From positions 12,439-76,438 of the forward strand of contig CAZIWL010000005.1 of the NCBI GenBank assembly GCA_964542755.1: a DNA stretch of 64,000 nucleotides. Reading direction: 5' to 3'. Below the pieces are notes generated by a model that was not told where the DNA came from, searched no databases, and saw only the letters and a list, made by a program, of their open reading frames with translations. Origin of the DNA: an uncultured Anaerolineales bacterium. GTDB lineage: Bacteria > Chloroflexota > Anaerolineae > B4-G1. Within the stretch, counting starts at the first letter, position 1, and the number at the start of each line of letters is the position of its first letter. This document shows positions 1 to 64,000 of this stretch, piece by piece. The translations under genes were made by a program, and so were the position numbers.

Positions 1-140
1 TTCTGTGTAGTCGGCCTGGCTGGAACGAAGGGCGGACGCTATACGATCTCTCATCATAGGGAATCCTCACTGTCGACAGCCTGTGTCGCTATCAGCACGC
101 TGGGCTGGGTGGGAACGCTTCTCCCTTCAGGTACGGGAAA

Positions 141-1541
141 TCAGCCGCTAAGCGCCAGGCCTAACTTGTGAATCAGTTTCTGGGGGGTGATCCTCTGGGC
201 GCGTTCCCATTGACGGCCCATCCACCTTCTCAGGGCGTTCATCGGGGTGCGGCGCTGGCTCTCGGCCATGGCCCACTTGAGGAAATCATAGTCCTGCCCC
301 TTGATCTTGGGCTCTGTGGGATTGCGCCGATAGGAATCATAGTCCACAATGCGGCTCAGATCGTGCTCAAGGGCGTAGGTGAAGAGATCGGTGCCGGGGT
401 GGGGGGTGAAGAAAGCCGGGCTGTAGTAGTCAGGGTCGATTGCCTTCATCATCCGCACCGTGTCCATGACCTCGTCCTTTGTCTCCGTAGGGAGGCCCAT
501 CATGTAGTTGGCCCAGATCCGGATGTCATACTTGCGGCACACCCGGGCCGCCTCGAGGTTCTCTGCGACCGTCGTACCCTTGCGTATGAAATCGAGCACC
601 CGGTCGTTCCCACTCTCAAAGCCGATGAAATAACCCCGCAGCCCGGCCTCGGCCATCCGTGCCACCATATCCTCGTGCTTGACGATGATGTCAGCCCGAC
701 TCTGGCAGAAGAAGGGCATCTCGAAGCCCTCCTCGATATAGGCTTCGCTGAACTCGGTAACCCAGGGGCGGTCCTCCGTCAGGCAGTCGTCGTGGAACAT
801 AAAAGACGCGATCTGGTACCTGTTGACAAGCTCGCGGAGTTCCGACATCACGTTGCCCACGCTGCGCCGACGCGTCCGCTTGCCAAAGAGGTAATCCTCA
901 CCGGGCTTGCAGAAGGCGCAATTGTAGAGGCAGCCTCGCCCGGCGATGATTGTCACGAACGGCGCTGGCAGCTCGGGCACGAAGGGGACCTCGGGCGAGT
1001 TCAGATCATAGCCCCACTCTCTCCACTCTTCCAGAAAGAGCTCCCGATCGGCAAAGGGAATCCCATCCAGATCCGGCGGCGCGCCCCGCAGCACCCGGTC
1101 TGTGGGCGGGTCCCCGGCCTCGATCAGACGCAGTAGGCGGGGGAAGGTCACCTCTCCCTCCCGCGTCACCAGGTAGTCCACGTGGGGAATCTGCAGTGCA
1201 TCCTCGAGGGCGATCGTCACGTGCGGCCCTCCGATGACCGTCGTCAGCTCCGGCTTGAAGTCCTTGGCGATGGCGACGGCCTTCCTCGCCGGGTTGTAGT
1301 CGACGCTCATGAGCGTGATGGCCACGACGTCCGGGTCCCGCTCAACCAGCACATCTCGGAAGTGGTCCCAACTGGAGAGCGCCCGCAGGTCGATCAGATC
1401 GACGTCAAAGCCAGCCGCTTCGGCCGCCGAGCTGAGATGGGCCAGTCCGTGGGAGATCCAGCCTGCCTCCATGCCGCGTTTAAGCGAGTTGAAGCCCTGG
1501 CCCGCGATGCCTGGGTAGATCAGAGTCGTCTTGAAGCTCAT
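141..1541 (-). CDS. B12-binding radical SAM enzyme (class B rSAM, methyltransferase-like)
   Basis: 466-aa ORF. N-terminal cobalamin-binding-like Rossmann region. CxxxCxxC motif (GCLYNCAFC) and the rest of a radical SAM core. Confidence 0.8.
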   Translation of the reverse strand: MSFKTTLIYPGIAGQGFNSLKRGMEAGWISHGLAHLSSAAEAAGFDVDLIDLRALSSWDHFRDVLVERDPDVVAITLMSVDYNPARKAVAIAKDFKPELTTVIGGPHVTIALEDALQIPHVDYLVTREGEVTFPRLLRLIEAGDPPTDRVLRGAPPDLDGIPFADRELFLEEWREWGYDLNSPEVPFVPELPAPFVTIIAGRGCLYNCAFCKPGEDYLFGKRTRRRSVGNVMSELRELVNRYQIASFMFHDDCLTEDRPWVTEFSEAYIEEGFEMPFFCQSRADIIVKHEDMVARMAEAGLRGYFIGFESGNDRVLDFIRKGTTVAENLEAARVCRKYDIRIWANYMMGLPTETKDEVMDTVRMMKAIDPDYYSPAFFTPHPGTDLFTYALEHDLSRIVDYDSYRRNPTEPKIKGQDYDFLKWAMAESQRRTPMNALRRWMGRQWERAQRITPQKLIHKLGLALSG

Positions 1542-1649
1542 AGGTTGATTAGGCCTGATCGAGGGGGCCGAGATCCGATCACAGAGCCCGGCCGCTCAGT
1601 CGGGGCCAACGCAGAAAAGGCTATTCGGCGATGGCTCCTCCCGACCCCC

Positions 1650-2273
1650 TCAACTGTTATGGAGTCGGATAAAGTAGGTGCAGTGATGGGGTGGGTCTGC
1701 GATGCGCTCGAGCTCCGCCAAGCGGGGGCCGAGGAGCTCCGTCAACAGCGTGTGATCAATCTTGCACACCTCGCTATGTCGTCGGGCCACCCCTTCGTAG
1801 GGGCAGTTTGCCACGTGGACGAGGTATTGACCGTCGTCGTCTCTCTCCCAATGCGCCATATACCCGCGAAGATCCATGAACTCCACAGCCACCACGACGC
1901 GTTCTTCGAAGCTGGCGCCTGTAGGAATCCTTACTTCGCTCGCTATACGTTTTCCAATCCGCGCCATCAGATTCTCTACTTCTTCCTCTGAGAGGTGCTC
2001 TCTGAGCTCAGCGAGGATCATGTCAGTCAAAGTCTCATATCGCTTCGGGAAGAAGTCACTCGCCTCCTCAGTCAACCTGTAGACGTGTTGAGGGCGTCCG
2101 GGAGCCTTGCGGTGGAGCACCTCGGGTGCTGCAACGAGCTTCTCCCTCCGCAGGGTGTCCAGGTGGTGACGGATGGTCACCGTGGTCAGGTCCAATGTAC
2201 TGCTCAGTTCTTGTACGGTGGCCTGTCCTCGTTCCTTGAGGATGTTGAGTATCCGTTCTCGGGTGGCCTGCAT
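1650..2273 (-). CDS. HTH transcriptional regulator (winged-helix N-terminus plus C-terminal sensor-like domain)
   Basis: 207 aa. N-terminal ILNILKERGQATVQELSSTLDLTTVTIRHHLDTL is typical of ArsR/GntR-like wHTH. GAGGGAG RBS 8 nt upstream of the ATG. Confidence 0.6.
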   Translation of the reverse strand: MQATRERILNILKERGQATVQELSSTLDLTTVTIRHHLDTLRREKLVAAPEVLHRKAPGRPQHVYRLTEEASDFFPKRYETLTDMILAELREHLSEEEVENLMARIGKRIASEVRIPTGASFEERVVVAVEFMDLRGYMAHWERDDDGQYLVHVANCPYEGVARRHSEVCKIDHTLLTELLGPRLAELERIADPPHHCTYFIRLHNS

Positions 2274-2740
2274 GATCTTGCTCCCTCTCGTCTGTGTGTC
2301 GCTTGGCCCGGTCCACGCGCAACGCGGGTCCGCGCCAGCGATGAATGAGGCGATTCTATCACGCGCATGCTAATTTGTCAAACAGACATCATTGTAATTG
2401 ACTCGGCGGATGCGCACCGCCTGCTCTGAGGGTAAGTCGGGTGCCGTGCGTATCCCCTGGCGCCACTTTCTTCGCTGAGCCTGATTCTCGATTCCCGGCG
2501 GGTCGTTCGAGCGCCGGTGAGACCCTGTGTCGCTTGCTGCCGAGGAACCCTGTTTGCCCGTTTTTCGAAAGCGTTGTAGAATAGCTAAGGGTGTGCTGTA
2601 ACGAAGGTGGATCACTGGTTGCGGGTAGCCCCGAGTCCATCCCCGGCGAGGGGCTGATGGTTTGTGAAGCGGTCCTTGCCCCAATGCACCATGTTGCACC
2701 GCATTATCGACAACTCCACGATGGCAAGCGTCCGACCCCG

Positions 2741-2823
2741 CGACTATGGCCAACAAACGACTATGGTTAGACGACTATGGTTAGCAAACAACTATGGCTA
2801 GCAGACAACTATGGCTAGCGAAA
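2741..2823. repeat. Tandem direct repeat array, 5 units of about 14-18 bp (CGACTATGGYTAGCAAA-like)
   Basis: Units read directly from sequence: cgactatggccaacaaa / cgactatggttaga / cgactatggttagcaaa / caactatggctagcaga / caactatggctagcgaaa. Intergenic. Confidence 0.8.
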
Positions 2824-2909
2824 GTGTTGTTTCGATGAGCTCTCAGAATCGCAGCTATGGGACCCGCGATACGCCGGAAACCCTACCGGAGCGGGATAGC
2901 GGTCGGGCC

Positions 2910-3321
2910 ATGAACGGTCTCACCATCCAGTATCCCGACGAGGTGCCTCTCCCCGGAGCGTTTCTGCGTCTTGCCCTTCCACGTCTTCGATCCGGAGACG
3001 GGCAAATCGCGCTGCGTGGCCTGCGAGATGTGTCCTCGAGGATGCCCACCGTAGTGCAGTTGGATCAAGCCGGGAAAGGAGCCGGAGCCCGTGGGGGAGG
3101 CTGGGGCGCCCAGTGAGTTCTTCATCGACAGCGGGATCTATGTGTCGTGCGGGCTGTGCGCTAAGGTCTGTCCCTTCGATGCCATTATGATGGATCATGA
3201 CAATGAGGTCGCTCCCTACGAACGGTATGAGAGCTCCATCTGGGGTGTGGATAAGCTATCCAGACCTCATTCGTGCGGCGTTCAACGCCACCTCTCTGGC
3301 TATCCAGAAGGGGCCTTCTGA
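2910..3321 (+). pseudogene. NuoI/EchF-like 2x[4Fe-4S] ferredoxin subunit, disrupted (frameshift near 2955 in a CCCC run, in-frame TAG at 3052-3054)
   Basis: Frame 0 gives IQYPDEVPLPGAF (NuoI YPEEPVYLPP region). Frame +1 continues RFCVLPFHVFDPETGKSRCVACEMCPRGCPP-TAG-CSWIKPGKEPEP..EFFIDSGIYVSCGLCAKVCPFDAIMM. This matches both CxxCxxCxxxCP motifs of NuoI-type subunits. Confidence 0.55.
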
Positions 3322-3341
3322 TCGTGCGCCGGAATAGCGCC

Positions 3342-4187
3342 ATGGGTCATTCGAGCAACGAATCGACGCTCTCGGACTTCAGCGAGACACTGATTGCCGG
3401 TGTCCGATTCCAACCCTCGGGCAAGATCTACCACTTTGACGCCAGCAGGGTGGAGGATCTCCGCCCCGGTGATTTCGCCCTGGTGGAGACGGTGCGGGGC
3501 ACCCAATTGGGTGAGGTCGTCACCGTTCGGCCACCGCGCAGGGGCGAGGATGTCAGAACTCTCAAGCCCATCAAGCGGCGGGCCACCGGCCGCGACCTGG
3601 CACTCCGCCAGTGGTGGCAGAAGCGCGAGGAGGAGACCCTGGAGCTGGCCCGCCGGGAGGCGGACCGGCTTGCGCTGCCAATCAAAGTCGTGGTGGCCGA
3701 GTATACCCTGGACGGTAAGCGGCTCACCCTCCTGTATGGTAGCGAGGAGCGGCATTATGACGTCAATGAGCTGGAGCGGCGTCTGCAGCGAGAGCTCAAG
3801 ACCCGGGTGGAATTGCTTAAGATTGGTCCTCGCGATCAGGCCAAGCTGATGGGGGGTTGCGGCGCCTGTGGAGGTCCGCGCTGCTGTTCCCATTTCCTAC
3901 CCGAGTTCACCTCTATCTCGATCAAGATGGCCAAGAAGCAGGGTGTCTCACTTCATCCCTCTGCGATCACGGGCATGTGTGATCGACTGCGCTGTTGTCT
4001 GCAGTACGAGTATGACCAGTACGTCGAGGCCCTAAGGAAGCTGCCCCGGCGTAAAAGACGGGTCAAGACGCCCTATGGCGAGGGGACAGTGATCGATCTC
4101 GTTCCCCTGAAGCACGCGGTCATCGTCAGCATCGAGGATCGCCGGGTTGAACTCTCTGTTGAGGAGGTGGAGCCTGTCTCGAGGTAG
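3342..4187 (+). CDS. ricT: PSP1 C-terminal domain protein (RicT/YaaT family)
   Basis: VRFQPSGKIYHFDAS...VETVRGTQLGEVV N-terminus. Conserved GGCGACGGPRCCSHFLPEF...MCDRLRCCLQYE cysteine block characteristic of YaaT/RicT. Confidence 0.8.
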   Translation: MGHSSNESTLSDFSETLIAGVRFQPSGKIYHFDASRVEDLRPGDFALVETVRGTQLGEVVTVRPPRRGEDVRTLKPIKRRATGRDLALRQWWQKREEETLELARREADRLALPIKVVVAEYTLDGKRLTLLYGSEERHYDVNELERRLQRELKTRVELLKIGPRDQAKLMGGCGACGGPRCCSHFLPEFTSISIKMAKKQGVSLHPSAITGMCDRLRCCLQYEYDQYVEALRKLPRRKRRVKTPYGEGTVIDLVPLKHAVIVSIEDRRVELSVEEVEPVSR

Positions 4188-4347
4188 ATCCACTGTTGTC
4201 AGCCACCTGAGCTCACTCCGAAACCCTGCTGAGCCACAATGCGATGCATGGGTGATCTGACACTTGGAATGCGACATCACACATCCGTCTGTAGGTCGGA
4301 CGCGAAGCAGCTCGGGCCGCTGGCCCGATACCAAAGGAGATAGACAC

Positions 4348-5190
4348 ATGGAGACGATTCTAACTGGAACAGAGGGAGAGGTACGTATCAGCCTTGAGCT
4401 CCCAACCGTGATCATCGGTGAGCGGATCAACCCCACCGGCCGGAGTTGGCTCACCAAGCAACTGACCGAGGGGAATCTTGAGATCCTCAAGAGCGAAGCC
4501 TTGAAGCAGATTGAGGAGGGGGCTGATGTACTCGACGTCAACGTAGGCGCTGCGAGCGTCAAGGAAGTTGAGCTCTTGCCCAAGGCTGTCCAACTCATTC
4601 AGGAGACGGTCGGCGTGCCCCTATGCATCGACACCGCCGACAAGGACGCTCTGGAGGCGGCGCTGAAGGTCTATCAGGGTAAGCCTCTGATCAACTCGGT
4701 CAATGGCGAGGAGGCTAGCCTCCAGCGTGTCCTCCCGCTCGTTGCTGAGTATAATGCGGCCGTGATCGGGCTGGCCATGGACGATGACGGCATTCCGAAG
4801 GACCCCCAGAAGCGCCTCGAGATTGCCACAAAGATCGTCGAGCGCGCCGAGGCCCTGGGCATTCCCCGCGAGGATGTCTTGATCGACTGCCTCGCTTTGA
4901 CGGTCAGTGCGGAACCTGATGCGGCCGTTATCACCCTGGAAGCCATCGACTTGGTCAGGGAGGAGCTGGGCGTCAACCAGGCCCTGGGGCACAGCAACGT
5001 CTCCTACGGCCTTCCGGACCGTGACGTGATCAACCGTGTTGCCCTGGGGATGGTCATCCGTGCAGGTGTCAATGCCCCCATCGTCGACGCTGCGGAGGTC
5101 AAGCAGTCCATCCTGGCAGCCGACCTGCTGATGGGGCGCGATCAGTACGCCATGAACTACATCAAGTACTACCGCCAGCACAAGGACTAG
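4348..5190 (+). CDS. Pterin-binding methyltransferase (MtrH/AcsE/MtgA-like, DHPS-fold)
   Basis: 281 aa. RINPTG...VNVG...CIDTAD...INSVN motifs of the pterin-binding barrel. AAAGGAGA RBS 7 nt upstream. Confidence 0.75.
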   Translation: METILTGTEGEVRISLELPTVIIGERINPTGRSWLTKQLTEGNLEILKSEALKQIEEGADVLDVNVGAASVKEVELLPKAVQLIQETVGVPLCIDTADKDALEAALKVYQGKPLINSVNGEEASLQRVLPLVAEYNAAVIGLAMDDDGIPKDPQKRLEIATKIVERAEALGIPREDVLIDCLALTVSAEPDAAVITLEAIDLVREELGVNQALGHSNVSYGLPDRDVINRVALGMVIRAGVNAPIVDAAEVKQSILAADLLMGRDQYAMNYIKYYRQHKD

Positions 5191-5330
5191 CGCCACGACG
5201 TGACGCTGCGGGGTCTGGGCGTACCCGCAACAGCCCAGGTCGCTGGAGAGTTCCTCTGCAAGACGAGCGCTCCAGCCGATGATACGGCGCCGTTCTGAGC
5301 CACCTGGAACACGATAAACGGACCAACTGG

Positions 5331-5379
5331 CTGGGAAGCTTTCCTATCGAGATGAAAGGTAAAGCCTCCCAGCCTTTTT
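5331..5379 (+). terminator. Hairpin plus T-tract (terminator or attenuator between the pterin methyltransferase and MttB-1)
   Basis: ctgggaagctttc...gaaaggtaaagcctcccag imperfect stem, followed by cctttttg. Confidence 0.4.
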
Positions 5380-5413
5380 GATTCCTTAACGGAGGGAAAC
5401 GGAGACGGTATCC

Positions 5414-6877
5414 ATGGTCAGGAGTATCGAGGGGCCCGGAAAGGGCCTGGTCGGGGGACAGTACAAGCCGTTGACCGATGCCGAGGTGACGCGGATTCAC
5501 GAGGCATCGCTGGAAGTCCTGGAGCGGACCGGCGTGAACGTCCAGGAAGCGGAGGCGCTGGCACTCTTCAAAGAGGCTGGGGCGGACGTGCATGGAGACC
5601 GTGTCCGCCTTTCCAGGGCCATGGTCGAGGACGCCATCGCCACGGCGTCGTCCAAGGTGGTCTTGGCGGGCCGCGACCCGGACAATGACCTGATTCTGGA
5701 GGACGCACGGGTTCACATCGGGACGGGAGGTGCTGCTCTCCAGGTGCTGGATCTGGAGACGGGTACAATTCGAAAGGCGCTCTTGAGTGATGTCGGGGAT
5801 ATGGCGCGTATCGTGGATGCCCTGGACAATATCCACTTCTACCTCATCCCGATCTATCCCACCGATCTACCTGAAGAACAGGTGGAGATCAGCAAATACT
5901 ACGCTTCTCTGGCCAATACGACGAAGCACGTCCAGGCGGGAGTTTACACACTGCGGGGCATCCGCGATGTCGTGGCGATGTGTGAGAGGATCGCCGGCAG
6001 TCCGGAGGCCCTCCGTGCCCGGCCGCTCGTCTCGTTCATCACCAGCTGGATGGTCAGCCCGCTGAAGTTCGCCACCGACGTGACCACACTTCTCATTGAA
6101 GTCTGTCGCCAGGGTATACCCGTCGTCCTGTCGGCGGCCCCGATGGCTGGTTCGACGTCACCCGTGACGCTCGCGGGGACGTTGGTTCAGCTGAACGCCG
6201 AGCAGTTATCTGGCCTCACGTTGACACAGCTCGTCAATCCGGGGACGCCGGTCATCATGGGGCCGATCCCTGCGACGGCGGACATGCGGAGTGGAAAGTA
6301 CCTGGGTGGCTCCGTGGAGCTGGGTATCGGTAACGCGGCTATCACCCAGCTCGCTCACCGGTACGAAGTGCCCATCTACAATAGTGCCGGTATGACCGAC
6401 AGCAAGCTTCCGGATATTCAGGCCGGGATGGAGAAGGCTCAATCGGCGATTCAGGTTGCCCTTGCCGGTGCCAATTTCATCCACCACGCCGCGGGGATGC
6501 TCGAGGACATGTCTACCATCGCCTATGAGCAGTTCGTCATCGACAACGAGATGTTGGGGATGGCGATGCGCGCCGTACGCGGCATTGAGGTCGATGACGA
6601 TACGCTCGCTGTCGAGGCCATCGACCGGGTGGGCCCCGGGGGGCACTACCTGGCGGACGAGCATACGATGCGCTACATGCGCACTGAGCACTACTACCCG
6701 TCCCGAGTCTTTGACCGGCAGGGCCGTGACGAATGGGAGGACGACGGATCGACCGACGCGTGGCTCCGGGCCAGAGAGCTGGCTCGGGAGATCTTGCGTA
6801 AGCACGAACCGGAACTCCTGGATGGCGAGGCCGATGCCTGGATCAAGGAACAGTTCGCCCACACGCTGACCCTGTGA
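5414..6877 (+). CDS. MttB-superfamily methyltransferase (non-pyrrolysine; glycine betaine/quaternary amine methyltransferase-like)
   Basis: 487 aa, full-length MttB-like TIM barrel with no in-frame TAG. GGAGGG RBS. Confidence 0.85.
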   Translation: MVRSIEGPGKGLVGGQYKPLTDAEVTRIHEASLEVLERTGVNVQEAEALALFKEAGADVHGDRVRLSRAMVEDAIATASSKVVLAGRDPDNDLILEDARVHIGTGGAALQVLDLETGTIRKALLSDVGDMARIVDALDNIHFYLIPIYPTDLPEEQVEISKYYASLANTTKHVQAGVYTLRGIRDVVAMCERIAGSPEALRARPLVSFITSWMVSPLKFATDVTTLLIEVCRQGIPVVLSAAPMAGSTSPVTLAGTLVQLNAEQLSGLTLTQLVNPGTPVIMGPIPATADMRSGKYLGGSVELGIGNAAITQLAHRYEVPIYNSAGMTDSKLPDIQAGMEKAQSAIQVALAGANFIHHAAGMLEDMSTIAYEQFVIDNEMLGMAMRAVRGIEVDDDTLAVEAIDRVGPGGHYLADEHTMRYMRTEHYYPSRVFDRQGRDEWEDDGSTDAWLRARELAREILRKHEPELLDGEADAWIKEQFAHTLTL

Positions 6878-7019
6878 AGGACTCGTGACCGGTCGGGGTG
6901 GCCTGATCGGTATCGCCCAACGCGCGAAGCGTGTGCCGGAAGCTGGCAAGGTCTATATGGATTCGCCACAGCTTCCCTGGTTCACGCGTCGCTTTTCGAT
7001 GTACCGGAGGTGACTTCTC

Positions 7020-8474
7020 GTGACGGATCAACTGCCGATTCCGACGCTGCAGCCATTTAGTCGCGGCCTCTCTGACGAACAGGTGCGTGAGCTACATTAC
7101 GCCACGCTTGAGATCCTCTCAAGCACGGGAGTCGATATGCAGGACCCCGAGGGCCGTGAACTCCTCTTGGAGGCGGGCGCCTGGGAGTCTGACGACCGCA
7201 TCAAGGTGCCCGAGAACCTGGTGACCGACGCCATCGACGCGGCGCCCTCGCGCATCCCCATGTACGATCGATTGGGTAACCTGACGATGCCGCTGGAGCT
7301 TGGAAAGGTCTTCTTTGGCGCCGGGTCAGACACCACGTTCACGCTCGACGTGGAGACTGGCGAGCGCCGTCGTACCACAGCCCGGGATGTCGAGGACATT
7401 GCGCGCCTCTGTGACGCATTGGACAACATCGACTTCATCATGTCGATGAGCAATCCCTCGGACGTCCCCGCCGACGATCTGTACATCCACGAGTTCGCCG
7501 GAATGATCCGGGGCTCCGCAAAACCGAACGTCTACACGGCGAAGGACCGTGCCGACGTGGAGGATATCTATCGCATCGCTGCCGCCGTGGTCGGTGGCGA
7601 ACAGGCCTTGCGTGAGAGACCATTCTTCTTGCTCTACGCTGAGCCCATTTCGCCCCTGATGATCATCGAGGAATCGCTACAGAAGCTGATCTTCTGCGCC
7701 GAGAAGGGAGTCCCGTCAGGTTACATTCCCTCACCCAACATGGGGGGAGGGGGACCCATCACGCTCGCCGGCGCTCTCGCGGTCGGTAACGCCGAGTGTC
7801 TGCTGGGCCTGGTCATCGCGCAGCTGCTCAACCCCGGCACCCCGTATATCTACGGGATGAACACCGCCGCTATGGATATGAAGACCACCATCATCAGCTA
7901 CGGCAGTCCTGAGTGGCCCCTTGGCATGATGGCTCAGATGGACTTGGCCCGATACTACAATCTCCCGGCGTGGTCGGCTGCCGGAGCGAGCGACAGCAAG
8001 GTCGTTGACGCCCAGGTGGGCATCGAGATCACGTTCTCGGTCCTCGCCAACTTCCTGGCGCGCGCCACACTGGTGCACGACGTGGGCTACATTGAGTATG
8101 GTTCGACGTCCTCGATGGAAGCGCTGGTTATCGCCGACGAGGTCATACGCCAGACCCGCTTCCTTACGCAGGGCGTCGAGGTCAGCCCGCGCACGCTGGC
8201 GTTGGACGCCACAGCACGTGTGCGGCCTGGAGGTGGCTACCTGGCCGACGACCACACGCTGGACAACTGGCGGGAGGCGCAGTGGCACCCTGACCTGATC
8301 GACCGCGCTCGCTACGACGACTGGGTGGAGGCTGGCAGCAGGGATATGTTCACACGCGCCAACGAGCGGGCACGGAGGATCCTGAGCGAGCATGAGGTGG
8401 CGCCGCTGCCGGAGGAGGCCGAGAGCCTCATCGCGGAGATTCTGGAGAAACGAGCGTCCGAGCAGGGCGAGTAG
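7020..8474 (+). CDS. MttB-superfamily methyltransferase, second paralogue (non-Pyl)
   Basis: 484 aa, paralogous to 5414-6877. GTG start with GGAGGTGA RBS. Confidence 0.85.
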   Translation: MTDQLPIPTLQPFSRGLSDEQVRELHYATLEILSSTGVDMQDPEGRELLLEAGAWESDDRIKVPENLVTDAIDAAPSRIPMYDRLGNLTMPLELGKVFFGAGSDTTFTLDVETGERRRTTARDVEDIARLCDALDNIDFIMSMSNPSDVPADDLYIHEFAGMIRGSAKPNVYTAKDRADVEDIYRIAAAVVGGEQALRERPFFLLYAEPISPLMIIEESLQKLIFCAEKGVPSGYIPSPNMGGGGPITLAGALAVGNAECLLGLVIAQLLNPGTPYIYGMNTAAMDMKTTIISYGSPEWPLGMMAQMDLARYYNLPAWSAAGASDSKVVDAQVGIEITFSVLANFLARATLVHDVGYIEYGSTSSMEALVIADEVIRQTRFLTQGVEVSPRTLALDATARVRPGGGYLADDHTLDNWREAQWHPDLIDRARYDDWVEAGSRDMFTRANERARRILSEHEVAPLPEEAESLIAEILEKRASEQGE

Positions 8475-8678
8475 AAAGCCTGCGTGATCAACCCGCGCGG
8501 TGGCGAGTCCCCGCGGGCCGGCTGCTTCCCGATGGAGTTGGCGTCTGGCGAGACGGAAGCGGCTGCCGCCGCCGAGGGCATCCACCCAGCCCTGGGCCTT
8601 TCGGGCATTGGCGGAGACCAGGATTGAGGGCGGCGGGAAGGAGGCCCCAGGACCCGGTGGTCCTGGGGCCTCTGGACG

Positions 8679-9011
8679 TCAGCCTTGCTCCTCCGACCAG
8701 ACCGAGTTCTCGATCCAGGCCAGGTAGTCCGACGTTCCCTGGACGATGGACGTGGCGATGATCTCCGGGACATCGTAGGGATGATTCTGGCGGACCGTCG
8801 CCGCCAATTCATCAAAGTGTGCTGCCAGAGTCTTGATCAGTAGAAGAACCTCCCCATCTTGGCAGACCTCCCCCTCCCAGATGTAGAACGAGGTCACCGA
8901 CGGCAGGATGTTCACACACGCGCAGAGCCGCCTGTCGAGGAGTGCTTCGGCAATCTCCTTGCCAGCGGATTCTGAGGGTGCTGTCACAAAGACCACCAGG
9001 TACTCGCTCAT
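8679..9011 (-). CDS. cutA: Divalent-cation tolerance protein CutA
   Basis: MSEYLVVFVTAPS...CACVNILP...S.Y.W.G is classic CutA1. GAGGAGG RBS 6 nt upstream of the ATG at 9011. Confidence 0.8.
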   Translation of the reverse strand: MSEYLVVFVTAPSESAGKEIAEALLDRRLCACVNILPSVTSFYIWEGEVCQDGEVLLLIKTLAAHFDELAATVRQNHPYDVPEIIATSIVQGTSDYLAWIENSVWSEEQG

Positions 9012-9045
9012 CGAGTTCCTCCTCACAGAAGTACGCTACCGCACG

Positions 9046-9771
9046 TCAGTCAAGATCGACAAGGGTAGCGATATGGGCAATGGCCCGATCGACATAGTCA
9101 TCATTGTCTATGGAGAGCTCGACGGCGCCGTGCGGGCAGACTGCCACGCACCGTCCGCAACCCCGACAGGCATCGTCGATGACCGCGTGTCCCGCCTCCA
9201 GGCGGATGGCATCCACGAAGCAGATCCCCTCGGTGCATGCCCCGCAGCCCGTACAGTCCTCGTTGACCGTGACGGTCACGCCCGGCATTCGATGGATCTT
9301 GTCGCTGATGCGAGGCATCACGTGAGGGAGGACGCCCCAGAGGCAGCAACAGGGGCAGCAGTGGCAGATGGTGAGCAACTGCCGTCCTGGACCCACGCCA
9401 AGCCACACCGTGTCGAGCTTGTTTCGACCTACCATATGGATTAAGCCCGCTTCGCGGGCTCGCTGGACGTGCGCCAGGGCCTCCTCCCGCGTCACCTGGT
9501 GGCCCAGCTCCGGATTGATCTTCAGCGCCGCGCGACCCAGGAAGAGGCAGCCCAGTTCGACCGGATAGTCCTGGCAAGCCTCCGAGGCGCGGCAGAGACA
9601 GAAGTCCATAATCCAGTGGACCTGCGCCTCTTGCACGAAGTGCTCCACCACTCGGGAGGGCACGACCATCTCGCCGGGTTGCCCCACCGGCTCGTCGACC
9701 CGGATCGTGGTGGCAATGTGATCCTGGGGCAGGAAAACCACATCGTCGTCGTGGAAGAGCCATCGGTCCAT
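9046..9771 (-). CDS. Cys-dense Fe-S protein: N-terminal CHCCPCCC domain plus C-terminal 2x[4Fe-4S] ferredoxin motifs
   Basis: 241 aa. CTGCGACTEGIC and CRGCGRCVAVCP ferredoxin motifs. Unusual ICHCCPCCCLWG cysteine run. Confidence 0.6.
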   Translation of the reverse strand: MDRWLFHDDDVVFLPQDHIATTIRVDEPVGQPGEMVVPSRVVEHFVQEAQVHWIMDFCLCRASEACQDYPVELGCLFLGRAALKINPELGHQVTREEALAHVQRAREAGLIHMVGRNKLDTVWLGVGPGRQLLTICHCCPCCCLWGVLPHVMPRISDKIHRMPGVTVTVNEDCTGCGACTEGICFVDAIRLEAGHAVIDDACRGCGRCVAVCPHGAVELSIDNDDYVDRAIAHIATLVDLD

Positions 9772-10124
9772 GAGGTGGCCGAAGATGGGCAGCTTGGTTG
9801 CCTTGGCGACCGCGAAGCGTGTGGGAAAGATCCGTTTCAGGAGTTGTACCAGCCAGAGCGGATTAGCGATTTCTATGTCTCCGCGGGTGCCTTCGACGCG
9901 AAACCGCCTCTCTCGTTGTCACCCTGATCAACTGCCTCTCTCGTCTCATCATGCACCGGGGAGTCTGCCGCCCACAGCCGCAGCTGGCCGGCGACCACGC
10001 CGGACCATAGTATACTCCTTTGACTCCAGATCACAACCGGTGAGACCGGGCGCTCTGGGGCTGCCCGGACCATTCGTTGGTGCTCAACAGACCGAGGCTT
10101 ACCAGCGCGTTGTATCGCGTGCGT

Positions 10125-10288
10125 GGCTGTGACAACGAGTGGTCGCCCCGCCCGGTGCGATACACCTTCCAGGTGCGTTGCACCTCACGAGCGTATGCTT
10201 GCCTCGTATGCCAGTCAAAACAGGTCAGTACACGGGGGCCAACGGGCTCCAAGCAGCGACCATCTCCGCGACAAGTCGTTAGCGCACC
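10125..10288. repeat. MITE-like interspersed element, copy A (about 165 bp, terminal inverted repeats, internal GGTGC-N3-GCACC palindromes)
   Basis: Shares the core ccggtgcgatRcaccttccaggtgcgttgcacctcacgagcgtatgcttgcc...gcgacaagtcgttagcgcacc with copies at 11211, 25264 and 50703. Confidence 0.8.
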
Positions 10289-10403
10289 CCCCGTGAAAGC
10301 GGCGGCTTGACGAAACGGGGCCTTCGCGTTAGAATACCGCGCGCGGGCAGGATACGCTTCCTGCCCGTTTGTTGAGCAAGACGGTATTCAGGAGGAGTGT
10401 AGT

Positions 10404-11114
10404 ATGAGTCAGAAAGGCCGACTTGAGTTGGCCGCAATGAAGCGGTCCTTGTTTGGCAGCCACGTGAAGCAGCTGCGACGCGACGGCTGGGTGCCCGGCG
10501 TAATGTACGGGCGCGGATTCGACTCCGTCTCTTTGAAGTTCGATCAGCACGAGCTGCGAGACGTCCTGTCTCAGGTGGGCGGAAGCCAATTGGTGAATAT
10601 CAACGTCGAGGGAGCTGACGGACCGGAGTTTGCGCTCCTCCGTGAGGTGCAGCGTGACGTGATCACCAAGGCCCTACTCCACGTTGACTTCTATCGTGTC
10701 ATGATGTCCGAGACCATCACCACCGAGATCCCGCTCTTGACCACGGGAGTCTCACCCGTTGCTGAGCAGAAAGAGGGCATTCTTCTGCATGGCATTGCCG
10801 AGATCGAGGTTGAGTGTCTGCCTGGTGACTTGGTGGACGCCTTTGAGGTCGATCTGTCTGAACTCACTGAGGTGGGTCAGGCAATCCTCGTCGAGGATCT
10901 CACCGTGCCACCTGGCATTGACGTCCTCACCGATCCAGACGAGGTCATTGCGCGTCTCGTTCCGCTGGAGGAGGTCGATCTGGAGGCACCGGCGGCAGAG
11001 CTCGAGGAAGAGCTCCTCATGGGCGAGGAGGGCGAAGAGGTCGAGGTCATCGGCGAGGCAGACGCGGAAGAGGGCGAGGACGCCGGAGAAGACGAAGTCC
11101 GCGACTATATGTAG
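10404..11114 (+). CDS. rplY: 50S ribosomal protein L25 / general stress protein Ctc
   Basis: 236 aa. L25/Ctc N-terminal beta-barrel plus acidic C-terminal tail. AGGAGG RBS. Confidence 0.85.
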   Translation: MSQKGRLELAAMKRSLFGSHVKQLRRDGWVPGVMYGRGFDSVSLKFDQHELRDVLSQVGGSQLVNINVEGADGPEFALLREVQRDVITKALLHVDFYRVMMSETITTEIPLLTTGVSPVAEQKEGILLHGIAEIEVECLPGDLVDAFEVDLSELTEVGQAILVEDLTVPPGIDVLTDPDEVIARLVPLEEVDLEAPAAELEEELLMGEEGEEVEVIGEADAEEGEDAGEDEVRDYM

Positions 11115-11138
11115 CCATCAAGCTGAATTGAGCGCCAG

Positions 11139-11175
11139 GCGGAGGTGGGGTTGCCCATCTCCGCCTTTTGGTGTC
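11139..11175 (+). terminator. Rho-independent terminator after rplY
   Basis: aggcggaggtggggttgcccatctccgcct stem-loop followed by ttttggtgtcttt. Confidence 0.55.
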
Positions 11176-11210
11176 TTTGGGGCAAGCGGCGGCCGCACGT
11201 GCTGGAGAGA

Positions 11211-11290
11211 GGTGCACGAACGAGTGACCGCCCCTCCCGGTGCGATGCTCCTTCCAGGTGCGTTGCACCTCACGAGCGCATGCTTGCCAC
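11211..11290. repeat. MITE-like element, truncated copy B (5-prime half only)
   Basis: ggtgcacgaacgagtgaccgcccctcccggtgcgatgctccttccaggtgcgttgcacctcacgagcgcatgcttgcc. Similarity to the family ends about 11290. Confidence 0.7.
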
Positions 11291-11339
11291 ATCTCGCCGT
11301 AAACTTGAAATGCACCCGCTCCGATCCGAGAGGGATGGC

Positions 11340-11368
11340 TTGACAGTGCCCCGCTTACCGTATAGAAT
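11340..11368 (+). promoter_or_regulatory. Sigma70-like promoter for the dnaJ-like gene (TTGACA-17-TAGAAT)
   Basis: cTTGACAgtgccccgcttaccgtaTAGAATga. The -35 element is at 11340-11345 and the -10 at 11363-11368. Confidence 0.5.
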
Positions 11369-11395
11369 GACGTGCCAACCGTGAGGGGTGGCAAT

Positions 11396-12385
11396 TTGGA
11401 GTATAGGGACTACTACGACATCCTGAATGTTGGCCGGGGCGCGAGCGAGAAGGAGATCAAGCAGTCCTTTCGCCGCCTGGCCCGCCGCTGGCACCCCGAC
11501 GTGAACCCCGACGACCCCCAAGCCGAAGAGAAGTTCAAAGAGATCAACGAGGCATACGAGGTACTGAGCGATCCAGAGAAGCGCTCCAAGTATGACCGGC
11601 TGGGCCATAGCTGGAAACAGTGGCAGCGGTCAGGTGGCGATCCGGGACAGTACGACTGGTCCCAGTGGTTCACCGGTGGACCGCGAGGAGCCCGCGTCCA
11701 CTGGAATGGCGACCTGGGCGATCTCTTCGGTGGCGCCGGTGGTGAGGCCTTCTCGGATTTCTTCGGCGCCATCTTTGGCGGGGGGACGGCCGGCCGCCGC
11801 CGATCCGCGGCTGACATCTTCGGTCAGCCGGTTCGCGGTCGGGCCTATGGCGCTGGGTCGCGCGGACGGGACGCGGAGACCAATGTCACTGTCACCCTTG
11901 AGGAAGCGTACCGTGGGACGAGCCGTGTCCTGGAGAGAGGCGGACGGCGCATACGGGTCACCATTCCCCCGGGTGTGCGTACCGGTTCCCGAGTGCGAGT
12001 CGCCGGCGAAGGGAACTTCGGCCATACCGGCGGGGATTCTGGTGACCTCTATCTGAGCATTGCCGTGGAACCGCATCCTGTTTTCGAGAGGGAGGGCGAC
12101 GATCTCCGCTGCGATGTGGCGGTGGATCTTTGCACGGCCGTGCTTGGAGGGCGGCTCCGGCTGCCCACGCTGAACGGCGACGTATCGTTGAGGATTCCCG
12201 CCGGGACCCAGGGTGGGCAGACCTTCAGGCTCCGGGGAAAAGGGATGCCCAATCCCCGACGCCCTGACGAGCGAGGGCATCTCTTGGCCACAACAGAGAT
12301 CGAGATTCCGCAGAAGCTGACTCCCCGTGAGAGAGAGTTGTTTGAGGAGTTGGCGAAGAGTAGAGGAAAGGAACGCCATGCATAG
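11396..12385 (+). CDS. DnaJ-class co-chaperone (J domain plus DnaJ C-terminal domains, CbpA-like, no zinc finger)
   Basis: [37 protein letters not shown] domain with the HPD motif. Gly-rich linker, then C-terminal DnaJ_C beta-sandwich. TTG start with GAGGGG RBS; the start codon is uncertain. Confidence 0.75.
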
Positions 12386-13553
12386 AGGGAAGCCGCTGTT
12401 GCTTCTCATAGCGCTTCTGACCCTGGCCGCGTTAGCCTGCAACGCCCAGGAGCTAGTGTTCGAACCCACGCCCACCTTGCCTTCGCAGTTTGCCCCGAGT
12501 CCAGAGCCCACGCCCACACTTCTGCCCGCCTCCGAGGGCGACCTAAAGGAGTTGGATGCTCAAGACGCACTCCTGGCGAGCCTCTATCAGCGGGTCAATC
12601 CTGCTGTCGTCTATATCGAGGTCCTTATGCAGCGCGGCGGTGGACTCCAGCCCGTGAGCAGCGGGTCTGGCTTCATGATAGACAAGGACGGCTATGTGAT
12701 CACGAACAACCACGTCGTCGAGGGCGCCAACGCCCTGCAGGTCGTGCTGGCCGATGGCTCCGTCGTGAACGAGGTCGAGATCGTGGGGCGTGATCCCTAC
12801 TCGGACATCGCTGTCATTCGCATGGAGGCCCCGCCGGACCGCTTGACGCCTCTGGAGCTCGGAGACTCCGATGCACTGCGCGTCGGACAGAGGGTGATTG
12901 CTATCGGGAACCCCTTTGGTCTCCAGGGAACTATGACCTCCGGCGTGGTGAGCGCCGTGGGGCGGACCCTGACGTCTCAAGCACTGGAGGGCGGCTCGTT
13001 CTCCAATCCGGAGATTATCCAGACCGACGCATCAATCAACCCGGGGAACTCCGGCGGCCCGCTTCTGGACTCGCGTGGGCGCGTTGTGGGCGTCAACACG
13101 GCGATCCGTTCCGGGACGGGTGTCAACGCCGGGGTGGGCTTCGCCGTGCCCGTGAACACAGTCAAGCGCATTGTTCCGCAGCTCATCGAAAATGGGGCCT
13201 ACGACTACCCGTACCTGGGGATCACGTCCGATACGAGGTTCACTTTGGCCGAGTTGGCTGACCCGTTGGAGCTCCCCGTCGACTACGGGACGCTCGTCTC
13301 TGAGGTCCAGCCTGGCACGGCAGCGGCGGAGGCAGGTCTCCGGGGTGGTGATCGCGAAGTAGAGGTTATGGGCCTCCCGGTCGTGGCTGGCGGTGACATC
13401 ATCACCGCCATCGACGGCGAGCAGCTCCGGACGTTCGACGATCTCGTGGCGTATCTCGTGAGCGACACGGAGGTGGGACAGCAGGTGACACTGACTGTCT
13501 ACCGTGACGAAGAGCAGCTGGAGGTTCCAGTCATCCTTGGGCAGAGGCCGTAG
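12378..13553 (+). CDS. HtrA/DegP-family serine protease with PDZ domain (secreted or lipoprotein)
   Basis: Signal peptide with LAALAC. Trypsin-like catalytic motifs (HVV, DIAV, GNSGGPL) and a C-terminal PDZ domain. Confidence 0.85.
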
Positions 13554-13696
13554 GATGTTTGGGACACACGGCATCGGGTACACGGGCTGGGGGTTCGAGA
13601 GGCCGTAGCGAGCTGAGGGCTTCCAGATCTCGGCCCGAAATCGTAGCGCACGATTGGATTGGTAATGGTCAGAAAGGGATGAAAGGGGTAAAGCCT

Positions 13697-14806
13697 ATGT
13701 TCAATCGAGAGGACCTGCGTGAACTCGCGGCGTACCAAACAGACGCACAAGTGTTGAGCGTCTACCTGAACGTGGACCCTACAGACCGATCGCGGGACGA
13801 GTACCGCATTGAGCTCCGCCAGCTGCTGAAGGAAGCGGCCGGCCTGGCCAGCAGTGAGGATGCAGCGGCGGTGGAGGCCTTCTTTGACCACGAGTACGAC
13901 TGGTCGGGCCGCGGAGCTGTCGCCTTCTCCTGTCAGGAGGAGGACTTCTGGCGTGCCTACTCCCTGGCCATTTCAGTACGCTCAGGCGTTACCGTTGCCC
14001 ATCGACCATACATCTCACCCCTGGCGGAGCTCCTGGATGCCTACGGAAGCTACGCTGTCGCTGTTGTGGATCGCCGTCAGGTGCGTCTCTTCCACTTTGA
14101 TCTCGGCGAGCTCCGTGCGACTGATGAGTTTGTCGGAGAGGATGTGCGGAAGCTGAAGCGCGGCCGCGGATCATCGGGGGGACACGGCCGACGTGGAGGA
14201 GCTCCGATCTCCAGCCAGCACGAGGTTGAGGTCGTCAACCGCAACATCCGACAGGCTGTTGAGCGCATGCAGCACTTCTGTCAGCAGCACGACCCCCAGC
14301 GCTTGATCATTGCCGGAAGCGACGGCACGGTAGCCCAGTTCCAGGAGGAACTACCTAAGCATCTTCAAGACAAGGTCATTGGAACCTTCAGCGCCGACCT
14401 GAATGCCAGCGAGCCCACCATCCGGGATCGCTCCTTGGAGATCATTGAGCAGGTTGAGGTGCACCGCAAAGAGTCGCTCGTGGATGCCGTCTTCACCGCT
14501 GCGGCCAAGGGCGAGAACGGCGTGATTCGCTTGGCCGACACGCTGGGAGCAGCTCACGAAGGGCGAATCCAGACCCTCGTGATTGACCGCCACTATCACG
14601 AACCTGGCTACCAGTGCAAGCACTGTGGCTACATCACCGATCAAGCCCTGCAGAAATGCCCGTTCTGTGGAAGCGAGTTCATGGAGATATCCGACGCCGC
14701 TGAGGCTCTCGTTACCAGGGTGATTGAGGACGGCGGGGACGTGGAGGTCGTTGAAGGGAATCCGAAGGTCGAGCAGTTTGGTGTCGGCGCGCTGCTACGC
14801 TACTAG
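13697..14806 (+). CDS. Bacterial eRF1/Pelota-like protein (baeRF family) with C-terminal zinc ribbon
   Basis: KLKRGRGSSGGHGRRGG...VEVVNRNIRQAVERM parallels the eRF1 domain-2 HGRGGQS loop. Domain-3-like LIIAGSDGTVAQFQ. CKHCGY..CPFCG zinc ribbon. AAAGGGG RBS. Confidence 0.6.
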   Translation: MFNREDLRELAAYQTDAQVLSVYLNVDPTDRSRDEYRIELRQLLKEAAGLASSEDAAAVEAFFDHEYDWSGRGAVAFSCQEEDFWRAYSLAISVRSGVTVAHRPYISPLAELLDAYGSYAVAVVDRRQVRLFHFDLGELRATDEFVGEDVRKLKRGRGSSGGHGRRGGAPISSQHEVEVVNRNIRQAVERMQHFCQQHDPQRLIIAGSDGTVAQFQEELPKHLQDKVIGTFSADLNASEPTIRDRSLEIIEQVEVHRKESLVDAVFTAAAKGENGVIRLADTLGAAHEGRIQTLVIDRHYHEPGYQCKHCGYITDQALQKCPFCGSEFMEISDAAEALVTRVIEDGGDVEVVEGNPKVEQFGVGALLRY

Positions 14807-14843
14807 CGTCGCAGCTCCCGAACCCACGACGTGAGGCCCCGCG

Positions 14844-14890
14844 CTTTCTCTCAGAAGAGATCGCGCGGGGCTTTCTTGTTGCTGAGGCCC
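14844..14890 (+). terminator. Hairpin plus T-rich tail after the baeRF gene
   Basis: ccccgcgc-18 nt-gcgcgggg followed by ctttcttgtt. Confidence 0.4.
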
Positions 14891-14918
14891 TTGAGAAATC
14901 ACACGTGGGAGGTATGGG

Positions 14919-15731
14919 ATGGTCAGAGGTTCTACTGACTTGTCGAGATCGATTCTTCAGGTTGTGAGACATACTGTGGCAGACGCTGAGACGGTCACTC
15001 GATACCGTGAGCCGCTGGTGGCCTTCGCCGACGCTGACGATCCCCGGTTCGCGCGCCTTCGCGAAGTCGCGGATCCTGATCACTTGATGCCTCACGATCT
15101 CCTCTCTCGGGCACGCTCGGTCATCTCCTTTTTCCTCCCCTTCCATCCGGATGTCGTCAGCGCCAATGCCGATCATCCCGAGACCGTGACCGACGAGTGG
15201 GCGCGTGCCTACGTAGAGACGAATGATCTGATTGGAGAAATTGCTCACCAGCTCATCGAGTTCTTCGACGAGCGCGCCGAGGAGGCGGCTGCCGAGCCGG
15301 CAACGGGAAGCTTTGACGAGGGATCGCTGACCAGCCGCTGGTCCCACAAGAGCGCAGCCGTCATTTCCGGCCTGGGGAGTTTTGGTTTGCATCAGATGGT
15401 CATCACTGACGCGGGGTGCGCCGGTCGACTTGGGAGTCTGGTGACGTCGGCCCGCCTTCCGGTGTCATCCGTTGAGCCTCGGGAGCGGTGCCTCTACTTC
15501 TACGACGGCAGCTGCACGAGCTGCATGCAACGTTGTCCCCTGGATGCGCTATCCGTAAACGATACGTTTGATCGGTGGGCTTGCTGGGGGCGCTGTCGGG
15601 AGGTGGCCGACCAGTTCCTGCACCTGGGCACGGTTAAGGCCTGCGGCAAGTGCGTCGTCGGCCCCTGTGCATTTGAGTCGCCAGTGTCCATCACAGAGCA
15701 CAGAGGTCAGATCCCTGCTTCACGGCGATAA
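14919..15731 (+). CDS. 4Fe-4S cluster protein, QueG/reductive-dehalogenase-like family
   Basis: 270 aa. CLYFYDGSCTSCMQRCP and CWGRC...CGKCVVGPC cysteine motifs. SHKSAAVISGLGSFG segment resembles epoxyqueuosine-reductase-type folds. Confidence 0.5.
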   Translation: MVRGSTDLSRSILQVVRHTVADAETVTRYREPLVAFADADDPRFARLREVADPDHLMPHDLLSRARSVISFFLPFHPDVVSANADHPETVTDEWARAYVETNDLIGEIAHQLIEFFDERAEEAAAEPATGSFDEGSLTSRWSHKSAAVISGLGSFGLHQMVITDAGCAGRLGSLVTSARLPVSSVEPRERCLYFYDGSCTSCMQRCPLDALSVNDTFDRWACWGRCREVADQFLHLGTVKACGKCVVGPCAFESPVSITEHRGQIPASRR

Positions 15732-16002
15732 CGTCGTCCCGGATGCCGGTCCCTCGGGACGGTTCCTGGTCGCTGGTACGGGACTGCGAGGGACGCATAT
15801 GCGAGATGGTCGTCCAAAGGAAACAAAGGCCGTAATCCATCGGAGCTGGAATGGGAATTTGGGGGTGCGCCGCAGCAACAGACTGCTTGAGCCTTACGAC
15901 CTGTAACCACTTCTCCCCGGCCGCCGGCTTGAACGGACCTGGGTGCCTCGCATCAGACAAATCGCAGGACGGTCTACCACTCCTCTCTCGTCAGCGGTTG
16001 AT

Positions 16003-18207
16003 CTAGTCGACGTCCTTCGCACAGCGAAAACCGGCCACGGTGAAGCCGAACTTCGGATCAAGTTGGAAACGATACGCGCTGCGGACGAACTGCTCAGTGT
16101 CGTACCACGAACCTCCCCGGAGTACCTTCTGCGCGCCTGAGGCCGGGCCCGTCGGATTCACGTCCGCTTCCTCACGGTAGTCCCCGTACCAGTCCTCCAC
16201 CCATTCCCAGACATTGCCTGCCATATCCAGCGCCCCGCACCAGCTTGCGCCTCCCGGATAGCCCCCTACGGGCCCTGTCTTCGCATACCCGTCGTCGCTG
16301 TCCTCGGCAGCCCACTCGGAGGGGCATCGTGCATCGCAGAAGTTGAGCCGCTGCCCGTCAAAGGTGTCACCCCATGGGAAGACCCGCGCCTCGGGACCCC
16401 GGGCGGCATACTCCCACTCGGCCTCGGTTGGCAACCGTCCTCCTATCCATTCGCAGTAGGCCGCCGCACCGTGCCAGGTAACCTCTAGTACGGGGTGGTC
16501 TGCGTAACCGGCCTTGGCCCGGAAACTATCCCCGGCCTGTTCAATCAACGCGCTCTCGCTCTCCACCTCCAGCCAGTCCGTACCGTCCTCTGCCTGGTTC
16601 GTCTCCTGATCGAGGAAGGTTGCGAACTGCTCGTTTGTCACCTCGGTCCTGTCAATCCAGAAGCTGTCTAGGGTCACACGATGGATTGGCCCTTCCTTTT
16701 CGAACACCTCTCTCTGGCACTCGTCATTCAGTTCCAGGCAGAACGCTAGCGCGTGCTCGATATCCTCTCTACTTGTGCCCATGTCGAACGCGCCGGCTGG
16801 CACGAGGATCATCATGGCCCCATCCGTCGGTCGGATCTGTGTCTCGACTTCCGGCGTAGCCTCAGTCCCTGCGGGTTCAGGGGTATCCGCTCTGTTCTCG
16901 TCAGGCAGAGGGCTGGGGTCCACGGTCCTCGTCGGCGTCCCGGTGGCGCTCGGCTCACGAGTCGCCGAATCGCCTTCCGTCGCCTCCGCTGTGGATACTC
17001 GTCCCAGCTCTCCCACAGCGTCACCCGAACGCCCCGTCTGACCGGCCAGGACCAGGCCCAGGGCTACTGCGGCAGTGAGGACCGCCAAAGCCAGGCCTCC
17101 AAGGGCCCAGGCGATTAGAGGTATTCCTCCTGGCGTACTGCGTCGCTGTTGGGAGCCCGAGCCAGGCGGAGCTCCATCAGTCGCGCCGCGTCCGGACTGC
17201 TGCGATACCCGGCGCAGGTCCAGATCTGCCTCATCCACCCCCCTCCTGTCTCCCTCGGCGGCGGGCCCGATTCCCCTACGTGGCGTTTCCCTGGAAGAGG
17301 CTCGTTCACGCGCTGATCCCCCGTCATCCCTCGCTCTGATTGTCTTGCGCCCTTGCCGGCCCGATTGCCTACGCTGCAGGGCATCCCGCATGGCTTCAGC
17401 GCTCGGAAAGCGACCCTTTGGATCCTTATGCAACGCGCGATGCACGACCGCAGCCAGGTGTTCCGGAACGTCCGTCCTCACGTCTGTCAGGGATCTCGGT
17501 TGTGATTGCTGGATCAGCCCGATGTTGTGTGCCTGGGCTGCCGGTGTGGTCTCGGTTCGGAATGCAAGATAGGGCTTGCCGGCCAGCATCGTGTAGAGGA
17601 GCACCCCCACGGCGTAGACATCGATGCGCGGGTCGTCCCGGACGCCCGAGAGTTGCTCCGGGGCCATGTACTGGACCGTCCCCATGGCCAACCCGGCCGC
17701 GGTGTGGAACCTCCGGGTCATCATGTCTGTGGAAACGTACGCGATGCCGAAGTCAACCAACTGCACCTGACCATCCTCATCGAAAAGGACGTTGGCTGGC
17801 TTGATGTCGCAGTGCACAACACCCTTTTGGTGGGCGTAATGCAGGGCCTCGCATAGATCGGCTGCAATGCGGACGACTTGATGGGGCGGGAGCGGCCCAT
17901 CCTCCAGCCGCTCTTCAAGCGATCCGCCGGGCAAGTGCTCCATCGCCAGGTAGTAGGTTCCCTGGTCCTGGAAGATGCCGTACGTCCGAGCGATGTACCT
18001 GTGCTTGAGGCGGAGGGTCGCGCGTGCTTCCTGGATGAATCGGTGCACCATCTCCGGATCATCGACGAAGCTGGGTATCAGCTCCTTGATGGCGACAACT
18101 TCACCAGTCAGCCGTTCGCGCGCGAGATAAACGTAGCCGAAACCGCCTCGGCCTACAATGCCAGAAATCTGGTACTTTCCGTCCAGGATCTTTCCTGGCT
18201 GTCGCAT
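16003..18207 (-). CDS. Ser/Thr protein kinase fused to a C-terminal formylglycine-generating-enzyme (FGE-sulfatase) domain, with TM segment
   Basis: N-terminal Hanks kinase (GRGGFGYVY, HCDIKPAN, DFG, APE). Low-complexity linker and TM helix. C-terminal FGE motifs (RVTLDSFWID.TEVTN, LPTEAEWEYAARG, RGGSW). AGGAGG RBS before the ATG at 18207. Confidence 0.85.
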   Translation of the reverse strand: MRQPGKILDGKYQISGIVGRGGFGYVYLARERLTGEVVAIKELIPSFVDDPEMVHRFIQEARATLRLKHRYIARTYGIFQDQGTYYLAMEHLPGGSLEERLEDGPLPPHQVVRIAADLCEALHYAHQKGVVHCDIKPANVLFDEDGQVQLVDFGIAYVSTDMMTRRFHTAAGLAMGTVQYMAPEQLSGVRDDPRIDVYAVGVLLYTMLAGKPYLAFRTETTPAAQAHNIGLIQQSQPRSLTDVRTDVPEHLAAVVHRALHKDPKGRFPSAEAMRDALQRRQSGRQGRKTIRARDDGGSARERASSRETPRRGIGPAAEGDRRGVDEADLDLRRVSQQSGRGATDGAPPGSGSQQRRSTPGGIPLIAWALGGLALAVLTAAVALGLVLAGQTGRSGDAVGELGRVSTAEATEGDSATREPSATGTPTRTVDPSPLPDENRADTPEPAGTEATPEVETQIRPTDGAMMILVPAGAFDMGTSREDIEHALAFCLELNDECQREVFEKEGPIHRVTLDSFWIDRTEVTNEQFATFLDQETNQAEDGTDWLEVESESALIEQAGDSFRAKAGYADHPVLEVTWHGAAAYCEWIGGRLPTEAEWEYAARGPEARVFPWGDTFDGQRLNFCDARCPSEWAAEDSDDGYAKTGPVGGYPGGASWCGALDMAGNVWEWVEDWYGDYREEADVNPTGPASGAQKVLRGGSWYDTEQFVRSAYRFQLDPKFGFTVAGFRCAKDVD

Positions 18208-18618
18208 AGGGATCCTCCTGTTTCGACCCCGGTCGCTCAAGGTCCTGGGGTGAGCGGCTAGTATAGCATCTCCTGACGGCGCTAACAACCCACCACTTGC
18301 GCTCAACCACGGCGCGCGGGGGAGGCTCTCTCATATGCAAATCCAACACGATTCCTACGAAACTCCTACGAGGAATCCGTATAATCTTGACGAGGCGCAA
18401 GATGCGTCGATCCTGTGGCAGCGCACTATGGTGCAGGAAGAGCGTGGGCGTTTCGAATTGCCGTGGTCTCTCCATGTGAGGTGATCCAATGGAGCATCAT
18501 GCACGACGGGGGCGCTTTCTGGCAATCCCGTGCGAGGGGTGGACGCTCTCTGATCATTGGGTTTGAGCCATGTTAGGCCTATTTGGATAGTTGTCTTTAG
18601 AATCGATTGGTGAGTGAT

Positions 18619-21210
18619 ATGAATCTAAACAAGTTCACGCAGAAAGCACAAGAAGCTGTGATGGAGGCACAGTCGCTGGCGGGCAAGTACAGCCACAGCC
18701 AGATCGAACCCGGGCATCTCCTGCTGGCGCTTCTGCGGCAGGCGGACGGCATCGTCCCACAGGTCGTCCAGAAGCTCGAGGCGAATCCGGGGGAGATGGC
18801 CCTGTCCCTTGAGGGCGAACTGAAGAAGCGGCCGAGGATTCGTGGCGCGGCAGCCCAGGTGGGCATGTCGCGGCAGCTCGGACGTGTACTGGAAGAGGCC
18901 CAGGAGACGGCTCAACGCATGCGCGACGAGTACGCGAGCACGGAGCACCTGCTGCTGGCTCTGACCGGCACCCAGGGGGGTGATGCTGCGCGTTTCCTCT
19001 CAGCTCATGGCGTCACGGAGGACGCTGTTCTCAGGGCACTGACCGCCATCCGGGGCAACCAGCGTGTCACCAGTCAGAATCCCGAGGCGACGTACCAGGC
19101 CCTGGAGAAGTACGGTCGCGATCTAACGGAGCTGGCCCGTGATGGCAAGCTGGATCCTGTCATTGGGCGCGACGAGGAGATTCGCCGCGTGATGCGCATC
19201 CTGAACCGCCGTACCAAGAACAATCCCGTCTTGGTTGGCGAGGCAGGTGTGGGCAAGACAGCGATCGCCGAGGGCCTGGCCCAGCGCATCGCCCACGGCG
19301 ATGTTCCCGAGGGGCTGAAGAACAAGCGCATTGTCGAGCTCGATATGGGGGCTTTGGTCGCTGGCGCTAAGTTCCGAGGTGAGTTCGAGGAACGGCTCAA
19401 GGCGGTGCTCAAAGAGGTTACCGAAGCGGCCGGTCAGGTCATCCTGTTCATCGACGAGCTCCACACCGTTGTAGGGGCTGGCGCGGCGGAGGGTGCCGTC
19501 GACGCGGGCAACATGCTCAAGCCGAAGCTCGCACGCGGTGAGTTGCACGCCATTGGTGCGACGACCTTGAACGAGTACCGGAAGTACATTGAGAAGGATG
19601 CGGCCCTTGAGCGACGCTTCCAGCCCGTCTTTATTGCCGAGCCGGGGGTCGAGGATACCGTCAGCATACTCCGCGGGCTCAAGGAGCGGTATGAGGTCCA
19701 CCACGGCGTGCGCATCAAGGACTCGGCCTGCATCTCGGCGGCCACGCTTAGTGATCGGTACATCGCAGACCGTCAGCTCCCAGACAAGGCCATCGACCTC
19801 ATCGACGAGGCTGCCTCACGCCTGCGCATGGAGATTGACTCCAAGCCGTCCGAGCTAGATGAAGTGGATCGACAGATCATGCAGTTGGAGATTGAGCGCG
19901 AGGCCCTCAAGAAGGAGAGCGACACGGCCAGCCGTGACCGGCTCGAGGACCTGGAGAGAGAGCTGGCTGACCTGGAGGAGACGCGGAAGGCCCTGCGCGC
20001 GCAGTGGGAGCAGGAGAAGAGTGCCATCCAAGCGGTCCAGCAGACGAAGGAGCAGATGGATCGAGTCCGTCATCGTATCCAGGAGGCCCAACGGACGCAC
20101 GACTACGAACAGGCATCGGAACTCCAGTACGGTCGACTTTCGGAGCTGCAGCGGCAGCTTGAGGCTCAAGAGGAGCGGCTCAACGAGCTCCAAGAAGGTG
20201 GTGCTATGCTCAAGGAGGAGGTCGGCTCAGAGGAGATCGCCGAGGTCGTCTCTGAATGGACAAGCATCCCCGTCGCCAAGCTCCTTGAGGGAGAGCGAGA
20301 GCGTTTGCTCCGCATGGAGGAGGCTCTCCACCGCCAGGTTGTGGGACAGGAGGAGGCCGTCGAGGCCGTCTCAAACGCCGTGCGACGGGCCCGCGCCGGT
20401 CTGCAGGATCCCAACCGGCCCATCGGGACCTTCATCTTCCTCGGTCCAACGGGAGTCGGCAAGACCGAGCTGGCCAGGGCTCTGGCCCAATTTCTCTTCG
20501 ACACGGAAGAGGCCATGATTCGCATCGACATGAGCGAGTACCAGGAGCGGCATACTGTCTCCCGCTTGATCGGTGCCCCTCCCGGGTACGTAGGCTATGA
20601 GGAGGCCGGTCAGCTCACTGAGGCCGTTCGACGCCGTCCCTACAGCGTGGTCCTTTTTGACGAGATCGAGAAGGCCCACCCGGAGGTCTTCAACACCCTC
20701 CTCCAGCTGTTGGACGAGGGCCGTCTGACCGATGGGCAGGGGCGGACGGTGGACTTCCGGAACACGATCATCATCATGACGAGCAACGTCGGCAGCCGCT
20801 GGATCAAGGACAAGGGTGTCGATGAGGCGCGAGACAAGGTGATGGAGGAGCTCGATCGCATCTTCCGTCCCGAGTTCCTCAACCGCATCGACGAGATCAT
20901 TCTCTTCCGCAGCCTCACCAAGGAGGACTTGCGAAGGATCGTCGACATCCAGATGCGCCATCTGCGTCGTCTGCTCGACGAGCGGAAGATGGACTTGCAG
21001 ATGACGGATGAAGCACGGCGTCATCTGGCCGAGGTCGGCTACGATCCGGTCTACGGTGCCCGTCCACTCAAGCGCGTCATCCAGCGGCAGGTGCAGGATC
21101 CGCTGGCCCTGTCGCTCCTCCGGGGAGAGTTCGACGAGGGCGACACCGTACGGCTGGAGGCACCTAACGGGCGCATTACGTTCAAGAAGGCCGAGGCTGC
21201 TTCGGCTTGA
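18619..21210 (+). CDS. clpB: Chaperone ClpB (Hsp100 disaggregase)
   Basis: Two AAA+ modules with Walker A/B. Long coiled-coil middle domain (about 130 aa). Clp N domain. Confidence 0.9.
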
Positions 21211-21221
21211 TGCTTTCGGTA

Positions 21222-21254
21222 GGCAGGGCCGCCCACACGCCGCCACAAGGGCGG
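21222..21254 (+). terminator. GC-rich hairpin downstream of clpB (no T-tract)
   Basis: GGGCCGCCC-14 nt-GGGCGGCCC perfect 9-bp inverted repeat. Confidence 0.3.
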
Positions 21255-21404
21255 CCCCGCAGCTCAGTGCGAGTCTGGTCGGGCCGGCTATGATGGGGGA
21301 TACGGCGTCCCTATGCTCACCCGTTCTTCAGCCGGATGCATGGTGAGACATCGAGCACGCTCCAACCACATCCCGTCTTCTGGGGGCAACTCGCTGCCCA
21401 ATAC

Positions 21405-21434
21405 GTTGTCTCGAGACAACTTGTTAGGTATAAT
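21405..21434 (+). promoter_or_regulatory. clpC promoter (TTGTCT-17-TATAAT) overlapped by a perfect 16-bp palindrome GTTGTCTCGAGACAAC (candidate operator)
   Basis: acGTTGTCTCGAGACAACttgttaggTATAATcac. The palindrome spans 21405-21420 and includes the -35 hexamer. Confidence 0.45.
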
Positions 21435-21515
21435 CACAATCAGTAGTCCTCTGGCGCGTGTCCCTACAGAGCCAGAGGGCACCGGTCCCGTAGGGCTAGA
21501 GGAGTCAACTGGTCG

Positions 21516-24017
21516 ATGATGAGGTTAGACCGTTTCACTGAGCGGGCGCAGGCGGCGGCCCAGCGGGCCGTCCAGATCATGGGGCGCTATGGACACACGC
21601 AGGTGGACACGGAACATATCTTCCTGGCGCTCCTGGAGCAACCTCAAGGCGCCATCTCCGACCTGATGGAACAGCTCGGCGCCGATACCGAGCAGGTCGA
21701 GAAGAAGCTCGACGAGGCACTGCAGGACAGTGCCAAGGCCAACGTCTACGGCGGCGGGGGCATGGGGCAGGTATTCATCACCCCGCGCGTGAAGCGCGTG
21801 TTGGACCGCGCGAACGCCGAGGCGAATCGGCTCAATGATGACTATATCTCCACCGAGCACATCTTCTTGGCCATCGCGAGCGAGAGGGACACGCTGCCCG
21901 CCCGCATCCTTCGAGAGCAGGGCATCTCCAAGCAACGGATCTACGAGGCCATCAAGGAGCTGCGGGGTGGCAAGCGAGTCACCGATCGACGAGCTGAGAC
22001 CCACTATCGGGTTCTGGAGAAATACAGCCGAAACCTGACCCAGATGGCGCACGAGGGGAAGCTTGACCCCGTTATCGCCAGGGATGATGAGATCCTCCGT
22101 TTGATCCAGATCCTCTGCCGCCGCACTAAGAACAACCCGGTCCTTATCGGTGAACCCGGAGTGGGCAAGACTGCCATCGCCGAGGGTCTGGCCCAGAAGG
22201 TCGCCGAAGGGGATGTCCCCGAGATTCTGATGGGGCGGGAGGTTGCCCAGTTGGATCTAGCATCAATGGTGGCCGGGACTCACTTCCGCGGCGAGTTCGA
22301 GGAGCGGCTGAAAGCGACCATCGAGGAGATCCAGAGTTCTGAAGGAGATATCATCCTCTTCATCGATGAGCTTCACAACGTGGTGGGGGCTGGGGCCGGC
22401 ATGGGGGCGCTCGATGCCTCAAACATGATGAAACCAGCGCTGGCTCGCGGTGAACTCCAGTGTATCGGGGCGACCACGCTCGATGAATATCGTCAATACA
22501 TTGAGCAGGATGGTGCCCTGGAGCGGCGATTTGCCCCCATCTTCGTCGATGAGCCAACAGTCGAGAAGGCTGTGGTCATGCTCGAGGGGCTGCGGGACCG
22601 ATATGAGGCACACCACAAGGTTCACATATCGGATCAAGCGATTCAGGCGGCTGCTCACCTCTCGCACCGCTACGTCACGGACCGCCGCCTTCCTGATAAG
22701 GCTATCGACCTGATGGACGAGGCCGCGGCCAAACTGCGCGTTGCCCTCCACACCCTCCCTCCGGAGTTGAAGGAGATGCACATTGAGCTCCAGCGCCTCC
22801 AGACGGAGATCGACGCGGCCAGCAATATGGAGGATTACCAGCGGGCGGCCGAGTTGAAGACCGAGCGCATCAACCTTCAGGCTGAGTTCAACCTGCAGCG
22901 CGAGATATGGCAGCAGGAGAATCAGCTGGACGAGACCATTGAGGAGAAGGACATCGCGGAGGTCATAGCCAAGTGGACCGGCATTCCTGTGGCGCGCATG
23001 CTGGAGACGGAGTCGGACAAGCTGCTCCGGATGGAGGATGCGATCCACGAGCGCATTATCGGACAGGAGGAGGGCGTCGCCGCGGTCTCCGATGCCATCC
23101 GGCGCGCCCGGTCCGGGTTGAAGGATCCCAGCCGTCCTATCGGCAGCTTCATCTTCCTCGGCTCGTCGGGTGTGGGGAAGACAGAGCTGGCCAAGGCGCT
23201 GGCATGGTTCCTCTTCGACGACGAGGATGCCCTGGTTCGCATCGACATGAGTGAGTATCGGGAGCGGCACACTGTCTCGCGCCTCTTTGGTGCGCCTCCG
23301 GGATACATCGGTCACGAGCGCGGCGGCCAGTTGACCGAGGCGGTTCGCCGCCGACCTTATCGGGTTGTCCTCTTTGATGAGATCGAGAAGGCCCACCCGG
23401 ACGTGTGGAACGCGCTTCTTCAGATTCTGGACGAGGGGCGGCTCACTGATGGTCAGGGTCGCATCGTGAACTTCCGGAATACCGTCGTGATCATGACGTC
23501 CAACGTCGGGACCTCGTTTGCTCATGAGGGTGGCACGCTAGGCTTCATGCGCTCCGAGGAGGACGGGCAAGGTGGCACGGTGAATCAGGAGCGCATCAAG
23601 CGCGAGCTCAAGGACACCTTCCGACCGGAGTTCCTCAACCGCATCGACGAGGTCATCGTCTTCAACAACCTGACGGTGGAGGACATGGAGAGCATCGTCG
23701 ACCTTCAGATGGCTGAGGTATCGGATCGACTCTCCGACGTGGGTCTGCAGGTCCGGCTGACTGACTTGAGCCGACGGTGGCTGGCGCGGAAGGGTTTCGA
23801 TCCTCAGTTTGGAGCCCGACCTCTTCGCCGTGCTCTCCAGCGGCACGTGGAGAGCCCTCTCAGCGTCAAGCTCCTACGGGGGGACTTCGAGCGCGGAGAC
23901 ATCGTGGTCGTCGACGTGGCGGACGATGATCTCATCTTCCAGACCAGCACTGAGTGGACGGAGCTGAGCGAGAAGACCAGGGAGCCCGTCGCCGGAGAGG
24001 TGAGCGTCGAGTCGTAG
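21516..24017 (+). CDS. clpC: ClpC/ClpA-type AAA+ ATPase (Hsp100 with short linker)
   Basis: 833 aa. Two N-domain repeats, two AAA+ modules, a short UVR-like linker ([25 protein letters not shown]) instead of the long ClpB M-domain. Confidence 0.85.
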
Positions 24018-24086
24018 ACGTCGAGCCCCCATCTCGGTGACGGGGCGAGCGGATGCATCAGCGCGACGTGTCAGTGTGACGTGTCA

Positions 24087-24114
24087 GAAGGGCCTGGAGA
24101 CATCCAGGCCCTTC
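24087..24114. terminator. Bidirectional rho-independent terminator between clpC (+) and degV (-)
   Basis: gaagggcctgga-gaca-tccaggcccttc perfect 12-bp stem followed by tcagttcttc. Confidence 0.6.
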
Positions 24115-24206
24115 TCAGTTCTTCACAGTTCTGCTGGCTCTTGTCCGAGCCGGTCGTGGCCGAGATTCCCACCGGCCCCGCGCAGTTCGGTTGGCGGCTG
24201 CTCTGT

Positions 24207-25061
24207 CTAGGAGACGGGGAAGAAACTCACCCCCACTGTGCCCGGGCCGGAGTGGACCGCCAAGGCTGGTGATAGTTCGCTCACCAGGATCTCGGCGCAC
24301 TCAAAATGAGTGGTCACCATCGCTTGCAGCTGGTCCAGCCGCTCCCGCGCCGCCACGTGTGTGAAGGCTACCTTGATGCGGGCCCCTTCGCCCACCCGCT
24401 GCTGCATCAGATCGACGATCCGCCGGTACGCCTTGAGCCGGCTGCGGGCTGTCCCGAGCGCCACGATCTCCCCATCCGCCATGCTGATAATGGGCTTGAT
24501 ATTCAGCAGAGAACCGAGGAGGTGTTGGGCCTTCCCAATCCGTCCGCCCATGTAGAGATAGCGCAGGGTGTCTGCTGTCTGGATCATCAGACCTTTTCGA
24601 GCCGTCTCCCGGGCCCTTTCGAGCACGTCCTCAAATCCCTTCCCGGTCATCGCGGCGCGAGCTGCCTCGACAGCGACCCAGCCCTGGGACATCGCCACCT
24701 GGAGCGTGTCGACAACCTCCACCCGGACATCGGGTGTTCGTTCACGGAACATCTCCACGGCTGCACGACAGGATTGATAAGCGCCGCTGCCGTGAGAGGT
24801 CATCGTCAGCGCGAGGACACCTTGCACCCGACTCGCTAGATTCCTGAGCCCCCGGAAATAGTCACCTGGAGCCGGGTTGGAGGTGGTCGGCAGCTTGCTG
24901 GCTCGTGCCAGCCAGTCGGCGAACTCCGCCGGCTTGACGTCGACCATGTCCTTGAGGGTCTCCAGCCCACGGTGGACGTAGTAGGGAACCACCTCGATTT
25001 GCAGCCTCTCGATCAGCCTTCGAGGGATGCTGGCCGTTGTATCCGTGAGAATGCCGATCAA
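24207..25061 (-). CDS. DegV-family fatty-acid-binding protein
   Basis: IGILTDTTASIP N-terminus and DegV fold throughout. TTG start at 25061 with GGAGGG RBS. The longer ORF (to 25304) runs into the MITE copy, so it is not the real start. Confidence 0.8.
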   Translation of the reverse strand: MIGILTDTTASIPRRLIERLQIEVVPYYVHRGLETLKDMVDVKPAEFADWLARASKLPTTSNPAPGDYFRGLRNLASRVQGVLALTMTSHGSGAYQSCRAAVEMFRERTPDVRVEVVDTLQVAMSQGWVAVEAARAAMTGKGFEDVLERARETARKGLMIQTADTLRYLYMGGRIGKAQHLLGSLLNIKPIISMADGEIVALGTARSRLKAYRRIVDLMQQRVGEGARIKVAFTHVAARERLDQLQAMVTTHFECAEILVSELSPALAVHSGPGTVGVSFFPVS

Positions 25062-25263
25062 TGCTGTTTGCCCTCCATTCTGCTGCTGCGACACGCGGAT
25101 GAGGCTGAAACGCGTTCTAATGCCGATACTCGGGGTCGTTCGTTGGTTAAGCTCCCGCGCCAAGTTTCTTCGTCCACGCACTCTCCACCGCAAGAAAGCT
25201 TGATGCTGGACAAGTCCATTATACGTCTGAGGCAAGCCCACGTCAATCGGGCGCCCGCCGCGC

Positions 25264-25427
25264 GGTGCACTAACGACTTGTCGCCCACACCCGGTGCGAT
25301 GCACCTTCTAGGTGCGTTGCACCTCACGAGAGTATGCTTGCCACGTATGCCAGTCACGACTGATCAGTGCACGGGCGCCAACGGTTTCCAATCGGCGACC
25401 AGCTCCGCGACAAGTTGTTAGTGCACC
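25264..25427. repeat. MITE-like element, full copy C, with 21-bp terminal inverted repeats
   Basis: Left end ggtgcactaacgacttgtcgc. Right end gcgacaagttgttagtgcacc. Internal ggtgcgatgcacc and ggtgcgttgcacc palindromes. Confidence 0.8.
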
Positions 25428-25455
25428 CCCTGCCGCGCTCTGAGGGTGAAATTGT

Positions 25456-26031
25456 CTACGCGTGGGGGTGGAAAGACGGGTAGAGTTGGGTCCCGGAGAG
25501 CAGCGAAACAATGATCAAGACCAGAATGGCCAGTCCCACCAGCACGATGACTCCAATGAGGATGCGTCGTTCCCGTCGATTCTGTTTCGCCTGGGCCTCC
25601 GCAATGGCCTGTTGTTCCCGTTCCTCCTCGGCCCACATCCTCGCCAGACGAGCCCTGGAAGCCATCTCCTCCTGAGCCTTGACCCGATGGCCCCGGTCGC
25701 GCGCTTGGCGGAGTTGGTCTTCTGTTCTTGTCGTGATCCGCTCAAACAGGGCGTCCGTCCCGGTCAACGTCTGCGAGCAGACGATGCAGCGGGGGATGTT
25801 CATCGGGTTGAGGATGCCGCAGGCGGGGCATGGAAGGGCCAGACGGGCACCGCACGCGTGGCACGTCCGCGTGTCCAAGTCAATGGGTGTCTCGCAGCGG
25901 GGGCAGCGGCCGCCGGAAGGAGCGAGAGGCTGGCCGCAGTAGTCACATTGGGGCACGTTATGCTGACCGACGCTGAACGAGACTGCTCCGCAGGACCGGC
26001 ACTGCACTGCTGGCTCCGAGGCTTGGGCCAT
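25456..26031 (-). CDS. Multi-zinc-ribbon protein with C-terminal transmembrane anchor (hypothetical)
   Basis: Four CxxC pairs (CRSCG, CDYCG, CPRCE, CHACG, CPACG, CIVCS). Charged helix, then C-terminal hydrophobic segment ILIGVIVLVGLAILVLIIVSLL. Confidence 0.5.
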   Translation of the reverse strand: MAQASEPAVQCRSCGAVSFSVGQHNVPQCDYCGQPLAPSGGRCPRCETPIDLDTRTCHACGARLALPCPACGILNPMNIPRCIVCSQTLTGTDALFERITTRTEDQLRQARDRGHRVKAQEEMASRARLARMWAEEEREQQAIAEAQAKQNRRERRILIGVIVLVGLAILVLIIVSLLSGTQLYPSFHPHA

Positions 26032-26055
26032 CGTCCCTATGCTCCGATCAACACC

Positions 26056-27768
26056 TCAACCGTCGGCCCCACCGACCGTCTCCGAACGCTCCCTCGGGGA
26101 GAGGAGATGGTAGGTGAAACCGTTCATACAGACCTGGTCCATAGGCTCGTAGTTCTGCCCAATGGCCTCTAGAACCGGCGGCGGGTAGAACTGCGCGCGG
26201 AAGATGACCAGATCGAACCGCTGTCCGTTGATCTGCTCGATGATCTCTGTCATGTCCAGCAGGCCGTTGTTATACAGGTTCAGCAGCTGCGTTGGGTTGG
26301 TCACCACAGGTTTCTCGCCCAGAATGCTGAACATCGCTTCCTCACTGAAGATGGGCCCGTCGGCCGCGCGCACGTGGGCCATGATCTCCTCACCGGCTGC
26401 GTAATCCTCCTCTGACAGTGGATGACCCAGCTGCGTGTACCCCATCGCGTCGTGGTAGGCCACAGGCGCGCAGTGGGTGGAGGCGAGGTTTTCTCCTTTT
26501 CCGTAGGCCAGTTGGTTGTCGACACCCAGGGCTCGGGCGACCGTGGAGAAGATGGGTCCAGACGTGGGCAAATGGAGCATGCGTGGAGCTTGTCCCAGGT
26601 AGAGCAAGGGGATCAGCAGGGCGACGAGCGGTCCGATATGATGGCCCATCCAGGGAGGTCCAGACGCCGATGGGGCTCTTCCGTGGGAGTGCTCTCTCAG
26701 CTTGCCCAGGGCTAGGCCGGAAGTAAGGCAGGCTGCCGCCACCGCCGTATTGAAGTAGCCGAACCCGGCTCCCCACTTGCCGCTCAAAGCGCCGACGCCG
26801 AGAGCAAAGAAAAACCAGAGAGAGTACGCCGACAGGCGGTCCCAGAACAGCTCATAGACCAGATAGCCCGCACCCAAGACGACGAATAGGGTGTGCAGAT
26901 CGAACCACTGGCGGAAGAGGAAGAGCGTCTGGCGATAGTCGAACTCGTTGACGTTCGCCTGGATGATATTGATCCACCATTGGCCATCGGTCGCCACGTT
27001 GAGCAGCCAGAAGACGGTGCCGGCACTGACGGCCAGAGCGGCGCCCGCTGCCAAGGCCTTTCTTATGTCTCGCAAGAAGACGTACGACAAACCCGCTGCG
27101 ACGGTGAATACGGCTGTCTGTTTCGTGTACCCGGCGCAGAAGAGCATCACCAAACCCAGGATCAGATTCCGCCTGCCGTGCTTCGGGTCATCGAACTCGG
27201 CGATGAAGGCGATGGAGAGCGTCTCGAACATCACGAGCGTCATATGCATCCGGCACAGAGGCCCAATCTGGTAGACGTAGTTCGATGCCAGGAAGGCCAG
27301 TCCTGAGATGAGAGGAATCAGCCATCCTCGCATCCAGTCCTTTGCGTCGCCTCGGATGCTCCGCCGAACGACCAACCCGATCGCCCCTGCAGTCACCAGT
27401 GTTGCCGTGAAGGAGAGAAGTCTTCCGGTCAGAAGCCTGGGGCCGAGGAGGGGCAGCAGGGGGACGATAAGGAGGTGAAACAAGGGGGGATAGTTCGAGG
27501 CGTAGAAAGGGAAGGTCCCGTTGTCCCGATAGGGCCACTCCCCCCGGCTATAGAGGATCGCGTCGTATAACTCAAACCCCTCCCCCTGGTCGTAGTCGTA
27601 CGGCCAACGGAAGAGTTCGACGGCATAGGAGACGTAGACGACCAGATAACCAACGTAGGCCAGGATAACGAGCGCGGTCAACAGGATGCCGAGGCCGCTG
27701 AGGATGCGTGACGTGCTACGGCTCATGGTGATGGTCAGTCCAGATCGGTCACGCTGGTCGGTCTCCAA
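26056..27768 (-). CDS. Polytopic GT-C fold membrane glycosyltransferase (PMT/ArnT, GT39/GT83-like)
   Basis: 570 aa with more than 10 predicted TM helices. N-terminal loop with the DYDQGEGFELYD acidic motif typical of GT-C enzymes. Confidence 0.5.
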   Translation of the reverse strand: METDQRDRSGLTITMSRSTSRILSGLGILLTALVILAYVGYLVVYVSYAVELFRWPYDYDQGEGFELYDAILYSRGEWPYRDNGTFPFYASNYPPLFHLLIVPLLPLLGPRLLTGRLLSFTATLVTAGAIGLVVRRSIRGDAKDWMRGWLIPLISGLAFLASNYVYQIGPLCRMHMTLVMFETLSIAFIAEFDDPKHGRRNLILGLVMLFCAGYTKQTAVFTVAAGLSYVFLRDIRKALAAGAALAVSAGTVFWLLNVATDGQWWINIIQANVNEFDYRQTLFLFRQWFDLHTLFVVLGAGYLVYELFWDRLSAYSLWFFFALGVGALSGKWGAGFGYFNTAVAAACLTSGLALGKLREHSHGRAPSASGPPWMGHHIGPLVALLIPLLYLGQAPRMLHLPTSGPIFSTVARALGVDNQLAYGKGENLASTHCAPVAYHDAMGYTQLGHPLSEEDYAAGEEIMAHVRAADGPIFSEEAMFSILGEKPVVTNPTQLLNLYNNGLLDMTEIIEQINGQRFDLVIFRAQFYPPPVLEAIGQNYEPMDQVCMNGFTYHLLSPRERSETVGGADG

Positions 27769-27946
27769 GTCGAATCAGCACCAAGCTGACTGCGGTCGCT
27801 CCCAAACCCAGTGCCATCCCAAGTCGCTGCAGGGGGCCGAACCCGCTCCACTCGCCAGCACCGACAACGTCGACCCCAACCAGGCCAGCGATGCCGATCA
27901 GGCTGATGATGAGGATAACGATACCGAGCTGGCGCTTGGTGACCAT
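27749..27946 (-). CDS. Small membrane protein (65 aa), possibly co-transcribed with the GT-C gene
   Basis: Two hydrophobic segments. Overlaps the downstream gene start by 20 nt. Confidence 0.3.
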   Translation of the reverse strand: MVTKRQLGIVILIISLIGIAGLVGVDVVGAGEWSGFGPLQRLGMALGLGATAVSLVLIRLGDRPA

Positions 27947-28187
27947 CGAGAGGAAGGCTCAATCCTTCGCTTAAGGCCTGTCGGGCCAAGAACGAAGCCG
28001 ATTATAGCACGCGCACGAGGCGCTGCAACTTTCTACTGCCCAGCCCGTATTGGTAAGGTGGAGGGAGCTCGGACGATGCAGCTTGGTGGGTCCGGCATGG
28101 TGTGGACCGGCTATCTAGGGTCCACGTCGCGAGTGCCCTCTTGGTCGGGCGTGGTACGATCTGAACAAGCAAGGAAGGACAAGGAGG

Positions 28188-28784
28188 ATGGACAAGAAGT
28201 GGGACCGAAGGTTGACGTACGATGACCGGCGTTTTCATACGGAGACAGCGGCGAGGGGTTCTGCTGAGGCCCCTCCTACGGGACCTCTTGGAACGGACCG
28301 GGAGACCGAGGAAGGCCGGGCCGGCGCCGCCGGCGACAGGAACGTGGCGGCCGTGGCTCACGCCAGCGTCTTGCTGACCCTGATGTCGGCGGGCGCCGGT
28401 GGGGTTGGCGCCCTCGTCGCCCTCGTCGTTCCGTGGGTGATCTACCTGGCCTACCGCGAACGATCGCGTTTCGTCGGGTTTCAGGCACTCCAGGCACTCG
28501 TCTATCAGGGGGTGGGGGTTCTGACCTACTTGGTGATCGCCGTCGCCTTGGCCCTGCTCGTGACTGTGGTCTGGATCATTACCGGGCTCTTGTCGGCTGT
28601 GGCCGTTGGCTTTCTACTTGTCCCGGCGGCGCTTGTTGTCACAGGATTGATGGTCGTCGTACTCCTGGGTGCTCCCCTGGTGTGGATGGCGTACGGGCTA
28701 TACGCTGCCTACCAGGTCCATCAGGGTGGAATGTTCCGCTACTGGCTACTCGGTGAGTGGCTCGAAAGAGAGGTGAGAGACTAA
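28188..28784 (+). CDS. DUF4870-like integral membrane protein
   Basis: NVAAVAHASVLLTL...VVPWVIYLAYRERSRFVGFQALQALVYQ topology typical of the DUF4870/Tic20-like family. Confidence 0.5.
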   Translation: MDKKWDRRLTYDDRRFHTETAARGSAEAPPTGPLGTDRETEEGRAGAAGDRNVAAVAHASVLLTLMSAGAGGVGALVALVVPWVIYLAYRERSRFVGFQALQALVYQGVGVLTYLVIAVALALLVTVVWIITGLLSAVAVGFLLVPAALVVTGLMVVVLLGAPLVWMAYGLYAAYQVHQGGMFRYWLLGEWLEREVRD

Positions 28785-29050
28785 TGCACGAGCGAGATCC
28801 TATGGTCGCTCTTCTGCTGGAGCTAATTGGAGGTTTCTTCGGTTTCCTGGGTATCGGCTGGATCTATGCCGGTCGCGCTGCGGGCGGCGTCATACTTCTG
28901 GTCGGTTATTGGCTGTTGGACTGGGTCGTTGGCTTGATGCTGGCCTTTGGCACCCTGGGCGCGTGGTGCTGCGTTTGGCCTGCTCAGAATCTCCTCTTTG
29001 GCGCGATTTCGGGTTACATGGCCTACCGCTGGTTGGAGGAGCATCCCTAA
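28784..29050 (+). CDS. Small membrane protein (TM2-like), start overlaps the preceding stop (TAATG)
   Basis: 88 aa with two TM helices. GAGGTGA RBS. Confidence 0.4.
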   Translation: MHERDPMVALLLELIGGFFGFLGIGWIYAGRAAGGVILLVGYWLLDWVVGLMLAFGTLGAWCCVWPAQNLLFGAISGYMAYRWLEEHP

Positions 29051-29172
29051 ATGTTCGCGCCCGACCGGGGGCTATCCAATAGAGATTGACGAAGCCGCCA
29101 TGCCCCGGCCCTTCCGCGTGCGGTTGGGCCGGGGGCACCACACTTGGCGCATCATGCCCTACGTGCCATAAT

Positions 29173-29203
29173 CCTCCGTCACTTCTGACGGAGGATTTCC
29201 TTG
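29173..29203 (+). terminator. Rho-independent terminator
   Basis: tcctccgtca-cttc-tgacggagga perfect 10-bp stem followed by tttccttg. Confidence 0.55.
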
Positions 29204-29323
29204 CAGCGAAAGAGTGGTTATCCTATCTAGCCCGTCATCGCGGCGGCTGTCCCTTTCATCTTCCTCTCTTGGCAGCATCGAGCCTTTCGCCTGTCTACCC
29301 AGACCCTTCCCCCCGATCTCTCC

Positions 29324-30343
29324 ATGGCCGGTCTCCAGGTGGGAGGTATGCCCCGCCATCAGGCTCTAAACGCCGTCGAGGTGGCCCTCGCTACACCACT
29401 GATCGTCACCCATCACCACGAAACCCCGTCCCTATCCCCCAGCCTCGTCGAGCTGCGGTACGATGCCACGCAGACGGTCGCCAATCTCGATGCTGCACCG
29501 GTTGACTGGCACGGCGTCGAAGTCTTCGCGGCTTACGTGCTGCGATGGGGATCGACGCAAATCCTTGTTCCTGTGGCCGTTTCCTTCTCTGAGGCATGCC
29601 TCTCCCGTCACGTTGAACGCATCGCAGAGGAGTACGACGGCCCACCGCAGGAACCGGCGGCGCTTCCCGCGGCGCTGGGCTTCGGGTCTCCTCGTCCGGG
29701 GTGCTGCTTGGATTTCGAAGCAACCCGTCTCCATCTGGCCCTGGCCTTGGTGTCGGCGTCCGCGCGGCGGGTCGACCTGGTGGTCGACGTGGAGGAGTCT
29801 CCGGAGGTCGAGCCAGACCTGCTCTTGCAGTTGCTGGAGGAGCGTCTCGATGACCATCCTGGTCTGATTCCCGGTGTCTTCATCAAGGACCTCCGGTCTG
29901 GTGAGGAGGTGACCCTCAACAGCGACCTAGCCTTCTCGGGTCTCAGCGTACTCAAGGTCGCCGTGTTGGAGGAGGTCTACTGGAACCTTGATCGTCCCCC
30001 GGACCCGGAGACGACGAAGCTGATCTCTGAGACCGTGACCGAGAGCGGCCATTCCACCGCGAACCTGCTTCTGAGGGATGCTATTGGCGACGGGGACGCG
30101 TACGAGGCGACCGAGAGACTGGCAGATTCGATGCGACGCTCTGGTTTGCTCAACACGTTGATGGGCGCCCCACATGACGAGAAGGACCCGGGGCGTGAGA
30201 TCGTGACCGACGCCGACGTGGTGGTAGCCGCCGCCATGATCGATCGGCTGGTTCACCACGCCGAGATCATCAGCTTGAAAGGTCCGAGTTACCGCCGCAA
30301 AGGGAAGGAGGGGTTTATGGACCCTGTGGCAAAGAACCGTTGA
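29324..30343 (+). pseudogene. Class-A beta-lactamase-like serine hydrolase gene, truncated and fused in-frame to an IS21 istB 3-prime remnant
   Basis: SxxK-like LSVLK and SDN-like ESGHSTANLLL motifs. The last 41 codons (VVVAAAMIDRLVHHAEIISLKGPSYRRKGKEG) match the IstB helper C-terminus. Confidence 0.45.
30218..30343 (+). mobile_element. IS21-family istB C-terminal fragment (insertion-sequence remnant)
   Basis: AAAMIDRLVHHAEIISLKGPSYR is the conserved IstB C-terminal signature. No istA and no intact element nearby. Confidence 0.5.
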
Positions 30344-30694
30344 TATTTCATCGTAGGGTGGTACACTTTTACTTCGTTGACGACACGCATCAAGGCAGGG
30401 GTGCTGGGCGGGACTCGGGAAGCCCACAAGCATGGGTGGACGCGCGACACCTACGCCGACGCTGCCCTTGTGTAGAGCCCCGGCAGTGATTGTGTGCTGG
30501 TGGTCTTCCTTCACCGCCCCGTCCGGTTGGAGTGGGACGAGGGCGCGCCTCTCATCGCCGACATCTCCACGGGGACCTACAACTACTTCAATCCCCAGCG
30601 ATGTGCTGCCGTCTCCATTGCACGTTCCCCCGTTTGCTTCTATAATTGAGTTCGATCACCAGGCTGCGAAACAGCCGCGCTTCGCTCGGTACCT

Positions 30695-32668
30695 ATGACA
30701 CCCACCGACCCGCTTGAGACACATAAGATCGAGGATATCCGGTCATCCTCCGTTGGAGCCGATGCGCGGGAGCCCACTGCGCTCGGCTCAAGTGAGGGCT
30801 CGAAGGTCGAGCGCCCCGTGGAGCAACCCTCCCGTATCGACGGGCGTCTACCACCGGGATTCCTCCTCCAGGATCGCTACCGCATCCTGTCGGTGCTGGC
30901 GATAGGAGGTATGAGCGCCGTCTACAAAGGGCAGGATCTCCGCTTCTCCAAAGTCAAGCGGGTCTGTGCCATCAAGGAGATGACCAGCAGCGCCACGGAC
31001 CCCGATGTCCGCCAGATGATTCTGCGCAACTTCGAGCGAGAGACGAACATCCTGGCCACCCTCAATCATCCCGGCATCGTTCAGGTCTACGACTGCTTCA
31101 CCGAGGGCGATCGAAGCTACCTGGTCCTCGAGTACGTGCCAGGGAAGGACCTGGAGGCGATGCTCGAGCAGACGCGAGGCTTCCTCTCCGAAGAGAAGGT
31201 GGTGAGCTGGGCCATTCAGATCTGTGAGGTGCTCAGCTACCTCCACAGCCAGGAGCCCCGCCCCATCGTCTTCCGGGATATCAAGCCCTCCAATGTGATG
31301 CTCGATGACTTTGGACGCGTCAAGCTCATCGACTTTGGCATCGCCAAGATGTTCCAGAGCGGCAAGAGGGGGACAATGATTGGCACGGAGGGATACTCAC
31401 CTCCGGAGCAGTACCGGGGGATGGCCGATCCGAGGGTCGACATCTATGCCTTGGGGGCGACGATTCATCACTTGGTGAGCAAACGGGACCCCCGTTTGGA
31501 GCCGCCCTTTTCTTTCCACCAGCGACCGATCCATGAGACCAATCCAAGTGTCTCTCGAGAGCTGCTGGAGGTAGTGCACCGGGCGCTTGAGTATGAAGCT
31601 AATGATCGCTACGGGTCTGCCGACGAAATGAAGCGGGCATTGACGAGTCTCCGTTCCGCTCGGGGCGGAATGGGCACGGATGCCTTCGGTGCTCCGGCTG
31701 TCGTCAGGGGCGAGATCACGCCCCAGTGGCGCTTCGCCCTTGAGGACGAGATCCGCTCCTCGCCAGCTGTCCATGGCGGCACGGTCTACGTTGGGGCGTA
31801 CGACCACAACCTCTATGCCCTAACAGCCGACACGGGCGAGTTCCTGTGGAAATATGCCACCGATGGCGGCATCGCTTCCTCACCTTGCGTCTATGAGGGC
31901 ATGGTCTTCGTCGGCTCCACGGATAAGGTGCTCTACGCCGTGGACGCCAGCGATGGGCGTATCCGCTGGACTTGCCCCACTGGGGGCAGGGTCTGGTCGT
32001 CCCCCCAGGCTGCCTTCCATCACGTTTTCTTCGGTTCCGATGACCGACACCTCTACGCGGTCAATGTGGAGTCGGGGCGCGTAGCCTGGCGGTTCGAAGC
32101 CGACGGGCAGGTGCGCTCGTCGCCTCATCTGGGCGACGAGGCGATCTATGTCGGCTGTGAGGCAGGTGTCGTCTACGCAGTGGATACCGGTGGCGAGATT
32201 CGCTGGCGCTTTCGGGCTCGCCGGGCCGTGACCTCCTCGCCTGCTGTGACTGACGAGATGGTCTACATAGGGGCGCAGGACCGATATGTGTACGGTCTTG
32301 ACGTCCGATCTGGATGGCTGGCCTGGCGCTACCGGACGGATGGCCCGGTGATCTCCTCACCGGCTGTGGGGAAGGGCATTGTCTTCGTGGGATCAGCGGA
32401 CAGCCATCTGTACGGGCTGGACGCCGAGACCGGTCGTCTGGTCTGGCGGTATGGCACCGACGGGCAGGTGACATCCTCACCGGCGTTGTCTGGAGGGCGG
32501 GTCTACTTTGGTTCCGTGGACGGTGGCGTCTATTGTGTCGAGGCCGAGACAGGCAATCTACTATGGCGGTACCAGACCGACGGCCCGGTGACCTCTTCCC
32601 CCGCTGCTACCGAGGAGAGGGTATACGTGGGATCCTGTGACCGGTACTTGTACGCACTGCCTGGATGA
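30695..32668 (+). CDS. Ser/Thr protein kinase with C-terminal PQQ-repeat beta-propeller
   Basis: Hanks kinase motifs (VYKG, AIKE, FRDIKPSN, DFG, SPPE). C-terminal repeated (V)Y(V/F)G(S)xD..LYA(L/V)D...G...WR(F/Y) PQQ-like blades, about 7 copies. Confidence 0.85.
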   Translation: MTPTDPLETHKIEDIRSSSVGADAREPTALGSSEGSKVERPVEQPSRIDGRLPPGFLLQDRYRILSVLAIGGMSAVYKGQDLRFSKVKRVCAIKEMTSSATDPDVRQMILRNFERETNILATLNHPGIVQVYDCFTEGDRSYLVLEYVPGKDLEAMLEQTRGFLSEEKVVSWAIQICEVLSYLHSQEPRPIVFRDIKPSNVMLDDFGRVKLIDFGIAKMFQSGKRGTMIGTEGYSPPEQYRGMADPRVDIYALGATIHHLVSKRDPRLEPPFSFHQRPIHETNPSVSRELLEVVHRALEYEANDRYGSADEMKRALTSLRSARGGMGTDAFGAPAVVRGEITPQWRFALEDEIRSSPAVHGGTVYVGAYDHNLYALTADTGEFLWKYATDGGIASSPCVYEGMVFVGSTDKVLYAVDASDGRIRWTCPTGGRVWSSPQAAFHHVFFGSDDRHLYAVNVESGRVAWRFEADGQVRSSPHLGDEAIYVGCEAGVVYAVDTGGEIRWRFRARRAVTSSPAVTDEMVYIGAQDRYVYGLDVRSGWLAWRYRTDGPVISSPAVGKGIVFVGSADSHLYGLDAETGRLVWRYGTDGQVTSSPALSGGRVYFGSVDGGVYCVEAETGNLLWRYQTDGPVTSSPAATEERVYVGSCDRYLYALPG

Positions 32669-32690
32669 GGAGGGACCCGAGAGAGGGGGC

Positions 32691-33551
32691 ATGCATTTTC
32701 TACGCAGACTGATTGGCCGTGAGAACCCCTCGGCACCGACCGAGATTCAGGATGGGTCGGGGTCGAGCAGCGAGCGCCCGCGGATGGATGTCGGATGGGT
32801 CACCGACGCGGGCAAGGTGCGCGACCACAACGAGGACGCTGCTCTTGTCATCACGGCAGCCCACGATGCGCGCCAGGCCCATCCTCCATTCGGCCTCCTA
32901 GTGCTTGCGGATGGTATGGGCGGACACCGGGCCGGGGAGGTCGCGAGCTCCCTGGCGGCTCGGGTTGCGGCTCACCATATCACGCGTCGCTCCTATTTGC
33001 CCTCCCTCCTCGGGCCCGAGCAAGATGCCCGGCGTCCGGCTCTGACGGAGGTCCTCATTGATGCCGTGCAAGCGGCTAACCAGACTGTGTCTGAGGAGGT
33101 GCCCGGCAGCGGCACCACGTTGACCTGTGCTCTCGTCTTGGAGACGCAGGCGTATGTTGCCCACGTAGGGGATAGCCGTGCCTACGTCATCACCGAGGAC
33201 GGGATGAAACAGATCACCCACGACCATTCGATCGTCGATCGACTCGTGGACACGGGGCAGTTGACGCCCGAAGAGGCGGCTGAGCACCCTCAGAAGAACG
33301 TCCTCTATCGGGCCATCGGGCAAGGCGGAGCGCTGGACGTGGATACCCACGTGCACAAGGTTGGAGCAGGTGACTATCTACTGTTGTGCAGTGACGGGCT
33401 GTGGGGGCTGGTCAGCGAGACAACCATGGTCGATCTAATCCGGGAAGCCCCATCTCTTCAAGAGGCGTGCCGCCAACTTGTTACCGCCGCGAACGACGCT
33501 GGAGGGAGCGACAACATCACGGCTATCCTCTGGCGCTCTCCGCTCGGTTAG
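32691..33551 (+). CDS. PP2C-family Ser/Thr protein phosphatase
   Basis: DAGKVRDHNED, LADGMGGH, AHVGDSRAY, CSDGL, GGSDNIT metal-binding motifs. Confidence 0.85.
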   Translation: MHFLRRLIGRENPSAPTEIQDGSGSSSERPRMDVGWVTDAGKVRDHNEDAALVITAAHDARQAHPPFGLLVLADGMGGHRAGEVASSLAARVAAHHITRRSYLPSLLGPEQDARRPALTEVLIDAVQAANQTVSEEVPGSGTTLTCALVLETQAYVAHVGDSRAYVITEDGMKQITHDHSIVDRLVDTGQLTPEEAAEHPQKNVLYRAIGQGGALDVDTHVHKVGAGDYLLLCSDGLWGLVSETTMVDLIREAPSLQEACRQLVTAANDAGGSDNITAILWRSPLG

Positions 33552-33566
33552 GACGTTGCCCATCTG

Positions 33567-35069
33567 ATGCCCACCGGGGTCCCTATGGACATTAATGTCA
33601 CCAAGGACTATTACAGCATCTTGGGTGTATCCCCTTTCTCCACCCAGGAGGAGATCAAACAGGCCTATCGGCAGCTGGCTCTCCGCTACCATCCTGACAG
33701 CCGTGAGGCCGACACGTCCACACGTCTCTTTCATCAAGTACACGAGGCCTACGCCGTGCTGGCCAATCCTGAGACCCGTCGCTCATACGACCGGCAGCGG
33801 GATGAGAAGCGGGCAGATGAGACCGCTCCCCTGATCCTTGATGTCGTGCAGAGCCAGGAGACTCTCAGCTCGAGGCATGACGAGCAGATACTCTACGCCC
33901 TGCTGGAGGTCCGTCCCGGAACCGTCTCCAGCCGTGAGCGCCTACCTCTTGACCTATCGATGGTGATCGACAAGAGCACCTCGATGAAGGGGGCTCGCCT
34001 TGCCAGCGTGAAGGCTGCAGCCCGGGAGATTCTCGATCAGCTCAATGATGACGACTTCCTGGCTATCGTTAGCTTCAACGACCGGGCTGACCTTCTGATA
34101 TCCGACCAGGTTGGGGTGAGCCGTGCCCGCGCCAAGAGAGCCATCAACGGCCTGCGCGCGGAGGGGGGAACGGAACTGCTAAGAGGACTCCGTATTGGTC
34201 TCGATGCTCTAAGCAGCTACCGGGGACACGATGTGGTGCGCCACCTGTTTCTTCTCACGGATGGGCGGACATACGGGGATGACGACGCATGTGTCGCGGC
34301 GGCAGCCGAAGCCGCCGACAAGGATATCGGCATCACCGCTATGGGCATCGGAGAGGACTGGAACGACGATCTCCTGGAGGAGATGGCGGCCCTCAGTGGT
34401 GGTACGTCGGCCTACGTGTCGTCGCCCGGGCAAGTGCGTGCCCTGTTGCACGGGATGATCCGCAAGCTCAGTTCGGTTTTCGCCACGGAGATGATCCTCA
34501 GTGTGCGGACGGCCCCGGGGGTATCAGTAGAGAGCATCTTCCAGACTTCACCCTCCCTGGAGCGTCTCCAGCTCTCCGAGGGTGTGACTCGGTTGGGACC
34601 GCTGGAGGTTGAGACGCCCAGGAGGATCCTCATCGAGATTGCCGTCGAGGCCAGGCCGCCGGGCGACCATCGTCTCCTCCAAGCCGACCTGTTCGGCGAT
34701 GTGCCGAAGCTAGAGAAGCGGAGCGAGAGGCTCCGGCGCGCCATCTGGTGTCGATTCACCGACGAGGGGATTGACCAGGAGGAGCAGCAGGTCCCTGAAG
34801 TCATCCTCAGATTGGTGAGCCGGATCACACTCTATCGTATGCAGGAGCAGGCATGGTCGGCTCTTGAGGAAGGCAACGTCGATCAGGCGACTCGTCGGTT
34901 GGAGGTGGTAGCGACCCGCCTCCTTGACATGGGTGAGGAGCGCTTGGCGCAAGCTGCTCTGCTTGAGGCCAAGCATATCGCCGAAAGGGGAGGCGCCACG
35001 GAACGAGGTCGCAAGGAGATCAAGTACGGCACCCGCCGTCTCAGTCTCAGGAGCGAGGCCTATGATTGA
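33567..35069 (+). CDS. J-domain / von Willebrand factor A (vWA) fusion protein
   Basis: N-terminal J domain (DYYSILGVSPFSTQEEIKQAYRQLALRYHPD). Central vWA with MIDAS (DKSTSM..S). C-terminal helical region. Confidence 0.75.
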   Translation: MPTGVPMDINVTKDYYSILGVSPFSTQEEIKQAYRQLALRYHPDSREADTSTRLFHQVHEAYAVLANPETRRSYDRQRDEKRADETAPLILDVVQSQETLSSRHDEQILYALLEVRPGTVSSRERLPLDLSMVIDKSTSMKGARLASVKAAAREILDQLNDDDFLAIVSFNDRADLLISDQVGVSRARAKRAINGLRAEGGTELLRGLRIGLDALSSYRGHDVVRHLFLLTDGRTYGDDDACVAAAAEAADKDIGITAMGIGEDWNDDLLEEMAALSGGTSAYVSSPGQVRALLHGMIRKLSSVFATEMILSVRTAPGVSVESIFQTSPSLERLQLSEGVTRLGPLEVETPRRILIEIAVEARPPGDHRLLQADLFGDVPKLEKRSERLRRAIWCRFTDEGIDQEEQQVPEVILRLVSRITLYRMQEQAWSALEEGNVDQATRRLEVVATRLLDMGEERLAQAALLEAKHIAERGGATERGRKEIKYGTRRLSLRSEAYD

Positions 35070-35577
35070 GTGTCCATCCTGCGGAAGGAAGCACCGCCCG
35101 GGAAGCCTTTTCTGCAGTGAATGCGGTGGGTATCTGCCGACCGCGGGGCGGCCCGGAACAGAACCAATCCCGGGGCGCGAGTTGCCCAACAGGCAGGCTC
35201 GAGCCTGGGGGCCCAGCACGAAGAGCGCCGGAGAGTCGGGGAGGACCGGCACGAAGCTGCAGATCAGGGTGGTCTCCAACGAGCGCGAGATTCAGTTGCC
35301 TCCGGGGGCGGATGTGCATGTGGGCAGGCTGGACGCCGCTCAGGACATCTTCCCCGACGTCGATCTAACCCCGGACGGTGGTTTGAAGGGCGGCGTATCG
35401 CGATGCCACTGCCGTATCTATGGGGAGGACGGCGACTACTACGTCGAGGACCTGGGAAGCGCGAACGGGACCTTTCTTAACGGGGAGCGGCTGACCCCCT
35501 ACCTACCTCACGTGCTCGGGGAGGGCGACCGGCTCCAGCTCGGCCGTGTGGAACTGGTGGTCACGGTCCTGGAGTAG
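35062..35577 (+). CDS. FHA-domain protein with N-terminal zinc ribbon
   Basis: CPSCGRKH...CSECG ribbon. FHA core (GR..DV.L....VSR.H......DG.YYVEDLGSANGTFLNG). ATGA overlap with the upstream stop. Confidence 0.8.
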   Translation: MIECPSCGRKHRPGSLFCSECGGYLPTAGRPGTEPIPGRELPNRQARAWGPSTKSAGESGRTGTKLQIRVVSNEREIQLPPGADVHVGRLDAAQDIFPDVDLTPDGGLKGGVSRCHCRIYGEDGDYYVEDLGSANGTFLNGERLTPYLPHVLGEGDRLQLGRVELVVTVLE

Positions 35578-35602
35578 GACCTCGTGGACTGGGAGGGAGA
35601 CC

Positions 35603-35845
35603 ATGGCCTACACCGTATTGGTACATATCTTGAACGAGGAATCCGTCGTGGGGGAGATCGAGCGCGTTCCGGAGCCTACGGACCAGGTCCTCATCATCCA
35701 CAACGTCCGTTATCGCGATGGCCGGGATGTCTCCTACGTCCTGCCGGAGACTGACACGGTCATCTACCCTTGGCAGCGTATTCACTGTGTCGAGATTCTG
35801 CCTAGCGGGGACGAGGAAGAGGTGGTCAGCTTCATCAGGGAGTGA
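35603..35845 (+). CDS. Small conserved-looking hypothetical protein (80 aa)
   Basis: Compact ORF between the FHA and response-regulator genes. No recognisable motif. Confidence 0.35.
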
Positions 35846-35862
35846 GCGGAGGGAGGGCGTCC

Positions 35863-36603
35863 ATGACCGATGGCCATGAAGGCTTGATCCTGGTCGTTGA
35901 CGATGAACCGCGTATGACGCGTTTCATTCGCATGAACCTGGAGTTGGAGGGGTATCACGTCATTGAGGCTCACGACGGAATTGAGGCGCTCGACAAGGTT
36001 CGAACCGAGCTGCCCGATCTGGTTATCCTCGACGTGATGATGCCCGAGTTGGATGGCTTCGAGACGCTGCGGATGCTGAGGGAGATATCGAGTGTGCCGG
36101 TCATCATGCTGACCGTCCGAGACGAGGAAGAGGACAAAGTCCGTGGCCTGGAGTTGGGCGCCGATGACTACGTCACCAAGCCTTTCAGCGCCCGCGAACT
36201 CGCCAGCCGCGTGAAGGCCGTACTCCGTCGGACGCAGGGGCCGGCCAGTCCTCAGGAGTCCATCGTGACCGTGGACGATCGGCTCAGCATCGACTTCAAC
36301 AAGCGCGAGGTCATCGTCGAGGGCGAGAGGATTCACCTCCGTCCCACGGAGTTCCGTCTCCTCTATCATCTAGTGCAGAACGCCGGCTGGGTCGTGCCCC
36401 ACGAGACACTCCTCTCCAAAGTTTGGGGCTACGAGTACGGGGAGGACGAGATCCAGAACTTGCGGCTCTACATCAGCTATCTAAGGAAGAAGATCGAGCC
36501 CGACCCTTCGGATCCTCAGTATATCTTCACCGAGATCGGGACCGGATACCGCTTCGTCGACTTCAAAGAGGAGGCCAGCGAGCGAGGAGCACATTCTGTC
36601 TAG
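35863..36603 (+). CDS. OmpR/PhoB-family response regulator (orphan, no adjacent kinase)
   Basis: Receiver domain (DDE, D55-like, T, K) plus winged-helix output. GGAGGGAGGG RBS. Confidence 0.85.
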
Positions 36604-37200
36604 GTCGCGCCCATGGTTCGGCTGGGGCTCACGGATTTCGGGTTTGCGATGACGTTGATCTGCACGGGGTGGATGACCGCGACGGTATACCGACGGGAGG
36701 CGAGTTGGTCGTAGAGGCGAGCCCATGATGATCGGAAGGCACCGGAGCGACCTGTACGGACTCACCAAGGGTTTCCCACCTCTCTATGAGTGACGCGACT
36801 CCAGAATGGTTTCTGAGAGTGGCCCTCGGAAACCCTACTCCGCCAGCCTTGCTCATCTGGGAGGAGAGCCTGGTTGTGGCAGCTGGCAATTTCGATGCCA
36901 ACGAAGGTCGTCAGTGCCTTCCAAAGGGCTGGTCACGCCCGATGACGCTCCTGCTCTCTTCCGCCTTCCGGGTTCCCCTACAATCCTGCAAGTGATACGT
37001 AGCTCATCCAAAAACTTCCTCGCTCGCAGTCGCCCGCGGTAGACGAGGTACCAGTCCCTTGCTTGCGTCTCGCCCCCAGAGAGCACCGCCCAGCACCTCC
37101 ACTCTCAGAAGCCAAGGTTCCCGCCGCGGCAGGAGAGGCTCGCCACGAGCATGGAAGGAGTCTTCTCGGTATGGGTGCAAGCAGCTGGTAGGACAATGAG

Positions 37201-37650
37201 GTGCGTGTCAGTCTGCACGCTGTCAGCAGCGAAAACTGGCGTGATGTGGCCGCTCTTCAGGTCACAGAAGTGCAGCGGGCCTTCGTCGCTGAGCCCAGCT
37301 ACTACCTGGCGCGCTGCTGTTATGGGAAGGATTAGCACCTGCTGGCAATCTACACCGACGCGCGTGTCATCGGCTTCATGATATGGGCTCTCGATCCGGC
37401 GGACGGCAGTTGCTGGCTGGGCGGGGTACTGATCGACCAGGCATGTCAGGGACAGGGCTACAGCAGAGAAGCAGTTCGAGCCGCGATCAGGATGCGATCG
37501 GAAGCAGAGGGATACCAGGACTTTGCGCTATCGTACAGTCCGTCTAACACAAGGGCGAAACATCTCTACGAGACGCTGGGCTTTGTCGAGACCGATGATT
37601 GGGAAGGCAATGAGATCGTGGCGCGTCTGTCGGTTGAGGGGTTGATCTGA
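37201..37650 (+). pseudogene. GNAT N-acetyltransferase with in-frame TAG at 37333-37335 (probable TGG to TAG nonsense)
   Basis: Single reading frame encodes WRDVAALQV..FVAEPSYYLARCCYGKD-TAG-HLLAIYTDARVIGFMIWALD...GQGYS..A..A...G. The stop sits where homologues have Trp. Confidence 0.5.
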
Positions 37651-38238
37651 TGCGGCGCACAACGGACATCTCGGTCACTCCGTCTGTGCTTGTGGACGAC
37701 AGACCGATCAGAAAGCCAGAGGAGACCAACGGGAGGACAGCCATAGCACCGAGTGTGACGATCGGACAATGGGCATCCTCCATCATCTGAGATTCGGACA
37801 TACCTGTACGCCAAGTCGTATGGCTGTTCCACCGACGGCTTTCTTGTTTTCACGATGACGTCGTGCCGCGCGTAGCGGACACCCAAGAAGGATACACGCG
37901 CCCTCGATTCCGGATAGGGTTTCTTATGTCGTCATCCCCGCGGGCGCGGCGGGGTGATCCCCACCCTCGCTGCCTCGTCACCGCTTCCTGGCCCTCCAGG
38001 TACTCTGACTGCTCTTCATCGTGCTCCGCAGGCTTTCCACTCAGTCTGTCCGCGAGTGGTCTCGCGCCGAGTGAAAGCCACGGCCGACAGGTTCCTTGCA
38101 GCGCCTTTCTTCTTATGCCTTTCCTATGGCCCTCTAATGCAAATCTAATGGACTTGTGTCATCATACAGTCGAGTCGGAATGGCTTGATCAAGATTTCTG
38201 GCTTGGTTGGCTTGGAATAGGTAACAGGAGGTGCAGAT

Positions 38239-38688
38239 ATGTCACAGTTAACACGTTGGGAGCCCTTCCGTGACCTAGTGAGTCTACGGGAGGCGATGGA
38301 TCGGCTCTTCGAGGAGAGCGTTGTGCGACCTCGATCTGGGGAGCTTTCCCCGCGGATGGTCGGGACGTTGGCAATCGACATGTGGGAGACCGATGACGAC
38401 ATCGTGGTCAAGACAGCGGTTCCGGGGGTCAATCCCGAGGATATCGATATCACCGTGACCGGCGACACATTGACCATCAAGGGCGAGACCAAGACCGAGG
38501 AAGAGACTGAGGAAGGTAACTACGTGTGTCGGGAGATGCGGTACGGCTCCTTCTCACGCTCCATCACGGTGCCAATGCCTGTGGAATCCGAGAAGGCGGA
38601 AGCGGAGTTTGAGGATGGGATGCTGACTCTCAAGCTGCCGAAGGCTGAGGAAGTGAAACCGAAGTCGATCAAGGTCAAGTCCAAGTAG
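38239..38688 (+). CDS. Hsp20 / alpha-crystallin small heat-shock protein
   Basis: WEPFRDL..L...MDRLF N-terminus, alpha-crystallin core, AEFEDGMLTLKLPK and C-terminal I-x-V motif. CAGGAGG RBS. Confidence 0.85.
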   Translation: MSQLTRWEPFRDLVSLREAMDRLFEESVVRPRSGELSPRMVGTLAIDMWETDDDIVVKTAVPGVNPEDIDITVTGDTLTIKGETKTEEETEEGNYVCREMRYGSFSRSITVPMPVESEKAEAEFEDGMLTLKLPKAEEVKPKSIKVKSK

Positions 38689-38729
38689 TTGACCATTGAA
38701 AATCATACGTGTTACTCGGAGGTGACAGC

Positions 38730-39173
38730 ATGACTATCATTCGCGGAAACCCTTGGCGTGAGGCACGAACCCTACGCGAGGCGATGGACCAGTTGTTTGA
38801 GGATAGCTTTGTGCGTCCCAGCGAGGGGCAAATGGAGCGCACGGAACGCCGTTTGCGGTTGCCGCTGGACGTATACACCACACCGGAGGAGATCGTCATC
38901 ATCGCGTCCCTCCCCGGGCTTACGCCGGATGAGGTCGATGTGACGATCGATGATGATCGTCTGATGATCCGCGGGGAGTTGCGCCCCCCCCTGCAGAATG
39001 TAGATTACCTGTTTCAGGAGCGCGCGTATGGGGCTTTCTCACGGACCCTCACGCTCAACGTACCAGTGGAGTCCGACGAGGCCGAGGCTGTCTTCGAGAA
39101 TGGTGTGCTGACACTCACGCTGCCGAAGGCCGAGGAGAGCAAGCCTAGGACGATCGAGGTCAAGCGCAAGTAG
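38730..39173 (+). CDS. Hsp20 / alpha-crystallin small heat-shock protein (tandem paralogue)
   Basis: Same architecture (AVFENGVLTLTLPK). GGAGGTGA RBS. Confidence 0.85.
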   Translation: MTIIRGNPWREARTLREAMDQLFEDSFVRPSEGQMERTERRLRLPLDVYTTPEEIVIIASLPGLTPDEVDVTIDDDRLMIRGELRPPLQNVDYLFQERAYGAFSRTLTLNVPVESDEAEAVFENGVLTLTLPKAEESKPRTIEVKRK

Positions 39174-39200
39174 CGCAGCAGAATCTAGGACTGCATGGTG

Positions 39201-39233
39201 CAAAGAGGCGGGGTATTTGACCCCGCCTCTTTG
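39201..39233. terminator. Bidirectional terminator hairpin between hsp20 (+) and mgtC (-)
   Basis: caaagaggcgggg-tatttga-ccccgcctctttg perfect 13-bp stem. Confidence 0.6.
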
Positions 39234-39350
39234 CATATCGCTCGGGTCTTCTGAATGGGTGGATCGGCAACGCTTCCCCAGCCCTATCCCAAGTACTGCG
39301 TGGGGAAAAGGCTCGCAGCTTTCCCGCATCGTAGCCGCCGGATGACCTGG

Positions 39351-39812
39351 CTAGGACGAATCTGACTCCGTCCGCCTACCCAGGTGGGGCGTCAAGGGCC
39401 CGAGGACCTGTAGGGTCACGAAGGTTAGGGCGGTCCCCACCAGCGATATGCGCCACAGCCCGAGGCCGCAAGCCACACCAATCGCGGATGTGGCCCAAAT
39501 TGCGGCTGCCGTGGTTAAGCCAAGCACCGATCCGCGGGTGACGAAGATTGTCCCTGCTCCAAGGAACCCGATACCCTGAGCGACGCTGGAGATAAGGCGC
39601 ACAGGGTCAACCCGCGTCGGTCCGATCTCCGTCAGTGCTTGGGCTTCCTCAATGACCTCCAGCGTGACGAGGACAAATAGCGCGGCGCCCAGGCAGACCA
39701 GGATGAAGGTGCGCAGGCCAGCTGGCTTTTCCTCGTACTCCCGCTCCCAGCCGATGACGCCGCCCAGGACAAAGGCAAGGGCGAGACGTCCGACGATCAT
39801 CCAGAAACTCAT
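39351..39812 (-). CDS. MgtC/SapB-family membrane protein
   Basis: 153 aa, 4-5 TM helices. GWEREY...GLRT motif typical of the MgtC N-terminal domain. Confidence 0.8.
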   Translation of the reverse strand: MSFWMIVGRLALAFVLGGVIGWEREYEEKPAGLRTFILVCLGAALFVLVTLEVIEEAQALTEIGPTRVDPVRLISSVAQGIGFLGAGTIFVTRGSVLGLTTAAAIWATSAIGVACGLGLWRISLVGTALTFVTLQVLGPLTPHLGRRTESDSS

Positions 39813-39949
39813 AGTCCTTTCCCCCTTCCGTTGGCCTGCCTGCAGGCGACATCAAAAAACCAGAAGAGCGCTGAGTCACCGGAGGATCCCTCCGAACTCA
39901 ACGCACTTCGCTGGAGATGGCTAGACGCAGGACGCGTATCGGGTCTTCT

Positions 39950-40369
39950 CTACCGGGCTAGCTTGACCTCACTTGCCTCCGGGCCCTTATCCGACTCAGT
40001 CACGGAGAACGTCACTTTCACGCCTTCATCGAAGTCTCTCTCGTTCCCTTCAGCAATGGCGTTCTTGTGGAAGAAGATGTCCTCGCCGTTCCGCATGGTG
40101 ATGAAACCGTACCGCTTTCTCGGCTCATACCATTTAACCACTCCGGCCTGCTCGCCTTCCTCCAATGACTCTACCGACTCTACCGACTCTACCGACTCCA
40201 CCGACTCCACCGATTCCACCGACTCCACTGGCTGACCCTCTCGGCACTCCGGACAGAGAGAGGGCTCAACTTCCAACCCCATCTTTTCGAGCCGTCGTTG
40301 CTCCTCAACGGTGAAGACGTACTGCTTTTCGCACTTCTCGCATGTGGCCCACGTATCGCGGTGTGGCAC
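39950..40369 (-). CDS. Zinc-ribbon / (VES)n-repeat / cold-shock-domain protein
   Basis: CEKCEK...CPEC ribbon. VESVESVESVESVESVES linker. CspA-like GVVKWYEPRKRYGFITMRNGEDIFFH core. Confidence 0.75.
   Translation of the reverse strand: MPHRDTWATCEKCEKQYVFTVEEQRRLEKMGLEVEPSLCPECREGQPVESVESVESVESVESVESVESLEEGEQAGVVKWYEPRKRYGFITMRNGEDIFFHKNAIAEGNERDFDEGVKVTFSVTESDKGPEASEVKLAR
40167..40229. repeat. Seven tandem 9-bp units (GACTCYACC) in-frame within the CSD gene, encoding (VES)n
   Basis: gactctacc x3, gactccacc x2, gattccacc, gactccact. Confidence 0.85.
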
Positions 40370-40787
40370 AGAAACCTCCTTATAGCACTTCTAACTGTAA
40401 GAAAACTCACCTGGCGACAGACGCACAACAGCGGCAGATGCCTCTGGCACCCTGCCCTGCCATCGTCTCCGGCTGTCCCCACGTGCTTTCTACGTGTGTC
40501 TCCTGCACGTCCACAGGTACGTACTGAAGGCACCTAATCAAGCCTCGTATCTGCTCTCTGTACGTCCTGTTGACGCTATCTTACGTGATGGAAGAGCTTT
40601 TGTCAATGCGATGCTAGTGGTAGGTTCGCGGTGCGCGGCGGGGTGAGCAGCACGAGTTCCCGGACCCGACCAGTCCAGTGCAAGGGCACGATGAACGGCG
40701 GAGAGGCCATTGCCAAATTGACTCTCCAGGGTAGAATCAAGCCATCGGCAGTGGCGGCATACACTATCGAGGAGCTAGAGAGGCACC

Positions 40788-41561
40788 ATGAGCGATTCCA
40801 ATGAGGCAATCTACGAGGCTGCGGTCAGGGCAATGCGGGATGGTGAAGCAGTGGCGTTGGCCACTATCGTGGACGCGGGCCCCTCGTCGCCGCGGGCGCC
40901 TGGGGCCAAAATGCTGATCTACGCGGACGGGAGGACTGAGGGCACTGTCGGGGGAGGGCCGTCCGAGGCCTGGGTCGTCGGTCAGGCCCGGGAGGCACTC
41001 ATCGAGGGCCGGTCGCGGCTCATCTCTCGGTCGGCAGAGGAGGGGGAGGACGTGTGTGCCGGCGACATCAGCTGCTTCGTCGACATCCTGCTGCCTGAGC
41101 CGACGCTGCTGATCGTCGGCGCGGGCTACATCGGCCAGGCCGTGGCATCCATAGGGGCGTGGCTGGGCTTCCGCATTGCCATCCTAGACGAACGTCCATC
41201 GATGGTATCGCCTGAGCACTTTCCAGATGCGGATGTTCTCATCGGTGGGTCCTTGGATGCGGAGCTCCAGTCTTATCCCTTGGGCGAGCACGTCTATGTT
41301 ATCCTGGTCACACCGCACCATTCCCCGGACGAGGAGGCCCTGGCGATCCTGGCCGAGCGTGAGGTTCCCTACGTGGGTCTGCTCGGCGGAAAACGCAGAA
41401 CTGAGGCTACCTTTGGCAGGGCTCGGGCGCTGGGGGTGCCCGAAGGTTTCCTTGAGCAGATCCACACGCCCATTGGCATCGATATCGGCGCCGAGACGCC
41501 TAAGGAGATAGCGCTCTCCATCCTGGCTGATGTCACCGCTGTCCGGCGAGGAGGACGCTAG
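40788..41561 (+). CDS. XdhC/CoxI-family accessory protein (molybdenum cofactor insertion-like)
   Basis: N-terminal XdhC_CoxI domain. Rossmann segment LLIVGAGYIGQA. Confidence 0.8.
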   Translation: MSDSNEAIYEAAVRAMRDGEAVALATIVDAGPSSPRAPGAKMLIYADGRTEGTVGGGPSEAWVVGQAREALIEGRSRLISRSAEEGEDVCAGDISCFVDILLPEPTLLIVGAGYIGQAVASIGAWLGFRIAILDERPSMVSPEHFPDADVLIGGSLDAELQSYPLGEHVYVILVTPHHSPDEEALAILAEREVPYVGLLGGKRRTEATFGRARALGVPEGFLEQIHTPIGIDIGAETPKEIALSILADVTAVRRGGR

Positions 41562-41564
41562 TCT

Positions 41565-42857
41565 ATGGAAGCAGCGTTGCCTCAGTCTGAGGTGCGGCGC
41601 AGTTTTGTGCTCAACGTCTTCAATGGGGCGCTCTTCAATTCCGCCTCCCGACTGATCGATCCCCCTTTGGTCCTGACCTGGTTCATCAGTCAGTTGACGG
41701 CGTCCAACTTGCTCGTCGGCTTGGTAACACCCCTGGGAACGGCAGCCTGGCTCCTTCCCCAGGTCTTTGTCTCCCCGCGAATCCAGCGCATGGAGCGAAA
41801 AATGGGAAGCTACTCCCTCGCCGGCGCGATCAGGGTCTTGATCTGGCTCGTGTTGGCGGGGATGCTCTGGTTCGTGGATGCACCGGCAGTCTTGCTCCTC
41901 AGCTTCTTCGTGCTGTACACGACGGCTTGGGTTGTGGGCGGTATGGCGGGGCTGACCTTCTTTGATGTGGTGGCGAAAACCATCCCGGCAACGCGCCGCG
42001 GCTCGCTCTTTGCGTGGCGGCAGTTTGTCGGCGGGCTGCTGGGTCTCGGTGCCAGCTGGGTGGTGACTAGGGTCTTGAACCAGCCCAGCTTGCCCTTCCC
42101 CCGGGGCCACGCTGTTCTCTTCCTCCTCTACGGTCTCACCATCGCCCCGGCCGTTGGCGCTTTCGCCGCCATTCGCGAGCCCGCGGGAGAACGCGGGATC
42201 GAGCCCGGATCCCTCGGTGAGCAGCTGGGACGCGCACTTCGGGTTCTCCGGCGGGACGATGTCTACCGGCGCTACATGGTGGCCCGCCTGGCCCTGGGCT
42301 TGGCAGAGATTGCGCTGCCCTTCTACGCCGTGTACGCCAAGCGCGTGCTTGGTGCACCGGACGGCATGGTCGGTATCTACGTGGCTGCGCGCGTCGCTGC
42401 TCAGCTGCTCCTCAACCTCCTCTGGGGGCGGTTGAGTGACCGCCGAGGGAATCAAGTCGTCATGCGGCTGATGAGTGCCGGTGGGGGTCTGGCGGCCGTC
42501 TTCGCCATCGGCCTGGTGGTGCTCGTGAACGTGGCCCAGCCCCAGGGACCGTGGCTGCCTTATCTGGTGTTGCCTCTCTTCCTGCTCGACGGCGCCGTAT
42601 TGCCGGCCAAGGTTCTTTCCGGCAGCAATTTTCTACTCGAGCTCGTGCCGGCCGGTGAGCGTCCACTCTATCTCGGCCTATCGAATACGCTGATGGGTAT
42701 CGTGGTCCTCATCTCGGGTCTCGGAGGACTCGTTATCGACCTCTTGGGGTTCACTTGTCTCTTCGGCCTGGCGGCGGGGCTGTTTGTGGTCGCCTATGTC
42801 TCCACCTCCAGGCTTCCGAACACCCGAGAAACGCTCGAAACGGTGGAGGCTGTGTGA
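41565..42857 (+). CDS. MFS transporter
   Basis: 430 aa, 12 predicted TM helices. D-R-x-G-R-(R/K)-like motif (LSDRRGNQ). Confidence 0.8.
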   Translation: MEAALPQSEVRRSFVLNVFNGALFNSASRLIDPPLVLTWFISQLTASNLLVGLVTPLGTAAWLLPQVFVSPRIQRMERKMGSYSLAGAIRVLIWLVLAGMLWFVDAPAVLLLSFFVLYTTAWVVGGMAGLTFFDVVAKTIPATRRGSLFAWRQFVGGLLGLGASWVVTRVLNQPSLPFPRGHAVLFLLYGLTIAPAVGAFAAIREPAGERGIEPGSLGEQLGRALRVLRRDDVYRRYMVARLALGLAEIALPFYAVYAKRVLGAPDGMVGIYVAARVAAQLLLNLLWGRLSDRRGNQVVMRLMSAGGGLAAVFAIGLVVLVNVAQPQGPWLPYLVLPLFLLDGAVLPAKVLSGSNFLLELVPAGERPLYLGLSNTLMGIVVLISGLGGLVIDLLGFTCLFGLAAGLFVVAYVSTSRLPNTRETLETVEAV

Positions 42858-42906
42858 ACGAGGCTCGGTGGACGCTGATCGGTTGCAGGCGCCGCGGAGA
42901 GTGTTG

Positions 42907-43941
42907 ATGGATCAGGCTGACGAGCGGCTAGCCCCCGTGGAACCGCCGGCCGACGTGCCCGAGATTCAGCGGGGCAATTGGCTGAGCCTCGAACCCGGCG
43001 ACCCTGTGGTTGAGTACGGGGTGGAGAAGCTCTGGGCTGGCCCGGGCCAGCCGGTTTCCTGGCGGGCAGCTAGGCTGTCCCAGGCGGCTTACGTCTACCG
43101 CGAAACCTCGACCAAGTGGTCCTTCGTGGCAAAGTTCTACGCGGTCAAGGCGGGTTCAGAGGCCGACACCTATGCTCAGCGCGAGCACGACCGCATCCAT
43201 CAGGTGCAGGCTCTCGGTCTCGGGGATGGCAAGGCCCGCGCCGTAAAACCGCTTGGCCTCTCGCGCGGTGTTCTCTTCCTGGAGCATCTACCTGGACTCA
43301 CCCTTGAGAACATCATCGCTGTGCGCCACAGCCAGCCAGGAAGGCTGAGCGACGCCCTACGGTCGGTGGCCCAGTTTCTCGTCGAACTCCACGTGCGGGG
43401 CCTCCGGCCCGAGGCTGAAGGACCCGATTTCGCGTCCTCGTTGGCCTACGCTCGAGACGTCGTCCATCAGCTCGCGAAATGGGGGGTGCTGCAAGACGAT
43501 CCGCTGGCCCGTGACGGGGTCCTCCGTCTGATCGACCGCTGGGCCAGAGATTCCGATATGGAGGCTTTCGCTCCCACGCTTACCCACGGCGATGCGACCA
43601 CGACCAACGCCGTCTTTCCAGGAGCGGAGGGGATCGTTGTGTTGGACTGGGAGCGGCTGTACCCGGGAGATCCGGCTTCTGACCTGGGCCGTCTAATGGC
43701 GGAGGTGACCCACAGTATCAACCAACACGGCGGCAGCGTGCTGGAGGCCCAGCCTTTCGTAGAGAAACTGTGTGATGCCTACTTCCGTGCGCTGCCGGAC
43801 GACTGGGACGGCGAAGGCCTCGTCCGACGGGCCAGATTCTACCGAGCCTCAAGTACTCTGCGCATCGCTCGCAATGGGTGGGTCTCCCGCCTGGATCGAA
43901 CGGCTCTCGTGGCTCAGGCCATGGGGCTGCTGGCCCGCTAG
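42907..43941 (+). CDS. Aminoglycoside-phosphotransferase/choline-kinase-family phosphotransferase
   Basis: Brenner-like HGDATTTNAVF and VLDWERLYPGDPASDLG motifs. GGAGAG RBS before the ATG at 42907. Confidence 0.65.
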   Translation: MDQADERLAPVEPPADVPEIQRGNWLSLEPGDPVVEYGVEKLWAGPGQPVSWRAARLSQAAYVYRETSTKWSFVAKFYAVKAGSEADTYAQREHDRIHQVQALGLGDGKARAVKPLGLSRGVLFLEHLPGLTLENIIAVRHSQPGRLSDALRSVAQFLVELHVRGLRPEAEGPDFASSLAYARDVVHQLAKWGVLQDDPLARDGVLRLIDRWARDSDMEAFAPTLTHGDATTTNAVFPGAEGIVVLDWERLYPGDPASDLGRLMAEVTHSINQHGGSVLEAQPFVEKLCDAYFRALPDDWDGEGLVRRARFYRASSTLRIARNGWVSRLDRTALVAQAMGLLAR

Positions 43942-43963
43942 CCGAGTCACCGAGGAGGCCTCC

Positions 43964-44620
43964 TTGGAAGTCTACTTGATCCGCCACGGGCAGTCCACAA
44001 ACCAGGTGCTGGACAGTCGCGACGATATTGTGTTTGATCCGCACCTGACGGAACTCGGCTGTCGCCAAGCCGACCTGCTGGCCCGCTTCTTCGCCGCGGG
44101 CGAGGAGGCCGTCCGATTCGCCGAATCGAGAATCGACCGGCTCGTTTGCAGCCCCATGTGGCGGGCTCTGCAGACCGCCCGGCCCCTCGCTAGGGCCTTG
44201 AACCTCCAGCCGGAAGTCTGGGTCGACGTCCACGAGCAGGTCTTGACCGACGAGATCCGCTCCGGGAGCACGAAACAGGAGATTCTGACTGCCTTTCCCG
44301 AATATGTGCTCCCCGATGGCGTGACGGACGAAGGATGGTGGCATCGGGGACGGGAGACGCGCTCGAGCCGCATGGAGCGAGCGCTCAGGGTAGCCTTTCG
44401 CGTCTGGGAGCGGGCTGACGTAGACGAAAATCTGGCGATCGTGTCTCACGCCAGGTTCATTGATTCGCTCCTGAAGGCGATACAGGACCAACTGCCAAGT
44501 CGGTGGTGCTGGTACCATCACAGTAACACGGCCATCTCTCGCCTCGCCCTCGTCGAGGGGCGGCTTGAGATCCGCTACCTCAACCGGGTCTCCCATCTCA
44601 CGCCGGACCTGGTCTCTTGA
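43964..44620 (+). CDS. Histidine phosphatase family protein (phosphoglycerate-mutase-like)
   Basis: LIRHGQS catalytic RHG motif near the N-terminus. TTG start with GAGGAGG RBS. Confidence 0.7.
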   Translation: MEVYLIRHGQSTNQVLDSRDDIVFDPHLTELGCRQADLLARFFAAGEEAVRFAESRIDRLVCSPMWRALQTARPLARALNLQPEVWVDVHEQVLTDEIRSGSTKQEILTAFPEYVLPDGVTDEGWWHRGRETRSSRMERALRVAFRVWERADVDENLAIVSHARFIDSLLKAIQDQLPSRWCWYHHSNTAISRLALVEGRLEIRYLNRVSHLTPDLVS

Positions 44621-45935
44621 TGCGGCTTTCTTATGCCTCAGCGCCGCCGATTGACCTGAGGCGCCCGGCCATTGCACTCTATCTGCACGTACCGTTCTGC
44701 CGAGCGCGATGTGCATACTGCGACTTCGATACGTTCGCAGGCCTGGAGGCGTTCATCCCTGCCTACGCAGACGCCCTGGCGAGGAAATCCGGGCGGCGGG
44801 CGAGCGGTGGCGACCAGCAACTGTCCCAACGATCTATTTCGGTGGTGGTACCCCCTCCCTTCTGCCCCTCCAAGTTGTGGACGATCTCGTGGATGCTCTG
44901 CATACCGCCTTCGATCTATCCCAGGGTGTGGAGGTCAGTTTTGAGGCAAATCCCGGCACCGTCAGTCCAGACTACCTGTGCGGACTTCGGCAACTGGGCA
45001 TCAATCGCCTAAGCCTTGGGATCCAATCCGCCGATGACGGCGAGCTGGAGAGATTGGGCCGCGTTCACAGTTGGCGTGATGCGGTGCTGGCGGTCGATTG
45101 GTCTCGAAAGGCCGGGTTCGATAATCTGTCTCTCGATCTCCTGTTTGGCGTCCCTGCTCAGTCTTTGAGTGACTGGGAGGTGACCTTGGGACGTGTGATG
45201 GGGCTCGACTCGGAGCATCTCTCGCTCTATGGCTTGGTGATCGAGAAGGGGACACCCCTCGCCGAGAGGATACGACGCGGCGACGCGGTGCCTGTGGAGG
45301 ACGATTTGGCAGCCGACATGATCGAGTTGGCGGAGGAGATGCTCGCCGACGCTGGGTACTTCCACTACGAGATCTCCAACTGGGCCCGGACCGGGATCTC
45401 GCCCCTGGAGGGAGATGCTCGCTGGTGGCCGGAAGGCACCGCCAAGGCATTGGGCTCCGTCTTGTGCGAGAGGATCACGGGCCGGGTCTGTCACCATAAT
45501 CTGACCTATTGGCGAAATCGACCGTGGTTGGGGCTGGGTGCGGCGGCGCACTCCTGGATGCCGCCTGGCTTACCGCCCCGCATCGTGAACTCTGGGACGG
45601 CGTCAATCGGTGGGCAGAGATGGGCGAACCCAAGACATCCACAGGACTACGTCGCCTCCATGTCGAAGACGGTCGGTCTTCCCAGCGTCGAGGAGGTAGA
45701 GGTCATCGACCCTCAGCTAGAGATGGGCGAGACGATGATGCTCGGGTTGCGTTTGGCAGAGGGTGTGCGTGCTCGGCGTTTTGAACAACGCTTCGGTCGC
45801 TCGCTGGTCGACGTCTTCGGCGGCGAGCTGGATGAGCTCCGTGGTCTTGACCTGGTCACCTGGGACGGCGTCGTGGCACGGCTCACCGCGCGCGGCAGGC
45901 TCCTGGGCAACCGCGTATTCGAGCGTTTCATCTGA
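44617..45935 (+). CDS. HemW/HemN-like radical SAM protein, interrupted by an apparent 1-nt frameshift near 44776-44784
   Basis: N-terminus (LYLHVPFCRARCAYCDF) in one frame to about 44788. Remainder (EEIRAAGE..TIYFGGGTPSLL..) in the -1 frame from about 44781. The two ORFs overlap and together span a HemW. Confidence 0.65.
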
Positions 45936-46540
45936 TGGACTTCGCGGCCCGATCGACTCTCGAAGTGGGGCTTCTTTCGGACACCCATGTCCCGTACCGG
46001 ATGAAAGAGCTGCCGCGGACCGTCCTTGACGCTCTCGACGGCGTCGACCTTATCCTCCACGCGGGCGATGTGGACAAGCCTGCGGCGCTGGATCTTCTAC
46101 GCGAGCTGGCCCCGGTATTTGCGGTGCGGGGCAACGTCCACGTGCTCGACCTGTCCACCGGCGGCGCATCACTCCCCGCGTCGCTGGAGCTGTGTCTGGC
46201 CGGTCGGTCCGTGATCGTCACGCACGGGTCTCTCCGCGGACTGAGCAGCCTCTGGTTCAAGGGGCGGGACGTCATTCTGCGTTTGTTGGATGCCAGCGAA
46301 AAGGCCCGTTTCAATGCCCGTGTCGCTCAAAGGCTGAGGGCCCTTCATCCGTGTGCCGATATCATCGTCTTTGGGCACACACACCGTGCCTTCACCGAAT
46401 GCGTCGGCGACACACTCCTCGTCAACCCAGGGGCGGTCTGTCCAACCTTGAGGGAGGTCCCGACCGTCGCGCGCATGACCCTGAACGATGACAACGTCCA
46501 GGTACACGTAATGACCCTTGACCAACCGGGGTCCTGGTAG
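45935..46540 (+). CDS. Metallophosphoesterase (YfcE/MJ0936 family)
   Basis: GLLSDTH, HAGD, GNVH, GHTH metal-binding motifs. Confidence 0.8.
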   Translation: MDFAARSTLEVGLLSDTHVPYRMKELPRTVLDALDGVDLILHAGDVDKPAALDLLRELAPVFAVRGNVHVLDLSTGGASLPASLELCLAGRSVIVTHGSLRGLSSLWFKGRDVILRLLDASEKARFNARVAQRLRALHPCADIIVFGHTHRAFTECVGDTLLVNPGAVCPTLREVPTVARMTLNDDNVQVHVMTLDQPGSW

Positions 46541-46779
46541 CCACCGAAGAAACCAGAATGTCGATCCGACGTCGTCTACCCCGGTCCGCGGTACATCTCT
46601 TACTCTCGATCCCTGTAGATTTTCAGCGCCGTGATTGACTCGGTTCAGTCCCTGGACTTCTTCAGGAGGTCGTCTCCGATCCTCGCGCGTATTCTTGGCT
46701 TGGTAGCCCTTCCGTTGACAGAATCTCGGGTCAGGGCCATAATCGGTGCAAACCGAATAGAAATAGAAAGGGGGACCCA

Positions 46780-48105
46780 ATGGCCGAAGAGAACGTTCGA
46801 GGCAAGGATGAGGTGGTGCGGATCATCGAAACTGCTCAGACCCTGGGGATCGAGGTGGACGAGTCTGACGTAAGTCAGTGGCTGACGGCCATGGCTGCCT
46901 CGGGCTCGATGGATTGGGATGTGGACGAAGAGGTGGGTATCTTTGGCCACGAGATTACGCTCCTTGATTTTGACAAAGCCTCATTGGAACGCTATCGGCG
47001 CATCGCCGACGTCGTCCAACTGCCCGATCTGCCCAACGTGGAGACGGCCATCAGCCTGGCGGGCAGTGCGGCTCAGGGGGTAATCCAGCGCTATCCGGGT
47101 GATGCTGACTACTTCGAGCGTGTCAACATCCACGCCGAGACTCGTGAGGAGGCGTGCCAGATCCTGGCGGATCTGATGCGGGACAAGGCCTTGAACACGT
47201 TCCAGGGGCCAGACTACCATCTCATCGAAGTCAAGTTCGGAACGTGGAAGACGGACGTGGTGAAGGATGGGGAGCACCTCCCTGCCGGGTCCCCCATATC
47301 CTGGAGCGCTGAGGAGGTCCAGGAGGGCACGATGCGCGTCTTCCGCGAGTCCGGCGATCTCTGGGAGGTCGCCTGGTCATACGGTGCCCTTGATCCCGGA
47401 TGGTGCAAGATGGACTGGGTGATTGCGGAGCCCGAACGCGGCCGAGTGGTGAACGCCAGCAACATGTTGGACGTCACTTGGGAGTCCCCTGACGGCGAGA
47501 TCGTGCCCCTCGACGGTTTCTTGGATCCCTATTTCCAGGAGGTCTACCTGGAAGCGGAGTCGGTCCCGCTGTTCACCAAGTTGAGTCGCCAGGTTTCCCC
47601 TCGGGCGCTGGACGACTACGTAGGTCAGATCACGGGCGAGGTCGAGAAGTATACCCACGATCCAGCGAACTACGGTAAGGCGGCCAAGCGCCTCTACAAT
47701 ATCTTTCGCCTCACGGGGCAACATGGGGCGGCAGCGCTTATCAGAGAGCTCTTCGACGAGCCGGCCGCTCTCCTCTATCAGGTCTGGTCCCTCATGGATA
47801 CCATCGATGATGCAGGCAGCGCCGATTCGACGATCGATCGTAGGACCCTGGCGCGCCAGACCGACGAGCTGATCCGAAATGTCGTCGACACCACTGAGGG
47901 GCCCATGGAATCGGAGATCGTCTCCGCTCTCCTCCGGCTGCGCGATGACGTGACCGGTTGGATAGAGCTGGGTGAAGAGCGGGGAGAGTTCATCGCGGAT
48001 TCGCGGGAAAAAGTGGAGAGCCTGGTCAACAAGTACTTCAAGGAGAAACTGCTGGCGATCCCGGACGCTCGCGACTTCATCAGGGCCCTGAGGGTCGAGC
48101 ACTAG
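46780..48105 (+). CDS. Polymerase-beta-superfamily nucleotidyltransferase of unknown function (GS-x3-G-x7-GDAD motif, cGAS/OAS/CD-NTase-like), with large helical C-terminus
   Basis: ISLAGSAAQGVIQRYPGDADYF matches hG[GS]x9-13DxD. 441 aa. No recognisable partner effector. Confidence 0.45.
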   Translation: MAEENVRGKDEVVRIIETAQTLGIEVDESDVSQWLTAMAASGSMDWDVDEEVGIFGHEITLLDFDKASLERYRRIADVVQLPDLPNVETAISLAGSAAQGVIQRYPGDADYFERVNIHAETREEACQILADLMRDKALNTFQGPDYHLIEVKFGTWKTDVVKDGEHLPAGSPISWSAEEVQEGTMRVFRESGDLWEVAWSYGALDPGWCKMDWVIAEPERGRVVNASNMLDVTWESPDGEIVPLDGFLDPYFQEVYLEAESVPLFTKLSRQVSPRALDDYVGQITGEVEKYTHDPANYGKAAKRLYNIFRLTGQHGAAALIRELFDEPAALLYQVWSLMDTIDDAGSADSTIDRRTLARQTDELIRNVVDTTEGPMESEIVSALLRLRDDVTGWIELGEERGEFIADSREKVESLVNKYFKEKLLAIPDARDFIRALRVEH

Positions 48106-48119
48106 GTCTCAGTTCCCAC

Positions 48120-49109
48120 GTGCTCCGTTTCCTCCGCCGGACTCTCCACCCGGCCTGGTACCAGGGTAATCACCAGGGTCCGCCCTATTTCGAGGGCTGG
48201 TACTTTAAGCTGGTCGACGCGACCCAGCAGCATCGGATCGCGGTTATCCCTGGCATCTTCAAGGCGGCCGATCTGGAGAAGGGACATGCCTTCATCCAGA
48301 TCCTTGATGGCGGTTCCGGCGAGGCCACGTATCACGCCTATGCGACGGATACGTTCCGCGCCGCGGAGCGCGAGTTCGACGTCTCCATCGGCGATAGCCG
48401 CTTCACTCTCGAGGGCGTAGTCTTGGGTGTCGATTCGGAGGATCGCTCTCTGACCGGTCAGGTGCGTTTCACGGATGTCACACCCTGGCCGGTCAGATGG
48501 ACCTCTCCCGGGGTGATGGGGTGGTTCGCCTGGATGCCCCTTATGCAGACCTATCACGGGGTTCTCAGTCTTGACCACGCCATTCAGGGCTCCCTCGTCC
48601 TTGACGGAGAACGCATCGATTTTGACGGAGGCCGAGGGTACATCGAGAAGGATTGGGGGCACTCTTTCCCCGAGGCGTGGGTCTGGACCCAGACAAACCA
48701 CTTTGGCCGGGAAGGCACTAGCCTCACGGCCTCCATTGCCACGATACCGTGGTTCTGGACGTCCTTCCGGGGTTTCTTGATCGGTCTCTGGCACGGAGGT
48801 CGTCTCTACCGCTTCGCTACCTACACCGGGGCGCGCATTGAGGAACTCGTCATAGACGAGGACGCGGTCAGCCTGGTCGTCGGCGATGGGACGTACCGCC
48901 TATCGATATCGGCCCATGGCGCGTCTGGAGGTGTCCTGCGTGGGCCCACAGGGCGAGATATGCTCGGTCGTGTGCCCGAGTCCCTGGATGCGCGCGTGAG
49001 GGTCAGGCTCACCGCTCGGCGATCCGGAAGTTCTGCCGTGGTCTTCGAAGGCGTCGGGGAGCACGCGGGATTGGAGATCGTTGGAGACCCGGACGGCCTG
49101 ATCTCCTGA
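48120..49109 (+). CDS. Tocopherol-cyclase-family (VTE1/SXE1-like) protein
   Basis: N-terminal YFEGWYFKLVD matches the FFEGWYFR signature of the family. Confidence 0.55.
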   Translation: MLRFLRRTLHPAWYQGNHQGPPYFEGWYFKLVDATQQHRIAVIPGIFKAADLEKGHAFIQILDGGSGEATYHAYATDTFRAAEREFDVSIGDSRFTLEGVVLGVDSEDRSLTGQVRFTDVTPWPVRWTSPGVMGWFAWMPLMQTYHGVLSLDHAIQGSLVLDGERIDFDGGRGYIEKDWGHSFPEAWVWTQTNHFGREGTSLTASIATIPWFWTSFRGFLIGLWHGGRLYRFATYTGARIEELVIDEDAVSLVVGDGTYRLSISAHGASGGVLRGPTGRDMLGRVPESLDARVRVRLTARRSGSSAVVFEGVGEHAGLEIVGDPDGLIS

Positions 49110-49499
49110 CTGATTTCGGGTCATCTGTCATATCCCACGAGGCTGCTCATCGACGGTTGATGGTCTCGCAACCGAGCCCCCCATGAACATGGGGGAAGGC
49201 CCTGCGTCTATTCCTGGCGCCAAGGGGCAGTCCTTCCCCAATTCACAAGACCTGCCCCACCTCTTCATCATTCCTTCATAAGCCTGTGGCATACTCCTGT
49301 CAGTCAAGTCAAGGTTGTCTGGCAAGGAGGTGGAGCCATGGCGTGTTTCGAGGCGGGGGGGTGAACGTGAGCAAGGTGGATCTGGTCATCATACTCTTCT
49401 GCATCCTGACGCTCGTCCTGCTGACTGGCCTCTGGGCCCACCTGTGGGTCCGCTAGAGCCGCGGCGGGCTATCACACTAACTCAAGGAGGGAACATCCT

Positions 49500-49943
49500 A
49501 TGTCCGAGCAATCGAATCGCCTCGTGTGGATGAGCGTCGTTGGCGTCTTGCTACTCGGTCTGTTGATCGTCGGAGGATTCGCGGTCCATCGCCTCGGCTG
49601 GTCCCAGGGCTTCACCGCGGCCGAGGCCGCTGGCGAGAGAGCCGACGTACCTGTACCGACTCTGGCACCTCCCGGGTGGCGGGCCCTTGGCTCGGGTCAG
49701 CCCGTTGCGCTCCTAGTCCCCGTGCTACTCGGATTCCTCTTCACCGCGGTGATCGCCAAGCTGCTGCGGCTCTTCGTGTGGGGTCTGATGGGCGCGCCTA
49801 TGATGCACCGATTCGCTGGTGGACCGTGGCCCCAGCCTGGATCCGTATGGCGCCGACACCGATACGCGCGGCACGGTTCGTGGGGCTGGTCTTCGTGGCG
49901 GGAGCCCTTCGAGGAGCAGGAGGCGATGGACCCGGAGCCGTAG
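49500..49943 (+). CDS. Hypothetical membrane protein
   Basis: Two TM helices. AAGGAGGG RBS. Confidence 0.5.
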   Translation: MSEQSNRLVWMSVVGVLLLGLLIVGGFAVHRLGWSQGFTAAEAAGERADVPVPTLAPPGWRALGSGQPVALLVPVLLGFLFTAVIAKLLRLFVWGLMGAPMMHRFAGGPWPQPGSVWRRHRYARHGSWGWSSWREPFEEQEAMDPEP

Positions 49944-50085
49944 CCGGGCGGCGCGTCCGGTCAGGTGCTACGGATGGGCCGAGAAGACGGACACGGAACA
50001 ACACGGTTCTGTAGGAGAGGCAGCGGGACGAGCGCTCCTCCTACGGTGCCTGCAGGCACTTCGTGTTAGTGGAGGTACAGAAACA

Positions 50086-50586
50086 ATGAGAGACAAGATC
50101 CGTTTCAAAGGCATCGCTTTTGTGCACGAGACGCTCTATGGTTTGTTCAGAGACCCCTATGAGCCGTTGAGGGCGGCGGGTATTGAAGAAGGCCAGCGGG
50201 TGCTCGAGGTGGGATGCGGACCGGGGTTCTTCACACTTCCCGCAGCTGAGATGCTAGGCGAGGATGGTCATGTGGTCAGCATAGACGTGAGCCCAACGGC
50301 GGTGGACTATGTGAAGAGCAAGGTGGAAGCTGCCGGTACGACCAACGTCGACGTGCTGCTGCGCAATGCCGCCCACACGGACTTCGCGGGCCAGAGCTTT
50401 GACCTCGTCTTCGTTTTTGGCTTAGGCCACGTCGTCGGGGATTTGCGGGAGATGTGGAACGAGCTTCATCGTCTCCTCAGGCCCGGTGGGAGCCTCGCTG
50501 TTGAGGGCCGGCTGAGGCCCCCAGAATCGCTCTTTCGAGCATCAGGCGGCCACGGTCGCATCGATTGCTTTAGTAAGATGGAGTAG
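50086..50586 (+). CDS. Class I SAM-dependent methyltransferase
   Basis: VLEVGCGPGFFT (motif I) and DLVFV. GGAGGT RBS. Confidence 0.75.
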   Translation: MRDKIRFKGIAFVHETLYGLFRDPYEPLRAAGIEEGQRVLEVGCGPGFFTLPAAEMLGEDGHVVSIDVSPTAVDYVKSKVEAAGTTNVDVLLRNAAHTDFAGQSFDLVFVFGLGHVVGDLREMWNELHRLLRPGGSLAVEGRLRPPESLFRASGGHGRIDCFSKME

Positions 50587-50702
50587 ACGGACGGGAGCGC
50601 TGGCGACTGTTAGATCCAGTCGGGCGCGGAGCGTTCCTATCCTGCCATCAGCACCCTGTTATCCTTCCCGGTGAGAAGGGCTTCGGTGCGGCGTCGAGCG
50701 TG

Positions 50703-50842
50703 GGTGCACGAACGAGTTGTCGCCCCGACCGGTGCGATGCACCGAGCGTATGTCTGCCTCGTATGCCAGTCACAAGGGGTCAGTACACTGGCGCCAAGGG
50801 CCTCCAACCATCGACGATCTCCGCGACAAGTCGTTAGCGCAT
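50703..50842. repeat. MITE-like element copy D (internally deleted, about 140 bp)
   Basis: Left end ggtgcacgaacgagttgtcgcc. Right end gcgacaagtcgttagcgcatcc. Lacks the 22-bp ttccaggtgcgttgcacctcac segment between gcacc repeats. Confidence 0.75.
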
Positions 50843-50904
50843 CCGTCGAGCGTGATAGGCTTGCGCACCCGCCTCCTCTATGATACAACATCGACGGGAG
50901 AGCC

Positions 50905-51591
50905 ATGCAAGGACTGATTCTCGTCGTGGACGACCAACCGAAGATCGTCAAGCAGGCCCGTGACTATCTCGAGAAGGCGGGCTTTCAGGTCGTTGGGGCA
51001 GCCGATGGGCAGATGTCGCTGGATCTGGCACGCCGTGAGCGGCCCGATCTGATCGTACTCGATCTCAACCTGCCAGGTATAGACGGACTCGATGTCTGCC
51101 GGGCTCTTCGGCGGCAGTCCGATGTGCCGATCATCATGCTCACCGCGCGGGTTGGCGAAGCTGATAGGCTCATCGGATTGGAGCTTGGCGCCGACGACTA
51201 CATCACCAAGCCTTTTTCCCCTCGTGAGCTGGTCGCTCGGGTGCGGGCTGTGCTCCGCCGCGTCCGCGGCGGTGTCCACCGCCCCGGGGTTATCCGGGCT
51301 GGGGACTTGGAGATCGATATACCGGGTCACCGGGTCACTGTCGAGGGGGAGCCCTGTCACCTGACGCGTACCGAGTTTGATCTCCTGGAGGCGCTGGCTC
51401 AGAGTCCCGGTCAAGCCTTCACCAGGGAGCAGCTTCTCGATCGGCTCCACGGTGTGGCCTACGATGGCTATGATCGGAGCATCGATGCGCACATCAAGAA
51501 CCTGCGTCAGAAGATCGAGCCTGATCCATCGGAGCCTCGCTACATCGTCACCGTTTATGGCGTGGGCTACCGGTTTACCGATGAACTCTAA
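50905..51591 (+). CDS. OmpR-family response regulator
   Basis: Receiver domain plus winged-helix output. Confidence 0.85.
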   Translation: MQGLILVVDDQPKIVKQARDYLEKAGFQVVGAADGQMSLDLARRERPDLIVLDLNLPGIDGLDVCRALRRQSDVPIIMLTARVGEADRLIGLELGADDYITKPFSPRELVARVRAVLRRVRGGVHRPGVIRAGDLEIDIPGHRVTVEGEPCHLTRTEFDLLEALAQSPGQAFTREQLLDRLHGVAYDGYDRSIDAHIKNLRQKIEPDPSEPRYIVTVYGVGYRFTDEL

Positions 51592-51722
51592 GCCTGTGGC
51601 TGCGACGACTAGGCTCCCAGTCGCTTCCGGGTGGAGCGCGCACCGGGCTCGTCCACGACCCGGACCTGATCTCCACCACCTTTTTACACCAGATGTCGTG
51701 TTCAAGATGGAGGATTGACAGC

Positions 51723-52904
51723 ATGAGCTCCGAGGCGGACGACAAGATGTCTGGAAGCCCGATGAGCCGGGGAGACCGTGGGCGCTTCCACGGTCGGTCT
51801 CCGACGTGCCCGGGCCGCTGGCACCACTCCCGTCCTGTACGCCGCCGAGGCGTGTTCCTGCGCCTTGTGGTGACTTTTGGCTTGCTTGCCTTGGTGGCGG
51901 TGGGCGGCATTGCCGCTCTGTCCAGGCTCTTCTCTGGTCTGGCTGACGGATCGATCCTCGGGCCGGACGGCAGGGTGACAGTTGCCGCCTGGCTGGCGGG
52001 GCTCGGTTCGTTTTTCATGCTGGCTTTCGTGATCGCCGTGCTGTCTCGACGTGCCTTCCACGGTGTGGCCGCGCCCCTCGCTGACGTGATGGCCGCTGCA
52101 GACGCCGTGGCGGGCGGAGATCTGTCGGCACGGGTGACCGTTCCGAAACACGGCCCAGACCGGTTTTCCAACCTGGCCGCGTCCTTCAACCGCATGGCAG
52201 AGGAGTTGGAGCGGGCGGAGCAGCGCCGGCGGAACCTGACCGCCGATGTGGCCCACGAGCTACGGAATCCCCTCCACCTCATCCAGGGCAACTTGGAGGG
52301 CATCCTGGATGAGGTCTACGAGGCGACCGATGAGCACGTCCTCGCGACGTTGGAGGAGACCAGGTTGATGGCTCGCCTCATAGAGGATCTCCGCACGCTC
52401 TCGCTGGCGGAGGCGGGAGAGCTGCTCATGCGCAGAGAGTCGGCCGACGTCAACGAGCTGTTGGCTGATGTGCGGACCAGCTTCAGCGGCCAGGCCGAGG
52501 CAGCCGGCCTGGAGCTAGAGCTGAGGCTTGCCGAGGACATTCCATTGCTTGTCGGGGACATCAATCGACTGGAGCAGATTCTGAGCAATCTGACGGCCAA
52601 CGCCATTCGACACACACCACCCGGCGGCGCCATTAGCCTGGCGACGGGACTGTCACCCGACGGCGTGCGCATCTCGGTCAGCGACACGGGGGAGGGGATT
52701 TCGACCGAGGATCAGCCGTACGTCTTCGACCGGTTCTGGCGCGGCGACAGGTCGCGGTCGCGAACGGATGGCGACGGGACCGGGCTGGGGCTGGCCATCG
52801 CCAGACAGCTCGTGGAGGCCCACGGTGGGCGCATTGAGGTCAGGAGCACGCCCGGGGAGGGGACGACCTTCCAGATTGAGCTTCCAGCAACGGAGGCGTT
52901 GTGA
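51723..52904 (+). CDS. Sensor histidine kinase (TM-HAMP-HisKA-HATPase)
   Basis: H-box HELRNPL. N, G1 and G2 boxes. GGAGGA RBS 8 nt before the ATG at 51723. Confidence 0.8.
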   Translation: MSSEADDKMSGSPMSRGDRGRFHGRSPTCPGRWHHSRPVRRRGVFLRLVVTFGLLALVAVGGIAALSRLFSGLADGSILGPDGRVTVAAWLAGLGSFFMLAFVIAVLSRRAFHGVAAPLADVMAAADAVAGGDLSARVTVPKHGPDRFSNLAASFNRMAEELERAEQRRRNLTADVAHELRNPLHLIQGNLEGILDEVYEATDEHVLATLEETRLMARLIEDLRTLSLAEAGELLMRRESADVNELLADVRTSFSGQAEAAGLELELRLAEDIPLLVGDINRLEQILSNLTANAIRHTPPGGAISLATGLSPDGVRISVSDTGEGISTEDQPYVFDRFWRGDRSRSRTDGDGTGLGLAIARQLVEAHGGRIEVRSTPGEGTTFQIELPATEAL

Positions 52905-52977
52905 TTACGCGTCTCCATCCTCGGGGTGCGACGCGCCGGCCTTCGGCACGTAGGATACCGATCCCAAAAAGCCAGCG

Positions 52978-53517
52978 ATGAAGAGGAGAATTGAGGTCGT
53001 TCCGCATGATCCGCTGTGGCCGGAGCGCTTCCGAGAGGAGGCGCAAGAGCTGTTGGAGGTCTTCGGCTCGAACGTCCAGGCGATTCACCACGTGGGCAGC
53101 ACGGCGATCCCCGGCATCAAGGCGAAACCTATCATCGACGTTCTCGTCGTAGCGCGGGATCTCGAGCAGGTGGATCGACACAACAAGGAGATGGCAGCTA
53201 GGGGCTACATACCCAAAGGGGCCTTCGGCATTCCGGGCCGGCGTTTCTTCATTAAAGGCACCGAGACGGAGCGGAGCCACCACGTCCACATCTTCGCGCG
53301 GGCGCACCCGGCGATCCATCGCCATCTAGCCTTCCGGGACTATCTTCGAGCCCATCCCGGTCGGGCGCAGGCCTACGGCCGGCTGAAAGAGGAGCTCGCC
53401 CGCACGTTCCGGCATGACATTGAGGGCTACATGGCTGGCAAGGACGCGTTCATCAAGACGATCGAGAAGGAGGCGCAAGCGTGGAAGGACCGACGCAAAG
53501 GGACCGACAAGACCTAG
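52978..53517 (+). CDS. GrpB-family protein (UPF0157, nucleotidyltransferase-like fold)
   Basis: VPHDP.WP..F......L........IHHVGSTA.PG..AKP.ID signature. Confidence 0.75.
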   Translation: MKRRIEVVPHDPLWPERFREEAQELLEVFGSNVQAIHHVGSTAIPGIKAKPIIDVLVVARDLEQVDRHNKEMAARGYIPKGAFGIPGRRFFIKGTETERSHHVHIFARAHPAIHRHLAFRDYLRAHPGRAQAYGRLKEELARTFRHDIEGYMAGKDAFIKTIEKEAQAWKDRRKGTDKT

Positions 53518-53537
53518 AGGGTGGCGTACCGCAGCCT

Positions 53538-54140
53538 GTGCTCAAGATACTTTTCCGTTTGGCGACCTGGCGGAATATCCTGATTCTCTGGGGCGTACTC
53601 TTACTCTACAATCTTTTCGTCCTGGGCCCGGCTTACGCACGCATTGAAGCGATCTCCGGAGGGGTCCGGGCCCTTGATTTCCTCATCGTCTATCGCCCGG
53701 AGAAAGCGTACGAAATGATCGCCGCCTACGGGGAGCTGGGACGGCGTTACTACGCGACCATTGCACCGACCCTGGACACGGTCTTCCCGCTCCTCTCGGC
53801 GGCGGCGTTCGTTCTGACCCTCACCCGCGTCTTCCCCCGCGCATTCACCAGTGAGGGTGTTCTTCATCGAGCTCTCTTCGTACCCGTAGGTGCGATGGTG
53901 GCTGACCTTCTCGAGAATGCAGGCATTGTGACGATGCTCCTCGTCTACCCCCGCGATCTGCGGGGCGTAGCTCTCTTGACCAGCTCCCTCTCCACCGTGA
54001 AGTGGACGGCGGTCGCTGCCGAGACCGTCCTCGTCATCATTGGCGTGGCCGCCTGGGCCGTCAGGGCGGTACGGGGCCGAATCGAGGATGCGCCGAGCGA
54101 CCAGAACCAGCGGGGTCTGCCGGGGAGCCGGGATACGTAG
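53538..54140 (+). CDS. Hypothetical membrane protein
   Basis: About 5 TM helices. Start codon uncertain: GTG at 53538, the longest ORF from 53481 overlaps grpB. Confidence 0.4.
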   Translation: MLKILFRLATWRNILILWGVLLLYNLFVLGPAYARIEAISGGVRALDFLIVYRPEKAYEMIAAYGELGRRYYATIAPTLDTVFPLLSAAAFVLTLTRVFPRAFTSEGVLHRALFVPVGAMVADLLENAGIVTMLLVYPRDLRGVALLTSSLSTVKWTAVAAETVLVIIGVAAWAVRAVRGRIEDAPSDQNQRGLPGSRDT

Positions 54141-54207
54141 CCAGTCACGCCGTCGAGGCTGCCACCGCAACTGCCTGTGGCGCAGTGGACTGCTTTCGGC
54201 CCTCGCT

Positions 54208-54864
54208 TCAGTGCTGGACCGCTCGTCGTGCGCCAACGAAGAGCAGCATCGCGGCCCCCGCCACGCAGGTCAACACACCCCATCCGGGCCGGGTGGTCAC
54301 CCCATAGAGGTTGGATGCCAGGGGATGAAGCAGCACACTCTGCCAGAGAGCTGGCGCGCTCCCAGCCAGGGCCAGTGTGGCGAGGAGTGCTCCCCGCGTT
54401 CGCTCAGACAGACGAGGCGTCAGCAGCGATGCGACGGTCAGGATGACACCTGCCGCCACAATGGCCAACTGTAGCCGATAGGGAGGCGCTGAGATAGCCT
54501 GGAAGGGAGGGACCACGCTCGTGGCGACCACCGTCAGCAAGCCCGTTGCCGCGAGCCGCCATACAGGAGTTGCTCGGGAACAGTTCACCACGAGAGCCAG
54601 CGAGACGGTGCCGGCCAGCAGGGGCATCACGAAGAGACCTCTCCTCACAGGCACGGCCCCGCCCTGAATCTGTGGGAAGAACTTTGCGAACTCGGAGAGC
54701 TCGTAGCCTGTCACCGTCAAAGCGGCTGTCTTGTGGGCGATCCAGGGCCCGAAGAATCCCACGACCATCAGGAGTGCGGCGACAAACTGGAGGCTGCAGA
54801 TAGAGGAGCCTTGTCGGTTCTCCGTTCGGTAGGGTGCTCGAGGTGCTCGATTCGCGCGAGCCAT
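54208..54864 (-). CDS. Hypothetical polytopic membrane protein
   Basis: 218 aa, about 6 TM helices. Confidence 0.5.
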   Translation of the reverse strand: MARANRAPRAPYRTENRQGSSICSLQFVAALLMVVGFFGPWIAHKTAALTVTGYELSEFAKFFPQIQGGAVPVRRGLFVMPLLAGTVSLALVVNCSRATPVWRLAATGLLTVVATSVVPPFQAISAPPYRLQLAIVAAGVILTVASLLTPRLSERTRGALLATLALAGSAPALWQSVLLHPLASNLYGVTTRPGWGVLTCVAGAAMLLFVGARRAVQH

Positions 54865-56066
54865 TACCGCACCTCCAAGGAGTCAATCGTCTCCAGAAGC
54901 TGCCGCGCCGACGTGTGCCAGCTGAAGCCTGCCGCCTGCGCCAGGCCGCGGTTGATCATCGCTGCGCGCAGTCCGTCGTCCTCCCAGATCCTGGCCATCG
55001 CTGACCCTAATCCATCCACGTCGAGTGGATCAATCAGAAGCGCACCATCCCCGGCGACCTCAGGCAGCGACGACGAGTCTGAGCAGACGACGGGGACGCC
55101 TGACGCCATAGCCTCCAGAACTGGAAGTCCGAAGCCCTCATAGAGCGAGGGAAACGCGAACAAGGCTGCCCCACGGTACAGCGCGGGCAGGTCTTCTTCC
55201 TCCACAAAGCCGAGCAGATTCACCCACTCGTGCTTGCTGGCCTCCTCGAGGATCGGCTCGAAGAGCCACCCGTGACCGCCCCCGATCAACAACTGTATGT
55301 CATCCTTCACCCTCTCCCGCATCCTGGCGAAGGCGCGTATCAGCCGGACGTAATTCTTCCGCGGCTGAAGCGTGCCGACGCTTAAAGCGTAGGGAACATC
55401 GGCTATGTCGTATCGCCCGCGTACGGACGCCGGCAGCCGGTTGGCCTTTCGGGCTATCGGATGACGCCTGGTTTCGACTGGCTGGTCTTTTTCTGGCGGG
55501 TGGAAACGCGAGTCCACACCCGGGGTGATCACCCTCACTTTGGCACCTGGGACGTTGAAGAGGGCCATTAGGTCCGATCGCGTGTGCTCTGAATCCGCCA
55601 GCACCCGGTCGGCGCGTTCGATGGACCGGGGGACGACGCGCTCCAGGTACTGGCGCAAACGGGGCACGAAGGCCTCGGGGTGGTGGATGAAGGAAAGATC
55701 GTGGACCGTCAGCAAGTTCCCGGTGCTACGTCGCGTCGGTGGCAGGGTGAAGTCTGGGGAGTAGAAGACGTCTATGGGGCCGATAGCGAGCTCCACCGGA
55801 ATCGGCACGCGGAGCCTGTGCCAGATTCGCGCCAACCAGTCGTCGGTCACCGGTACGGTGCAAATGTCGAGGGCCTGTCCGCCCAGGAGTCGAAGGCCCT
55901 CTCCTTGTTCTCTCCATCGCTCCTCAGGCAGGCCGCCAGCGGCGGCGAAGAGGGCGAATCGGTGTCCGTTCTTCAGGGCGAGCACCGCCCGGACCAGCTC
56001 TCGTGTGTACCGGCCGATGCCGGCGGCCTGTCGCAGCGCCGAGGTATAGTCAATCCCGATCCTCAA
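54864..56066 (-). CDS. GT4-family glycosyltransferase
   Basis: GT-B fold. EGFGLP..EAMA..P.V E-x7-E region. TTG start with GGGGAGGGG RBS. Confidence 0.8.
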   Translation of the reverse strand: MRIGIDYTSALRQAAGIGRYTRELVRAVLALKNGHRFALFAAAGGLPEERWREQGEGLRLLGGQALDICTVPVTDDWLARIWHRLRVPIPVELAIGPIDVFYSPDFTLPPTRRSTGNLLTVHDLSFIHHPEAFVPRLRQYLERVVPRSIERADRVLADSEHTRSDLMALFNVPGAKVRVITPGVDSRFHPPEKDQPVETRRHPIARKANRLPASVRGRYDIADVPYALSVGTLQPRKNYVRLIRAFARMRERVKDDIQLLIGGGHGWLFEPILEEASKHEWVNLLGFVEEEDLPALYRGAALFAFPSLYEGFGLPVLEAMASGVPVVCSDSSSLPEVAGDGALLIDPLDVDGLGSAMARIWEDDGLRAAMINRGLAQAAGFSWHTSARQLLETIDSLEVR

Positions 56067-56136
56067 GTCCCCTCCCCTAATGTGCTGTCAAGATCCCGGG
56101 CAATTCGGACGGCGGGGGAGTGTGAGAGTGGTTGGT

Positions 56137-56631
56137 TCACTCTACGTGGCTGAAGGTCCATAGGCGGTTGACAAAGAAATTCCAGAAGAGCACCACCGCC
56201 GTGGCCAGGAGCTTCGCGCTGTTATACGCGAAGTCGAAATGGGACATGCCCACGGTCAACGCGAGGCGGCCAACGGGGCCCGCGAGGGCCCCTGACTCTC
56301 CAAGGAGCCACTGGTCGCCTCCATAGAAGATCATCGTGTTGATCACCAGGCCGGCCACGTTGACGAAGAAGAACTGGATAAACTGGCGAGTCAAGGGGTC
56401 CTTGCGCGTCTCTGGGTAGACCCAGACCCGGTTCCAGATGAAGTTACTGATCACAGCGGCAGTGAAGGAACAGCTGTTGGCCAGCACCTTCGGGAATCCT
56501 GCCAGTTGGACCAGCAGATTGAGCGTTCCGAAGTCGATAACTGCGCCGAGTGTACCCACTGCGGCAAATTTCAGGAACCGTACGGCTTCCTTCTGATGTT
56601 CCTGCGCAAACGGTCTGACTCTAGCGATCAT
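56137..56631 (-). CDS. GtrA-family membrane protein
   Basis: RFLKFAAVG..G..ID...L..L and NF.WNR.W.F. Confidence 0.75.
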   Translation of the reverse strand: MIARVRPFAQEHQKEAVRFLKFAAVGTLGAVIDFGTLNLLVQLAGFPKVLANSCSFTAAVISNFIWNRVWVYPETRKDPLTRQFIQFFFVNVAGLVINTMIFYGGDQWLLGESGALAGPVGRLALTVGMSHFDFAYNSAKLLATAVVLFWNFFVNRLWTFSHVE

Positions 56632-58234
56632 GAATGGATGTCATCCTGTTCGTCTGCTGTATTACAAAGGCTCCCAGCCCGAGCAACACGCCCAGGTGGA
56701 GATGGACATTGTTCACAAAAAGGTTGTCCAGGAGGTGATGCACCGTGACGTGAGTCCATACCCCAAGGAGTCCTACGCCGATGCCGCGAGCGAGGCCCCG
56801 AGCTCGACGGGTGACCAGCCAGGTCTGCCAGAAAACAGCGCCCCAGAGGATCAGGTACGCGGTCAGCCCGAGCAGCCCCGTTTCCGCCCATAGATTCAGG
56901 TAGATATTGTGCGCGTGACCCAATGCTATGGGCCAGTTGATCAAGGCGAAGGTGGGATACGCTGCTTCGTAGCAACCCAGTCCCACACCGGTCCATAAGC
57001 GATGCCGGACCATAGAAAAGGCTGCCTGCCAGTGCGCCAGCCGCTCGACGACGGCGTAGTTGGCGTCGTTGATGGGCACACCTCGGACATCCTCCAGTCG
57101 TATGTCCTGCACGAAAGAGGTTAGCCTATGCGTGAACGACGCCGGGAGGCGCCCGGAGACGTAAAGCCCCACGCCGGCGACGGCCAGGGCGGCCACCAAT
57201 ATCGCGCTCCAGAGGGTTCTTCGCGGCAGCGCGGCCGCCATGGCCAGGGTTGCCGCCCCGAATCCCATCCACGCACCTCGGCTCCAAGTAACGACCAAAG
57301 CAGGCAGCATCGCCATGGTCGCCGCGACGCCAAAGCCGAAGAGCGGCCACTCGAACGACCGCGTGCTGTGCCAAGCCACCGCCGGTCCAGGTGCCGCGGT
57401 CTGGAGCAATCTGTGGTCCGCCGGTGCATCCGGTTTCCCAGCGATGAAGCGATCCCAGAGCAATGCAACGACCGTGCCCAGCGCCAGTGCGGTGGTCAGG
57501 CCGATGTATCCCCCGTACGGGTTCGGCTGTTCAAACGTACCATAGGCGCGGAAGAAGTTCCCCCTCAGGATTCTGAAGTGATCCGGTCCATCACGGCGGA
57601 GGCCGAACTGCCAGATGCCTATCAGGGCCTGCACAAGGCCTCCGGCCCACACCACCACCAGGAGGCCTCGCAGCCGGCGCCCTGCTGGACCGGCTATCCG
57701 CCGCATCGAGCCGTGGTTACTGACCCCCCTTGCTGCGAGGTGTTCCTGAACGAAAACGAAGAGCAGGACGATCTCCCCCCACTTGACGAGTTCGGGGATG
57801 CCATAGGAAAGGAGCCCGATGGCATTCCACAAGGAGAGGAGCGAACCTCCGAGGAAGGCCAGTAGGGGAAGGAACAAAGGGCTCGACTGGGATCCGAAGG
57901 GGCTTGGAATGCGGACGTCACGCCTGCTCAGGCCCTTCAGAAGCCACGACCCCAGAGCCAGCGCGATGAATAGGTGTCCCACCTGGGGTGGGACTTGGGG
58001 CACTTCGGCACTTAGATAAGCTTTCAGGGGACCGACGAAGAGCCCAGCAGCCAAACCCACGAACGGTTCTATGAGTGCCCCAATCACCACGCCCAACAGG
58101 CCGACAAAGGCAATGCCCTCCGCCGGGGACAGCTGAATCACCGCTAGGCTGGTCAGCAAGGCCAACGCTAGGCCGGCGGTGGTGACCAGGGGGCCGTTCC
58201 AGGCCAGGGGACGATGGGCTGCGACGAACCTCAC
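56621..58234 (-). CDS. O-antigen ligase/polymerase (Wzy_C-like) polytopic membrane protein
   Basis: More than 10 TM helices. Periplasmic loop with H-x-H-N-x-Y-L...E motif ([15 protein letters not shown]). GTGA overlap with the upstream stop. Confidence 0.7.
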
Positions 58235-59172
58235 ATTTGCTCCCGGAAGTAGACCGCGGTCTCCCTTAGACCTTCCATGAGACTCACCGTGGGAGACCAC
58301 CCCAGCACCTGCATCGCCTTCGTGATGTCCGGGCAGCGGACCTTGGGATCGTCAGCCGTGCGAGCGTCACGTGGCTCAACAAATGTGATCTCCGAGTCGC
58401 TCCCCGTTACCTCCAGGACTTGATGGGCGAACTTGAGGATCGTCATCTCGTCGGGATTGCCGATGTTGACCGGCTCCGTCTCGTCCGAGAAGAGGAGTCG
58501 AACGAGCCCTTCCACCTGATCACTGATGTAGCAGAAGGATCTGGTATGCTTCCCCTCGTCGTAGACGGTGAGCGGGTCGCCCCTCAGGGCCTGGCAGACG
58601 AAATTCGGCACCACCCGCCCGTCATCCATCCGCATCCGTGGGCCATACGTGTTGAAGATGCGGGCGATCCGTGTGTCGACACCGTGGTACCGATGATAGG
58701 CCATGACAAGAGCCTCTGCAAAGCGTTTGCTCTCGTCGTAGACACCCCGAGGCCCGATTGGGTTCACGTTTCCCCAGTAGTCCTCCCTCTGGGGGTGTTC
58801 CAACGGGTCGCCGTATACCTCCGAAGTCGACGCGAGCATGTAACGTGCATGCTTCGCCATGGCCAGCCCCAGGGTCTTATGGGTGCCCAAAGCCCCCACT
58901 TTCAGCGTCTGGATGGGGTAGTTCAGGTAGTCGACCGGGCTCGGAAGGCTTGCCAGGTGGAGCACGACGTCGAGATTGCCCTCGACGAAGATGTAGTTCG
59001 TGACGTCTTGTTTGATGAAGTGGAATCGTTCATTGCCTGCCAGGTGCGCGATGTTGTCCACCTTGCCCGTCATCAGATTGTCCATTGCGATGACGTCGTG
59101 GCCCGCTTCGAGCAGCCGGTCGCAGAGATGTGAGCCGATGAATCCAGCACCACCGGTGATCAGAATGCGCAT
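58231..59172 (-). CDS. UDP-glucuronate decarboxylase (UDP-xylose synthase) / SDR-type NAD-dependent epimerase-dehydratase
   Basis: [14 protein letters not shown], YxxxK. Strong overall similarity to UXS. GAGGAG RBS. Confidence 0.85.
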
Positions 59173-59245
59173 GGATTGCTCCTCGTTGTTCGATATCAAG
59201 CTGAGAGGGGGTGAACCTGAGCAGGACAGGCGACCGGAGATCCGG

Positions 59246-59794
59246 TCAGTCCGTCTGGGCCGCGAGCGCCGCGGCGAACGTGTCGTGGGCCGATTGCCCG
59301 TATAGGCAGAAGACGATCCGTTGGAGCTGCGTGCCGGACTTGGCGTAATCGATGGCGGCGCCGAGCATCACCCGGGCCGCTTCCTCCATGGGATAGCCGT
59401 AGATACCGGTGCTGAGGGCGGGAAGTGCGATCGACCCCAGGTTGTGCTCTTCAGCCATCTCTAGGGCCGAGATCACGGCCGATGCCAGCAGGTGCGCTGC
59501 TTTCGACGACGACATGCTGTCGTACACAGGTCCCACCGCGTGAATCACGTAGTCCGCCTTCAGATCACCCCCCGAGGTGATAGCCGCCGACCCCGTGGGC
59601 ACGCGTCCGTGTTCTTGCACCCAGCGGTTGCTCTCCTTCTGGATCACGGAGCCCGCAGCCCGGGAGATCACGCCGGCGACGCCGCCCCCGTGGGCCAGGC
59701 GCTCATTGGCCGCGTTCACGATGGCATCTGTTTCTAGCGAGGTGATGTCGCCCTCGACCAGTTCGATCGCTGTGCCCTCGATGTTGATCTCCAC
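59246..59794 (-). CDS. Macro-domain protein (O-acetyl-ADP-ribose deacetylase, YmdB-like)
   Basis: GDIT....[15 protein letters not shown] and GIYGYP motifs. Confidence 0.8.
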
Positions 59795-59932
59795 GCTGCC
59801 TCCTTCCCTCAGGCGTGCCTCGGGGTGGCCGATGTCCGTCGAGCCCTCAGAGGAGCTGGGTACGGGGTGGGTGGCTGCTGGGTCTCGGAACGCGTTCGCG
59901 GGGTGTGGGGAGCCCCCTTTCTCAGAAGAAGG

Positions 59933-60586
59933 CTACGATGTGAACCGCACATCGACGAATCCCAACCTGCGAATCAGTTGACGGACTGTCACCTCGGCGT
60001 TTTGCTGGGCCATGTCCAGGATTCCGTCCTCGAGTGCCGCTTGCCGGATCTCCACCTCCGCGGCCTGACGGGCCTGTGTCTCCAGGTCCACCTTCTGGCC
60101 CAACACACCCGTGTCTCGATCGAAGATGTATGACTCCTCGCTATTCAGGGCTGCGACGAACACCTTTGCCTCGGGCAGGCTGACGTGCACCACGCCTTCG
60201 GCGTCAACAGTTATATCGTCTTCGTTTAGCTCGTCCAGATCGACGCCCGCGATGATCTGCCCGTGGGCCACGAGAATAAGCCGGTCCCCCAGGAGGAATG
60301 CGAGGGGGCCCTGCTGCGACTCCGCGGTGACGATCTTCTCGACGGTGTAGGCTGCCGTCTCTAACCTGCTGAGACCCTGAACTTCCTTGACAATGGTCAC
60401 CGGGTCCGGACTGATCGTGGGGGTAGGACGGACGACCCATTCAATCTGCTTCTGCACGGCGCGCTCGGCCGCGACCAGCGGCTGGGTCACCTGCCTAACC
60501 GACCAAATCACGGTCGCGCCAACGACCAACACGGTGGTCAGGATCAAGATCGAGACGACCGTGCCGAAACCCATGCCATTATTCAT
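59933..60586 (-). CDS. DUF4230-like protein with N-terminal TM anchor
   Basis: Start at MNNGMGFGTVVSILIL with GGAGGT RBS. The longer ORF upstream has no RBS. Confidence 0.5.
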   Translation of the reverse strand: MNNGMGFGTVVSILILTTVLVVGATVIWSVRQVTQPLVAAERAVQKQIEWVVRPTPTISPDPVTIVKEVQGLSRLETAAYTVEKIVTAESQQGPLAFLLGDRLILVAHGQIIAGVDLDELNEDDITVDAEGVVHVSLPEAKVFVAALNSEESYIFDRDTGVLGQKVDLETQARQAAEVEIRQAALEDGILDMAQQNAEVTVRQLIRRLGFVDVRFTS

Positions 60587-60591
60587 AATGG

Positions 60592-62598
60592 TTACCTCCG
60601 GCAGGATTGTACCAGACCCAATACCAAAAGGAAAGCAAACGCCAGATCCGGAAAGAAGAACGACGCGTCGACCATACCGTGGGCCACCGTGTAGGCCACA
60701 GACCCGACCAGGCCTATCGAAAGTGCCCGATGACCCTCGCCATTCGCACCTAGCGCCCCCAGGCTGGCGCTCCAGAAGGCGGCGTGTAGCCCCAGACCGG
60801 CCGCCAGCCCCACGATGCCCAGGCGCGTGAGATAGGTAAGAACGATGTTGTGCGCATGGGAGAGATGCGGTTCTTGCCAGGCCGCCGGTAAGATGTACCG
60901 TCCACGGTAGGCATAGAGGAAGTTGTCCGGCCCGACCCCAAGCCAGGGGTGATCCCTCACCATACTCACCGACGAGCGCCAAAGCTGTAGCCGGAAGAAG
61001 AGGGTTCCGCTATGTGGGTCGAAGAGACCCCGGAAGCGCGGCGTGCCAAGCAGAGGGGTCAGGCTCAGGCCCACCACCAGGAGCAAGGCGAGAGAGATCC
61101 ATCGCCACCGCCCACCCGCTGCCAGGCCCATCACCAGGAGCGCGCACGGAATGCCCAGGAGAATCGCCGCGCGCGAGAAACTGAACAGGATGGCCAGAGC
61201 GATGGGCGGTGTGAGCAATCGATACACGGTTCGACGGTTGCCTGATCGGCCCAAGACGGTCACCGCCAGCAGCACGGGCAGCACTCTCCCGAGATAGAGG
61301 GCCGCGTTGTTCGGTGACCCGTAGACAGAGCGCAGACGGCGGAAGCCTCCCTCCGCCGTGATGACGTTGATGTCGAAAGCGTACTGGGCTAGTCCAATCA
61401 GGGCTACGGCGGCTCCGCCTGCCACGAGGCCATCGACGATCCGCCACCGTCCTCCCCTGTTGACCAACCGGGTGGTCCTGAGCATCACGTAGAAGAGCGC
61501 CGGCTCCAGGAGGGTCACGCGGAGCTCGCGCAAAGCCACGTGAGGGCGCTGGGCGAAGAGCGTCGCCGCCGCTGCGGTCACCACCAACAGGAGTACCGCC
61601 CGGTCGGCCCAGGAAAGTGACCAAGCGCCGTGCATAATGGCCCGGCGCTGCTTGATCTGTCTCACGCCCCATGAGACGAGGCTGAGCAGCGTCAGAATCT
61701 CGGCCAAGGAGAACGCCTTGCCTAGCAAGGGGCGCGGGTGAAGATAGAGGGGCGCGCTGAACGCGACCATCGCCAGACCCAGATCGAGCCGCAGCATCAC
61801 CAGGGCTGCCGCTGCCAGTCCGCTGACCAGCGTCACAGGCCACCACGGCGAGATGTAGAAGACCCCAACCGCGAGGAGCAGCGTCACCGGAGCGGTCAGC
61901 GTCCTGTCGAGGGATCCCAGATCCAGCGGTAGCCGAGTTGGGACGGAGACGGAGGCCAGACCGTCCGCCGCTCTGCCGGCAGGATCCGTAGATGCTCTTC
62001 CTGTGCCAAGTACCGATGCCAAGACGGACGTGAGGCAGATGGCGGTTCCTGCTGTCAGCGCCTTGAGGATGTGATCGTAGACCGCGGTGCTCGGACCCGA
62101 CTGTACGCTCCATCCGACCAGCGGGAACTGCCCCCAGCCCCGATCCGCGATCACCTGTGCCACGTGGGGTCCGTCCTCGAGGCCCCCAGCTACCTGGACG
62201 AGATCCACCTCCGGTTCCGGGCCATACTCCGGCGACGTGAGCACCAAGTAGGCTCCCCGCTCGGTCCGCGGCAGTCGGTTTGCTGGTTCACCGTCGACAC
62301 GGATCCAGAAGTTGGCACGGTAGGTGCCGCGTCTCACTCGCAGCGCCAGCCCCGTGCCCTGGAAGGGGATGCTGACCTGATCGGTGCCGGACAAGCTGCC
62401 GAGCTCGCTGGGGTCCGCCCCCAGGGGAGAGAGCGTCCAGTCTCCCTCCCAGTCCGCCTCGCCGGTCAGGGGGGTATAGGTCAACGCCTCCTGGTGGAGA
62501 CCCGCTCGATGCTTGATTGCCGACACGAACCCGATCGCTGCCAGGAACAGGATGAGTGCAGCAAGACAGATACGCGCCCAGTGACTGGAGAATTTCAC
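60592..62598 (-). CDS. Large O-antigen-ligase-domain membrane protein with N-terminal periplasmic domain
   Basis: 668 aa. N-terminal TM, then about 200-aa soluble domain, then a Wzy_C-like polytopic region with HAHN.VL..L...G. Confidence 0.65.
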   Translation of the reverse strand: MKFSSHWARICLAALILFLAAIGFVSAIKHRAGLHQEALTYTPLTGEADWEGDWTLSPLGADPSELGSLSGTDQVSIPFQGTGLALRVRRGTYRANFWIRVDGEPANRLPRTERGAYLVLTSPEYGPEPEVDLVQVAGGLEDGPHVAQVIADRGWGQFPLVGWSVQSGPSTAVYDHILKALTAGTAICLTSVLASVLGTGRASTDPAGRAADGLASVSVPTRLPLDLGSLDRTLTAPVTLLLAVGVFYISPWWPVTLVSGLAAAALVMLRLDLGLAMVAFSAPLYLHPRPLLGKAFSLAEILTLLSLVSWGVRQIKQRRAIMHGAWSLSWADRAVLLLVVTAAAATLFAQRPHVALRELRVTLLEPALFYVMLRTTRLVNRGGRWRIVDGLVAGGAAVALIGLAQYAFDINVITAEGGFRRLRSVYGSPNNAALYLGRVLPVLLAVTVLGRSGNRRTVYRLLTPPIALAILFSFSRAAILLGIPCALLVMGLAAGGRWRWISLALLLVVGLSLTPLLGTPRFRGLFDPHSGTLFFRLQLWRSSVSMVRDHPWLGVGPDNFLYAYRGRYILPAAWQEPHLSHAHNIVLTYLTRLGIVGLAAGLGLHAAFWSASLGALGANGEGHRALSIGLVGSVAYTVAHGMVDASFFFPDLAFAFLLVLGLVQSCRR

Positions 62599-62661
62599 CG
62601 GTGTATCAGCGTACAGATGCTCGGAGGTTGAACGGGAACCAGGGGGCTGGCCCAGGATAGA

Positions 62662-64000
62662 TCAGTCTGGTCGTGGATGCCAGGAATCATCGCCGTGCCA
62701 ATCATGGGGCTCTGGCGTCTCCTCTCCGTCGCCGACGTCAACGTCTGGCGTCGAAGTCGAGTCCCCGCCCGATGCATCTTCGCCCGGAATTGCATCATTG
62801 TGCGGGGTGGCTTCCTCGTGCGGGGGATGGATCTCCGGGCCGAACCTCTCATCGGTGTCCTCGGCCGGGCTCGGCGCGTCCGGCGTAGCTATCTCGCTGG
62901 CTTCATCCCCGGGCGTCCCTTCCTCCGGCCTGGTGTCCGTGTCAGAGCCACTGTCATGGGTGTCCACCCCTAAGCCCGCGTCCCAGGTGCCCGGTTGCCA
63001 CTCCACGTTCGTCGTGCCGCCAGCCACCGTCATTTGATGCACGCCTGGATCGGGCTCGCCGACGTCGATCAGATAGAGGTTTTCTTGATAGACGGTCACG
63101 ATCTGATCGCCTATGGGACTCCAGGCCATCTCTGGGTACTCGAAACCCATCTCCTCGGCGCTGGGAAAGACTTGTCTGCGGTCGGATCCATCGCGATCCA
63201 TCACATGAAGATCGTAACTGCTCGTCTGGCTCGCATAGGGGCTCCGGGCCCGGCCAAAGGCGATCAGACCTGTCCTTGGCGCGAACGTGGGCCACGCCCA
63301 CATACCGGCCTCGCTCGATAACTCGGCGGTGATCGCTCCGTCGGCGCTGAGGGCCCATACGTCGAATACCGGGCTGTCCTCCGGCTCGCCACGGGCTGGG
63401 CTCGGTCCGTGCAGGGTCGTGACGATGTATGCCCCTTCCGGAGACCATCCCACGGTGGGCGTCCAGACCCAGGGGGCGTAGGTGCGGTACGGTGCGAACC
63501 GGAACAGGGGCCTCTCCCATCCGTCGTAGGCGCGGACTACCCCGACCTCGTCGGGAGAGGCGTAGGCCAGGTCTCGCCCATCAGGGGACCAGGCGTATGT
63601 TGTGCCCCACCAACTATACGAGCCTGCACGGTCGGGTTGCAGAACCTGGCGCTTCCCGATGAGGTCGCCGGTGCTGGGCCGCGGTCGGGCTACCCACAGG
63701 TCATTCTCGGCCCGCCAACCCGGATTACCGTCTGTTGGGGCGCCGGTCGTGTAGGCAATGCGGCAGCGGCTTCCGTCGTTCAGCACCTCACAGGCCGGGT
63801 CCCAGGCTGCCCACAGGACGCCGTCCACATCCAGTCTCACCGGCTCTGGGTTAGCCGCGGATCCGTCGACAACCCACATTGTATTCAAGGGGGCGCTCTC
63901 GCCCGTCTCCGTCGGGGCGCGACTGTAAAGCAGGTGGGTGCCGTCGGAGGAGAGGCTGAAGACCCGTCCATCCAGGTCGCCGGTGTGAGTCAGCCGCCGT
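62662..64000 (-). CDS. TolB-like WD40/PD40 beta-propeller protein with acidic low-complexity C-terminal tail (5-prime end beyond window)
   Basis: PD40-like repeats (WSPDGRDLAY, WSPEGAYIV, FSLSSDGTHLLYS in the region past the listed ORF start). The frame stays open to the window edge. Confidence 0.6.
   Translation of the reverse strand, partial: RRLTHTGDLDGRVFSLSSDGTHLLYSRAPTETGESAPLNTMWVVDGSAANPEPVRLDVDGVLWAAWDPACEVLNDGSRCRIAYTTGAPTDGNPGWRAENDLWVARPRPSTGDLIGKRQVLQPDRAGSYSWWGTTYAWSPDGRDLAYASPDEVGVVRAYDGWERPLFRFAPYRTYAPWVWTPTVGWSPEGAYIVTTLHGPSPARGEPEDSPVFDVWALSADGAITAELSSEAGMWAWPTFAPRTGLIAFGRARSPYASQTSSYDLHVMDRDGSDRRQVFPSAEEMGFEYPEMAWSPIGDQIVTVYQENLYLIDVGEPDPGVHQMTVAGGTTNVEWQPGTWDAGLGVDTHDSGSDTDTRPEEGTPGDEASEIATPDAPSPAEDTDERFGPEIHPPHEEATPHNDAIPGEDASGGDSTSTPDVDVGDGEETPEPHDWHGDDSWHPRPD

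Follow-up and report, generated by a model that had tools for sequence, protein, structure and literature searches.

The four related repeats carried by the 64-kb window (the whole stretch of DNA analysed here, from an uncultured member of the Anaerolineae, Chloroflexota) are very probably copies of a MITE whose ends are those of insertion sequences (IS) of the Anaerolineae ISKra4 group (p-MULT 4, a group of prokaryotic Mutator-like transposases), and which have been placed upstream of promoters. The terminal inverted repeats (TIRs) of the element are identical to those of such IS, insertion duplicates 9 bp of the target, the elements stand at a fixed distance from predicted promoters, and orthologous sites are empty in relatives. 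The first-pass annotation had proposed a MITE-like family and had suggested a search for further copies, target-site duplications and an autonomous partner. All three were found: further insertion sites are present in metagenome contigs, the duplications are 9 bp long, and IS with matching TIRs occur in other Anaerolineae MAGs. The MITE reading is supported by each of these results.

The repeats of the window and their relatives

All four segments that had been reported are present, and all are read on the + strand. The window contains three full copies (A, C and D) and one 5' fragment (B), which are 82-90% alike. Their positions, parts and settings are as follows.

10125..10289, + strand: full-length MITE copy A (165 bp), with a divergent Fe-S protein gene on one side and rplY (L25) on the other
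10268-10289: intact 3' TIR of copy A, whose 5' TIR is degenerate (more than 3 mismatches to the TIR consensus)
10154-10166 (imperfect) and 10172-10184: palindromes of copy A
11211..11293, + strand: MITE copy B, a 5' half with the 5' TIR and both palindromes, between the rplY terminator and a dnaJ-like gene
25263..25428, + strand: MITE copy C, the best preserved of the window copies, flanked by the stop of a zinc-ribbon gene and by the start of degV (each gene on the minus strand)
25264-25284 and 25407-25427: TIRs of copy C, 20/21 complementary
25293-25305 and 25311-25323: twin perfect palindromes of copy C
50702..50844, + strand: MITE copy D, 143 bp, of the one-palindrome short subfamily, lying between genes for a methyltransferase and for a response regulator (ATG of the latter at 50905)
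50703-50723 and 50823-50843: TIRs of copy D

By BLASTN, copy A is 85.8% identical to C over 169 nt (E 9e-47), 87.9% identical to D over 99 nt, and 89.6% identical to B over 77 nt. The identity of more than 85% claimed at first is therefore correct for these three pairs, but C and D are only 80-82% identical. Five matches to the TIR consensus at no more than 3 mismatches are found in the window, against 0.02 expected by chance. TIRs had been attributed to all of the copies; C and D do have them, whereas B lacks the 3' TIR and the 5' TIR of A has degenerated. The 3' half of B has been lost or has decayed, with faint similarity that possibly continues to ~11316. Two perfect palindromes had likewise been ascribed to every copy, a description that fits C alone; A has GGTGCGATACACC, B has GGTGCGATGCTCC, and D has a single palindrome. 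The limits first drawn for the element were one base too narrow, and with its terminal bases it spans GGGTGCAC...GCGCACCC. The earlier statement that the copies are intergenic and adjoin gene starts is confirmed for all four. A segmental duplication including flanking genes, which had been named as the finding that would speak against a mobile element, is ruled out because the DNA flanking the copies is unrelated, with no similarity from one copy to the next.

The element is non-coding and 143-165 bp long, with TIRs of ~21 bp; the ORFs present in it are spurious and overlapping. Its internal palindromes, GGTGC-GAT-GCACC and GGTGC-GTT-GCACC, reproduce the first five bases of both tips (GGTGC...GCACC) placed head to head, and the two palindromes jointly make up one 14-bp hairpin (window 25293-25323 and 10154-10184). 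Within the interior, the palindromes GGTGCGATGCACC and GGTGCGTTGCACC belong to the better conserved segments. A 146-bp subfamily, 18 bp shorter through a loss between two GCACC repeats, occupies at least 8 independent sites. Copy D had been taken for the product of a local internal deletion; 18 bp of that deletion are in fact subfamily-wide, while an extra loss of 4 bp does set D apart from the 146-bp form and is polymorphic between strains. In two ENA assemblies (L078/L082), copy D has 4 bp more than in the window, at 50742-50746 (144 versus 140 matched bases), a small indel polymorphism in a MITE that is fixed. Since the one-palindrome subfamily has also transposed, the twin palindromes are dispensable.

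Outside the window, a scan of JGI metagenome contigs with the 3' TIR gave 47 loci. As these loci were gathered by exact match to the 3' TIR, the conservation of that end is inflated. An nhmmer search of the metagenome contigs, with a profile made from A, C and D and matches de-duplicated on their flanks, left 24 distinct insertion sites, of which 20 have a full-length element; some 20 sites are thereby added to those of the window. The mean pairwise identity of the copies is 82% (range 71-90%), with none above 90%. Copies A, C and D each have nearer kin outside the window than within it, which means that several sublineages have spread. Copies A, B and D, those that were checked, are present at their sites in every recovered contig of this population; for D, no presence/absence polymorphism was seen among the 12 contigs that carry the neighbouring response regulator, all 12 of which contain the element. 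The mean identity of 82%, the lack of any pair above 90%, and the presence of A, B and D in every contig recovered together indicate that the copies are old.

The host is an uncultured member of the Anaerolineae: its ClpC-type ATPase has proteins of Anaerolineae MAGs as its closest named homologues (85-89% identity), and contigs of its population recur in several ENA and JGI metagenomes. Two other features of the window were encountered on the way. The sole match at the Rfam gathering score is PYLIS_3 (pyrrolysine insertion sequence, mttB), at 6392-6491 on the + strand (49.1 bits, cutoff 38); it falls within the first of two adjacent MttB-family genes, for which the gene callers give uninterrupted products of 487 and 484 aa. 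Positions 20306-20955 and 23023-23711 are direct repeats with 75-78% identity (families D1 and D5). These repeats lie within two adjacent genes for Clp-type AAA+ ATPases (849/863 aa and 833 aa), and so represent tandem paralogues.

Insertion sites: duplications, empty sites and promoters

The 9 bp on either side of the element agree at 7 or more of 9 positions in 15 of 20 sites, as compared with 0.4% of shifted controls, and the agreement is perfect at 7 sites. In the window, duplications flank two of the copies.

25254..25262 (left, CCCGCCGCG) and 25429-25437 (right, CCTGCCGCG): target-site duplication of copy C, 8/9
50693..50701 (left) and 50845-50853 (right): target-site duplication of copy D, GTCGAGCGT, 9/9

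The corresponding flanks of copy A (10116-10124 and 10290-10298) agree at only 5/9. A 10-bp duplication was considered and rejected: the base beside the 5' TIR is G at 16 of the 20 sites, and the tenth right-hand base varies. A 9-bp duplication around an element with terminal G...C is preferred because it fits better and also agrees with the published family.

Unoccupied sites are found in close relatives. In three of these (L092, L093 and L094), whose ClpC is 95%, 92% and 91% identical to that of the window, the order of ClpC, degV and the zinc-ribbon gene is the same, and the degV promoter is kept while the element is absent. The degV spacer measures 221-228 bp in the three relatives, with no TIR-like sequence, versus ~395 bp in the window. 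When copy C and one copy of its duplication are removed from the window, the alignment with the empty site of L092 is nearly gap-free across the junction. At rplY, a further relative (L090/L091), whose L25 belongs to the same 90%-identity cluster, keeps the promoter and the leader and has no element upstream. There, similarity to the window picks up again a few bases ahead of the -35 box; since the relative's DNA beyond this point has diverged, a clean single-copy empty site cannot be drawn for A.

At the dnaJ promoter, the same relative contains a 387-bp variant of the element (2929-3315), made of a normal 5' TIR, ~240 bp of unrelated DNA and the 3' two-thirds of the family-1 element, that is, of the family found in the window. 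Its 3' end is intact, with 16 nt after ...GCACCC and then TTGACA. This variant could be a longer ancestor, or else a copy that has captured DNA. Because its intact 3' end lies at the dnaJ promoter, copy B of the window can be understood as a decayed remnant at the same promoter.

The promoters considered here are consensus predictions of the sigma-70 type (-35/-10). To describe their distance from the elements, 88 distinct ends of IS and MITEs were read outward, with offsets counted from the GGTGCAC tip. Within 60 nt of these ends, 24 of 32 occurrences of TTGAC lie at offset 16-18, and TAnnnT is most frequent at offset 39-41. The best -35/-10 match begins at offset 16-18 in 29 of the 39 ends with a predicted promoter, where chance would give ~4 (about 29 offsets being possible). 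Counted from the true terminal base, the gap to the -35 hexamer is 15-17 nt. Among the full family-1 sites, 12 of 20 have a promoter match of at least 9/12 at offset 17-18, and one more site has such a match at offset 13; these 13 promoters are found 10 times at the 3' end and 3 times at the 5' end, a 10:3 bias that is not significant. In about one third of the family-1 sites, a promoter is recognisable at neither end. In the window, a separate scan placed the promoters beside A, B and C.

10307..10335, + strand: predicted rplY (L25) promoter, TTGACG-17-TAGAAT, with the -35 box starting 17 nt past the end of copy A
11340..11368, + strand: predicted dnaJ-like promoter, TTGACA-17-TAGAAT, downstream of copy B
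25218..25246, minus strand: predicted degV promoter, TTGACG-17-TATAAT, with 16 nt between its -35 box and the 5' end of copy C
50861..50866, + strand: -35-like TTGCGC, 16 nt past copy D and upstream of the response-regulator gene

For copy D, no canonical -10 box follows at 16-18 nt from TTGCGC, and the promoter scan found none there. The idea that the element always has one orientation towards the downstream gene was dropped, as copy C meets its promoter with the 5' end. The first-pass annotation had suggested that the copies might supply or disrupt promoters. This part of it is not upheld: the -35 boxes are intact, pre-existing, and stand 15-17 nt downstream of the elements. The elements are probably at that position because it is the one targeted by ISKra4-group transposases (Guerillot et al., 2014; PMC3942029).

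Insertion sequences with the same ends

A strict 3' TIR pattern had no match in the GTDB genomes, and a relaxed TIR pattern gave 24 loci there, nearly all in MAGs of Anaerolineae or other Chloroflexota. Two of the loci (L056 and L073) are complete IS of 1.49 kb with the same TIRs in inverted orientation. The left TIR of L073, GGTGCACTAACGAGTTGTCGC, is the MITE 5' consensus, and that of L056 is one base off (GGTGCGC). Each IS has a single ORF of 456 aa, with its stop codon inside the right TIR. The two ORFs score 294 and 288 bits on the NCBIfam model of the ISKra4 family transposase (NF033572, cutoff 205), and fall below the cutoff on the ISLre2 model (90-95 bits versus 200) and on the ISH6 model; the Pfam assignment is UPF0236. 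Membership of the ISLre2/TnGBS branch (p-MULT 3) was rejected on the ISLre2 score and on the occurrence of promoters at both ends of the elements. The L056-type transposase has more than 1,800 homologues at E no higher than 1e-20, mostly on contigs of ~1.5 kb, as is expected of an IS. No ISKra4 transposase gene lies within the 64-kb window.

No target-site duplication was seen at the complete IS of L056 and L073, which are on short, possibly chimeric metagenome contigs. A further IS (L062, ~226-1716) is flanked by a perfect 9-bp duplication, CTTGACGCG, which itself holds a -35-like motif. The IS of L056 (190-1685) has promoter-like sites 17 nt from each of its ends.

One metagenome contig, L024, carries both a family-1 MITE and an IS end with a perfect TIR, followed by an ATG 85 nt on; the contig stops 124 bp into the IS. 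This end appears to come from an IS copy of the same community. Stubs of this IS variant are found at contig ends only (L024, 11083-11206, and L077, 1-51, the latter from a Dehalococcoidales MAG). The left end of the stub variant is GGTGCACTAACGAGTTGTCGCGGA[T/C]CGACCGCGGATTGGCTAGAGATGATT, written GGTGCACTAACGAGTTGTCGCGGATCGACC... for the L024 type, and compared with the L056-type IS, its first 24 nt are the better match to the inner side of the 3' end of the MITE. The N-terminus of the L024-type IS product, MSFPTSAARSMTA, does not figure among the best 120 homologues, out of more than 1,800, of the L056 transposase. When the histidine kinase of L024 was used as bait for the IS, the exact protein was not recovered, and the best match was 51% identical, from a Chloroflexota MAG. 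The MITE and the recovered IS share nothing past ~21-25 nt, and the MITE is therefore no simple internal-deletion derivative of them.

Several other short elements have the same ends. A second MITE family (~155-220 bp), from metagenome Ga0207797, has the 3' TIR in common with the window family, a 5' TIR GGTGCACTAACAAGTTGTCAC, and an unrelated interior. It is often found at contig ends, at the loci listed here.

L014, L015, L018, L022, L023, L032, L033, L036, L041, L043, L048: loci of the second MITE family

At L041, direct repeats taken to be 10 bp long (CTTTGAGCTG) flank it. Ga0207797 also contains a close relative of the window organism (L091). In Anaerolineae MAGs there are a ~135-bp family with these TIRs and another interior (L068, L069 and L075) and a further short element with ISKra4-type TIRs (L066). 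Locus L074 is a ~100-bp element with the same TIRs and a GC-rich hairpin, and L059 (7856-7898) is a 43-bp element consisting of nothing but the two TIRs. Several of the short elements from MAGs stand 16-17 nt from CTTGACA. Families that have only their ends in common form a pattern typical of MITEs using one transposase. Exact 20-mer matches at L028, L050, L051, L053 and L034 come with no matching interior and no transposase, and were taken as chance or unrelated; L034 codes for a CAP12/Pycsar TIR-domain protein.

Origin of the copies and comparison with known systems

The element of the window has the features of a MITE: it is short and non-coding, it has TIRs and a fixed-length duplication, it is found at multiple loci with presence or absence between relatives, and its TIRs are common to an IS. 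From this we infer mobilisation in trans. The transposase of a full-length IS located elsewhere would bind the inverted repeats of the MITE, then excise or copy it, and the MITE would integrate 15-17 nt upstream of a sigma-70-type -35 hexamer, with duplication of 9 bp of target. A circular intermediate may be formed on the way, as reported for its relatives TnGBS and ISLre2 (PMC3942029). The promoter region would be recognised possibly via the transcription machinery, as was suggested by the authors of the 2014 study by analogy with Ty3 (PMC3942029). Because the two ends are nearly identical, either one may face the promoter. Insertion replaces the native DNA beyond ~-52 and does not touch the core promoter, in line with a "safe haven" strategy; with core promoter and gene left intact, insertions would be tolerated and become fixed. 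Targeting upstream of promoters would likewise explain why every copy is beside a gene start.

Other explanations account less well for these observations. It is extremely improbable that the element is a structured non-coding RNA or a cis-regulatory leader with a functional terminal stem and hairpins. Copy C does fold well on the + strand (-81.9 kcal/mol, z = -7.2), but its reverse strand folds nearly as well (z = -5.0), as is expected of any DNA inverted repeat. In an RNAalifold analysis of 20 copies, the covariation term is +0.35, compensatory change occurs in 1 of 26 pairs, and most changes break pairs. Rfam has no match on the element, the copies are upstream of promoters and not within 5' UTRs, C runs antisense to the gene next to it, and an RNA gene would explain neither the target-site duplications nor the IS-type ends. 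Very improbable as well is a model in which insertion is random and copies survive only in harmless spots upstream of promoters, so that selection and not targeting sets the pattern. Purifying selection does clear insertions from genes, and any old family becomes enriched in intergenic DNA. Yet selection would scatter the survivors over that DNA, and not keep them within +/-1 nt, as found at offsets 16-18 for 29/39 predicted promoters. Moreover, the same fixed distance has been documented for related transposases and, in observed transposition events, for TnGBS (as cited in PMC3942029).

Host co-option, with the palindromes acting as operators or the element taking the place of activator or UP-element DNA so as to tune promoters, is in our view highly unlikely. 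It would agree with the replacement of native DNA upstream of ~-52 of a promoter by every copy, with the retention of A, B and D (the copies checked) throughout the recovered contigs of the population, and with the better conservation of the palindromes within the interior. Against it, the one-palindrome subfamily has reached at least 8 sites, the neighbouring genes (for L25, a DnaJ-like protein, DegV and a response regulator) have no common function, these promoters serve relatives that have no element, and the conservation of the interior (mean 79% outside the 3' TIR) is no higher than shared ancestry predicts. A bolder proposal can be made, in which these are the first MITEs of promoter-targeting ISKra4/Mutator-like transposases, at least five unrelated interiors have been captured by one set of ends across uncultured Anaerolineae, and the elements serve as natural promoter tags, some of them co-opted with their palindromes as operators. 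Taken as a whole, we consider it unlikely.

If the repeats are MITE copies with ISKra4-group ends, as we favour, the upstream targeting of promoters by the transposases of ISKra4, ISLre2 and TnGBS extends to non-autonomous passengers, and several MITE families would ride on an ISKra4-type system in uncultured Anaerolineae. Element ends would then show, to the single base, where sigma-70-type promoters are likely to lie in genomes for which there are no transcript data, and the repeats would account for some of the contig breaks in these metagenomes. A repeat that had been unexplained, including its positions at gene starts, can thus be accounted for with no new mechanism.

Classical bacterial MITEs, such as Correia in Neisseria, RUP in Streptococcus pneumoniae and Nezha in cyanobacteria, are short and non-coding, have TIRs and a target duplication, are repeated at many intergenic places, and rely on an IS transposase for mobilisation in trans. 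Their subfamilies come from internal deletion, and the families derive from other IS families. Some of them bring their own promoter or terminator signals, unlike the window element, in which no such signal is evident. We know of no classical MITE family that stands at a fixed distance from promoters. REP/BIME repeats resemble the window family in being abundant, intergenic and hairpin-forming; they differ in being much shorter, in having neither IS-type TIRs nor duplications, and in being tied to RAYT (tyrosine-type) transposases.

The closest known systems are those of the prokaryotic Mutator-like transposases, as defined by Guerillot et al. (2014; PMC3942029). In that study, elements of TnGBS and ISLre2 were found 15-17 bp upstream of sigmaA promoters in one orientation, while for 13 ISKra4-group IS the distance was 13-17 bp and the sigmaA promoters were seen at either side, a two-sided pattern that the authors tie to near-perfect inverted repeats (PMC3942029). 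The p-MULT elements generate repeats of 8 or 9 bp, and p-MULT 4 occurs in Chloroflexi (PMC3942029). Among the entries of Table S1, those for the ISKra4-group members ISAcce1 and ISCasp2 give the ends ...ATGCACCC and ...CGCACCC, with DR 9 (PMC3942029). The term MITE is absent from this paper (PMC3942029). In the full-text literature, whose coverage is incomplete, no report was found of MITEs derived from ISKra4, ISLre2 or TnGBS, nor of MITEs in Chloroflexota, and the family is likely, though not certain, to be undescribed.

With the p-MULT 3 elements TnGBS and ISLre2, the window family has in common an insertion 15-17 bp upstream of promoters and a transposase of the Mutator-like type. Those elements differ in that they insert in one orientation, with the right repeat at the promoter, and are found mainly in Firmicutes, whereas the window family uses both ends. 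The ISKra4 group (p-MULT 4) is closer. Like it, the window element has ...GCACCC ends, a 9-bp duplication and near-perfect repeats of ~21 bp, and is found near -35 boxes with promoters at either end; both occur in Chloroflexota, and the IS with the TIRs of the window element have a transposase that scores above the NCBIfam ISKra4 cutoff, as in that group. Unlike ISKra4-group IS, the window element has no transposase, is 146-165 bp long, and has an interior that, apart from the TIRs, is unrelated to the IS copies recovered here. The IS group and its insertion preference were thus already known, and it is the MITE family belonging to it that is probably new.

Follow-up and report, generated by a model that had tools for sequence, protein, structure and literature searches.

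The likely product of a gene of an uncultured Anaerolineae bacterium is a Balon-type factor for ribosome hibernation or translation arrest that is co-expressed with proteostasis genes. We think it improbable that the protein is a new enzyme for peptide release or rescue. It is a bacterial member of the aeRF1/Pelota superfamily (baeRF) with a predicted three-domain aeRF1/Balon fold, and the gene represents an uncharacterised clade within the known Balon family. Cryo-EM, genetic and in vitro translation evidence established Balon, Msmeg1130 and Rv2629 as hibernation factors (PMC10901736). Among representative bacteria, about 20% carry such proteins (Helena-Bueno et al. 2024, PMC10901736). The gene lies within a 64,000-nucleotide stretch of DNA, called the window here. 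An earlier note on this DNA had proposed a ribosome-rescue or peptidyl-tRNA quality-control role coupled to proteolysis. Bacterial eRF1 homologues are now known as common hibernation factors, and the rescue-enzyme reading is plausible but outdated.

Identification of the Gene

We confirmed the open reading frame at 13697–14806 that the earlier note had described, which encodes 369 aa (Table 1). A mechanical reading opens this frame at the TTG at position 13559. We rejected this longer start because conservation covers both the ATG at 13697 and its ribosome-binding site, and because homologues have a length of 369 aa. The purine-rich GG stretch before the ATG is kept in the four genomes compared, and the protein start ATGTTCAA is identical across four genomes. 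The same length of 369 aa was given by the gene callers and is found in nearly all homologues.

Table 1. Features of the gene, its protein and its neighbourhood in the window
Feature	Position	Strand	Basis or remark
Ribosomal protein L25/Ctc (TL5 form)	10404..11114	+	Pfam; upstream in 22/30 genomes
Strong terminator	11137-11166		After the L25/Ctc gene
Sigma-70-type promoter TTGACA-N17-TAGAAT of the dnaJ-htrA-baeRF10 unit	11340..11368	+	11/12 match
Class-B (CbpA-like) J-protein, 329 aa, TTG start	11396..12385	+	Pfam DnaJ + DnaJ_C; gene calls
HtrA/DegP-type serine protease, 391 aa	12378..13553	+	Pfam Trypsin_2 + PDZ_2; gene call
Shine-Dalgarno-like AAAGGGG	13682..13688	+	8 nt 5' of the ATG; read from the sequence
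baeRF family-10 / Balon-like gene	13697..14806	+	369 aa plus stop; PF18854 93.6 bits; full-length Msmeg1130 match; AF2 model
N domain, aa 1-103	13697..14005	+	AF2 secondary structure; no NIKS, tip aa 45-58 hypervariable
Middle (eRF1 domain-2 / RNase-H-like) domain, aa 104-235	14006..14401	+	baeRF_family10 match; aligns to the eRF1/aRF1 M domain
Basic Gly/Arg loop VRKLKRGRGSSGGHGRRGGAPISS, aa 150-173	14144..14215	+	Positional equivalent of the GGQ loop / Balon lasso loop
C domain (eRF1 domain 3 / Pelota domain), aa 236-369	14402..14803	+	Aligns to the aRF1/eRF1 C domain
Cys4 zinc-ribbon insert, aa 303-331	14603..14689	+	C307, C310, C321, C324 invariant; inside the C domain
Weakly QueG-like Fe-S ORF	14919-15731	+	TIGR00276 35 bits vs cut-off 200
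Ser/Thr kinase-FGE-sulfatase fusion	16003-18306	-	Kinase + FGE domains
ClpB AAA+ chaperone	18607-21210	+	Translation, Pfam; 3.8 kb downstream of baeRF10
ClpC-like AAA+ chaperone	21516-24017	+	Translation, Pfam

Relationship to Balon Proteins

The Pfam model baeRF_family10 matched the protein with 93.6 bits (E-value 1.8e-26), well over the cut-off of 27.1 bits. The match spans aa 104–249 and profile positions 1–141 of 143, that is, the middle domain. The AlphaFold2 (AF2) model (pLDDT 93.5, pTM 0.86) consists of an N domain, an RNase-H-like M domain and a Pelota-type C domain. The earlier note had named a structure search against eRF1 and Pelota as a check of its assignment. Using Foldseek, we found an eRF1-like fold with the Balons ranked first. 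The probability was 1.0 to Balon, aRF1, eRF1 and Pelota over approximately 385–420 aligned columns, and the E-values were 3.5e-26 for Balon, 1e-20 for aRF1 and 7e-18 for eRF1. The ribosome-bound Balons were at the top, with TM-scores of 0.80 for Msmeg1130 (8v9l_z), 0.75 for Rv2629 and 0.68 for P. urativorans Balon, compared to about 0.5 for aRF1 and eRF1 and at most 0.41 for Pelota (E-values 1e-10 to 1e-7). The overall conformation of the model is predicted to agree with that of ribosome-bound Msmeg1130. Identity to the solved Balons is 16–21%.

A profile of the clade matched Msmeg1130 (1.7e-9) and Rv2629 (1.2e-4) and gave no match to eRF1 or Pelota. With the wider profile, the order was Msmeg1130 (1.6e-38), aRF1 (2e-30), Rv2629 (2e-21) and eRF1 (5e-20), followed by P. 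urativorans Balon (2.8e-13) and Pelota (2e-11). The eRF1-like nature of the protein is far above chance, and its assignment to the bacterial eRF1/Pelota-like proteins in the earlier note is borne out by both the family-10 match and Foldseek. Helena-Bueno 2024 defined Balon by profile-HMM homology to Balon/aeRF1 together with a length of at least 300 aa containing all three domains (PMC10901736). With 369 aa and profiles that reach Msmeg1130, Rv2629 and P. urativorans Balon, the protein falls within this operational definition.

The same note had called such homologues rare and functionally uncharacterised. An exhaustive search at E ≤ 1e-3 returned 2,928 cluster representatives. Msmeg1130 itself belongs to Pfam family 10 (124.7 bits), and Rv2629 to Pfam family 2. 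Because the hibernation factor Msmeg1130 is one of its members, baeRF_family10 is neither rare nor uncharacterised.

We also compared the protein with the NCBIfam hibernation-factor models. NF052288 (MSMEG_1130 hibernation factor) matched the full length with 104.9 bits, under its cut-off of 480 bits; NF052289 (Rv2629) gave 58.1 bits, under 320; and NF052287 (AOC03_06830) gave 46.8 bits, under 330. On these scores, the protein is homologous to all three equivalogs and an equivalog of none. Equivalog scores this far under the cut-offs and the low identity to solved Balons count against a Balon-type function. The aRF1/eRF1 model TIGR03676 gave 34 bits against a cut-off of 234.7, which places the protein outside that family, and the Pfam models acVLRF1 and VLRF1 did not match it at E ≤ 0.01.

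Domain Features

In the family profile alignment, the aRF1 segment 'ASNIKSKQ' aligns to a variable acidic tip, and the NIKS motif is absent. This tip, KEAAGLASSEDAAA, is the most variable segment of the protein, with an entropy of 1.39 compared to 0.76 for the whole protein. A profile of the N domain only reached Msmeg1130 weakly (E 0.016) and did not reach P. urativorans Balon. In Balon, the HP motif of the N domain contacts A1492/A1913 (Helena-Bueno 2024, PMC10901736). V26-D27-P28 is conserved in the N domain, and the N-domain profile did not link it to the HP motif.

The glycine-rich loop of eRF1/Dom34 domain 2 that the earlier note had recognised is present and has the same alignment position as the GGQ loop: the family segment 'prkhkqGGWsqarlqrh' is co-located with 'PGKQRKGGQSAQRFARL' of aRF1 and 'PKKHGRGGQSALRFARL' of eRF1. 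Its Gly-rich core KRGRGSSGGHGRRGG corresponds to K154–G168. K154, G156, R157, G158, G164, R166 and S172 are invariant, and S159, G162, G167 and G168 are conserved in at least 117 of the 121 sequences. The loop has an entropy of 0.35 (0.76 for the whole protein) and a fixed length in 120/121 sequences. Its absence from orthologues had been named as evidence against the earlier note, and it turned out to be strongly conserved. The loop contains seven K/R residues, seven Gly and no D/E. It appears to be flexible, because its pLDDT is low in the AF2 model.

There is no conserved glutamine at any loop position among the 121 sequences. After the three Gly pairs come S159, H/P/A/Y (position 163) and A169; the position of Q174 is occupied by R in 64/121 sequences and by Q in 56/121. 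GGQ is not present in the window protein, and it occurs literally in three of 144 relatives (P0091, P0134 and P0155). In the alignment, the tripeptide at the GGQ position reads G-R-G in the Anaerolineae clade and, for most family members, GGW. The equivalent Gly pair is ambiguous: MAFFT points to G156-R157-G158, and the spacing from the helix points to G167-G168-A169. Literal GGQ homology of the motif was ruled out, as no Gln follows either candidate pair. Lack of both NIKS and GGQ agrees with what Helena-Bueno 2024 described for Balon. In Balon, the lasso loop surrounds A2602, with a bL27 trap (Helena-Bueno 2024, PMC10901736). The loop studied here differs from every solved Balon loop: it is rich in Gly, has a fixed length and is much better conserved than the remaining protein. 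This also counts against a Balon-type function.

The C domain corresponds to the domain-3-like segment seen earlier, as it aligns to aRF1/eRF1. Conservation of the whole protein peaks at aa 268–290. The C-terminus GVGALLRY is of the aeRF1 type and identical to the end of Rv2629. The Cx2C..Cx2C zinc ribbon proposed in the earlier note is real and invariant (C307-x2-C310...C321-x2-C324), but it is not a C-terminal appendage: it is an insert in domain 3, with 45 residues after it. The four Cys are found in 133/144 wider relatives. Rubredoxin-like and zinc-ribbon matches in Pfam/NCBIfam over the insert are weak, and the AF2 model has short strands at 304–307 and 327–331. The insert aligns with that of aRF1 (CPNDH...CSDCG) and with the insert of Msmeg1130, which has no Cys and is described as the conserved EF-Tu-binding beta-hairpin (PMC10901736). 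Judging from this alignment, the Cys4 zinc ribbon occupies the insertion site of the Balon hairpin. The ancestral zinc ribbon is thus retained in the clade where Balon has evolved its EF-Tu-binding hairpin.

Genomic Context

The neighbours listed in the earlier note (DnaJ-class, HtrA, QueG-like, ClpB/ClpC) are all as described, and only some of them are conserved. The synteny counts were drawn, in a clade-alignment scan, from relatives at 61–81% identity only. Of the more distant representatives, P0126, P0124 and P0168 lie on contigs too short to show their gene context. The htrA gene is directly upstream of baeRF10 on the same strand in 39/40 genomes, and a dnaJ-like gene is upstream of htrA in 33/35. 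By contrast, a QueG-like gene was found in 7/37 genomes. The slot 14919..18306 is variable, with other genes or none in the remaining genomes, and it lies outside the conserved dnaJ-htrA-baeRF10 unit. ClpB is located within 6 kb downstream in 13/24 genomes, and the ClpB-ClpC pair is present in L001 and L003. These DnaJ, HtrA and ClpB frequencies agree with the stress-operon criterion of Helena-Bueno 2024. Balon genes occur in operons with DnaK, DnaJ and Hsp20 (PMC10901736).

Within the unit, the start of htrA overlaps the stop of dnaJ by 8 nt. The J-protein had no match to a Pfam zinc-finger domain. The N-terminus of HtrA resembles a signal peptide (20 residues followed by C), and therefore the protease should act outside the cytoplasm. 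A promoter of the TTGACA-N17-TAGAAT type was found in 34/36 genomes, with exact hexamers in 32, and its consensus is CTTGACAg-N9-TTAnGGTATAGAATga. In the window, there were no matches to CIRCE or CtsR operators and three matches to HspR/HAIR compared to 1.8 expected, none of them at a promoter. The promoter looks housekeeping-like, with no known stress operator in the window. There was no HPF/RaiA gene among the window genes scanned. We also considered an RNA element in the gap between htrA and the baeRF gene and rejected it: the gap had no Rfam match, a fold z-score of -0.08 and poor conservation.

Discussion

[quoted passage not shown] A tRNA-shaped three-domain aeRF1 homologue would fill the A site, reading no codon and releasing no peptide. 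As in its homologues, docking of the N domain at the decoding centre may not require mRNA. The flexible basic Gly/Arg loop may meet 23S rRNA beside the peptidyl-transferase centre and keep this centre inert, like the Balon lasso loop at A2602. The C domain with its zinc ribbon may contact EF-Tu and/or the L7/L12 stalk. The genomic context suggests that, through co-expression with a J-protein, a secreted quality-control protease and disaggregases, translation would be braked and the ribosomes protected within one shared proteostasis programme. The link to the proteostasis genes would then be co-regulation, with no physical transfer of released peptides. Absence of HPF/RaiA from the window genes scanned and of a known stress operator from the window, together with the loop pattern described by Burroughs & Aravind, counts against this Balon-type function.

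Msmeg1130 of Mycobacterium smegmatis (MSMEG_1130, PDB 8v9j/8v9l) is the closest known protein by both sequence and structure. The two share family 10, length, the three-domain plan, the lack of NIKS and GGQ, the C-domain insert site and the aeRF1-type C-terminus. They differ in that identity is about 20%, the loop of Msmeg1130 (…QAPQERAGQMREQRQARERE…) is shorter and not Gly-rich, and its insert is Cys-free, whereas the Cys4 zinc ribbon is intact in the window protein. Msmeg1130 belongs to a hypoxia regulon, and the window gene to a dnaJ-htrA operon. Balon of Psychrobacter urativorans (8rd8/8rdv/8rdw) and Rv2629 of M. tuberculosis (8v9k) have the same fold and domain order. By analogy with them, the protein may also share the proposed mRNA-independent A-site occupancy with EF-Tu and the stress-operon context. 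Their genes often neighbour RaiA, unlike the window gene, near which none was seen.

In bacteria, termination is carried out by RF1/RF2. The family is homologous to aRF1 (PDB 4af1) over the full length. The loop and the next helix are co-linear with K-x-G-x-GGQ-S-x-x-R-F-x-R, the zinc ribbon is at the insert site of aRF1, and the C-terminal G-[IV]-G-[AG]-[IL]-LR-[YF] is common to these proteins. In contrast to aRF1/eRF1, the window protein has neither NIKS nor GGQ nor a conserved Gln, and its predicted domain arrangement is Balon-like. The Anaerolineae clade combines an ancestral zinc ribbon, a constrained basic loop and a dnaJ-htrA operon across dozens of species. It is a good comparative case for the repurposing of aeRF1 into a hibernation factor and, within a phylum that has received little study, for the link between translation arrest and proteostasis.

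The role proposed in the earlier note, in a more specific form, would make the protein a release-factor-like peptidyl-tRNA hydrolase or a Vms1-like tRNA nuclease that rescues stalled ribosomes and passes the chains to the J-protein, protease and Clp ATPases. The loop is positionally homologous to the GGQ loop, Gly-rich, of fixed length and among the best-conserved segments, and literal GGQ does exist in three relatives. Burroughs & Aravind tied a fixed-length conserved Gly-rich loop to catalytic families and singled out family 10 as possibly active. The conserved chaperone/protease context and the NCBI name of close relatives, 'Vms1/Ankzf1 family peptidyl-tRNA hydrolase', point the same way. 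The Vms1/ANKZF1 (VLRF1) clade shares the aeRF1-superfamily middle domain; some GGW-type relatives have weak or moderate acVLRF1 matches, and some have GGWSQ, which resembles GGxSQ. However, no loop Gln (GxxQ / GGxSQ) is conserved: the Anaerolineae clade has G-R-G at the GGQ position, and most family members have GGW. The window protein lacks a VLRF1 match and falls outside the VLRF1 clade. It keeps both the N and C domains, which acVLRF1 lacks (Burroughs & Aravind). The nearest structures are non-catalytic Balons, and within family 10 the member that has been characterised, Msmeg1130, blocks the A site without catalysis. HtrA carries a signal peptide and cannot take cytosolic release products, which makes it unlikely that peptide release is coupled directly to its proteolysis. 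The QueG-like neighbour is seldom kept. We regard this hydrolase or nuclease role as quite improbable.

Another unlikely alternative to the hibernation factor, if a little less so, is a rescue or recycling factor that resembles Pelota/Dom34 and has no catalytic activity. Following proteotoxic stress, it would recognise stalled or damaged ribosomes and, with the help of a GTPase (EF-Tu or other), promote their splitting or reactivation; it would not serve long-term hibernation. Pelota is a non-catalytic A-site binder that works with a translational GTPase; it shares the superfamily and domain plan with our protein, which lacks the catalytic Gln as Dom34 does. The peak of surface conservation in the C domain would suit a GTPase partner. 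A 2026 preprint considers it possible that Balon has a role in reactivation similar to that of Pelota. Balon is structurally much nearer to the window protein than Pelota is, as the TM-scores show. The N domain of Pelota is Sm-like, unlike that of the window protein, and the partner of Pelota, ABCE1, is not known from bacteria. Balon and Msmeg1130 associate with ribosomes, whether vacant or translating, and inhibit translation; splitting was not reported (PMC10901736).

Public labels of these proteins are inconsistent and partly misleading: in addition to the hydrolase name, 'host attachment protein', 'rubrerythrin' and 'eRF1' are in use. Such names, a weak Pfam Host_attach match (32.8 bits) and the rubredoxin-like matches would suggest a host attachment protein, a rubredoxin-like redox protein or a generic zinc-ribbon protein, with no ribosomal function. 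We consider this extremely improbable. Host_attach (PF10116) overlaps the M-domain region of the baeRF family models, the rubredoxin-like matches are limited to zinc knuckles of about 25 residues, and a full-length aeRF1 fold modelled at high pLDDT matches ribosome-bound factors.

The Balon-type hibernation factor remains our preferred reading, and there is a small chance that the protein is a mechanistically distinct Balon variant, either a stress-switchable brake or a Gln-independent peptidyl-tRNA-processing factor. The constrained, enlarged Gly/Arg loop GRGSSGGxGRRGG and the intact Cys4 zinc ribbon may be the basis for this. In the case of a switchable brake, zinc-ribbon oxidation or zinc loss could gate the binding of EF-Tu or the ribosome, and with the co-transcribed J-protein, nascent chains could be held and chaperoned on paused ribosomes in proteotoxic stress. 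If true, such a variant would be a new functional type in the bacterial aeRF1 radiation and not a plain hibernation factor. In favour of the Balon-type reading, a Synechocystis Balon homologue touches rRNA via lineage-specific residues, and a clade-specific loop in the Anaerolineae fits with such contacts.

Fold of the window protein

Pfam placed the window protein, the 369-aa product of the gene called here baeRF10, in baeRF_family10 (93.6 bits against a cut-off of 27.1). The NCBIfam matches to three 'ribosome hibernation factor' equivalogs were full-length but below threshold, and that to aRF1/eRF1 was weak. The M. smegmatis Balon Msmeg1130 was the only significant sequence match in the PDB. 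Using a profile of the close clade, we obtained full-length matches to Msmeg1130 (1.7e-9) and M. tuberculosis Rv2629 (1.2e-4). An exhaustive search returned 2,928 cluster representatives at E<=1e-3, from which 144 sequences were drawn for a wider profile. This profile ranked Msmeg1130 (1.6e-38) above aRF1 4af1 (2.1e-30, full length) and Rv2629 (2.1e-21), followed by eRF1 (5e-20, M and C domains), the P. urativorans Balon (2.8e-13) and Pelota (1.9e-11). The AlphaFold2 model based on the 144-sequence alignment (pLDDT 93.5, pTM 0.86) is flexible only at the loop around aa 150-170. In a Foldseek search of the PDB, ribosome-bound Balons came first (8v9l_z, E 3.5e-26, TM 0.80; Rv2629, TM 0.75; P. 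urativorans Balon, TM 0.68), and behind them aRF1/eRF1 (TM about 0.5) and then Pelota/Dom34. Thus, the profile ranks, the model and the structural matches confirm the eRF1-like fold proposed in the earlier note; the product is more than a generic zinc-ribbon protein.

A Pfam scan of sequences rebuilt from the profile alignments assigned Msmeg1130 to baeRF_family10 (124.7 bits) and Rv2629 to family 2. The Pfam family of the window protein therefore includes an experimentally characterised hibernation factor, and its description as rare and functionally uncharacterised has to be given up. The database names of family-10 homologues are 'Vms1/Ankzf1 family peptidyl-tRNA hydrolase', 'baeRF10 domain-containing protein', 'host attachment protein', 'peptide chain release factor subunit 1', 'rubrerythrin' and 'rRNA maturation endonuclease Nob1'; none of them mentions hibernation.

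Read mechanically, the plus-strand ORF begins at 13559 (TTG). The ATG at 13697 turned out to be the true start, as assumed earlier: AAAGGGG precedes it at 13682-13688, and the start ATGTTCAA is identical in orthologous loci, unlike the 143-nt upstream spacer, which is not conserved. Independent gene calls on identical contigs also gave 369 aa, and almost every one of the 120 best homologues has this length. The loop KRGRGSSGGHGRRGG (K154-G168), the helix after it, the domain-3 segment, the C307-x2-C310...C321-x2-C324 ribbon and, by Pfam/NCBIfam matches, the neighbouring genes were all found as first described.

Catalytic loop and zinc ribbon

In the profile alignment, the segment opposite aRF1 'ASNIKSKQ' is a short acidic tip, and no part of the protein varies more within the close clade (entropy 1.39; protein mean 0.76). 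Neither the alignment nor this entropy gives any sign of codon reading at the NIKS position. The commonest loop of the wider family, [KR]H[KR]QGGW[SA]xxR[YF]QRH, is co-linear with aRF1 PGKQRKGGQSAQRFARL and eRF1 PKKHGRGGQSALRFARL, which indicates that GGQ became GGW. The 144 sequences comprise the loop classes GGW (55), GRGS (24, the window clade), GG[GA]S (9), literal GGQ (3) and other (53).

The loop of the window clade is about nine residues longer (median 40 against 31 over an equal alignment span), and its length is fixed in 120 of 121 sequences. Its conservation far exceeds that of the whole protein (entropy 0.35, n = 121): K154, G156, R157, G158, G164, R166 and S172 are invariant, and S159, G162, G167 and G168 nearly so. 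The loop holds seven Lys/Arg, seven Gly and no acidic residues. No conserved glutamine was found in it across the 121 sequences. The three Gly pairs are followed by S159, by H, P, A or Y at position 163, and by A169; Gln follows neither candidate pair for the GGQ homologue, the choice between which is ambiguous. At position 174 (Q174 in the window protein), 64 sequences have Arg and 56 have Gln. Literal GGQ occurs in the enlarged loop of the relatives P0091 (…GRGSSGGQGRRGG…), P0134 (…GMRGGQKE…), which has also lost the zinc-ribbon cysteines, and P0155 (…GQRGGQGG…). These may be chance reversions or active variants.

A zinc-ribbon insert in the Pelota domain is a feature of aeRF1; many bacterial families have it in degenerate form, as an insert of two strands (PMC6514570). 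All four cysteines are invariant in the window clade and are Cys in 133 of the 144 wider relatives, and the insert aligns with that of aRF1 (CPNDH...CSDCG). The Msmeg1130 insert aligns to it but is cysteine-free, and Balon has its EF-Tu-binding hairpin at this site.

Gene neighbourhood

Synteny was assessed by tblastn in 44 species-level MAGs, all uncultured Anaerolineae/Anaerolineales/Thermoflexales (Chloroflexota), with orthologues 61-81% identical. The dnaJ-htrA part of the chaperone/protease neighbourhood is conserved: HtrA lies directly upstream of baeRF10 on the same strand at 39 of 40 testable loci, the J-protein precedes HtrA at 33 of 35, L25 is upstream at 22 of 30, and ClpB is at most 6 kb downstream at 13 of 24. 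The QueG-like gene, counted earlier as part of this setting, is present at only 7 of 37 loci, and the content of the baeRF10-clpB slot varies.

Features of the window (empty cells, no entry)
Feature	Position	Strand	Remark
MttB-family methyltransferase gene	5414-6877
PYLIS_3 match	6392-6491		Rfam, 49.1 bits
MttB-family methyltransferase gene	7020-8474
TTGACG-N17-TAGAAT	10307-10335		upstream of L25
L25/Ctc	10404-11114		neighbour upstream
dnaJ promoter element	11339-11370
J-protein	11396-12385		J and DnaJ_C domains; no zinc-finger domain match
HtrA	12378-13553		PDZ domain
baeRF10	13697-14806	+
Fe-S ORF	14919-15731		weakly QueG-like; TIGR00276 35 bits, cut-off 200
Ser/Thr kinase-FGE(-sulfatase) fusion	16003-18306	-
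ClpB	18607-21210
ClpC	21516-24017
Probable gene	26056-27768	-	no Pfam match
IstB-like C-terminal fragment	29324-30343
Kinase-PQQ/beta-propeller fusion	30695-32668	+
PP2C phosphatase	32637-33551	+
J-domain-VWA protein	33567-35069	+
Hsp20	38239-38688	+
Hsp20	38709-39173	+
Cold-shock-domain protein	39950-40369	-	N-terminal treble-clef zinc finger
Probable gene	53481-54140	+	no Pfam match
Probable gene	54208-54864	-	no Pfam match
Probable gene	58420-59133	+	no Pfam match

The genes dnaJ and htrA overlap by 8 nt, and the htrA-baeRF10 gap is 23-216 nt at all loci except one. Neither a terminator nor a promoter match falls within this gap in the window, nor does a significant RNA structure. A TTGACA-N17-TAGAAT promoter lies upstream of dnaJ in 34 of 36 genomes, with exact hexamers in 32 (consensus CTTGACAg-N9-TTAnGGTATAGAATga, window and relatives' loci L008-L051), and a strong terminator follows L25. 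Given the overlap, the terminator-free gap, this promoter and this terminator, dnaJ-htrA-baeRF10 is likely co-transcribed. CIRCE, HAIR and CtsR operators were not found in the window. In the Anaerolineae genomes the element ahead of dnaJ is far better conserved than the coding sequences; a strong promoter typical of the lineage, with its -10 region extended, is one possible reading, and an operator hidden within the element another. A like element precedes L25.

The N-terminus of HtrA reads as a typical signal peptide followed by C, which should place its activity outside the cytoplasm. A direct path from peptide release to HtrA degradation, and with it the coupling to proteolysis suggested in the earlier note, is therefore less likely than co-regulation.

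The order DnaJ-HtrA-baeRF10...ClpB is retained in a relative of 52% identity; in another, at 42%, a PDZ gene lies upstream. A 41% GGW-type relative, followed by an ECF sigma/anti-sigma pair, keeps DnaJ alone; a GGW-type relative from Thermoflexus has no chaperone context. GGW-type relatives tend to carry an ECF sigma and zf-HC2 anti-sigma pair directly downstream or within about 4 kb (loci L059 8207-9295, L057 12346-13263 and L054 3-503), a stress-regulatory context different from the dnaJ-htrA operon.

Possible mode of action

Helena-Bueno et al. 2024 (PMC10901736) found the bacterial aeRF1 homologue Balon, accompanied by EF-Tu, in the A site of both vacant and translating ribosomes. Balon has neither NIKS nor GGQ; it works with an HP motif, which sits at the decoding centre, a lasso loop that encircles A2602 and a bL27 trap, and touches EF-Tu with a conserved C-domain beta-hairpin (PMC10901736). 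About 20% of representative bacteria encode a homologue, usually within stress operons including DnaK, DnaJ and Hsp20, and for Msmeg1130 and Rv2629 both A-site binding and inhibition of translation were shown (PMC10901736). A 2026 preprint describes another Balon homologue on native Synechocystis ribosomes, with rRNA contacts via lineage-specific residues. Burroughs & Aravind 2019 defined the baeRF-1 clade and predicted for most baeRF families a non-catalytic role in regulating translation, with a link to HPF (PMC6514570). HPF/RaiA was not found among the window genes scanned.

With the fold, motif status, insert position and synteny observed here, the window protein is probably a non-catalytic A-site blocker of the Balon type. 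By homology, it would bind the ribosome with its N domain at the decoding centre, leaving the mRNA unread; the basic Gly/Arg loop would lie against 23S rRNA beside the peptidyl-transferase centre, and the C domain with the zinc ribbon would face EF-Tu and the stalk. It would be expressed together with the J-protein, the secreted protease and, nearby, the disaggregases. The extraordinary constraint on the loop speaks for a catalytic release or rescue factor, as does the remark of Burroughs and Aravind, who singled out family 10 as one that may retain the catalytic glutamine (PMC6514570). However, the conserved Gln is absent from the loop and Msmeg1130 behaves otherwise, which makes such a factor quite improbable. 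A Pelota-like non-catalytic rescue or reactivation factor is unlikely, and a protein with no ribosome connection is hardly credible. There is a small but real chance of a mechanistically distinct variant, for example a zinc- or redox-gated one, or of a catalytic one independent of Gln.

Homologues of the baeRF_family10/Balon type, their mode of action and their association with chaperone operons are already described. The window clade is uncharacterised and lies under the NCBIfam equivalog cut-offs. Its three distinctive traits are the enlarged constrained Gly/Arg loop, the retained ancestral zinc ribbon and the near-universal dnaJ-htrA operon.

Other features of the window

The region of 11-40 kb is unusually rich in stress/proteostasis genes (the tandem Hsp20 pair, the cold-shock protein, DnaJ, HtrA, ClpB and ClpC). 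The kinase-FGE-sulfatase fusion, together with the successive kinase-PQQ/beta-propeller, PP2C and unusual J-domain-VWA genes, looks like a signalling module adjoining them. Four probable genes were recognised by GC3 bias, one of 570 aa. Near the tandem MttB-family genes are a pterin-binding protein and a B12-binding radical SAM protein. PYLIS_3 is the pyrrolysine insertion sequence of mttB; the 487-aa frame that bears the match is unbroken, hence there is no obvious in-frame amber codon.

Follow-up and report, generated by a model that had tools for sequence, protein, structure and literature searches.

A perfect palindrome on the clpC promoter of an uncultured Anaerolineales bacterium is probably a young feature of one species on a conserved promoter

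The window analyzed here is the whole 64-kb stretch of DNA (64,000 nucleotides, 62% GC) from an uncultured Anaerolineales bacterium. It carries a clpC gene whose 833-aa product has its best full-length matches among solved structures in the ClpC proteins of S. aureus, B. subtilis and M. tuberculosis. The best relatives of the window ClpC are found in Anaerolineae and Anaerolineales MAGs, and a protein look-up with either start codon found no exact record of the protein. The gene upstream (ATG at 18619, extending to 21210) scores above the ClpB equivalog cut-off TIGR03346, and the neighbors of clpC also include degV and genes for a zinc-ribbon protein and for proteins without a Pfam match. Besides clpC, the window has eight proteostasis genes, among them clpB, two hsp20 genes, two dnaJ-domain genes and htrA (see Table 1).

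The 16-bp sequence GTTGTCTCGAGACAAC, read directly, is a perfect palindrome, as the original prediction had claimed. That prediction had also placed it on the -35 element of a TTGTCT-17-TATAAT promoter located about 80 nt upstream of clpC, and this description holds as well: the left arm contains the -35 box, and the -10 box ends 81 nt before the clpC ATG at 21516. In a consensus scan of positions 18000-24500, the promoter was the best sigma-70-like site (10/12 matches), and clpC transcription would presumably start at about 21441-21442. The palindrome is not an assembly artefact, because an independent metagenome assembly from the same organism (L081, 99.8% identity over 10.5 kb) contains it in identical form. 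Outside the perfect core, 5 of the 8 flanking positions also match (binomial p ~0.03). Dyad symmetry that overlaps the core promoter, the generic mark of an operator for a dimeric protein, is present here.

Table 1. Features of the clpB-clpC region and the other stress genes of the window
Feature	Coordinates	Strand	Basis and remarks
dnaJ	11372-12385		
HtrA-like protease	12327-13553		
Heptad array, clpB	18342-18370		-10 box TATAAT at 18380-18385
GC-rich hairpin after clpB stop (GGGCCGCCC..GGGCGGCCC), without T-tract	21226-21258	+	sequence
Extended imperfect dyad CCCAATACGTTGTCTC / GAGACAACTTGTTAGG	21397-21428	.	16-nt arms, 13/16 complementary
Perfect 16-bp palindrome GTTGTCTCGAGACAAC	21405-21420	.	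left arm contains the -35 box; right arm is spacer nt 1-9
-35 box TTGTCT of clpC promoter	21406-21411	+	consensus scan; TTGTC in 29-31 of 31 distinct orthologous promoters
Spacer block TTGTTAGG adjoining -10 box	21421-21428	+	clpC-specific; promoter comparison
-10 box TATAAT	21429-21434	+	consensus scan; invariant in alignments A1 and A4
5'-UTR hairpin P1, CCTCTGGC (21448-21455) x GCCAGAGG (21471-21478)	21448-21478	+	covariation
Possible pseudoknot helix P2, CCCTAC (21462-21467, P1 loop) x GTAGGG (21490-21495)	21462-21495	+	87.9% paired
Shine-Dalgarno AGAGGAG of clpC	21498-21504	+	nearly invariant in alignment A3; AGAGGGG in 1 of 11
ClpC-type Hsp100 gene, 833 aa	21516-24017	+	ORF; structure-database matches
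DnaJ-VWA protein gene	33567-35069		
Heptad array, hsp20	38111-38150		-10 box CATCAT at 38160-38165
hsp20 pair	38239-38688 and 38709-39173		

Several other features of the window lie outside the clpB-clpC region. An intergenic repeat of about 85-146 nt, with the hairpin AGGTGCgttGCACCT, is present in copies that are 69-87% identical (10134-10291, 11219-11303, 25273-25430 and 50701-50846); these lie upstream of an L25 gene, dnaJ, degV and a response-regulator gene, and the repeat may be a REP- or MITE-like element. A signalling cluster at 30695-36603, located 1.6 kb upstream of the hsp20 pair, encodes a Ser/Thr kinase with a PQQ beta-propeller, a PP2C phosphatase, the DnaJ-VWA protein, a zinc-ribbon protein that looks FHA-like by eye, a small ORF and an OmpR-family response regulator (35842-36603), and it is partly syntenic in the related loci L161-L166. 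The Rfam family PYLIS_3 (pyrrolysine insertion element of mttB) matches 6392-6491 on the + strand with 49 bits, above the gathering score. This match lies inside an MttB-family ORF (5414-6877) that has no in-frame stop codon; the gene is probably a non-pyrrolysine MttB paralogue whose coding sequence resembles the element. Another MttB gene follows at 7020-8474, adjoining genes for a pterin-binding protein and a B12/radical-SAM protein.

Orthologous clpC loci for comparison were taken from GTDB species genomes and JGI metagenomes, and closer relatives (95, 92, 92 and 91% ClpC identity) were added by a protein search. In at least 31 distinct clpC loci of Anaerolineae, the arrangement TTGTCy-17-TATAAT lies equally far from the start codon, and the consensus over 31 distinct promoters is ctTTGTCy-gatagggCAATGTGCGG-TATAAT with a 17-nt spacer. 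Among the twelve closest sequences (alignment A4), TTG, TATAAT and the spacer positions G22, T29 and T31 are invariant; the -35 box reads TTGATT in L162, L163 and L164. Two hexamers 16-18 nt apart that are conserved in orthologues are the mark of a sigma-70-type promoter, and the clpC promoter has both properties. The alignments show that TTGTCT-17-TATAAT is a real clpC promoter in this comparative sense, and the housekeeping sigma factor presumably transcribes clpC from this near-consensus site.

The right arm of the palindrome takes up spacer positions 1-9, which are variable, and the dyad is absent from eleven close relatives other than L161 and about 150 further loci (see Table 2 for the nearest ones). 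In the closest relative, L161, GTTGTCTCGAGAAGGC replaces the GTTGTCTCGAGACAAC of the window, a difference of three bases in the 8-nt right arm. L162 and L163 have GTTGATTGACGGCGTG and ATTGATTGTGGACGGG, L164 is similar, and none of these forms a dyad. L165 has TTTGTCTGGTGGTAGG, and the right arm is likewise absent in L133, L082, L083 and L001-L003 (all in alignment A4). Over the whole range of relatives with 92-86% ClpC identity, no dyad was found.

Table 2. Sequence at the palindrome position of the clpC promoter in the window and its relatives
Locus	ClpC identity	Palindrome position
window		CGAGACAAC
L161	95%	CGAGAAGGC
L162	92%	GACGGCGTG
L163	92%	GTGGACGGG
L165	91%	GGTGGTAGG
L133	90%	CAAGGGGCG
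L001	88%	GATGTGGCG

Between the window and L161, the 33-nt promoter core is 88% identical, compared with 54% for fourfold-degenerate clpC sites. Three of the differences fall inside the palindrome, where they are adjacent (CAA in the window versus AGG) and make up the outer right arm; the core also has a fourth difference, T versus C, within the spacer block TTGTnAGG. L161 retains only an 8-bp palindrome, TCTCGAGA. The columns that contain the CAA of the window have G-rich bases in most other relatives, arguing that CAA is the derived state. With the dyad missing from the relatives and its right arm in a variable stretch of spacer, the palindrome is a feature derived in one species. Judged from these alignments, the 16-mer is a recent gain in that species and not a site kept by selection across species.

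In the explanation that we favor, this young feature is a neutral by-product, carried by a conserved promoter, rather than an operator for a DNA-binding protein; this is probably, though by no means certainly, correct. According to this explanation, the ancestral -35 box TTGTCT and 9 nt of freely drifting spacer together would have given rise to the palindrome. It could plausibly have originated in one template switch ("quasipalindrome correction") extending the older 8-bp core; this origin is suggested by the clustering of the three differences, as would be produced by one multi-base event. Two properties of the site run counter to a by-product. The perfect dyad is centred on the -35/spacer junction, which is the geometry of many repressor operators, and the dyad continues past its perfect core with 13 of 16 positions complementary in the 16-nt arms. 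These same properties, together with the strength of the promoter, are what one would expect if the palindrome were a newly evolved, species-specific operator, in which a dimeric helix-turn-helix repressor would bind two GTTGTCTC half-sites, occlude the -35 box and repress clpC until stress. The symmetry available to such a repressor is perfect over 16 bp and imperfect to 32 bp. The TTGT..ACAA dyad presumably also recalls the operators of GntR-type regulators, by shape alone.

How often such palindromes arise by chance bears directly on the choice between these explanations. The window contains two perfect palindromes of 16 nt, the second one at 43036, along with seven of 14 nt and 24 of 12 nt, and first-order Markov simulations of the window gave means of 1.69, 6.0 and 21.3, respectively, with at least one perfect 16-nt palindrome in 83% of the simulated windows. 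By itself, then, the palindrome is within chance expectation, and a base rate of about 1.7 per window counts against reading it as an operator. Only its position on a promoter is unusual, and that position was noticed post hoc. As a rough estimate, a palindrome would fall on any promoter in a few per cent of windows, which corresponds to a couple of promoters per genome. With the left arm fixed, the probability of an exactly abutting complementary 8-mer at one promoter is 1.5e-5, and so the chance argument rests on the look-elsewhere effect.

The original prediction had proposed a genome-wide search for similar palindromes upstream of chaperone and protease genes, and had named a single occurrence in the genome as a result that would speak against it. 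Within the sequence covered here, the 64 kb of the window and the related loci, such a single occurrence is what was seen. No second site with up to 3 mismatches exists in the 64-kb window, and the sole site with 4 mismatches is within a coding region. Among 160 related loci (1.59 Mb), the palindrome was found only in L081, which is the same organism, and no further copy lies upstream of any gene in the 1.6 Mb of related loci. The two matches with 3 mismatches in the 1.59 Mb are both away from promoters, and chance would imply about 6. Likewise, L161-L166 contain no match with up to 3 mismatches except at the homologous site. It had also been pointed out that GTTGTCT occurs upstream of clpB. 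The sequence is indeed there, although at 18590 rather than 18576 and as a heptamer rather than a "hexamer"; GTTGTCT/AGACAAC occurs 8 times in the window, where about 7.8 are expected for a 7-mer, and so the repeat near clpB is meaningless.

The species-specific operator is weakened further by the genes around clpC. No transcription-factor gene adjoins clpC in the window; the closest regulator genes encode an OmpR-type protein, at a distance of 12 kb, and an ArsR-type protein, at 19 kb. In the literature searched, the only matches to a 14-mer of the palindrome are shRNA hairpin oligonucleotides. The heat-shock operator that had been predicted here is therefore not upheld, given a right arm that is unconserved even at 95% ClpC identity, the lack of a second copy in the window and the related loci and the lack of an adjacent regulator gene. 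We regard an operator that arose in this species alone as unlikely, while recognizing that it accounts directly for the geometry of the site.

One further argument for such an operator comes from a different element, found upstream of other stress genes. Tandem TCYAAYR heptads, in 3-4 copies with 4-nt gaps (an 11-bp period), are located upstream of clpB and hsp20; each array finishes 9 nt short of a -10 box, at a promoter whose -35 hexamer is poor. Scanning of 1.57 Mb for three in-phase heptads, independently of any training set, returned 88 sites (72 distinct), versus 0-3 in Markov simulations. The great majority of the distinct arrays (61 of 72) immediately precede a clp gene: 37 precede clpB, and 24 precede clpC orthologues of more distant Anaerolineae lineages. 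The remaining arrays include that of the window's hsp20 and arrays at clpB or clpC genes with long leaders; further examples are at L111 165, L048 5716 and L106 1148. A 12-mer, ATGCAAATCYAA, that initially appeared to be a separate element shared by clpB and hsp20 turned out to be part of the heptad arrays in different registers. Some clpC orthologues (L019 5808-5920, L017 4550-4720 / L108 3601) have tandem promoters, a distal one with a heptad array and a proximal one of the form TTGTCC..TGTGCGG-TATAAT. The heptad array is apparently a previously undescribed cis-element that Anaerolineae use at Hsp100 and sHsp genes, and the tandem heptads would carry the control common to the neighboring stress genes clpB and hsp20. 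Response-regulator genes are not consistently co-located with the arrays, as judged by tblastn of 160 loci with one informative query.

The clpC promoter of the window lacks the kind of array (at least three heptads, 11-bp period, last heptad 9 nt from the -10 box) that precedes clpC in other Anaerolineae lineages, and with the array missing some other control could have been recruited. A more specific proposal is that the palindrome is a recent operator for a dimeric repressor that replaced the lost heptad control of clpC in this lineage. This proposal seems to us quite improbable. If true, it would mean that a regulator swap has been caught in the act within an undescribed heat-shock regulatory network of the Chloroflexota.

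The part of the promoter spacer that adjoins the -10 box is conserved in a clpC-specific manner. As this spacer block, close relatives have TTGTCAGG or TTGTCGGG, and the wider clade has (C)AATGTGCGG; read together with the -10 box, it is TTGTnAGG-TATAAT in the window's clade and CAATGTGCGG-TATAAT in the wider clade. The sequence TGTGnGGTATAAT was found upstream of clpC only in the 1.59 Mb searched, and the housekeeping promoters of the window (TTGACR-N17-TAGAAT) do not have the block. Conservation of the spacer far exceeds what sigma-70 contacts need, which raises the alternative that a clpC control site shared by the whole clade was remodelled into the palindrome. A factor would read the TTGTC of the -35 box and the spacer block (CAATGTGCGG or TTGTnAGG), and the window would have gained an inverted third TTGTC-like element. 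The restriction of the block to clpC upstream regions is consistent with this idea, as is the presence of TTGTC(C)-N4-6-(G)GACAA in the distant promoters L007, L012 and L087. The dyad spacing, however, is off by at least 2 bp (N2 in the window versus N4-6 in those three promoters), and their GACAA is one transition from the consensus GGCAA and so arises easily. In addition, the nearest relatives lack any dyad and no known factor is available for the role, and a remodelled clade-wide site of this kind is hard to credit. For the palindrome itself, the neutral by-product remains the preferred reading, and gene-specific control of clpC, if there is any, would lie in the conserved spacer block and the structured 5' UTR.

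The structure in the 5' UTR consists primarily of the hairpin P1. Of the P1 cells in 11 sequences, 96.6% are paired, and compensatory changes are seen at three pairs, as where two U-A pairs of the window are both C-G in L162. The covariation score of P1 was reached by 1 of 500 shuffles. A second helix, P2, is present in all 11 sequences, with register shifts in some, and its 3' strand is directly 5' of the Shine-Dalgarno sequence. A P2 pseudoknot adjoining the Shine-Dalgarno sequence is suggestive only. We also considered an RNA-thermometer-like switch, in which the 5' arm of P1 (CCUCU) would pair with the Shine-Dalgarno sequence, but this pairing has no covariation support, and the anti-Shine-Dalgarno helix is broken in L162 and L163, where compensatory changes keep P1. 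The clpB-clpC region, including the 5'-UTR structure, has no match to an Rfam family at gathering thresholds.

The palindrome might also act in RNA, since transcripts reading through from clpB would include it. In this case, the extended palindrome would fold into a hairpin that terminates, pauses or stabilizes the 3' end of clpB mRNA. The predicted RNA fold of 21395-21445 is -13 kcal/mol (z = -3.2), and the organization of the region in relatives adds some plausibility. In most relatives, a clpB terminator hairpin (ggtgccgg..ccggcacc) with its T-tract runs into the clpC -35 box (gTTTcTTTGTCT); L082, L083, L001-L003, L133 and L165 have this abutting arrangement, and the hairpin that follows clpB in the window lacks a T-tract. 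Between the clpB hairpin and the palindrome of the window are 145 nt (21260-21404) with no homologue in any locus compared. The palindrome hairpin nevertheless makes a poor terminator, because its stem is AU-rich and is followed by UAUAAUCACAAUC rather than a U-tract, so that it has neither the GC-rich stem nor the U-tract of an intrinsic terminator, and a terminator scan did not call it. L161, L162 and L163 also have displaced terminators, yet they have no such hairpin. A function of the palindrome as an RNA hairpin thus appears extremely doubtful. A cruciform or other structural role in DNA was dropped because the predicted single-stranded DNA fold is weak (only -3.9 kcal/mol, z = -0.5). As a separate observation on clpB, an apparent truncated clpB remnant is fused before the clpC promoter in L011 (6001-6180) and L096, and because of it the clpC match reported there begins too far upstream.

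As originally proposed, the palindrome would have led towards a new repressor of heat-shock genes, and this in an uncultured phylum; our literature search found nothing on the regulation of heat-shock genes in Chloroflexota. The palindrome is not that handle, being confined to one species, unique in the sequence searched and within chance expectation. What stands of the original prediction is the promoter assignment and the distinction of the palindrome from CIRCE and from the CtsR site, while the operator reading does not. Better starting points for understanding proteostasis control in Anaerolineae are the architecture of the clpC promoter, the covarying 5'-UTR hairpin and, above all, the TCYAAYR heptads.

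Consensus searches agree that the palindrome fits neither CIRCE nor the CtsR box, and they extend this result to HAIR and ClgR-like sites. No match to CIRCE (TTAGCACTC-N9-GAGTGCTAA) with up to 3 mismatches occurs in the window. The CtsR box RGTCAAA-NAN-RGTCAAA has two 3-mismatch matches in the window (1.56 expected), one in an intergenic repeat upstream of the L25 gene and one in an hsp20 coding region, and none is near the clpC, clpB or hsp20 promoters. Three matches to HAIR (CTTGAGT-N7-ACTCAAG) with 2-3 mismatches were found, versus 1.8 expected, none of them at a stress-gene promoter. The operator of the actinobacterial regulator ClgR, WNNWCGCYNANRGCGWW, is located upstream of clpC/clpP; this consensus has nine 1-mismatch matches in the window, none near the clpC, clpB or hsp20 promoters.

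In Firmicutes, CtsR boxes at the clpC, clpP and clpE promoters are tandem heptads that overlap the core promoter. The palindrome resembles them in being an element on the core promoter of clpC, with the role that had been predicted for it, but it is a dyad and the CtsR site is a direct repeat. The gene upstream of clpC in the window is clpB, unlike the ctsR-mcsA-mcsB arrangement of CtsR systems. The HrcA/CIRCE and HspR/HAIR systems use inverted repeats with arms 9 or 7 nt apart; these repeats show conservation between phyla and are found repeatedly in the same genome. The palindrome is likewise an inverted repeat at the promoter of a chaperone/protease gene; however, its arms abut, and it is a unique site, limited to one species.

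There is also a likeness to quasipalindrome mutations. Genetic work in E. coli and phage T4 has established that an imperfect inverted repeat can be made perfect by a template switch in one replication event. Similarly, adjacent changes at the clpC promoter turn an 8-bp palindrome (10 bp with CAA) into a perfect one of 16 bp. Unlike the E. coli and T4 cases, this one is a comparison of two species only, in which the direction of change is taken from outgroup states.

The heptad arrays have a counterpart in the sites of SARP and OmpR/PhoB-type activators, which are heptameric direct repeats in 11-bp units that overlap the -35 region (PMC10972967). The Anaerolineae arrays similarly consist of three or four heptads with 4-nt spacers near a promoter with a poor -35 hexamer. 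They are found at Hsp100 and sHsp genes of Chloroflexota rather than at antibiotic or phosphate genes, and the likeness is one of architecture only.

Finally, the clpC promoter itself is comparable to an ordinary sigma-70/sigma-A promoter in its 17-nt spacer, its 10/12 consensus matches and its constant distance to the start codon. It differs from the housekeeping promoters of the window (those of the L25 gene and dnaJ, with TTGAC) in having TTGTC as its -35 sequence, and from ordinary sigma-70 promoters in having a spacer that is conserved gene-specifically next to the -10 box.

Follow-up and report, generated by a model that had tools for sequence, protein, structure and literature searches.

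The archaeal proteins ArnA and ArnB of Sulfolobus acidocaldarius work by a phospho-dependent mechanism, with ArnC and ArnD as kinases and PP2A as phosphatase, and repress motility (PMC6509490, PMC12852372). In the cyanobacterial Hik34/Hik2-Rre1 heat-shock two-component module, according to work cited in PMC9321951, chaperone genes are direct activation targets of the response regulator. TerY-P modules are recognised by a triad of vWA protein, PP2C phosphatase and Ser/Thr kinase, and some of them protect against phage (PMC11090510). No paper describing the six-gene system presented here was found in the literature.

The window analysed, a 64-kb stretch of Anaerolineae DNA, carries six co-directional ORFs that inspection shows to be close-packed on the + strand between 30695 and 36603 (Table 1). 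Operon conservation, folds, motifs, operator and regulon composition were computed in this analysis. The first-pass annotation had described tightly spaced or overlapping genes forming a Ser/Thr-kinase/PP2C/FHA/vWA module, and this description holds well beyond the window: the order kinase, phosphatase, J-vWA, FHA, 80-aa protein and response regulator (RR) recurs in essentially all 76 loci from the species-representative genomes retrieved, and persists down to 33% J-vWA identity. The synteny comparison it had proposed shows this six-gene order in about 70 genomes at species level, which come from Anaerolineales, Thermoflexales and related lineages. Median intergenic gaps across loci are, in gene order, 55, 9, -8, 30 and 7 nt; in the window the J-vWA and FHA ORFs share 8 nt and the 80-aa and RR ORFs 4 nt. 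Judged by this arrangement, the six genes are one operon. Upstream of the kinase gene, a consensus scan saw one promoter-like site against 2.3 expected in shuffles, which makes it weak evidence. None of the six products has a hydrophobic segment (maximum 19-aa Kyte-Doolittle mean < 1.6).

Table 1. Features of the window discussed in the text, in order of position
Feature	Position	Strand	Basis or remark
Second, weaker 4 x 11-bp array, CTCTCATATGC AAATCCAACAC GATTCCTACGA AACTCCTACGA	18328..18385	+	Upstream of clpB; score 22.3
ClpB disaggregase, predicted regulon member	18619..21210	+	Pfam Clp_N, AAA, AAA_2, ClpB_D2-small
Promoter-like site TTGATA-16-TACACT with TG	30340..30367	+	Some 330 nt 5' of the kinase gene; consensus scan
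Ser/Thr kinase with C-terminal PQQ/BamB-like beta-propeller (AfsK-like architecture)	30695..32668	+	Pfam, NCBIfam
PP2C Ser/Thr phosphatase (Stp1/IreP family)	32691..33551	+	NCBIfam NF033484, Pfam PP2C
J-domain + ArnB-like protein (J-vWA)	33567..35069	+	Pfam DnaJ and VWA; AF2; Foldseek
ArnA-like Zn-ribbon-FHA protein	35062..35577	+	Pfam FHA (8.4e-18) and Zn_ribbon
Conserved 80-aa protein, predicted Sm/LSm-like beta-barrel	35603..35845	+	Homologue search, AF2, Foldseek
OmpR/PhoB-family RR, predicted heat-shock regulon activator	35842..36603	+	Response_reg and Trans_reg_C
Candidate operator, four direct repeats exactly 11 bp apart, TCTTCTTATGC CTTTCCTATGG CCCTCTAATGC AAATCTAATGG	38108..38151	+	
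Two Hsp20/alpha-crystallin genes (38239-38688, 38709-39173)	38239..39173	+	Predicted targets

The kinase, found in 69 related loci, combines a Pkinase domain (residues 64-308) with a propeller (344-655), and its catalytic D/K/N, DFG and VAIK lysine are all conserved. Its best NCBIfam match is AfsK, with a score of 240.7 against a cut-off of 1300. The propeller had been called extracytoplasmic-type, a label that has to be withdrawn: neither the window protein nor the 69 orthologues have a transmembrane segment or signal peptide, and as the Kyte-Doolittle maximum is < 1.6 in all of these orthologues as well, the propeller is cytoplasmic. The PP2C passes the NCBIfam NF033484 Stp1/IreP cut-off (238.5 bits against 230) and is conserved in 71 loci. 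Since the orthologue median is 287 aa, the ATG at 32691 is preferred as its start over the less likely GTG listed at 32637.

J-vWA consists of a J domain (residues 14-82), a beta-sandwich split between 89-117 and 304-398, a vWA domain (128-302) and a C-terminal helical bundle (411-490). The J domain matches Pfam DnaJ at 7.9e-22 and has its HPD motif at residues 42-44. Foldseek aligned the AF2 model (pLDDT 86.8) with 4fx5 (9e-28), ArnB (8s05, 6e-24) and an ArnB paralogue (5a8j, 9e-20). At the sequence level the family profile matches ArnB at 1.7e-12, and the Pfam/InterPro ArnB_C model gave no match to J-vWA. The MIDAS motif DxSxS/T/D is intact in 74/74 orthologues; among the threonines in T-R-x-L motifs of the helical bundle, T450 and T489 are present in 73/74 and T442 in 63/74. 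Loss of HPD from orthologues had been named as a check, and the motif is kept in 70 of 74. The J domain is thus genuine, as first described, but the fusion is not rare: the family has > 800 homologues of about 492-500 aa and is the majority form of the vWA gene throughout the class Anaerolineae. The ArnB/ArnA counterpart of the vWA/FHA pair was missed by the first-pass annotation.

The Zn ribbon reported for the FHA protein is supported by the Pfam match and by an N-terminal CxxC-x10-CxxC, which is followed by a linker and a C-terminal FHA domain. ArnA chains 5a8i (2.5e-6) and 8s05_C (3e-6) are its second- and third-best PDB sequence matches. The phosphothreonine-pocket residues (G88, R89, S113, R114, H116, S133 and N135) are retained in 74/74 orthologues and Thr33 of the linker (T-x-x-L/I) in 71/74. 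A natural J-vWA-FHA fusion protein (P0040) also exists. From sequence and predicted structure, the vWA/FHA pair is best read as ArnAB-like, a bacterial counterpart of the archaeal ArnB/ArnA phospho-switch.

RR is more conserved than any other gene of the cluster (62-93% identity) and has a canonical receiver (D20, D21, D64, T91 and K113 conserved). Among named families, RpaB, WalR/YycF and MtrA come nearest, each with a score under its NCBIfam cut-off. It had been described as lacking a histidine kinase, and none lies next to it in any locus examined. Because the only histidine kinase in the window (51693-52904) has its own OmpR partner (50905-51591), RR is an orphan within these 64 kb. The first-pass suggestion that Ser/Thr phosphorylation or FHA binding may control it is plausible. 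Any genome holds other OmpR-type regulators, and the window holds one further such regulator besides RR.

Exactly two 4 x 11-bp arrays occur in the window, each immediately 5' of the -10 box of a chaperone gene; those upstream of hsp20 and clpB had both escaped the first reading. The hsp20 array, whose repeat unit TCTAATG stands in place of a -35 box, lies 8 nt 5' of an extended -10 (TGT-CATCAT, 38157-38165). It is kept in register upstream of hsp20 in at least 13 genomes and has a 4-repeat PWM score of 48.9, whereas 50 shuffles of the window gave 10.1 at most. The two genes that follow match Pfam HSP20 at 1.4e-23 and 8.1e-20. Before clpB, 12 kb upstream of the six-gene cluster, TATAAT (18380-18385) lies 8 nt further 3' of the array. 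In four other Anaerolineae genomes the arrays before clpB have scores of 19-37, and none was found before clpB in 59 genomes of other phyla (maximum score 2.5). Four repeats abutting a -10 box are the layout of the PhoB pho box. The WalR/VicR consensus is TGTWAH-N5-TGTWAH, and TCTAAT half-sites are present in VicR sites mapped by footprinting (PMC4168254). As the hexamer-N5 repeats resemble this consensus, and WalR and RpaB are the nearest named relatives of RR, RR is suited to an array of this type.

In 972 kb of related loci, strong array sites occur almost only just 3' of the regulator gene, where they precede hsp20, dnaK or a Zn-metallopeptidase gene. Hsp20 genes come after the regulator in at least 15 related loci. 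The array is within 350 nt of the regulator stop codon in only 14 of 58 loci, and this window has 1.5 kb of extra DNA between the two. A collection-wide scan found the array in about 40 Anaerolineae/Chloroflexota loci, where it precedes genes for Hsp20, DnaK, DnaJ, GrpE, Lon and HtrA and a sigma-70 gene. That the array marks a chaperone/protease regulon across Anaerolineae is well supported by these sequence comparisons, and the array thereby points to a probable role for the six-gene module. That RR binds the arrays is suggested by its adjacency, its family type and co-distribution, and it probably switches on the heat-shock genes. Since dnaK, dnaJ and grpE carry the array, the partner of the J domain would itself be a regulon member. 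The 4 x 11-bp operator is absent upstream of the six-gene operon in the 59 loci checked, so the operon has no autoregulatory link.

In the reading that we prefer, and to which we give an even chance, an ArnAB-like Ser/Thr phospho-switch, coupled to DnaK via the J domain, controls the OmpR-type activator of the heat-shock regulon. The operon would be a cytoplasmic stress-signalling device with the 3'-terminal RR as its output. Who phosphorylates whom, the titration of DnaK and the coupling of switch to regulator we infer as follows. By analogy with ArnA/ArnB, the propeller kinase would phosphorylate the T-R-x-L threonines of the J-vWA C-terminal bundle, and probably also Thr33 in the linker of the FHA protein, while PP2C would strip phosphates from both. 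The Zn-ribbon may be a loose tether of the FHA protein to J-vWA, and FHA-phosphothreonine binding the tight lock. The J domain, which with the small Sm-like protein and RR would be an Anaerolineae-specific addition to the switch, may recruit ATP-bound DnaK to the complex on the vWA scaffold. Free DnaK recruited in this way could keep the pathway shut down, for instance if it holds or remodels the regulator or the kinase complex. Unfolded proteins would titrate DnaK, the phospho-switch would flip, and RR, released or activated, would bind the four 11-bp-phased TCTAATG repeats and turn on hsp20, clpB, dnaK, dnaJ, grpE, lon and htrA. New DnaK/DnaJ/GrpE would then shut a negative feedback loop.

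A receiver with every phospho-acceptor residue would also suit a heat-shock activator that works via an unlinked histidine kinase or acetyl phosphate. The locus would then hold two side-by-side units, the five upstream genes being an ArnAB-like switch with a different output and the J domain only folding or recycling the vWA complex. The lack of an array 5' of the operon is consistent with this, as are clusters without the regulator: none of the six J-less variants has an adjacent one, and the J-containing lineage L200/L201 has a CpXC protein in its place, so J domain and regulator are not strictly coupled. The joint absence of J domain and regulator from all six J-less variants also counts in favour of the preferred reading. 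We nevertheless consider two units unlikely, as in about 60 of the 67 loci RR comes after the 80-aa gene (median gap 7 nt, with frequent overlaps). This adjacency is maintained across orders, whereas that of hsp20 is far less conserved, and no locus examined has a linked histidine kinase.

It is quite improbable that the operon is a cell-envelope growth or division module like actinobacterial PknB/PstP/FhaA/FhaB or AfsK-DivIVA, with RR as a WalR/MtrA-type regulator of cell-wall homeostasis. The kinase architecture is AfsK-like, and WalR and MtrA are among the best named relatives of RR, but all three equivalog cut-offs are missed by wide margins. The arrays resemble WalR half-sites, yet the genes found to carry them encode chaperones and proteases, with no autolysin or cell-wall enzyme among them. 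In 18 close relatives a gene for a beta-lactamase-2-like membrane protein lies 5' of the kinase; however, its conservation is limited to close relatives, in this window an IS remnant cuts it short, and the module has no rodA, pbpA, PASTA domain or membrane anchor.

The 80-aa ORF, left uncharacterised at first, is a real conserved gene, with 347 homologues (all 79-81 aa) and copies in 67 loci. It has no Pfam family or other family match and forms only 140 clusters among 1.84 billion representatives. The AF2 model (pLDDT 84) has six strands, and the protein has an acidic flexible tail ending in F-x-R-E. Foldseek matched the model to LSm/Sm chains (E 0.01-0.3, TM about 0.55). The gene is retained even in J-less, regulator-less variants and therefore belongs to the ancestral core. 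Such retention and the predicted Sm/LSm-like fold would fit an Hfq/LSm-like RNA binder that acts post-transcriptionally on stress mRNAs as the real output, with RR as an accessory. This is very improbable: the fold match is weak (E ≥ 0.01) and comes without an N-terminal helix, and LSm folds also act as protein-binding modules, the best match here being the Edc3 LSm domain. Least probable, and largely refuted, is a role in conflict or anti-phage defence, as a system of the TerY-P (vWA + PP2C + kinase) or vWA-ternary type, since, although the triad is present and the kinase domain matches PADLOC kinase models, no PADLOC model matches J-vWA, FHA or the 80-aa protein, the kinase bears a propeller rather than a Zn-ribbon or OB fold, the vWA protein is ArnB-like with beta-sandwich and helical bundle, no effector domain is present, and the stable housekeeping context and vertical, high-identity conservation across the class are unlike patchy, mobile defence islands.

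The preferred reading, a DnaK-coupled phospho-switch acting on RR, can be compared with several known systems. In the TerY-P triad, too, vWA, PP2C and Hanks-kinase proteins are encoded together, with a Zn-ribbon within the system. Here, however, a separate FHA protein bears the Zn-ribbon, which in TerY-P is fused to the kinase, the vWA protein is of the long ArnB type, the kinase has a propeller, and the cluster, neither mobile nor patchy, is not linked to Ter or restriction genes. AfsK of Streptomyces shares the kinase and PQQ-repeat architecture without a transmembrane segment; its partners differ, and the equivalog cut-off is far from reached. AfsK signals to AfsR, a transcription factor whose DNA-binding domain is OmpR-like. 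As in PhoB/WalR-type activation, hexamer-N5 direct repeats with an 11-bp period abut the -10 box in tandem and replace the -35 box, and the WalR half-site TGTWAH is one base off TCTAAT. In contrast to PhoB/WalR, the predicted regulon comprises chaperones and proteases, and the regulator has no kinase partner and lies at the end of a Ser/Thr-signalling operon; RR misses every equivalog cut-off of RpaB, WalR, MtrA and PhoB. The TCTAATG x4 arrays before hsp20, clpB and other Anaerolineae chaperone/protease genes are new here.

ArnA/ArnB share much with the system. Adjacent genes encode a Zn-ribbon, linker and FHA protein and a vWA protein with split beta-sandwich, Thr-rich C-terminal helical bundle and intact MIDAS. 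The pair is served by a Hanks-type kinase and a Ser/Thr phosphatase, which here would act on it as in archaea, and all components are cytoplasmic, which here is known from sequence. The Anaerolineae system differs in being bacterial, in the N-terminal J domain of its vWA protein, in its phosphatase (PP2C rather than PP2A) and kinase (PQQ-type propeller rather than OB/TPR), in having both enzymes encoded inside the operon, and in the added 80-aa Sm-like protein and OmpR-type regulator. Its context is proteostasis, not archaellum expression. We know of no output of ArnAB, even in archaea. Chaperone-titration heat-shock circuits include sigma32-DnaK/DnaJ in E. coli, HspR-DnaK in Streptomyces and Hsf1-Hsp70-Sis1 in yeast. 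If the model is right, they are alike in that Hsp70 availability feeds back on its transcription factor and a J protein targets Hsp70 to the regulatory complex. None of these circuits, Hik34/Hik2-Rre1 included, relies on a vWA/FHA phospho-switch, on a paired Ser/Thr kinase and phosphatase or on an OmpR-type activator, and the likeness is one of analogy, not homology. An ArnAB-type switch, so far studied only in archaea, would here be combined with a domain that recruits Hsp70 and with a regulator that binds DNA.

Computation supports a six-gene operon, from a Ser/Thr kinase to an OmpR-type response regulator, together with its folds, motifs and regulon. The gene order kinase-PP2C-J-vWA-FHA-80-aa-regulator was found in essentially all related loci with long enough contigs in a tblastn survey (76 loci from one-genome-per-species contigs), and it holds down to 33% identity of the J-vWA protein. 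Median intergenic distances along the cluster are 55, 9, -8, 30 and 7 nt, and the regulator is the best-conserved member (62 to 93% identity). The domains named in the first-pass annotation, which had read this region as a Ser/Thr module with a J-domain-vWA fusion, were all found again by Pfam and NCBIfam. The PP2C gene was started at the ATG at 32691 rather than at the listed GTG at 32637, because the orthologues have a median length of 287 aa. An Rfam scan of the cluster region gave neither an RNA thermometer nor any other RNA family.

Coordinates of the operon, the operator arrays and other features of the window
Feature	Position	Strand	Remark
MttB-family ORF	5414-6877	+	Pfam MTTB 6.6e-123, uninterrupted
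CbpA-type DnaJ	11372-12385	+	Proteostasis gene
Second Ser/Thr kinase, FGE-sulfatase fusion	16003-18306	-	Divergent from clpB
clpB array	18328-18371		Weaker; PWM score 22.3; 8 nt to TATAAT, clpB after
ClpC-like AAA+ protein	21516-24017	+	Proteostasis gene
Gene before kinase	29324-30343	+	Truncated beta-lactamase-2-like membrane protein
Ser/Thr kinase, 657 aa	30695-32668	+	ORF call
PP2C phosphatase	32691-33551	+	ORF call; ATG start chosen
J-vWA protein, 500 aa	33567-35069	+	ORF call
Zn-ribbon-FHA protein, 171 aa	35062-35577	+	8-nt overlap with J-vWA gene
80-aa ORF	35603-35845	+	ORF call
OmpR-type response regulator	35842-36603	+	4-nt overlap with 80-aa ORF
hsp20 array	38108-38151		PWM score 48.9
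Two Hsp20 genes			Downstream of regulator
Treble-clef Zn finger + cold-shock domain protein	39950-40369	-	(VES)n repeat inside
Paired two-component system	50905-52904	+	OmpR-type regulator 50905-51591, then HAMP-HisKA-HATPase kinase 51693-52904

The J domain of the J-vWA protein (PF00226) scores 77.6 bits against a Pfam cut-off of 27.8. Its HPD tripeptide (residues 42-44), already noticed in the bare sequence, is shared by 70 of the 74 orthologues, the others being three J-less proteins and one with GPS. This last is an Anaerolineales orthologue (L027, 53-1594) in which GPS replaces HPD, and its J domain may no longer activate DnaK. More than 800 homologues of near-constant length all combine DnaJ and VWA domains and are annotated merely as 'VWA domain-containing' or 'DnaJ domain-containing', in MAGs of Anaerolineae/Chloroflexota. 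In a second genome scan, full-length matches came from Anaerolineae only and other phyla gave the J domain alone. The 13 full-length matches were without exception from MAGs or Candidatus Anaerolineae, with no cultured host among them.

The AlphaFold (AF2) model of the J-vWA protein (pLDDT 86.8, pTM 0.81) has an N-terminal J domain and a beta-sandwich (strands 89-117 and 304-398) with the vWA domain (128-302) inserted between. Two N-terminal strands complete the sandwich, which is built mainly from 304-398, and a four-helix bundle forms the C terminus (residues 411-490). Foldseek matched the model to the Catenulispora vWA protein 4FX5 (E 9e-28), to the ArnB chains 8s05_A/B of the ArnAB complex 8S05 (E 6e-24, TMt 0.75) and to the ArnB paralogue 5A8J (E 9e-20), with Sec23/24 and ITIH coming after. 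Searched against PDB sequences, the family profile also matched 4FX5 (2.9e-15) and ArnB (1.7e-12) over the vWA part, the ArnB match being confined to residues 125-296. The C terminus had no Pfam match to ArnB_C (IPR040929) at E ≤ 0.01, and the modelled bundle resembles that of ArnB at the level of the fold only. The MIDAS is intact in all 74 orthologues. Candidate phosphorylation sites for the Hanks kinase are three threonines of the bundle, each in a T-R-x-L context: T442 (kept in 63/74), T450 (73/74) and T489 (73/74).

The Zn-ribbon-FHA protein consists of an N-terminal ribbon, a linker and a C-terminal FHA domain (Pfam Zn_ribbon and FHA). The spacing of its ribbon cysteines (C4, C7, C18 and C21; CxxC-x10-CxxC) is identical to that of C21/C24/C35/C38 in ArnA (PMC12852372). 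ArnA chains were the second and third PDB sequence matches of this protein (best E 2.5e-6), and the residues of the FHA pThr pocket are kept in 74/74 orthologues. The classical FHA ligand pattern is pT-x-x-L/I; the linker holds a threonine, kept in 71/74, that is followed by x-x-L/I in all lineages. By analogy, this candidate phosphothreonine recalls the auto-inhibition of GarA/OdhI and is only a lead. The overlap of the J-vWA and FHA genes is typical, with a median gap of -8 nt in 71 loci, and a natural fusion of the two (P0040) supports a physical interaction between their products. By fold, partner architecture and adjacency the pair is of the ArnAB type; the ArnB_C sequence model misses it.

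In Sulfolobus, the Zn-ribbon of ArnA binds loosely to the beta-sandwich/bundle of ArnB; ArnC phosphorylates threonines of the bundle, the FHA domain then binds these, which tightens the complex, and PP2A undoes the process, while the downstream partner of ArnAB is still unknown (PMC6509490, PMC12852372). In a comparable switch in Anaerolineae, phosphorylation of the J-vWA bundle, and perhaps also that of the FHA linker, would be governed by the kinase and PP2C. The Zn-ribbon-FHA protein would read the phosphorylation of J-vWA as loose versus tight binding, the J domain would bring DnaK to the complex, and the OmpR-type regulator would be the output.

The C terminus of the kinase is a PQQ propeller (Pfam), which would receive the input signal. 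The first-pass annotation had called it 'extracytoplasmic-type', a location ruled out by the absence of any hydrophobic segment resembling a membrane helix from all six cluster proteins and from 69 kinase orthologues. Because no hydrophobic stretch fits a membrane helix, the whole device is placed in the cytoplasm. The PP2C phosphatase exceeds the NCBIfam Stp1/IreP cut-off.

The 80-aa ORF has 347 homologues of 79 to 81 aa, and on this sequence conservation it is a real gene. Its product has no Pfam or NCBIfam match. An exhaustive profile search of 1.84 billion representatives gave only about 140 clusters containing the protein, small and nearly all stand-alone, with no informative fusion. Its structure model lacks an N-terminal helix and matches many LSm/Sm chains weakly in Foldseek (best E 0.01, TM 0.5 to 0.6); the protein is tentatively predicted to be an Sm/LSm-like barrel. 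That its tail serves as a MIDAS ligand is pure speculation, conceivable because the acidic tail ends in F-x-R-E.

When the hsp20 upstream regions of the window and of 13 relatives were aligned, four direct repeats with a spacing of exactly 11 bp became visible (consensus cTTTCTAATGc). An extended -10-like box comes next, and there is no -35 box. A PWM scan of the 64-kb window found just two arrays, upstream of hsp20 and of clpB, whereas the maximum in 50 shuffles of the window was 10.1. The clpB array begins 22 nt from the start of the divergent kinase-FGE-sulfatase ORF. No array was detectable upstream of the CbpA-type DnaJ or ClpC-like AAA+ genes in the window. Nearly all strong sites in 972 kb of related loci lie directly downstream of the regulator gene, and behind them are hsp20, dnaK (L038, L040, L048) or a Zn-metallopeptidase gene (L039, L041).

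The sites extend beyond the cluster. A degenerate four-repeat pattern searched against about 185,000 species genomes gave 80 loci, around half of them in Anaerolineae, Thermoflexales or Chloroflexota and the remainder in low-GC genomes or microsatellites. Genes downstream of the Anaerolineae arrays encode Hsp20 (at least 15), DnaK, CbpA-type DnaJ, GrpE, Lon, an HtrA-like protease and sigma-70. Since many array loci have no cluster, the sites form a dispersed regulon. As a control, 600 nt upstream of clpB were scanned in 80 genomes; four Anaerolineae scored 19 to 37, four further Chloroflexota 6 to 10 and 59 genomes of other phyla ≤ 2.5.

Four repeats abutting a -10 box are the layout of the PhoB pho box, so activation is predicted. 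Taken together, the evidence on array and regulator points to the neighbouring OmpR-type regulator as the best candidate heat-shock activator, and we infer that it binds the array. Read as hexamer-N5, the array repeat is one base off the WalR/VicR consensus TGTWAH-N5-TGTWAH, and footprinted VicR sites include TCTAAT half-sites (PMC4168254). In four Rhodothermota/Bacteroidota loci (L089, L095, L107, L113), 11-bp-phased TCTAAT arrays adjoin genes for OmpR-type regulators with 35 to 39% identity to that of the window; this half-site may thus be shared by related regulators outside the phylum.

The regulator combines a receiver (Response_reg, PF00072, 5.3e-32) with a winged helix (Trans_reg_C, PF00486, 5.3e-23), and D20, D21, D64, T91 and K113 of the receiver are conserved in 61 orthologues. 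Its nearest named relatives are WalR and RpaB, and it falls below the NCBIfam equivalog cut-offs for RpaB (236 vs 330), YycF (215 vs 340), MtrA (204 vs 300) and PhoB (201 vs 296). A WalR-type Thr101 phospho-site was rejected, the equivalent position being a non-conserved Ala. As the first-pass annotation had it, no histidine kinase flanks the regulator in the window, nor does one in the related loci examined; the sole histidine kinase of the window has its own regulator partner.

The strongest rival explanation is that an unlinked histidine kinase drives the regulator, which merely neighbours the switch. The fully canonical receiver is consistent with this, as is the lack of an operator in front of the operon itself: in the 350 nt before the kinase gene, the best score in 59 loci was 3.6, and autoregulation of the operon was rejected on this result. 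Against it, the regulator is tightly linked to the 80-aa gene across orders, more strongly than it is to hsp20. The genes that make up the regulon speak against a cell-envelope role of the PknB or AfsK/WalR type. A defence role like that of TerY-P is disfavoured by vertical conservation and housekeeping context, and PADLOC matched only the generic kinase and PP2C and neither of the specific components, the vWA and FHA proteins.

Coupling of the switch to the regulator remains the preferred reading. Feedback by DnaK on the switch, as in a titration circuit, is possible because dnaK, dnaJ and grpE carry the operator. In its full form the proposal is tentative and on balance doubtful: free DnaK would be read by a J-ArnB-like vWA scaffold and passed through a Ser/Thr-P/FHA loose-to-tight switch, perhaps via the Sm-like protein, to an OmpR-family activator acting on four TCTAATG repeats at chaperone promoters, a route of proteotoxic-stress signalling undescribed in any organism.

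A J-less form of the cluster occurs in a minority clade within Anaerolineae. All six J-less loci examined have the order kinase-PP2C-vWA-FHA-81aa, and in none of them does an OmpR regulator follow. The variants suggest that the five-gene core is ancestral and that the J domain and regulator were added later. Co-variation of J domain and regulator is a trend only, its strict form being broken by a J-containing lineage (L200/L201) with a CpXC protein in sixth place and no regulator. The sixth gene of the regulator-less variants (L199 7441-9588; L200 12477-13691; L066 6932-9121) encodes a CpXC-domain protein. In L199, and apparently in L066, an FHA-domain protein is encoded nearby on the opposite strand; that of L199 is a fusion with an OmpR-type DNA-binding domain, which hints that the module has repeatedly been paired with winged-helix outputs.

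In this window the gene before the kinase is truncated relative to the full-length proteins of relatives (467 to 476 aa; L014, L202), and over its final 32 residues it resembles the end of the IS21 protein IstB, apparently an IS remnant. The regulator and the hsp20 operator are separated by some 1.5 kb of additional DNA, most of it non-coding (36604-38107), whereas the operator of close relatives follows the regulator stop codon by about 60 to 170 nt. A GNAT-like fragment (37378-37650) lies within this extra DNA. The ORF for the Zn finger and cold-shock domain protein, which in relatives also adjoins the two Hsp20 genes, contains a 9-bp tandem repeat (6.9 copies, 40160-40228) that encodes (VES)n. 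Inside the MttB-family ORF, Rfam PYLIS_3, the pyrrolysine insertion element of mttB, scored above its gathering score (6392-6491, +). As the ORF has no in-frame stop, the match probably reflects similar coding sequence in a homologue of MttB that lacks Pyl.

Anaerolineae are abundant in sludge, sediments and hot springs, and the fourfold TCTAATG operator offers a concrete, testable regulon in this major and mostly uncultured class. The ArnA/ArnB switch is studied only in Sulfolobus; a bacterial version tied to a DNA-binding regulator and Hsp70 is a tractable system for finding what such switches control. If the proposal is true, a J domain on a signalling scaffold would make Hsp70 a signalling input, beyond its role as a folding machine. 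The pathway would then be the bacterial counterpart of titration by Hsf1, Hsp70 and J protein in eukaryotes, and would provide the first defined transcriptional output of an ArnAB-type module. Should the titration model be wrong, the six-gene operon, the 80-aa family and the operator would still be useful annotation.

In a full-text literature search, neither the cluster nor a signalling role for a J-vWA protein was found described, nor how Chloroflexi regulate heat shock, and after this search Chloroflexota heat-shock regulation appears to be undescribed. A survey of vWA proteins (eLife 2020) mentions only the actinobacterial GTPase-kinase-PP2C-vWA theme and a DnaJ-FNIII fusion. With AfsK the kinase shares the kinase and PQQ-propeller architecture and nothing beyond it, and it is far from reaching the AfsK equivalog cut-off of NCBIfam (240.7 vs 1300 bits). 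In the TerY-P triad the kinase carries a Zn-ribbon or OB fold as its C-terminal fusion partner and the vWA protein is short and TerY-like, whereas here the kinase has a PQQ propeller and the vWA protein is of the 500-aa ArnB type. Twelve loci of distant lineages (e.g. L041 6370-6885; L052 9612-9980) have a small Ras-like GTPase gene after the regulator, with a roadblock/LC7 gene near it in seven. This neighbour recalls the GTPase link of the archaeal Arn network and of the actinobacterial kinase-PP2C-vWA themes. Taken singly, the parts are of known kinds; what is new is the way they are combined, the homology to ArnAB in bacteria, the 80-aa family and the operator with its regulon.
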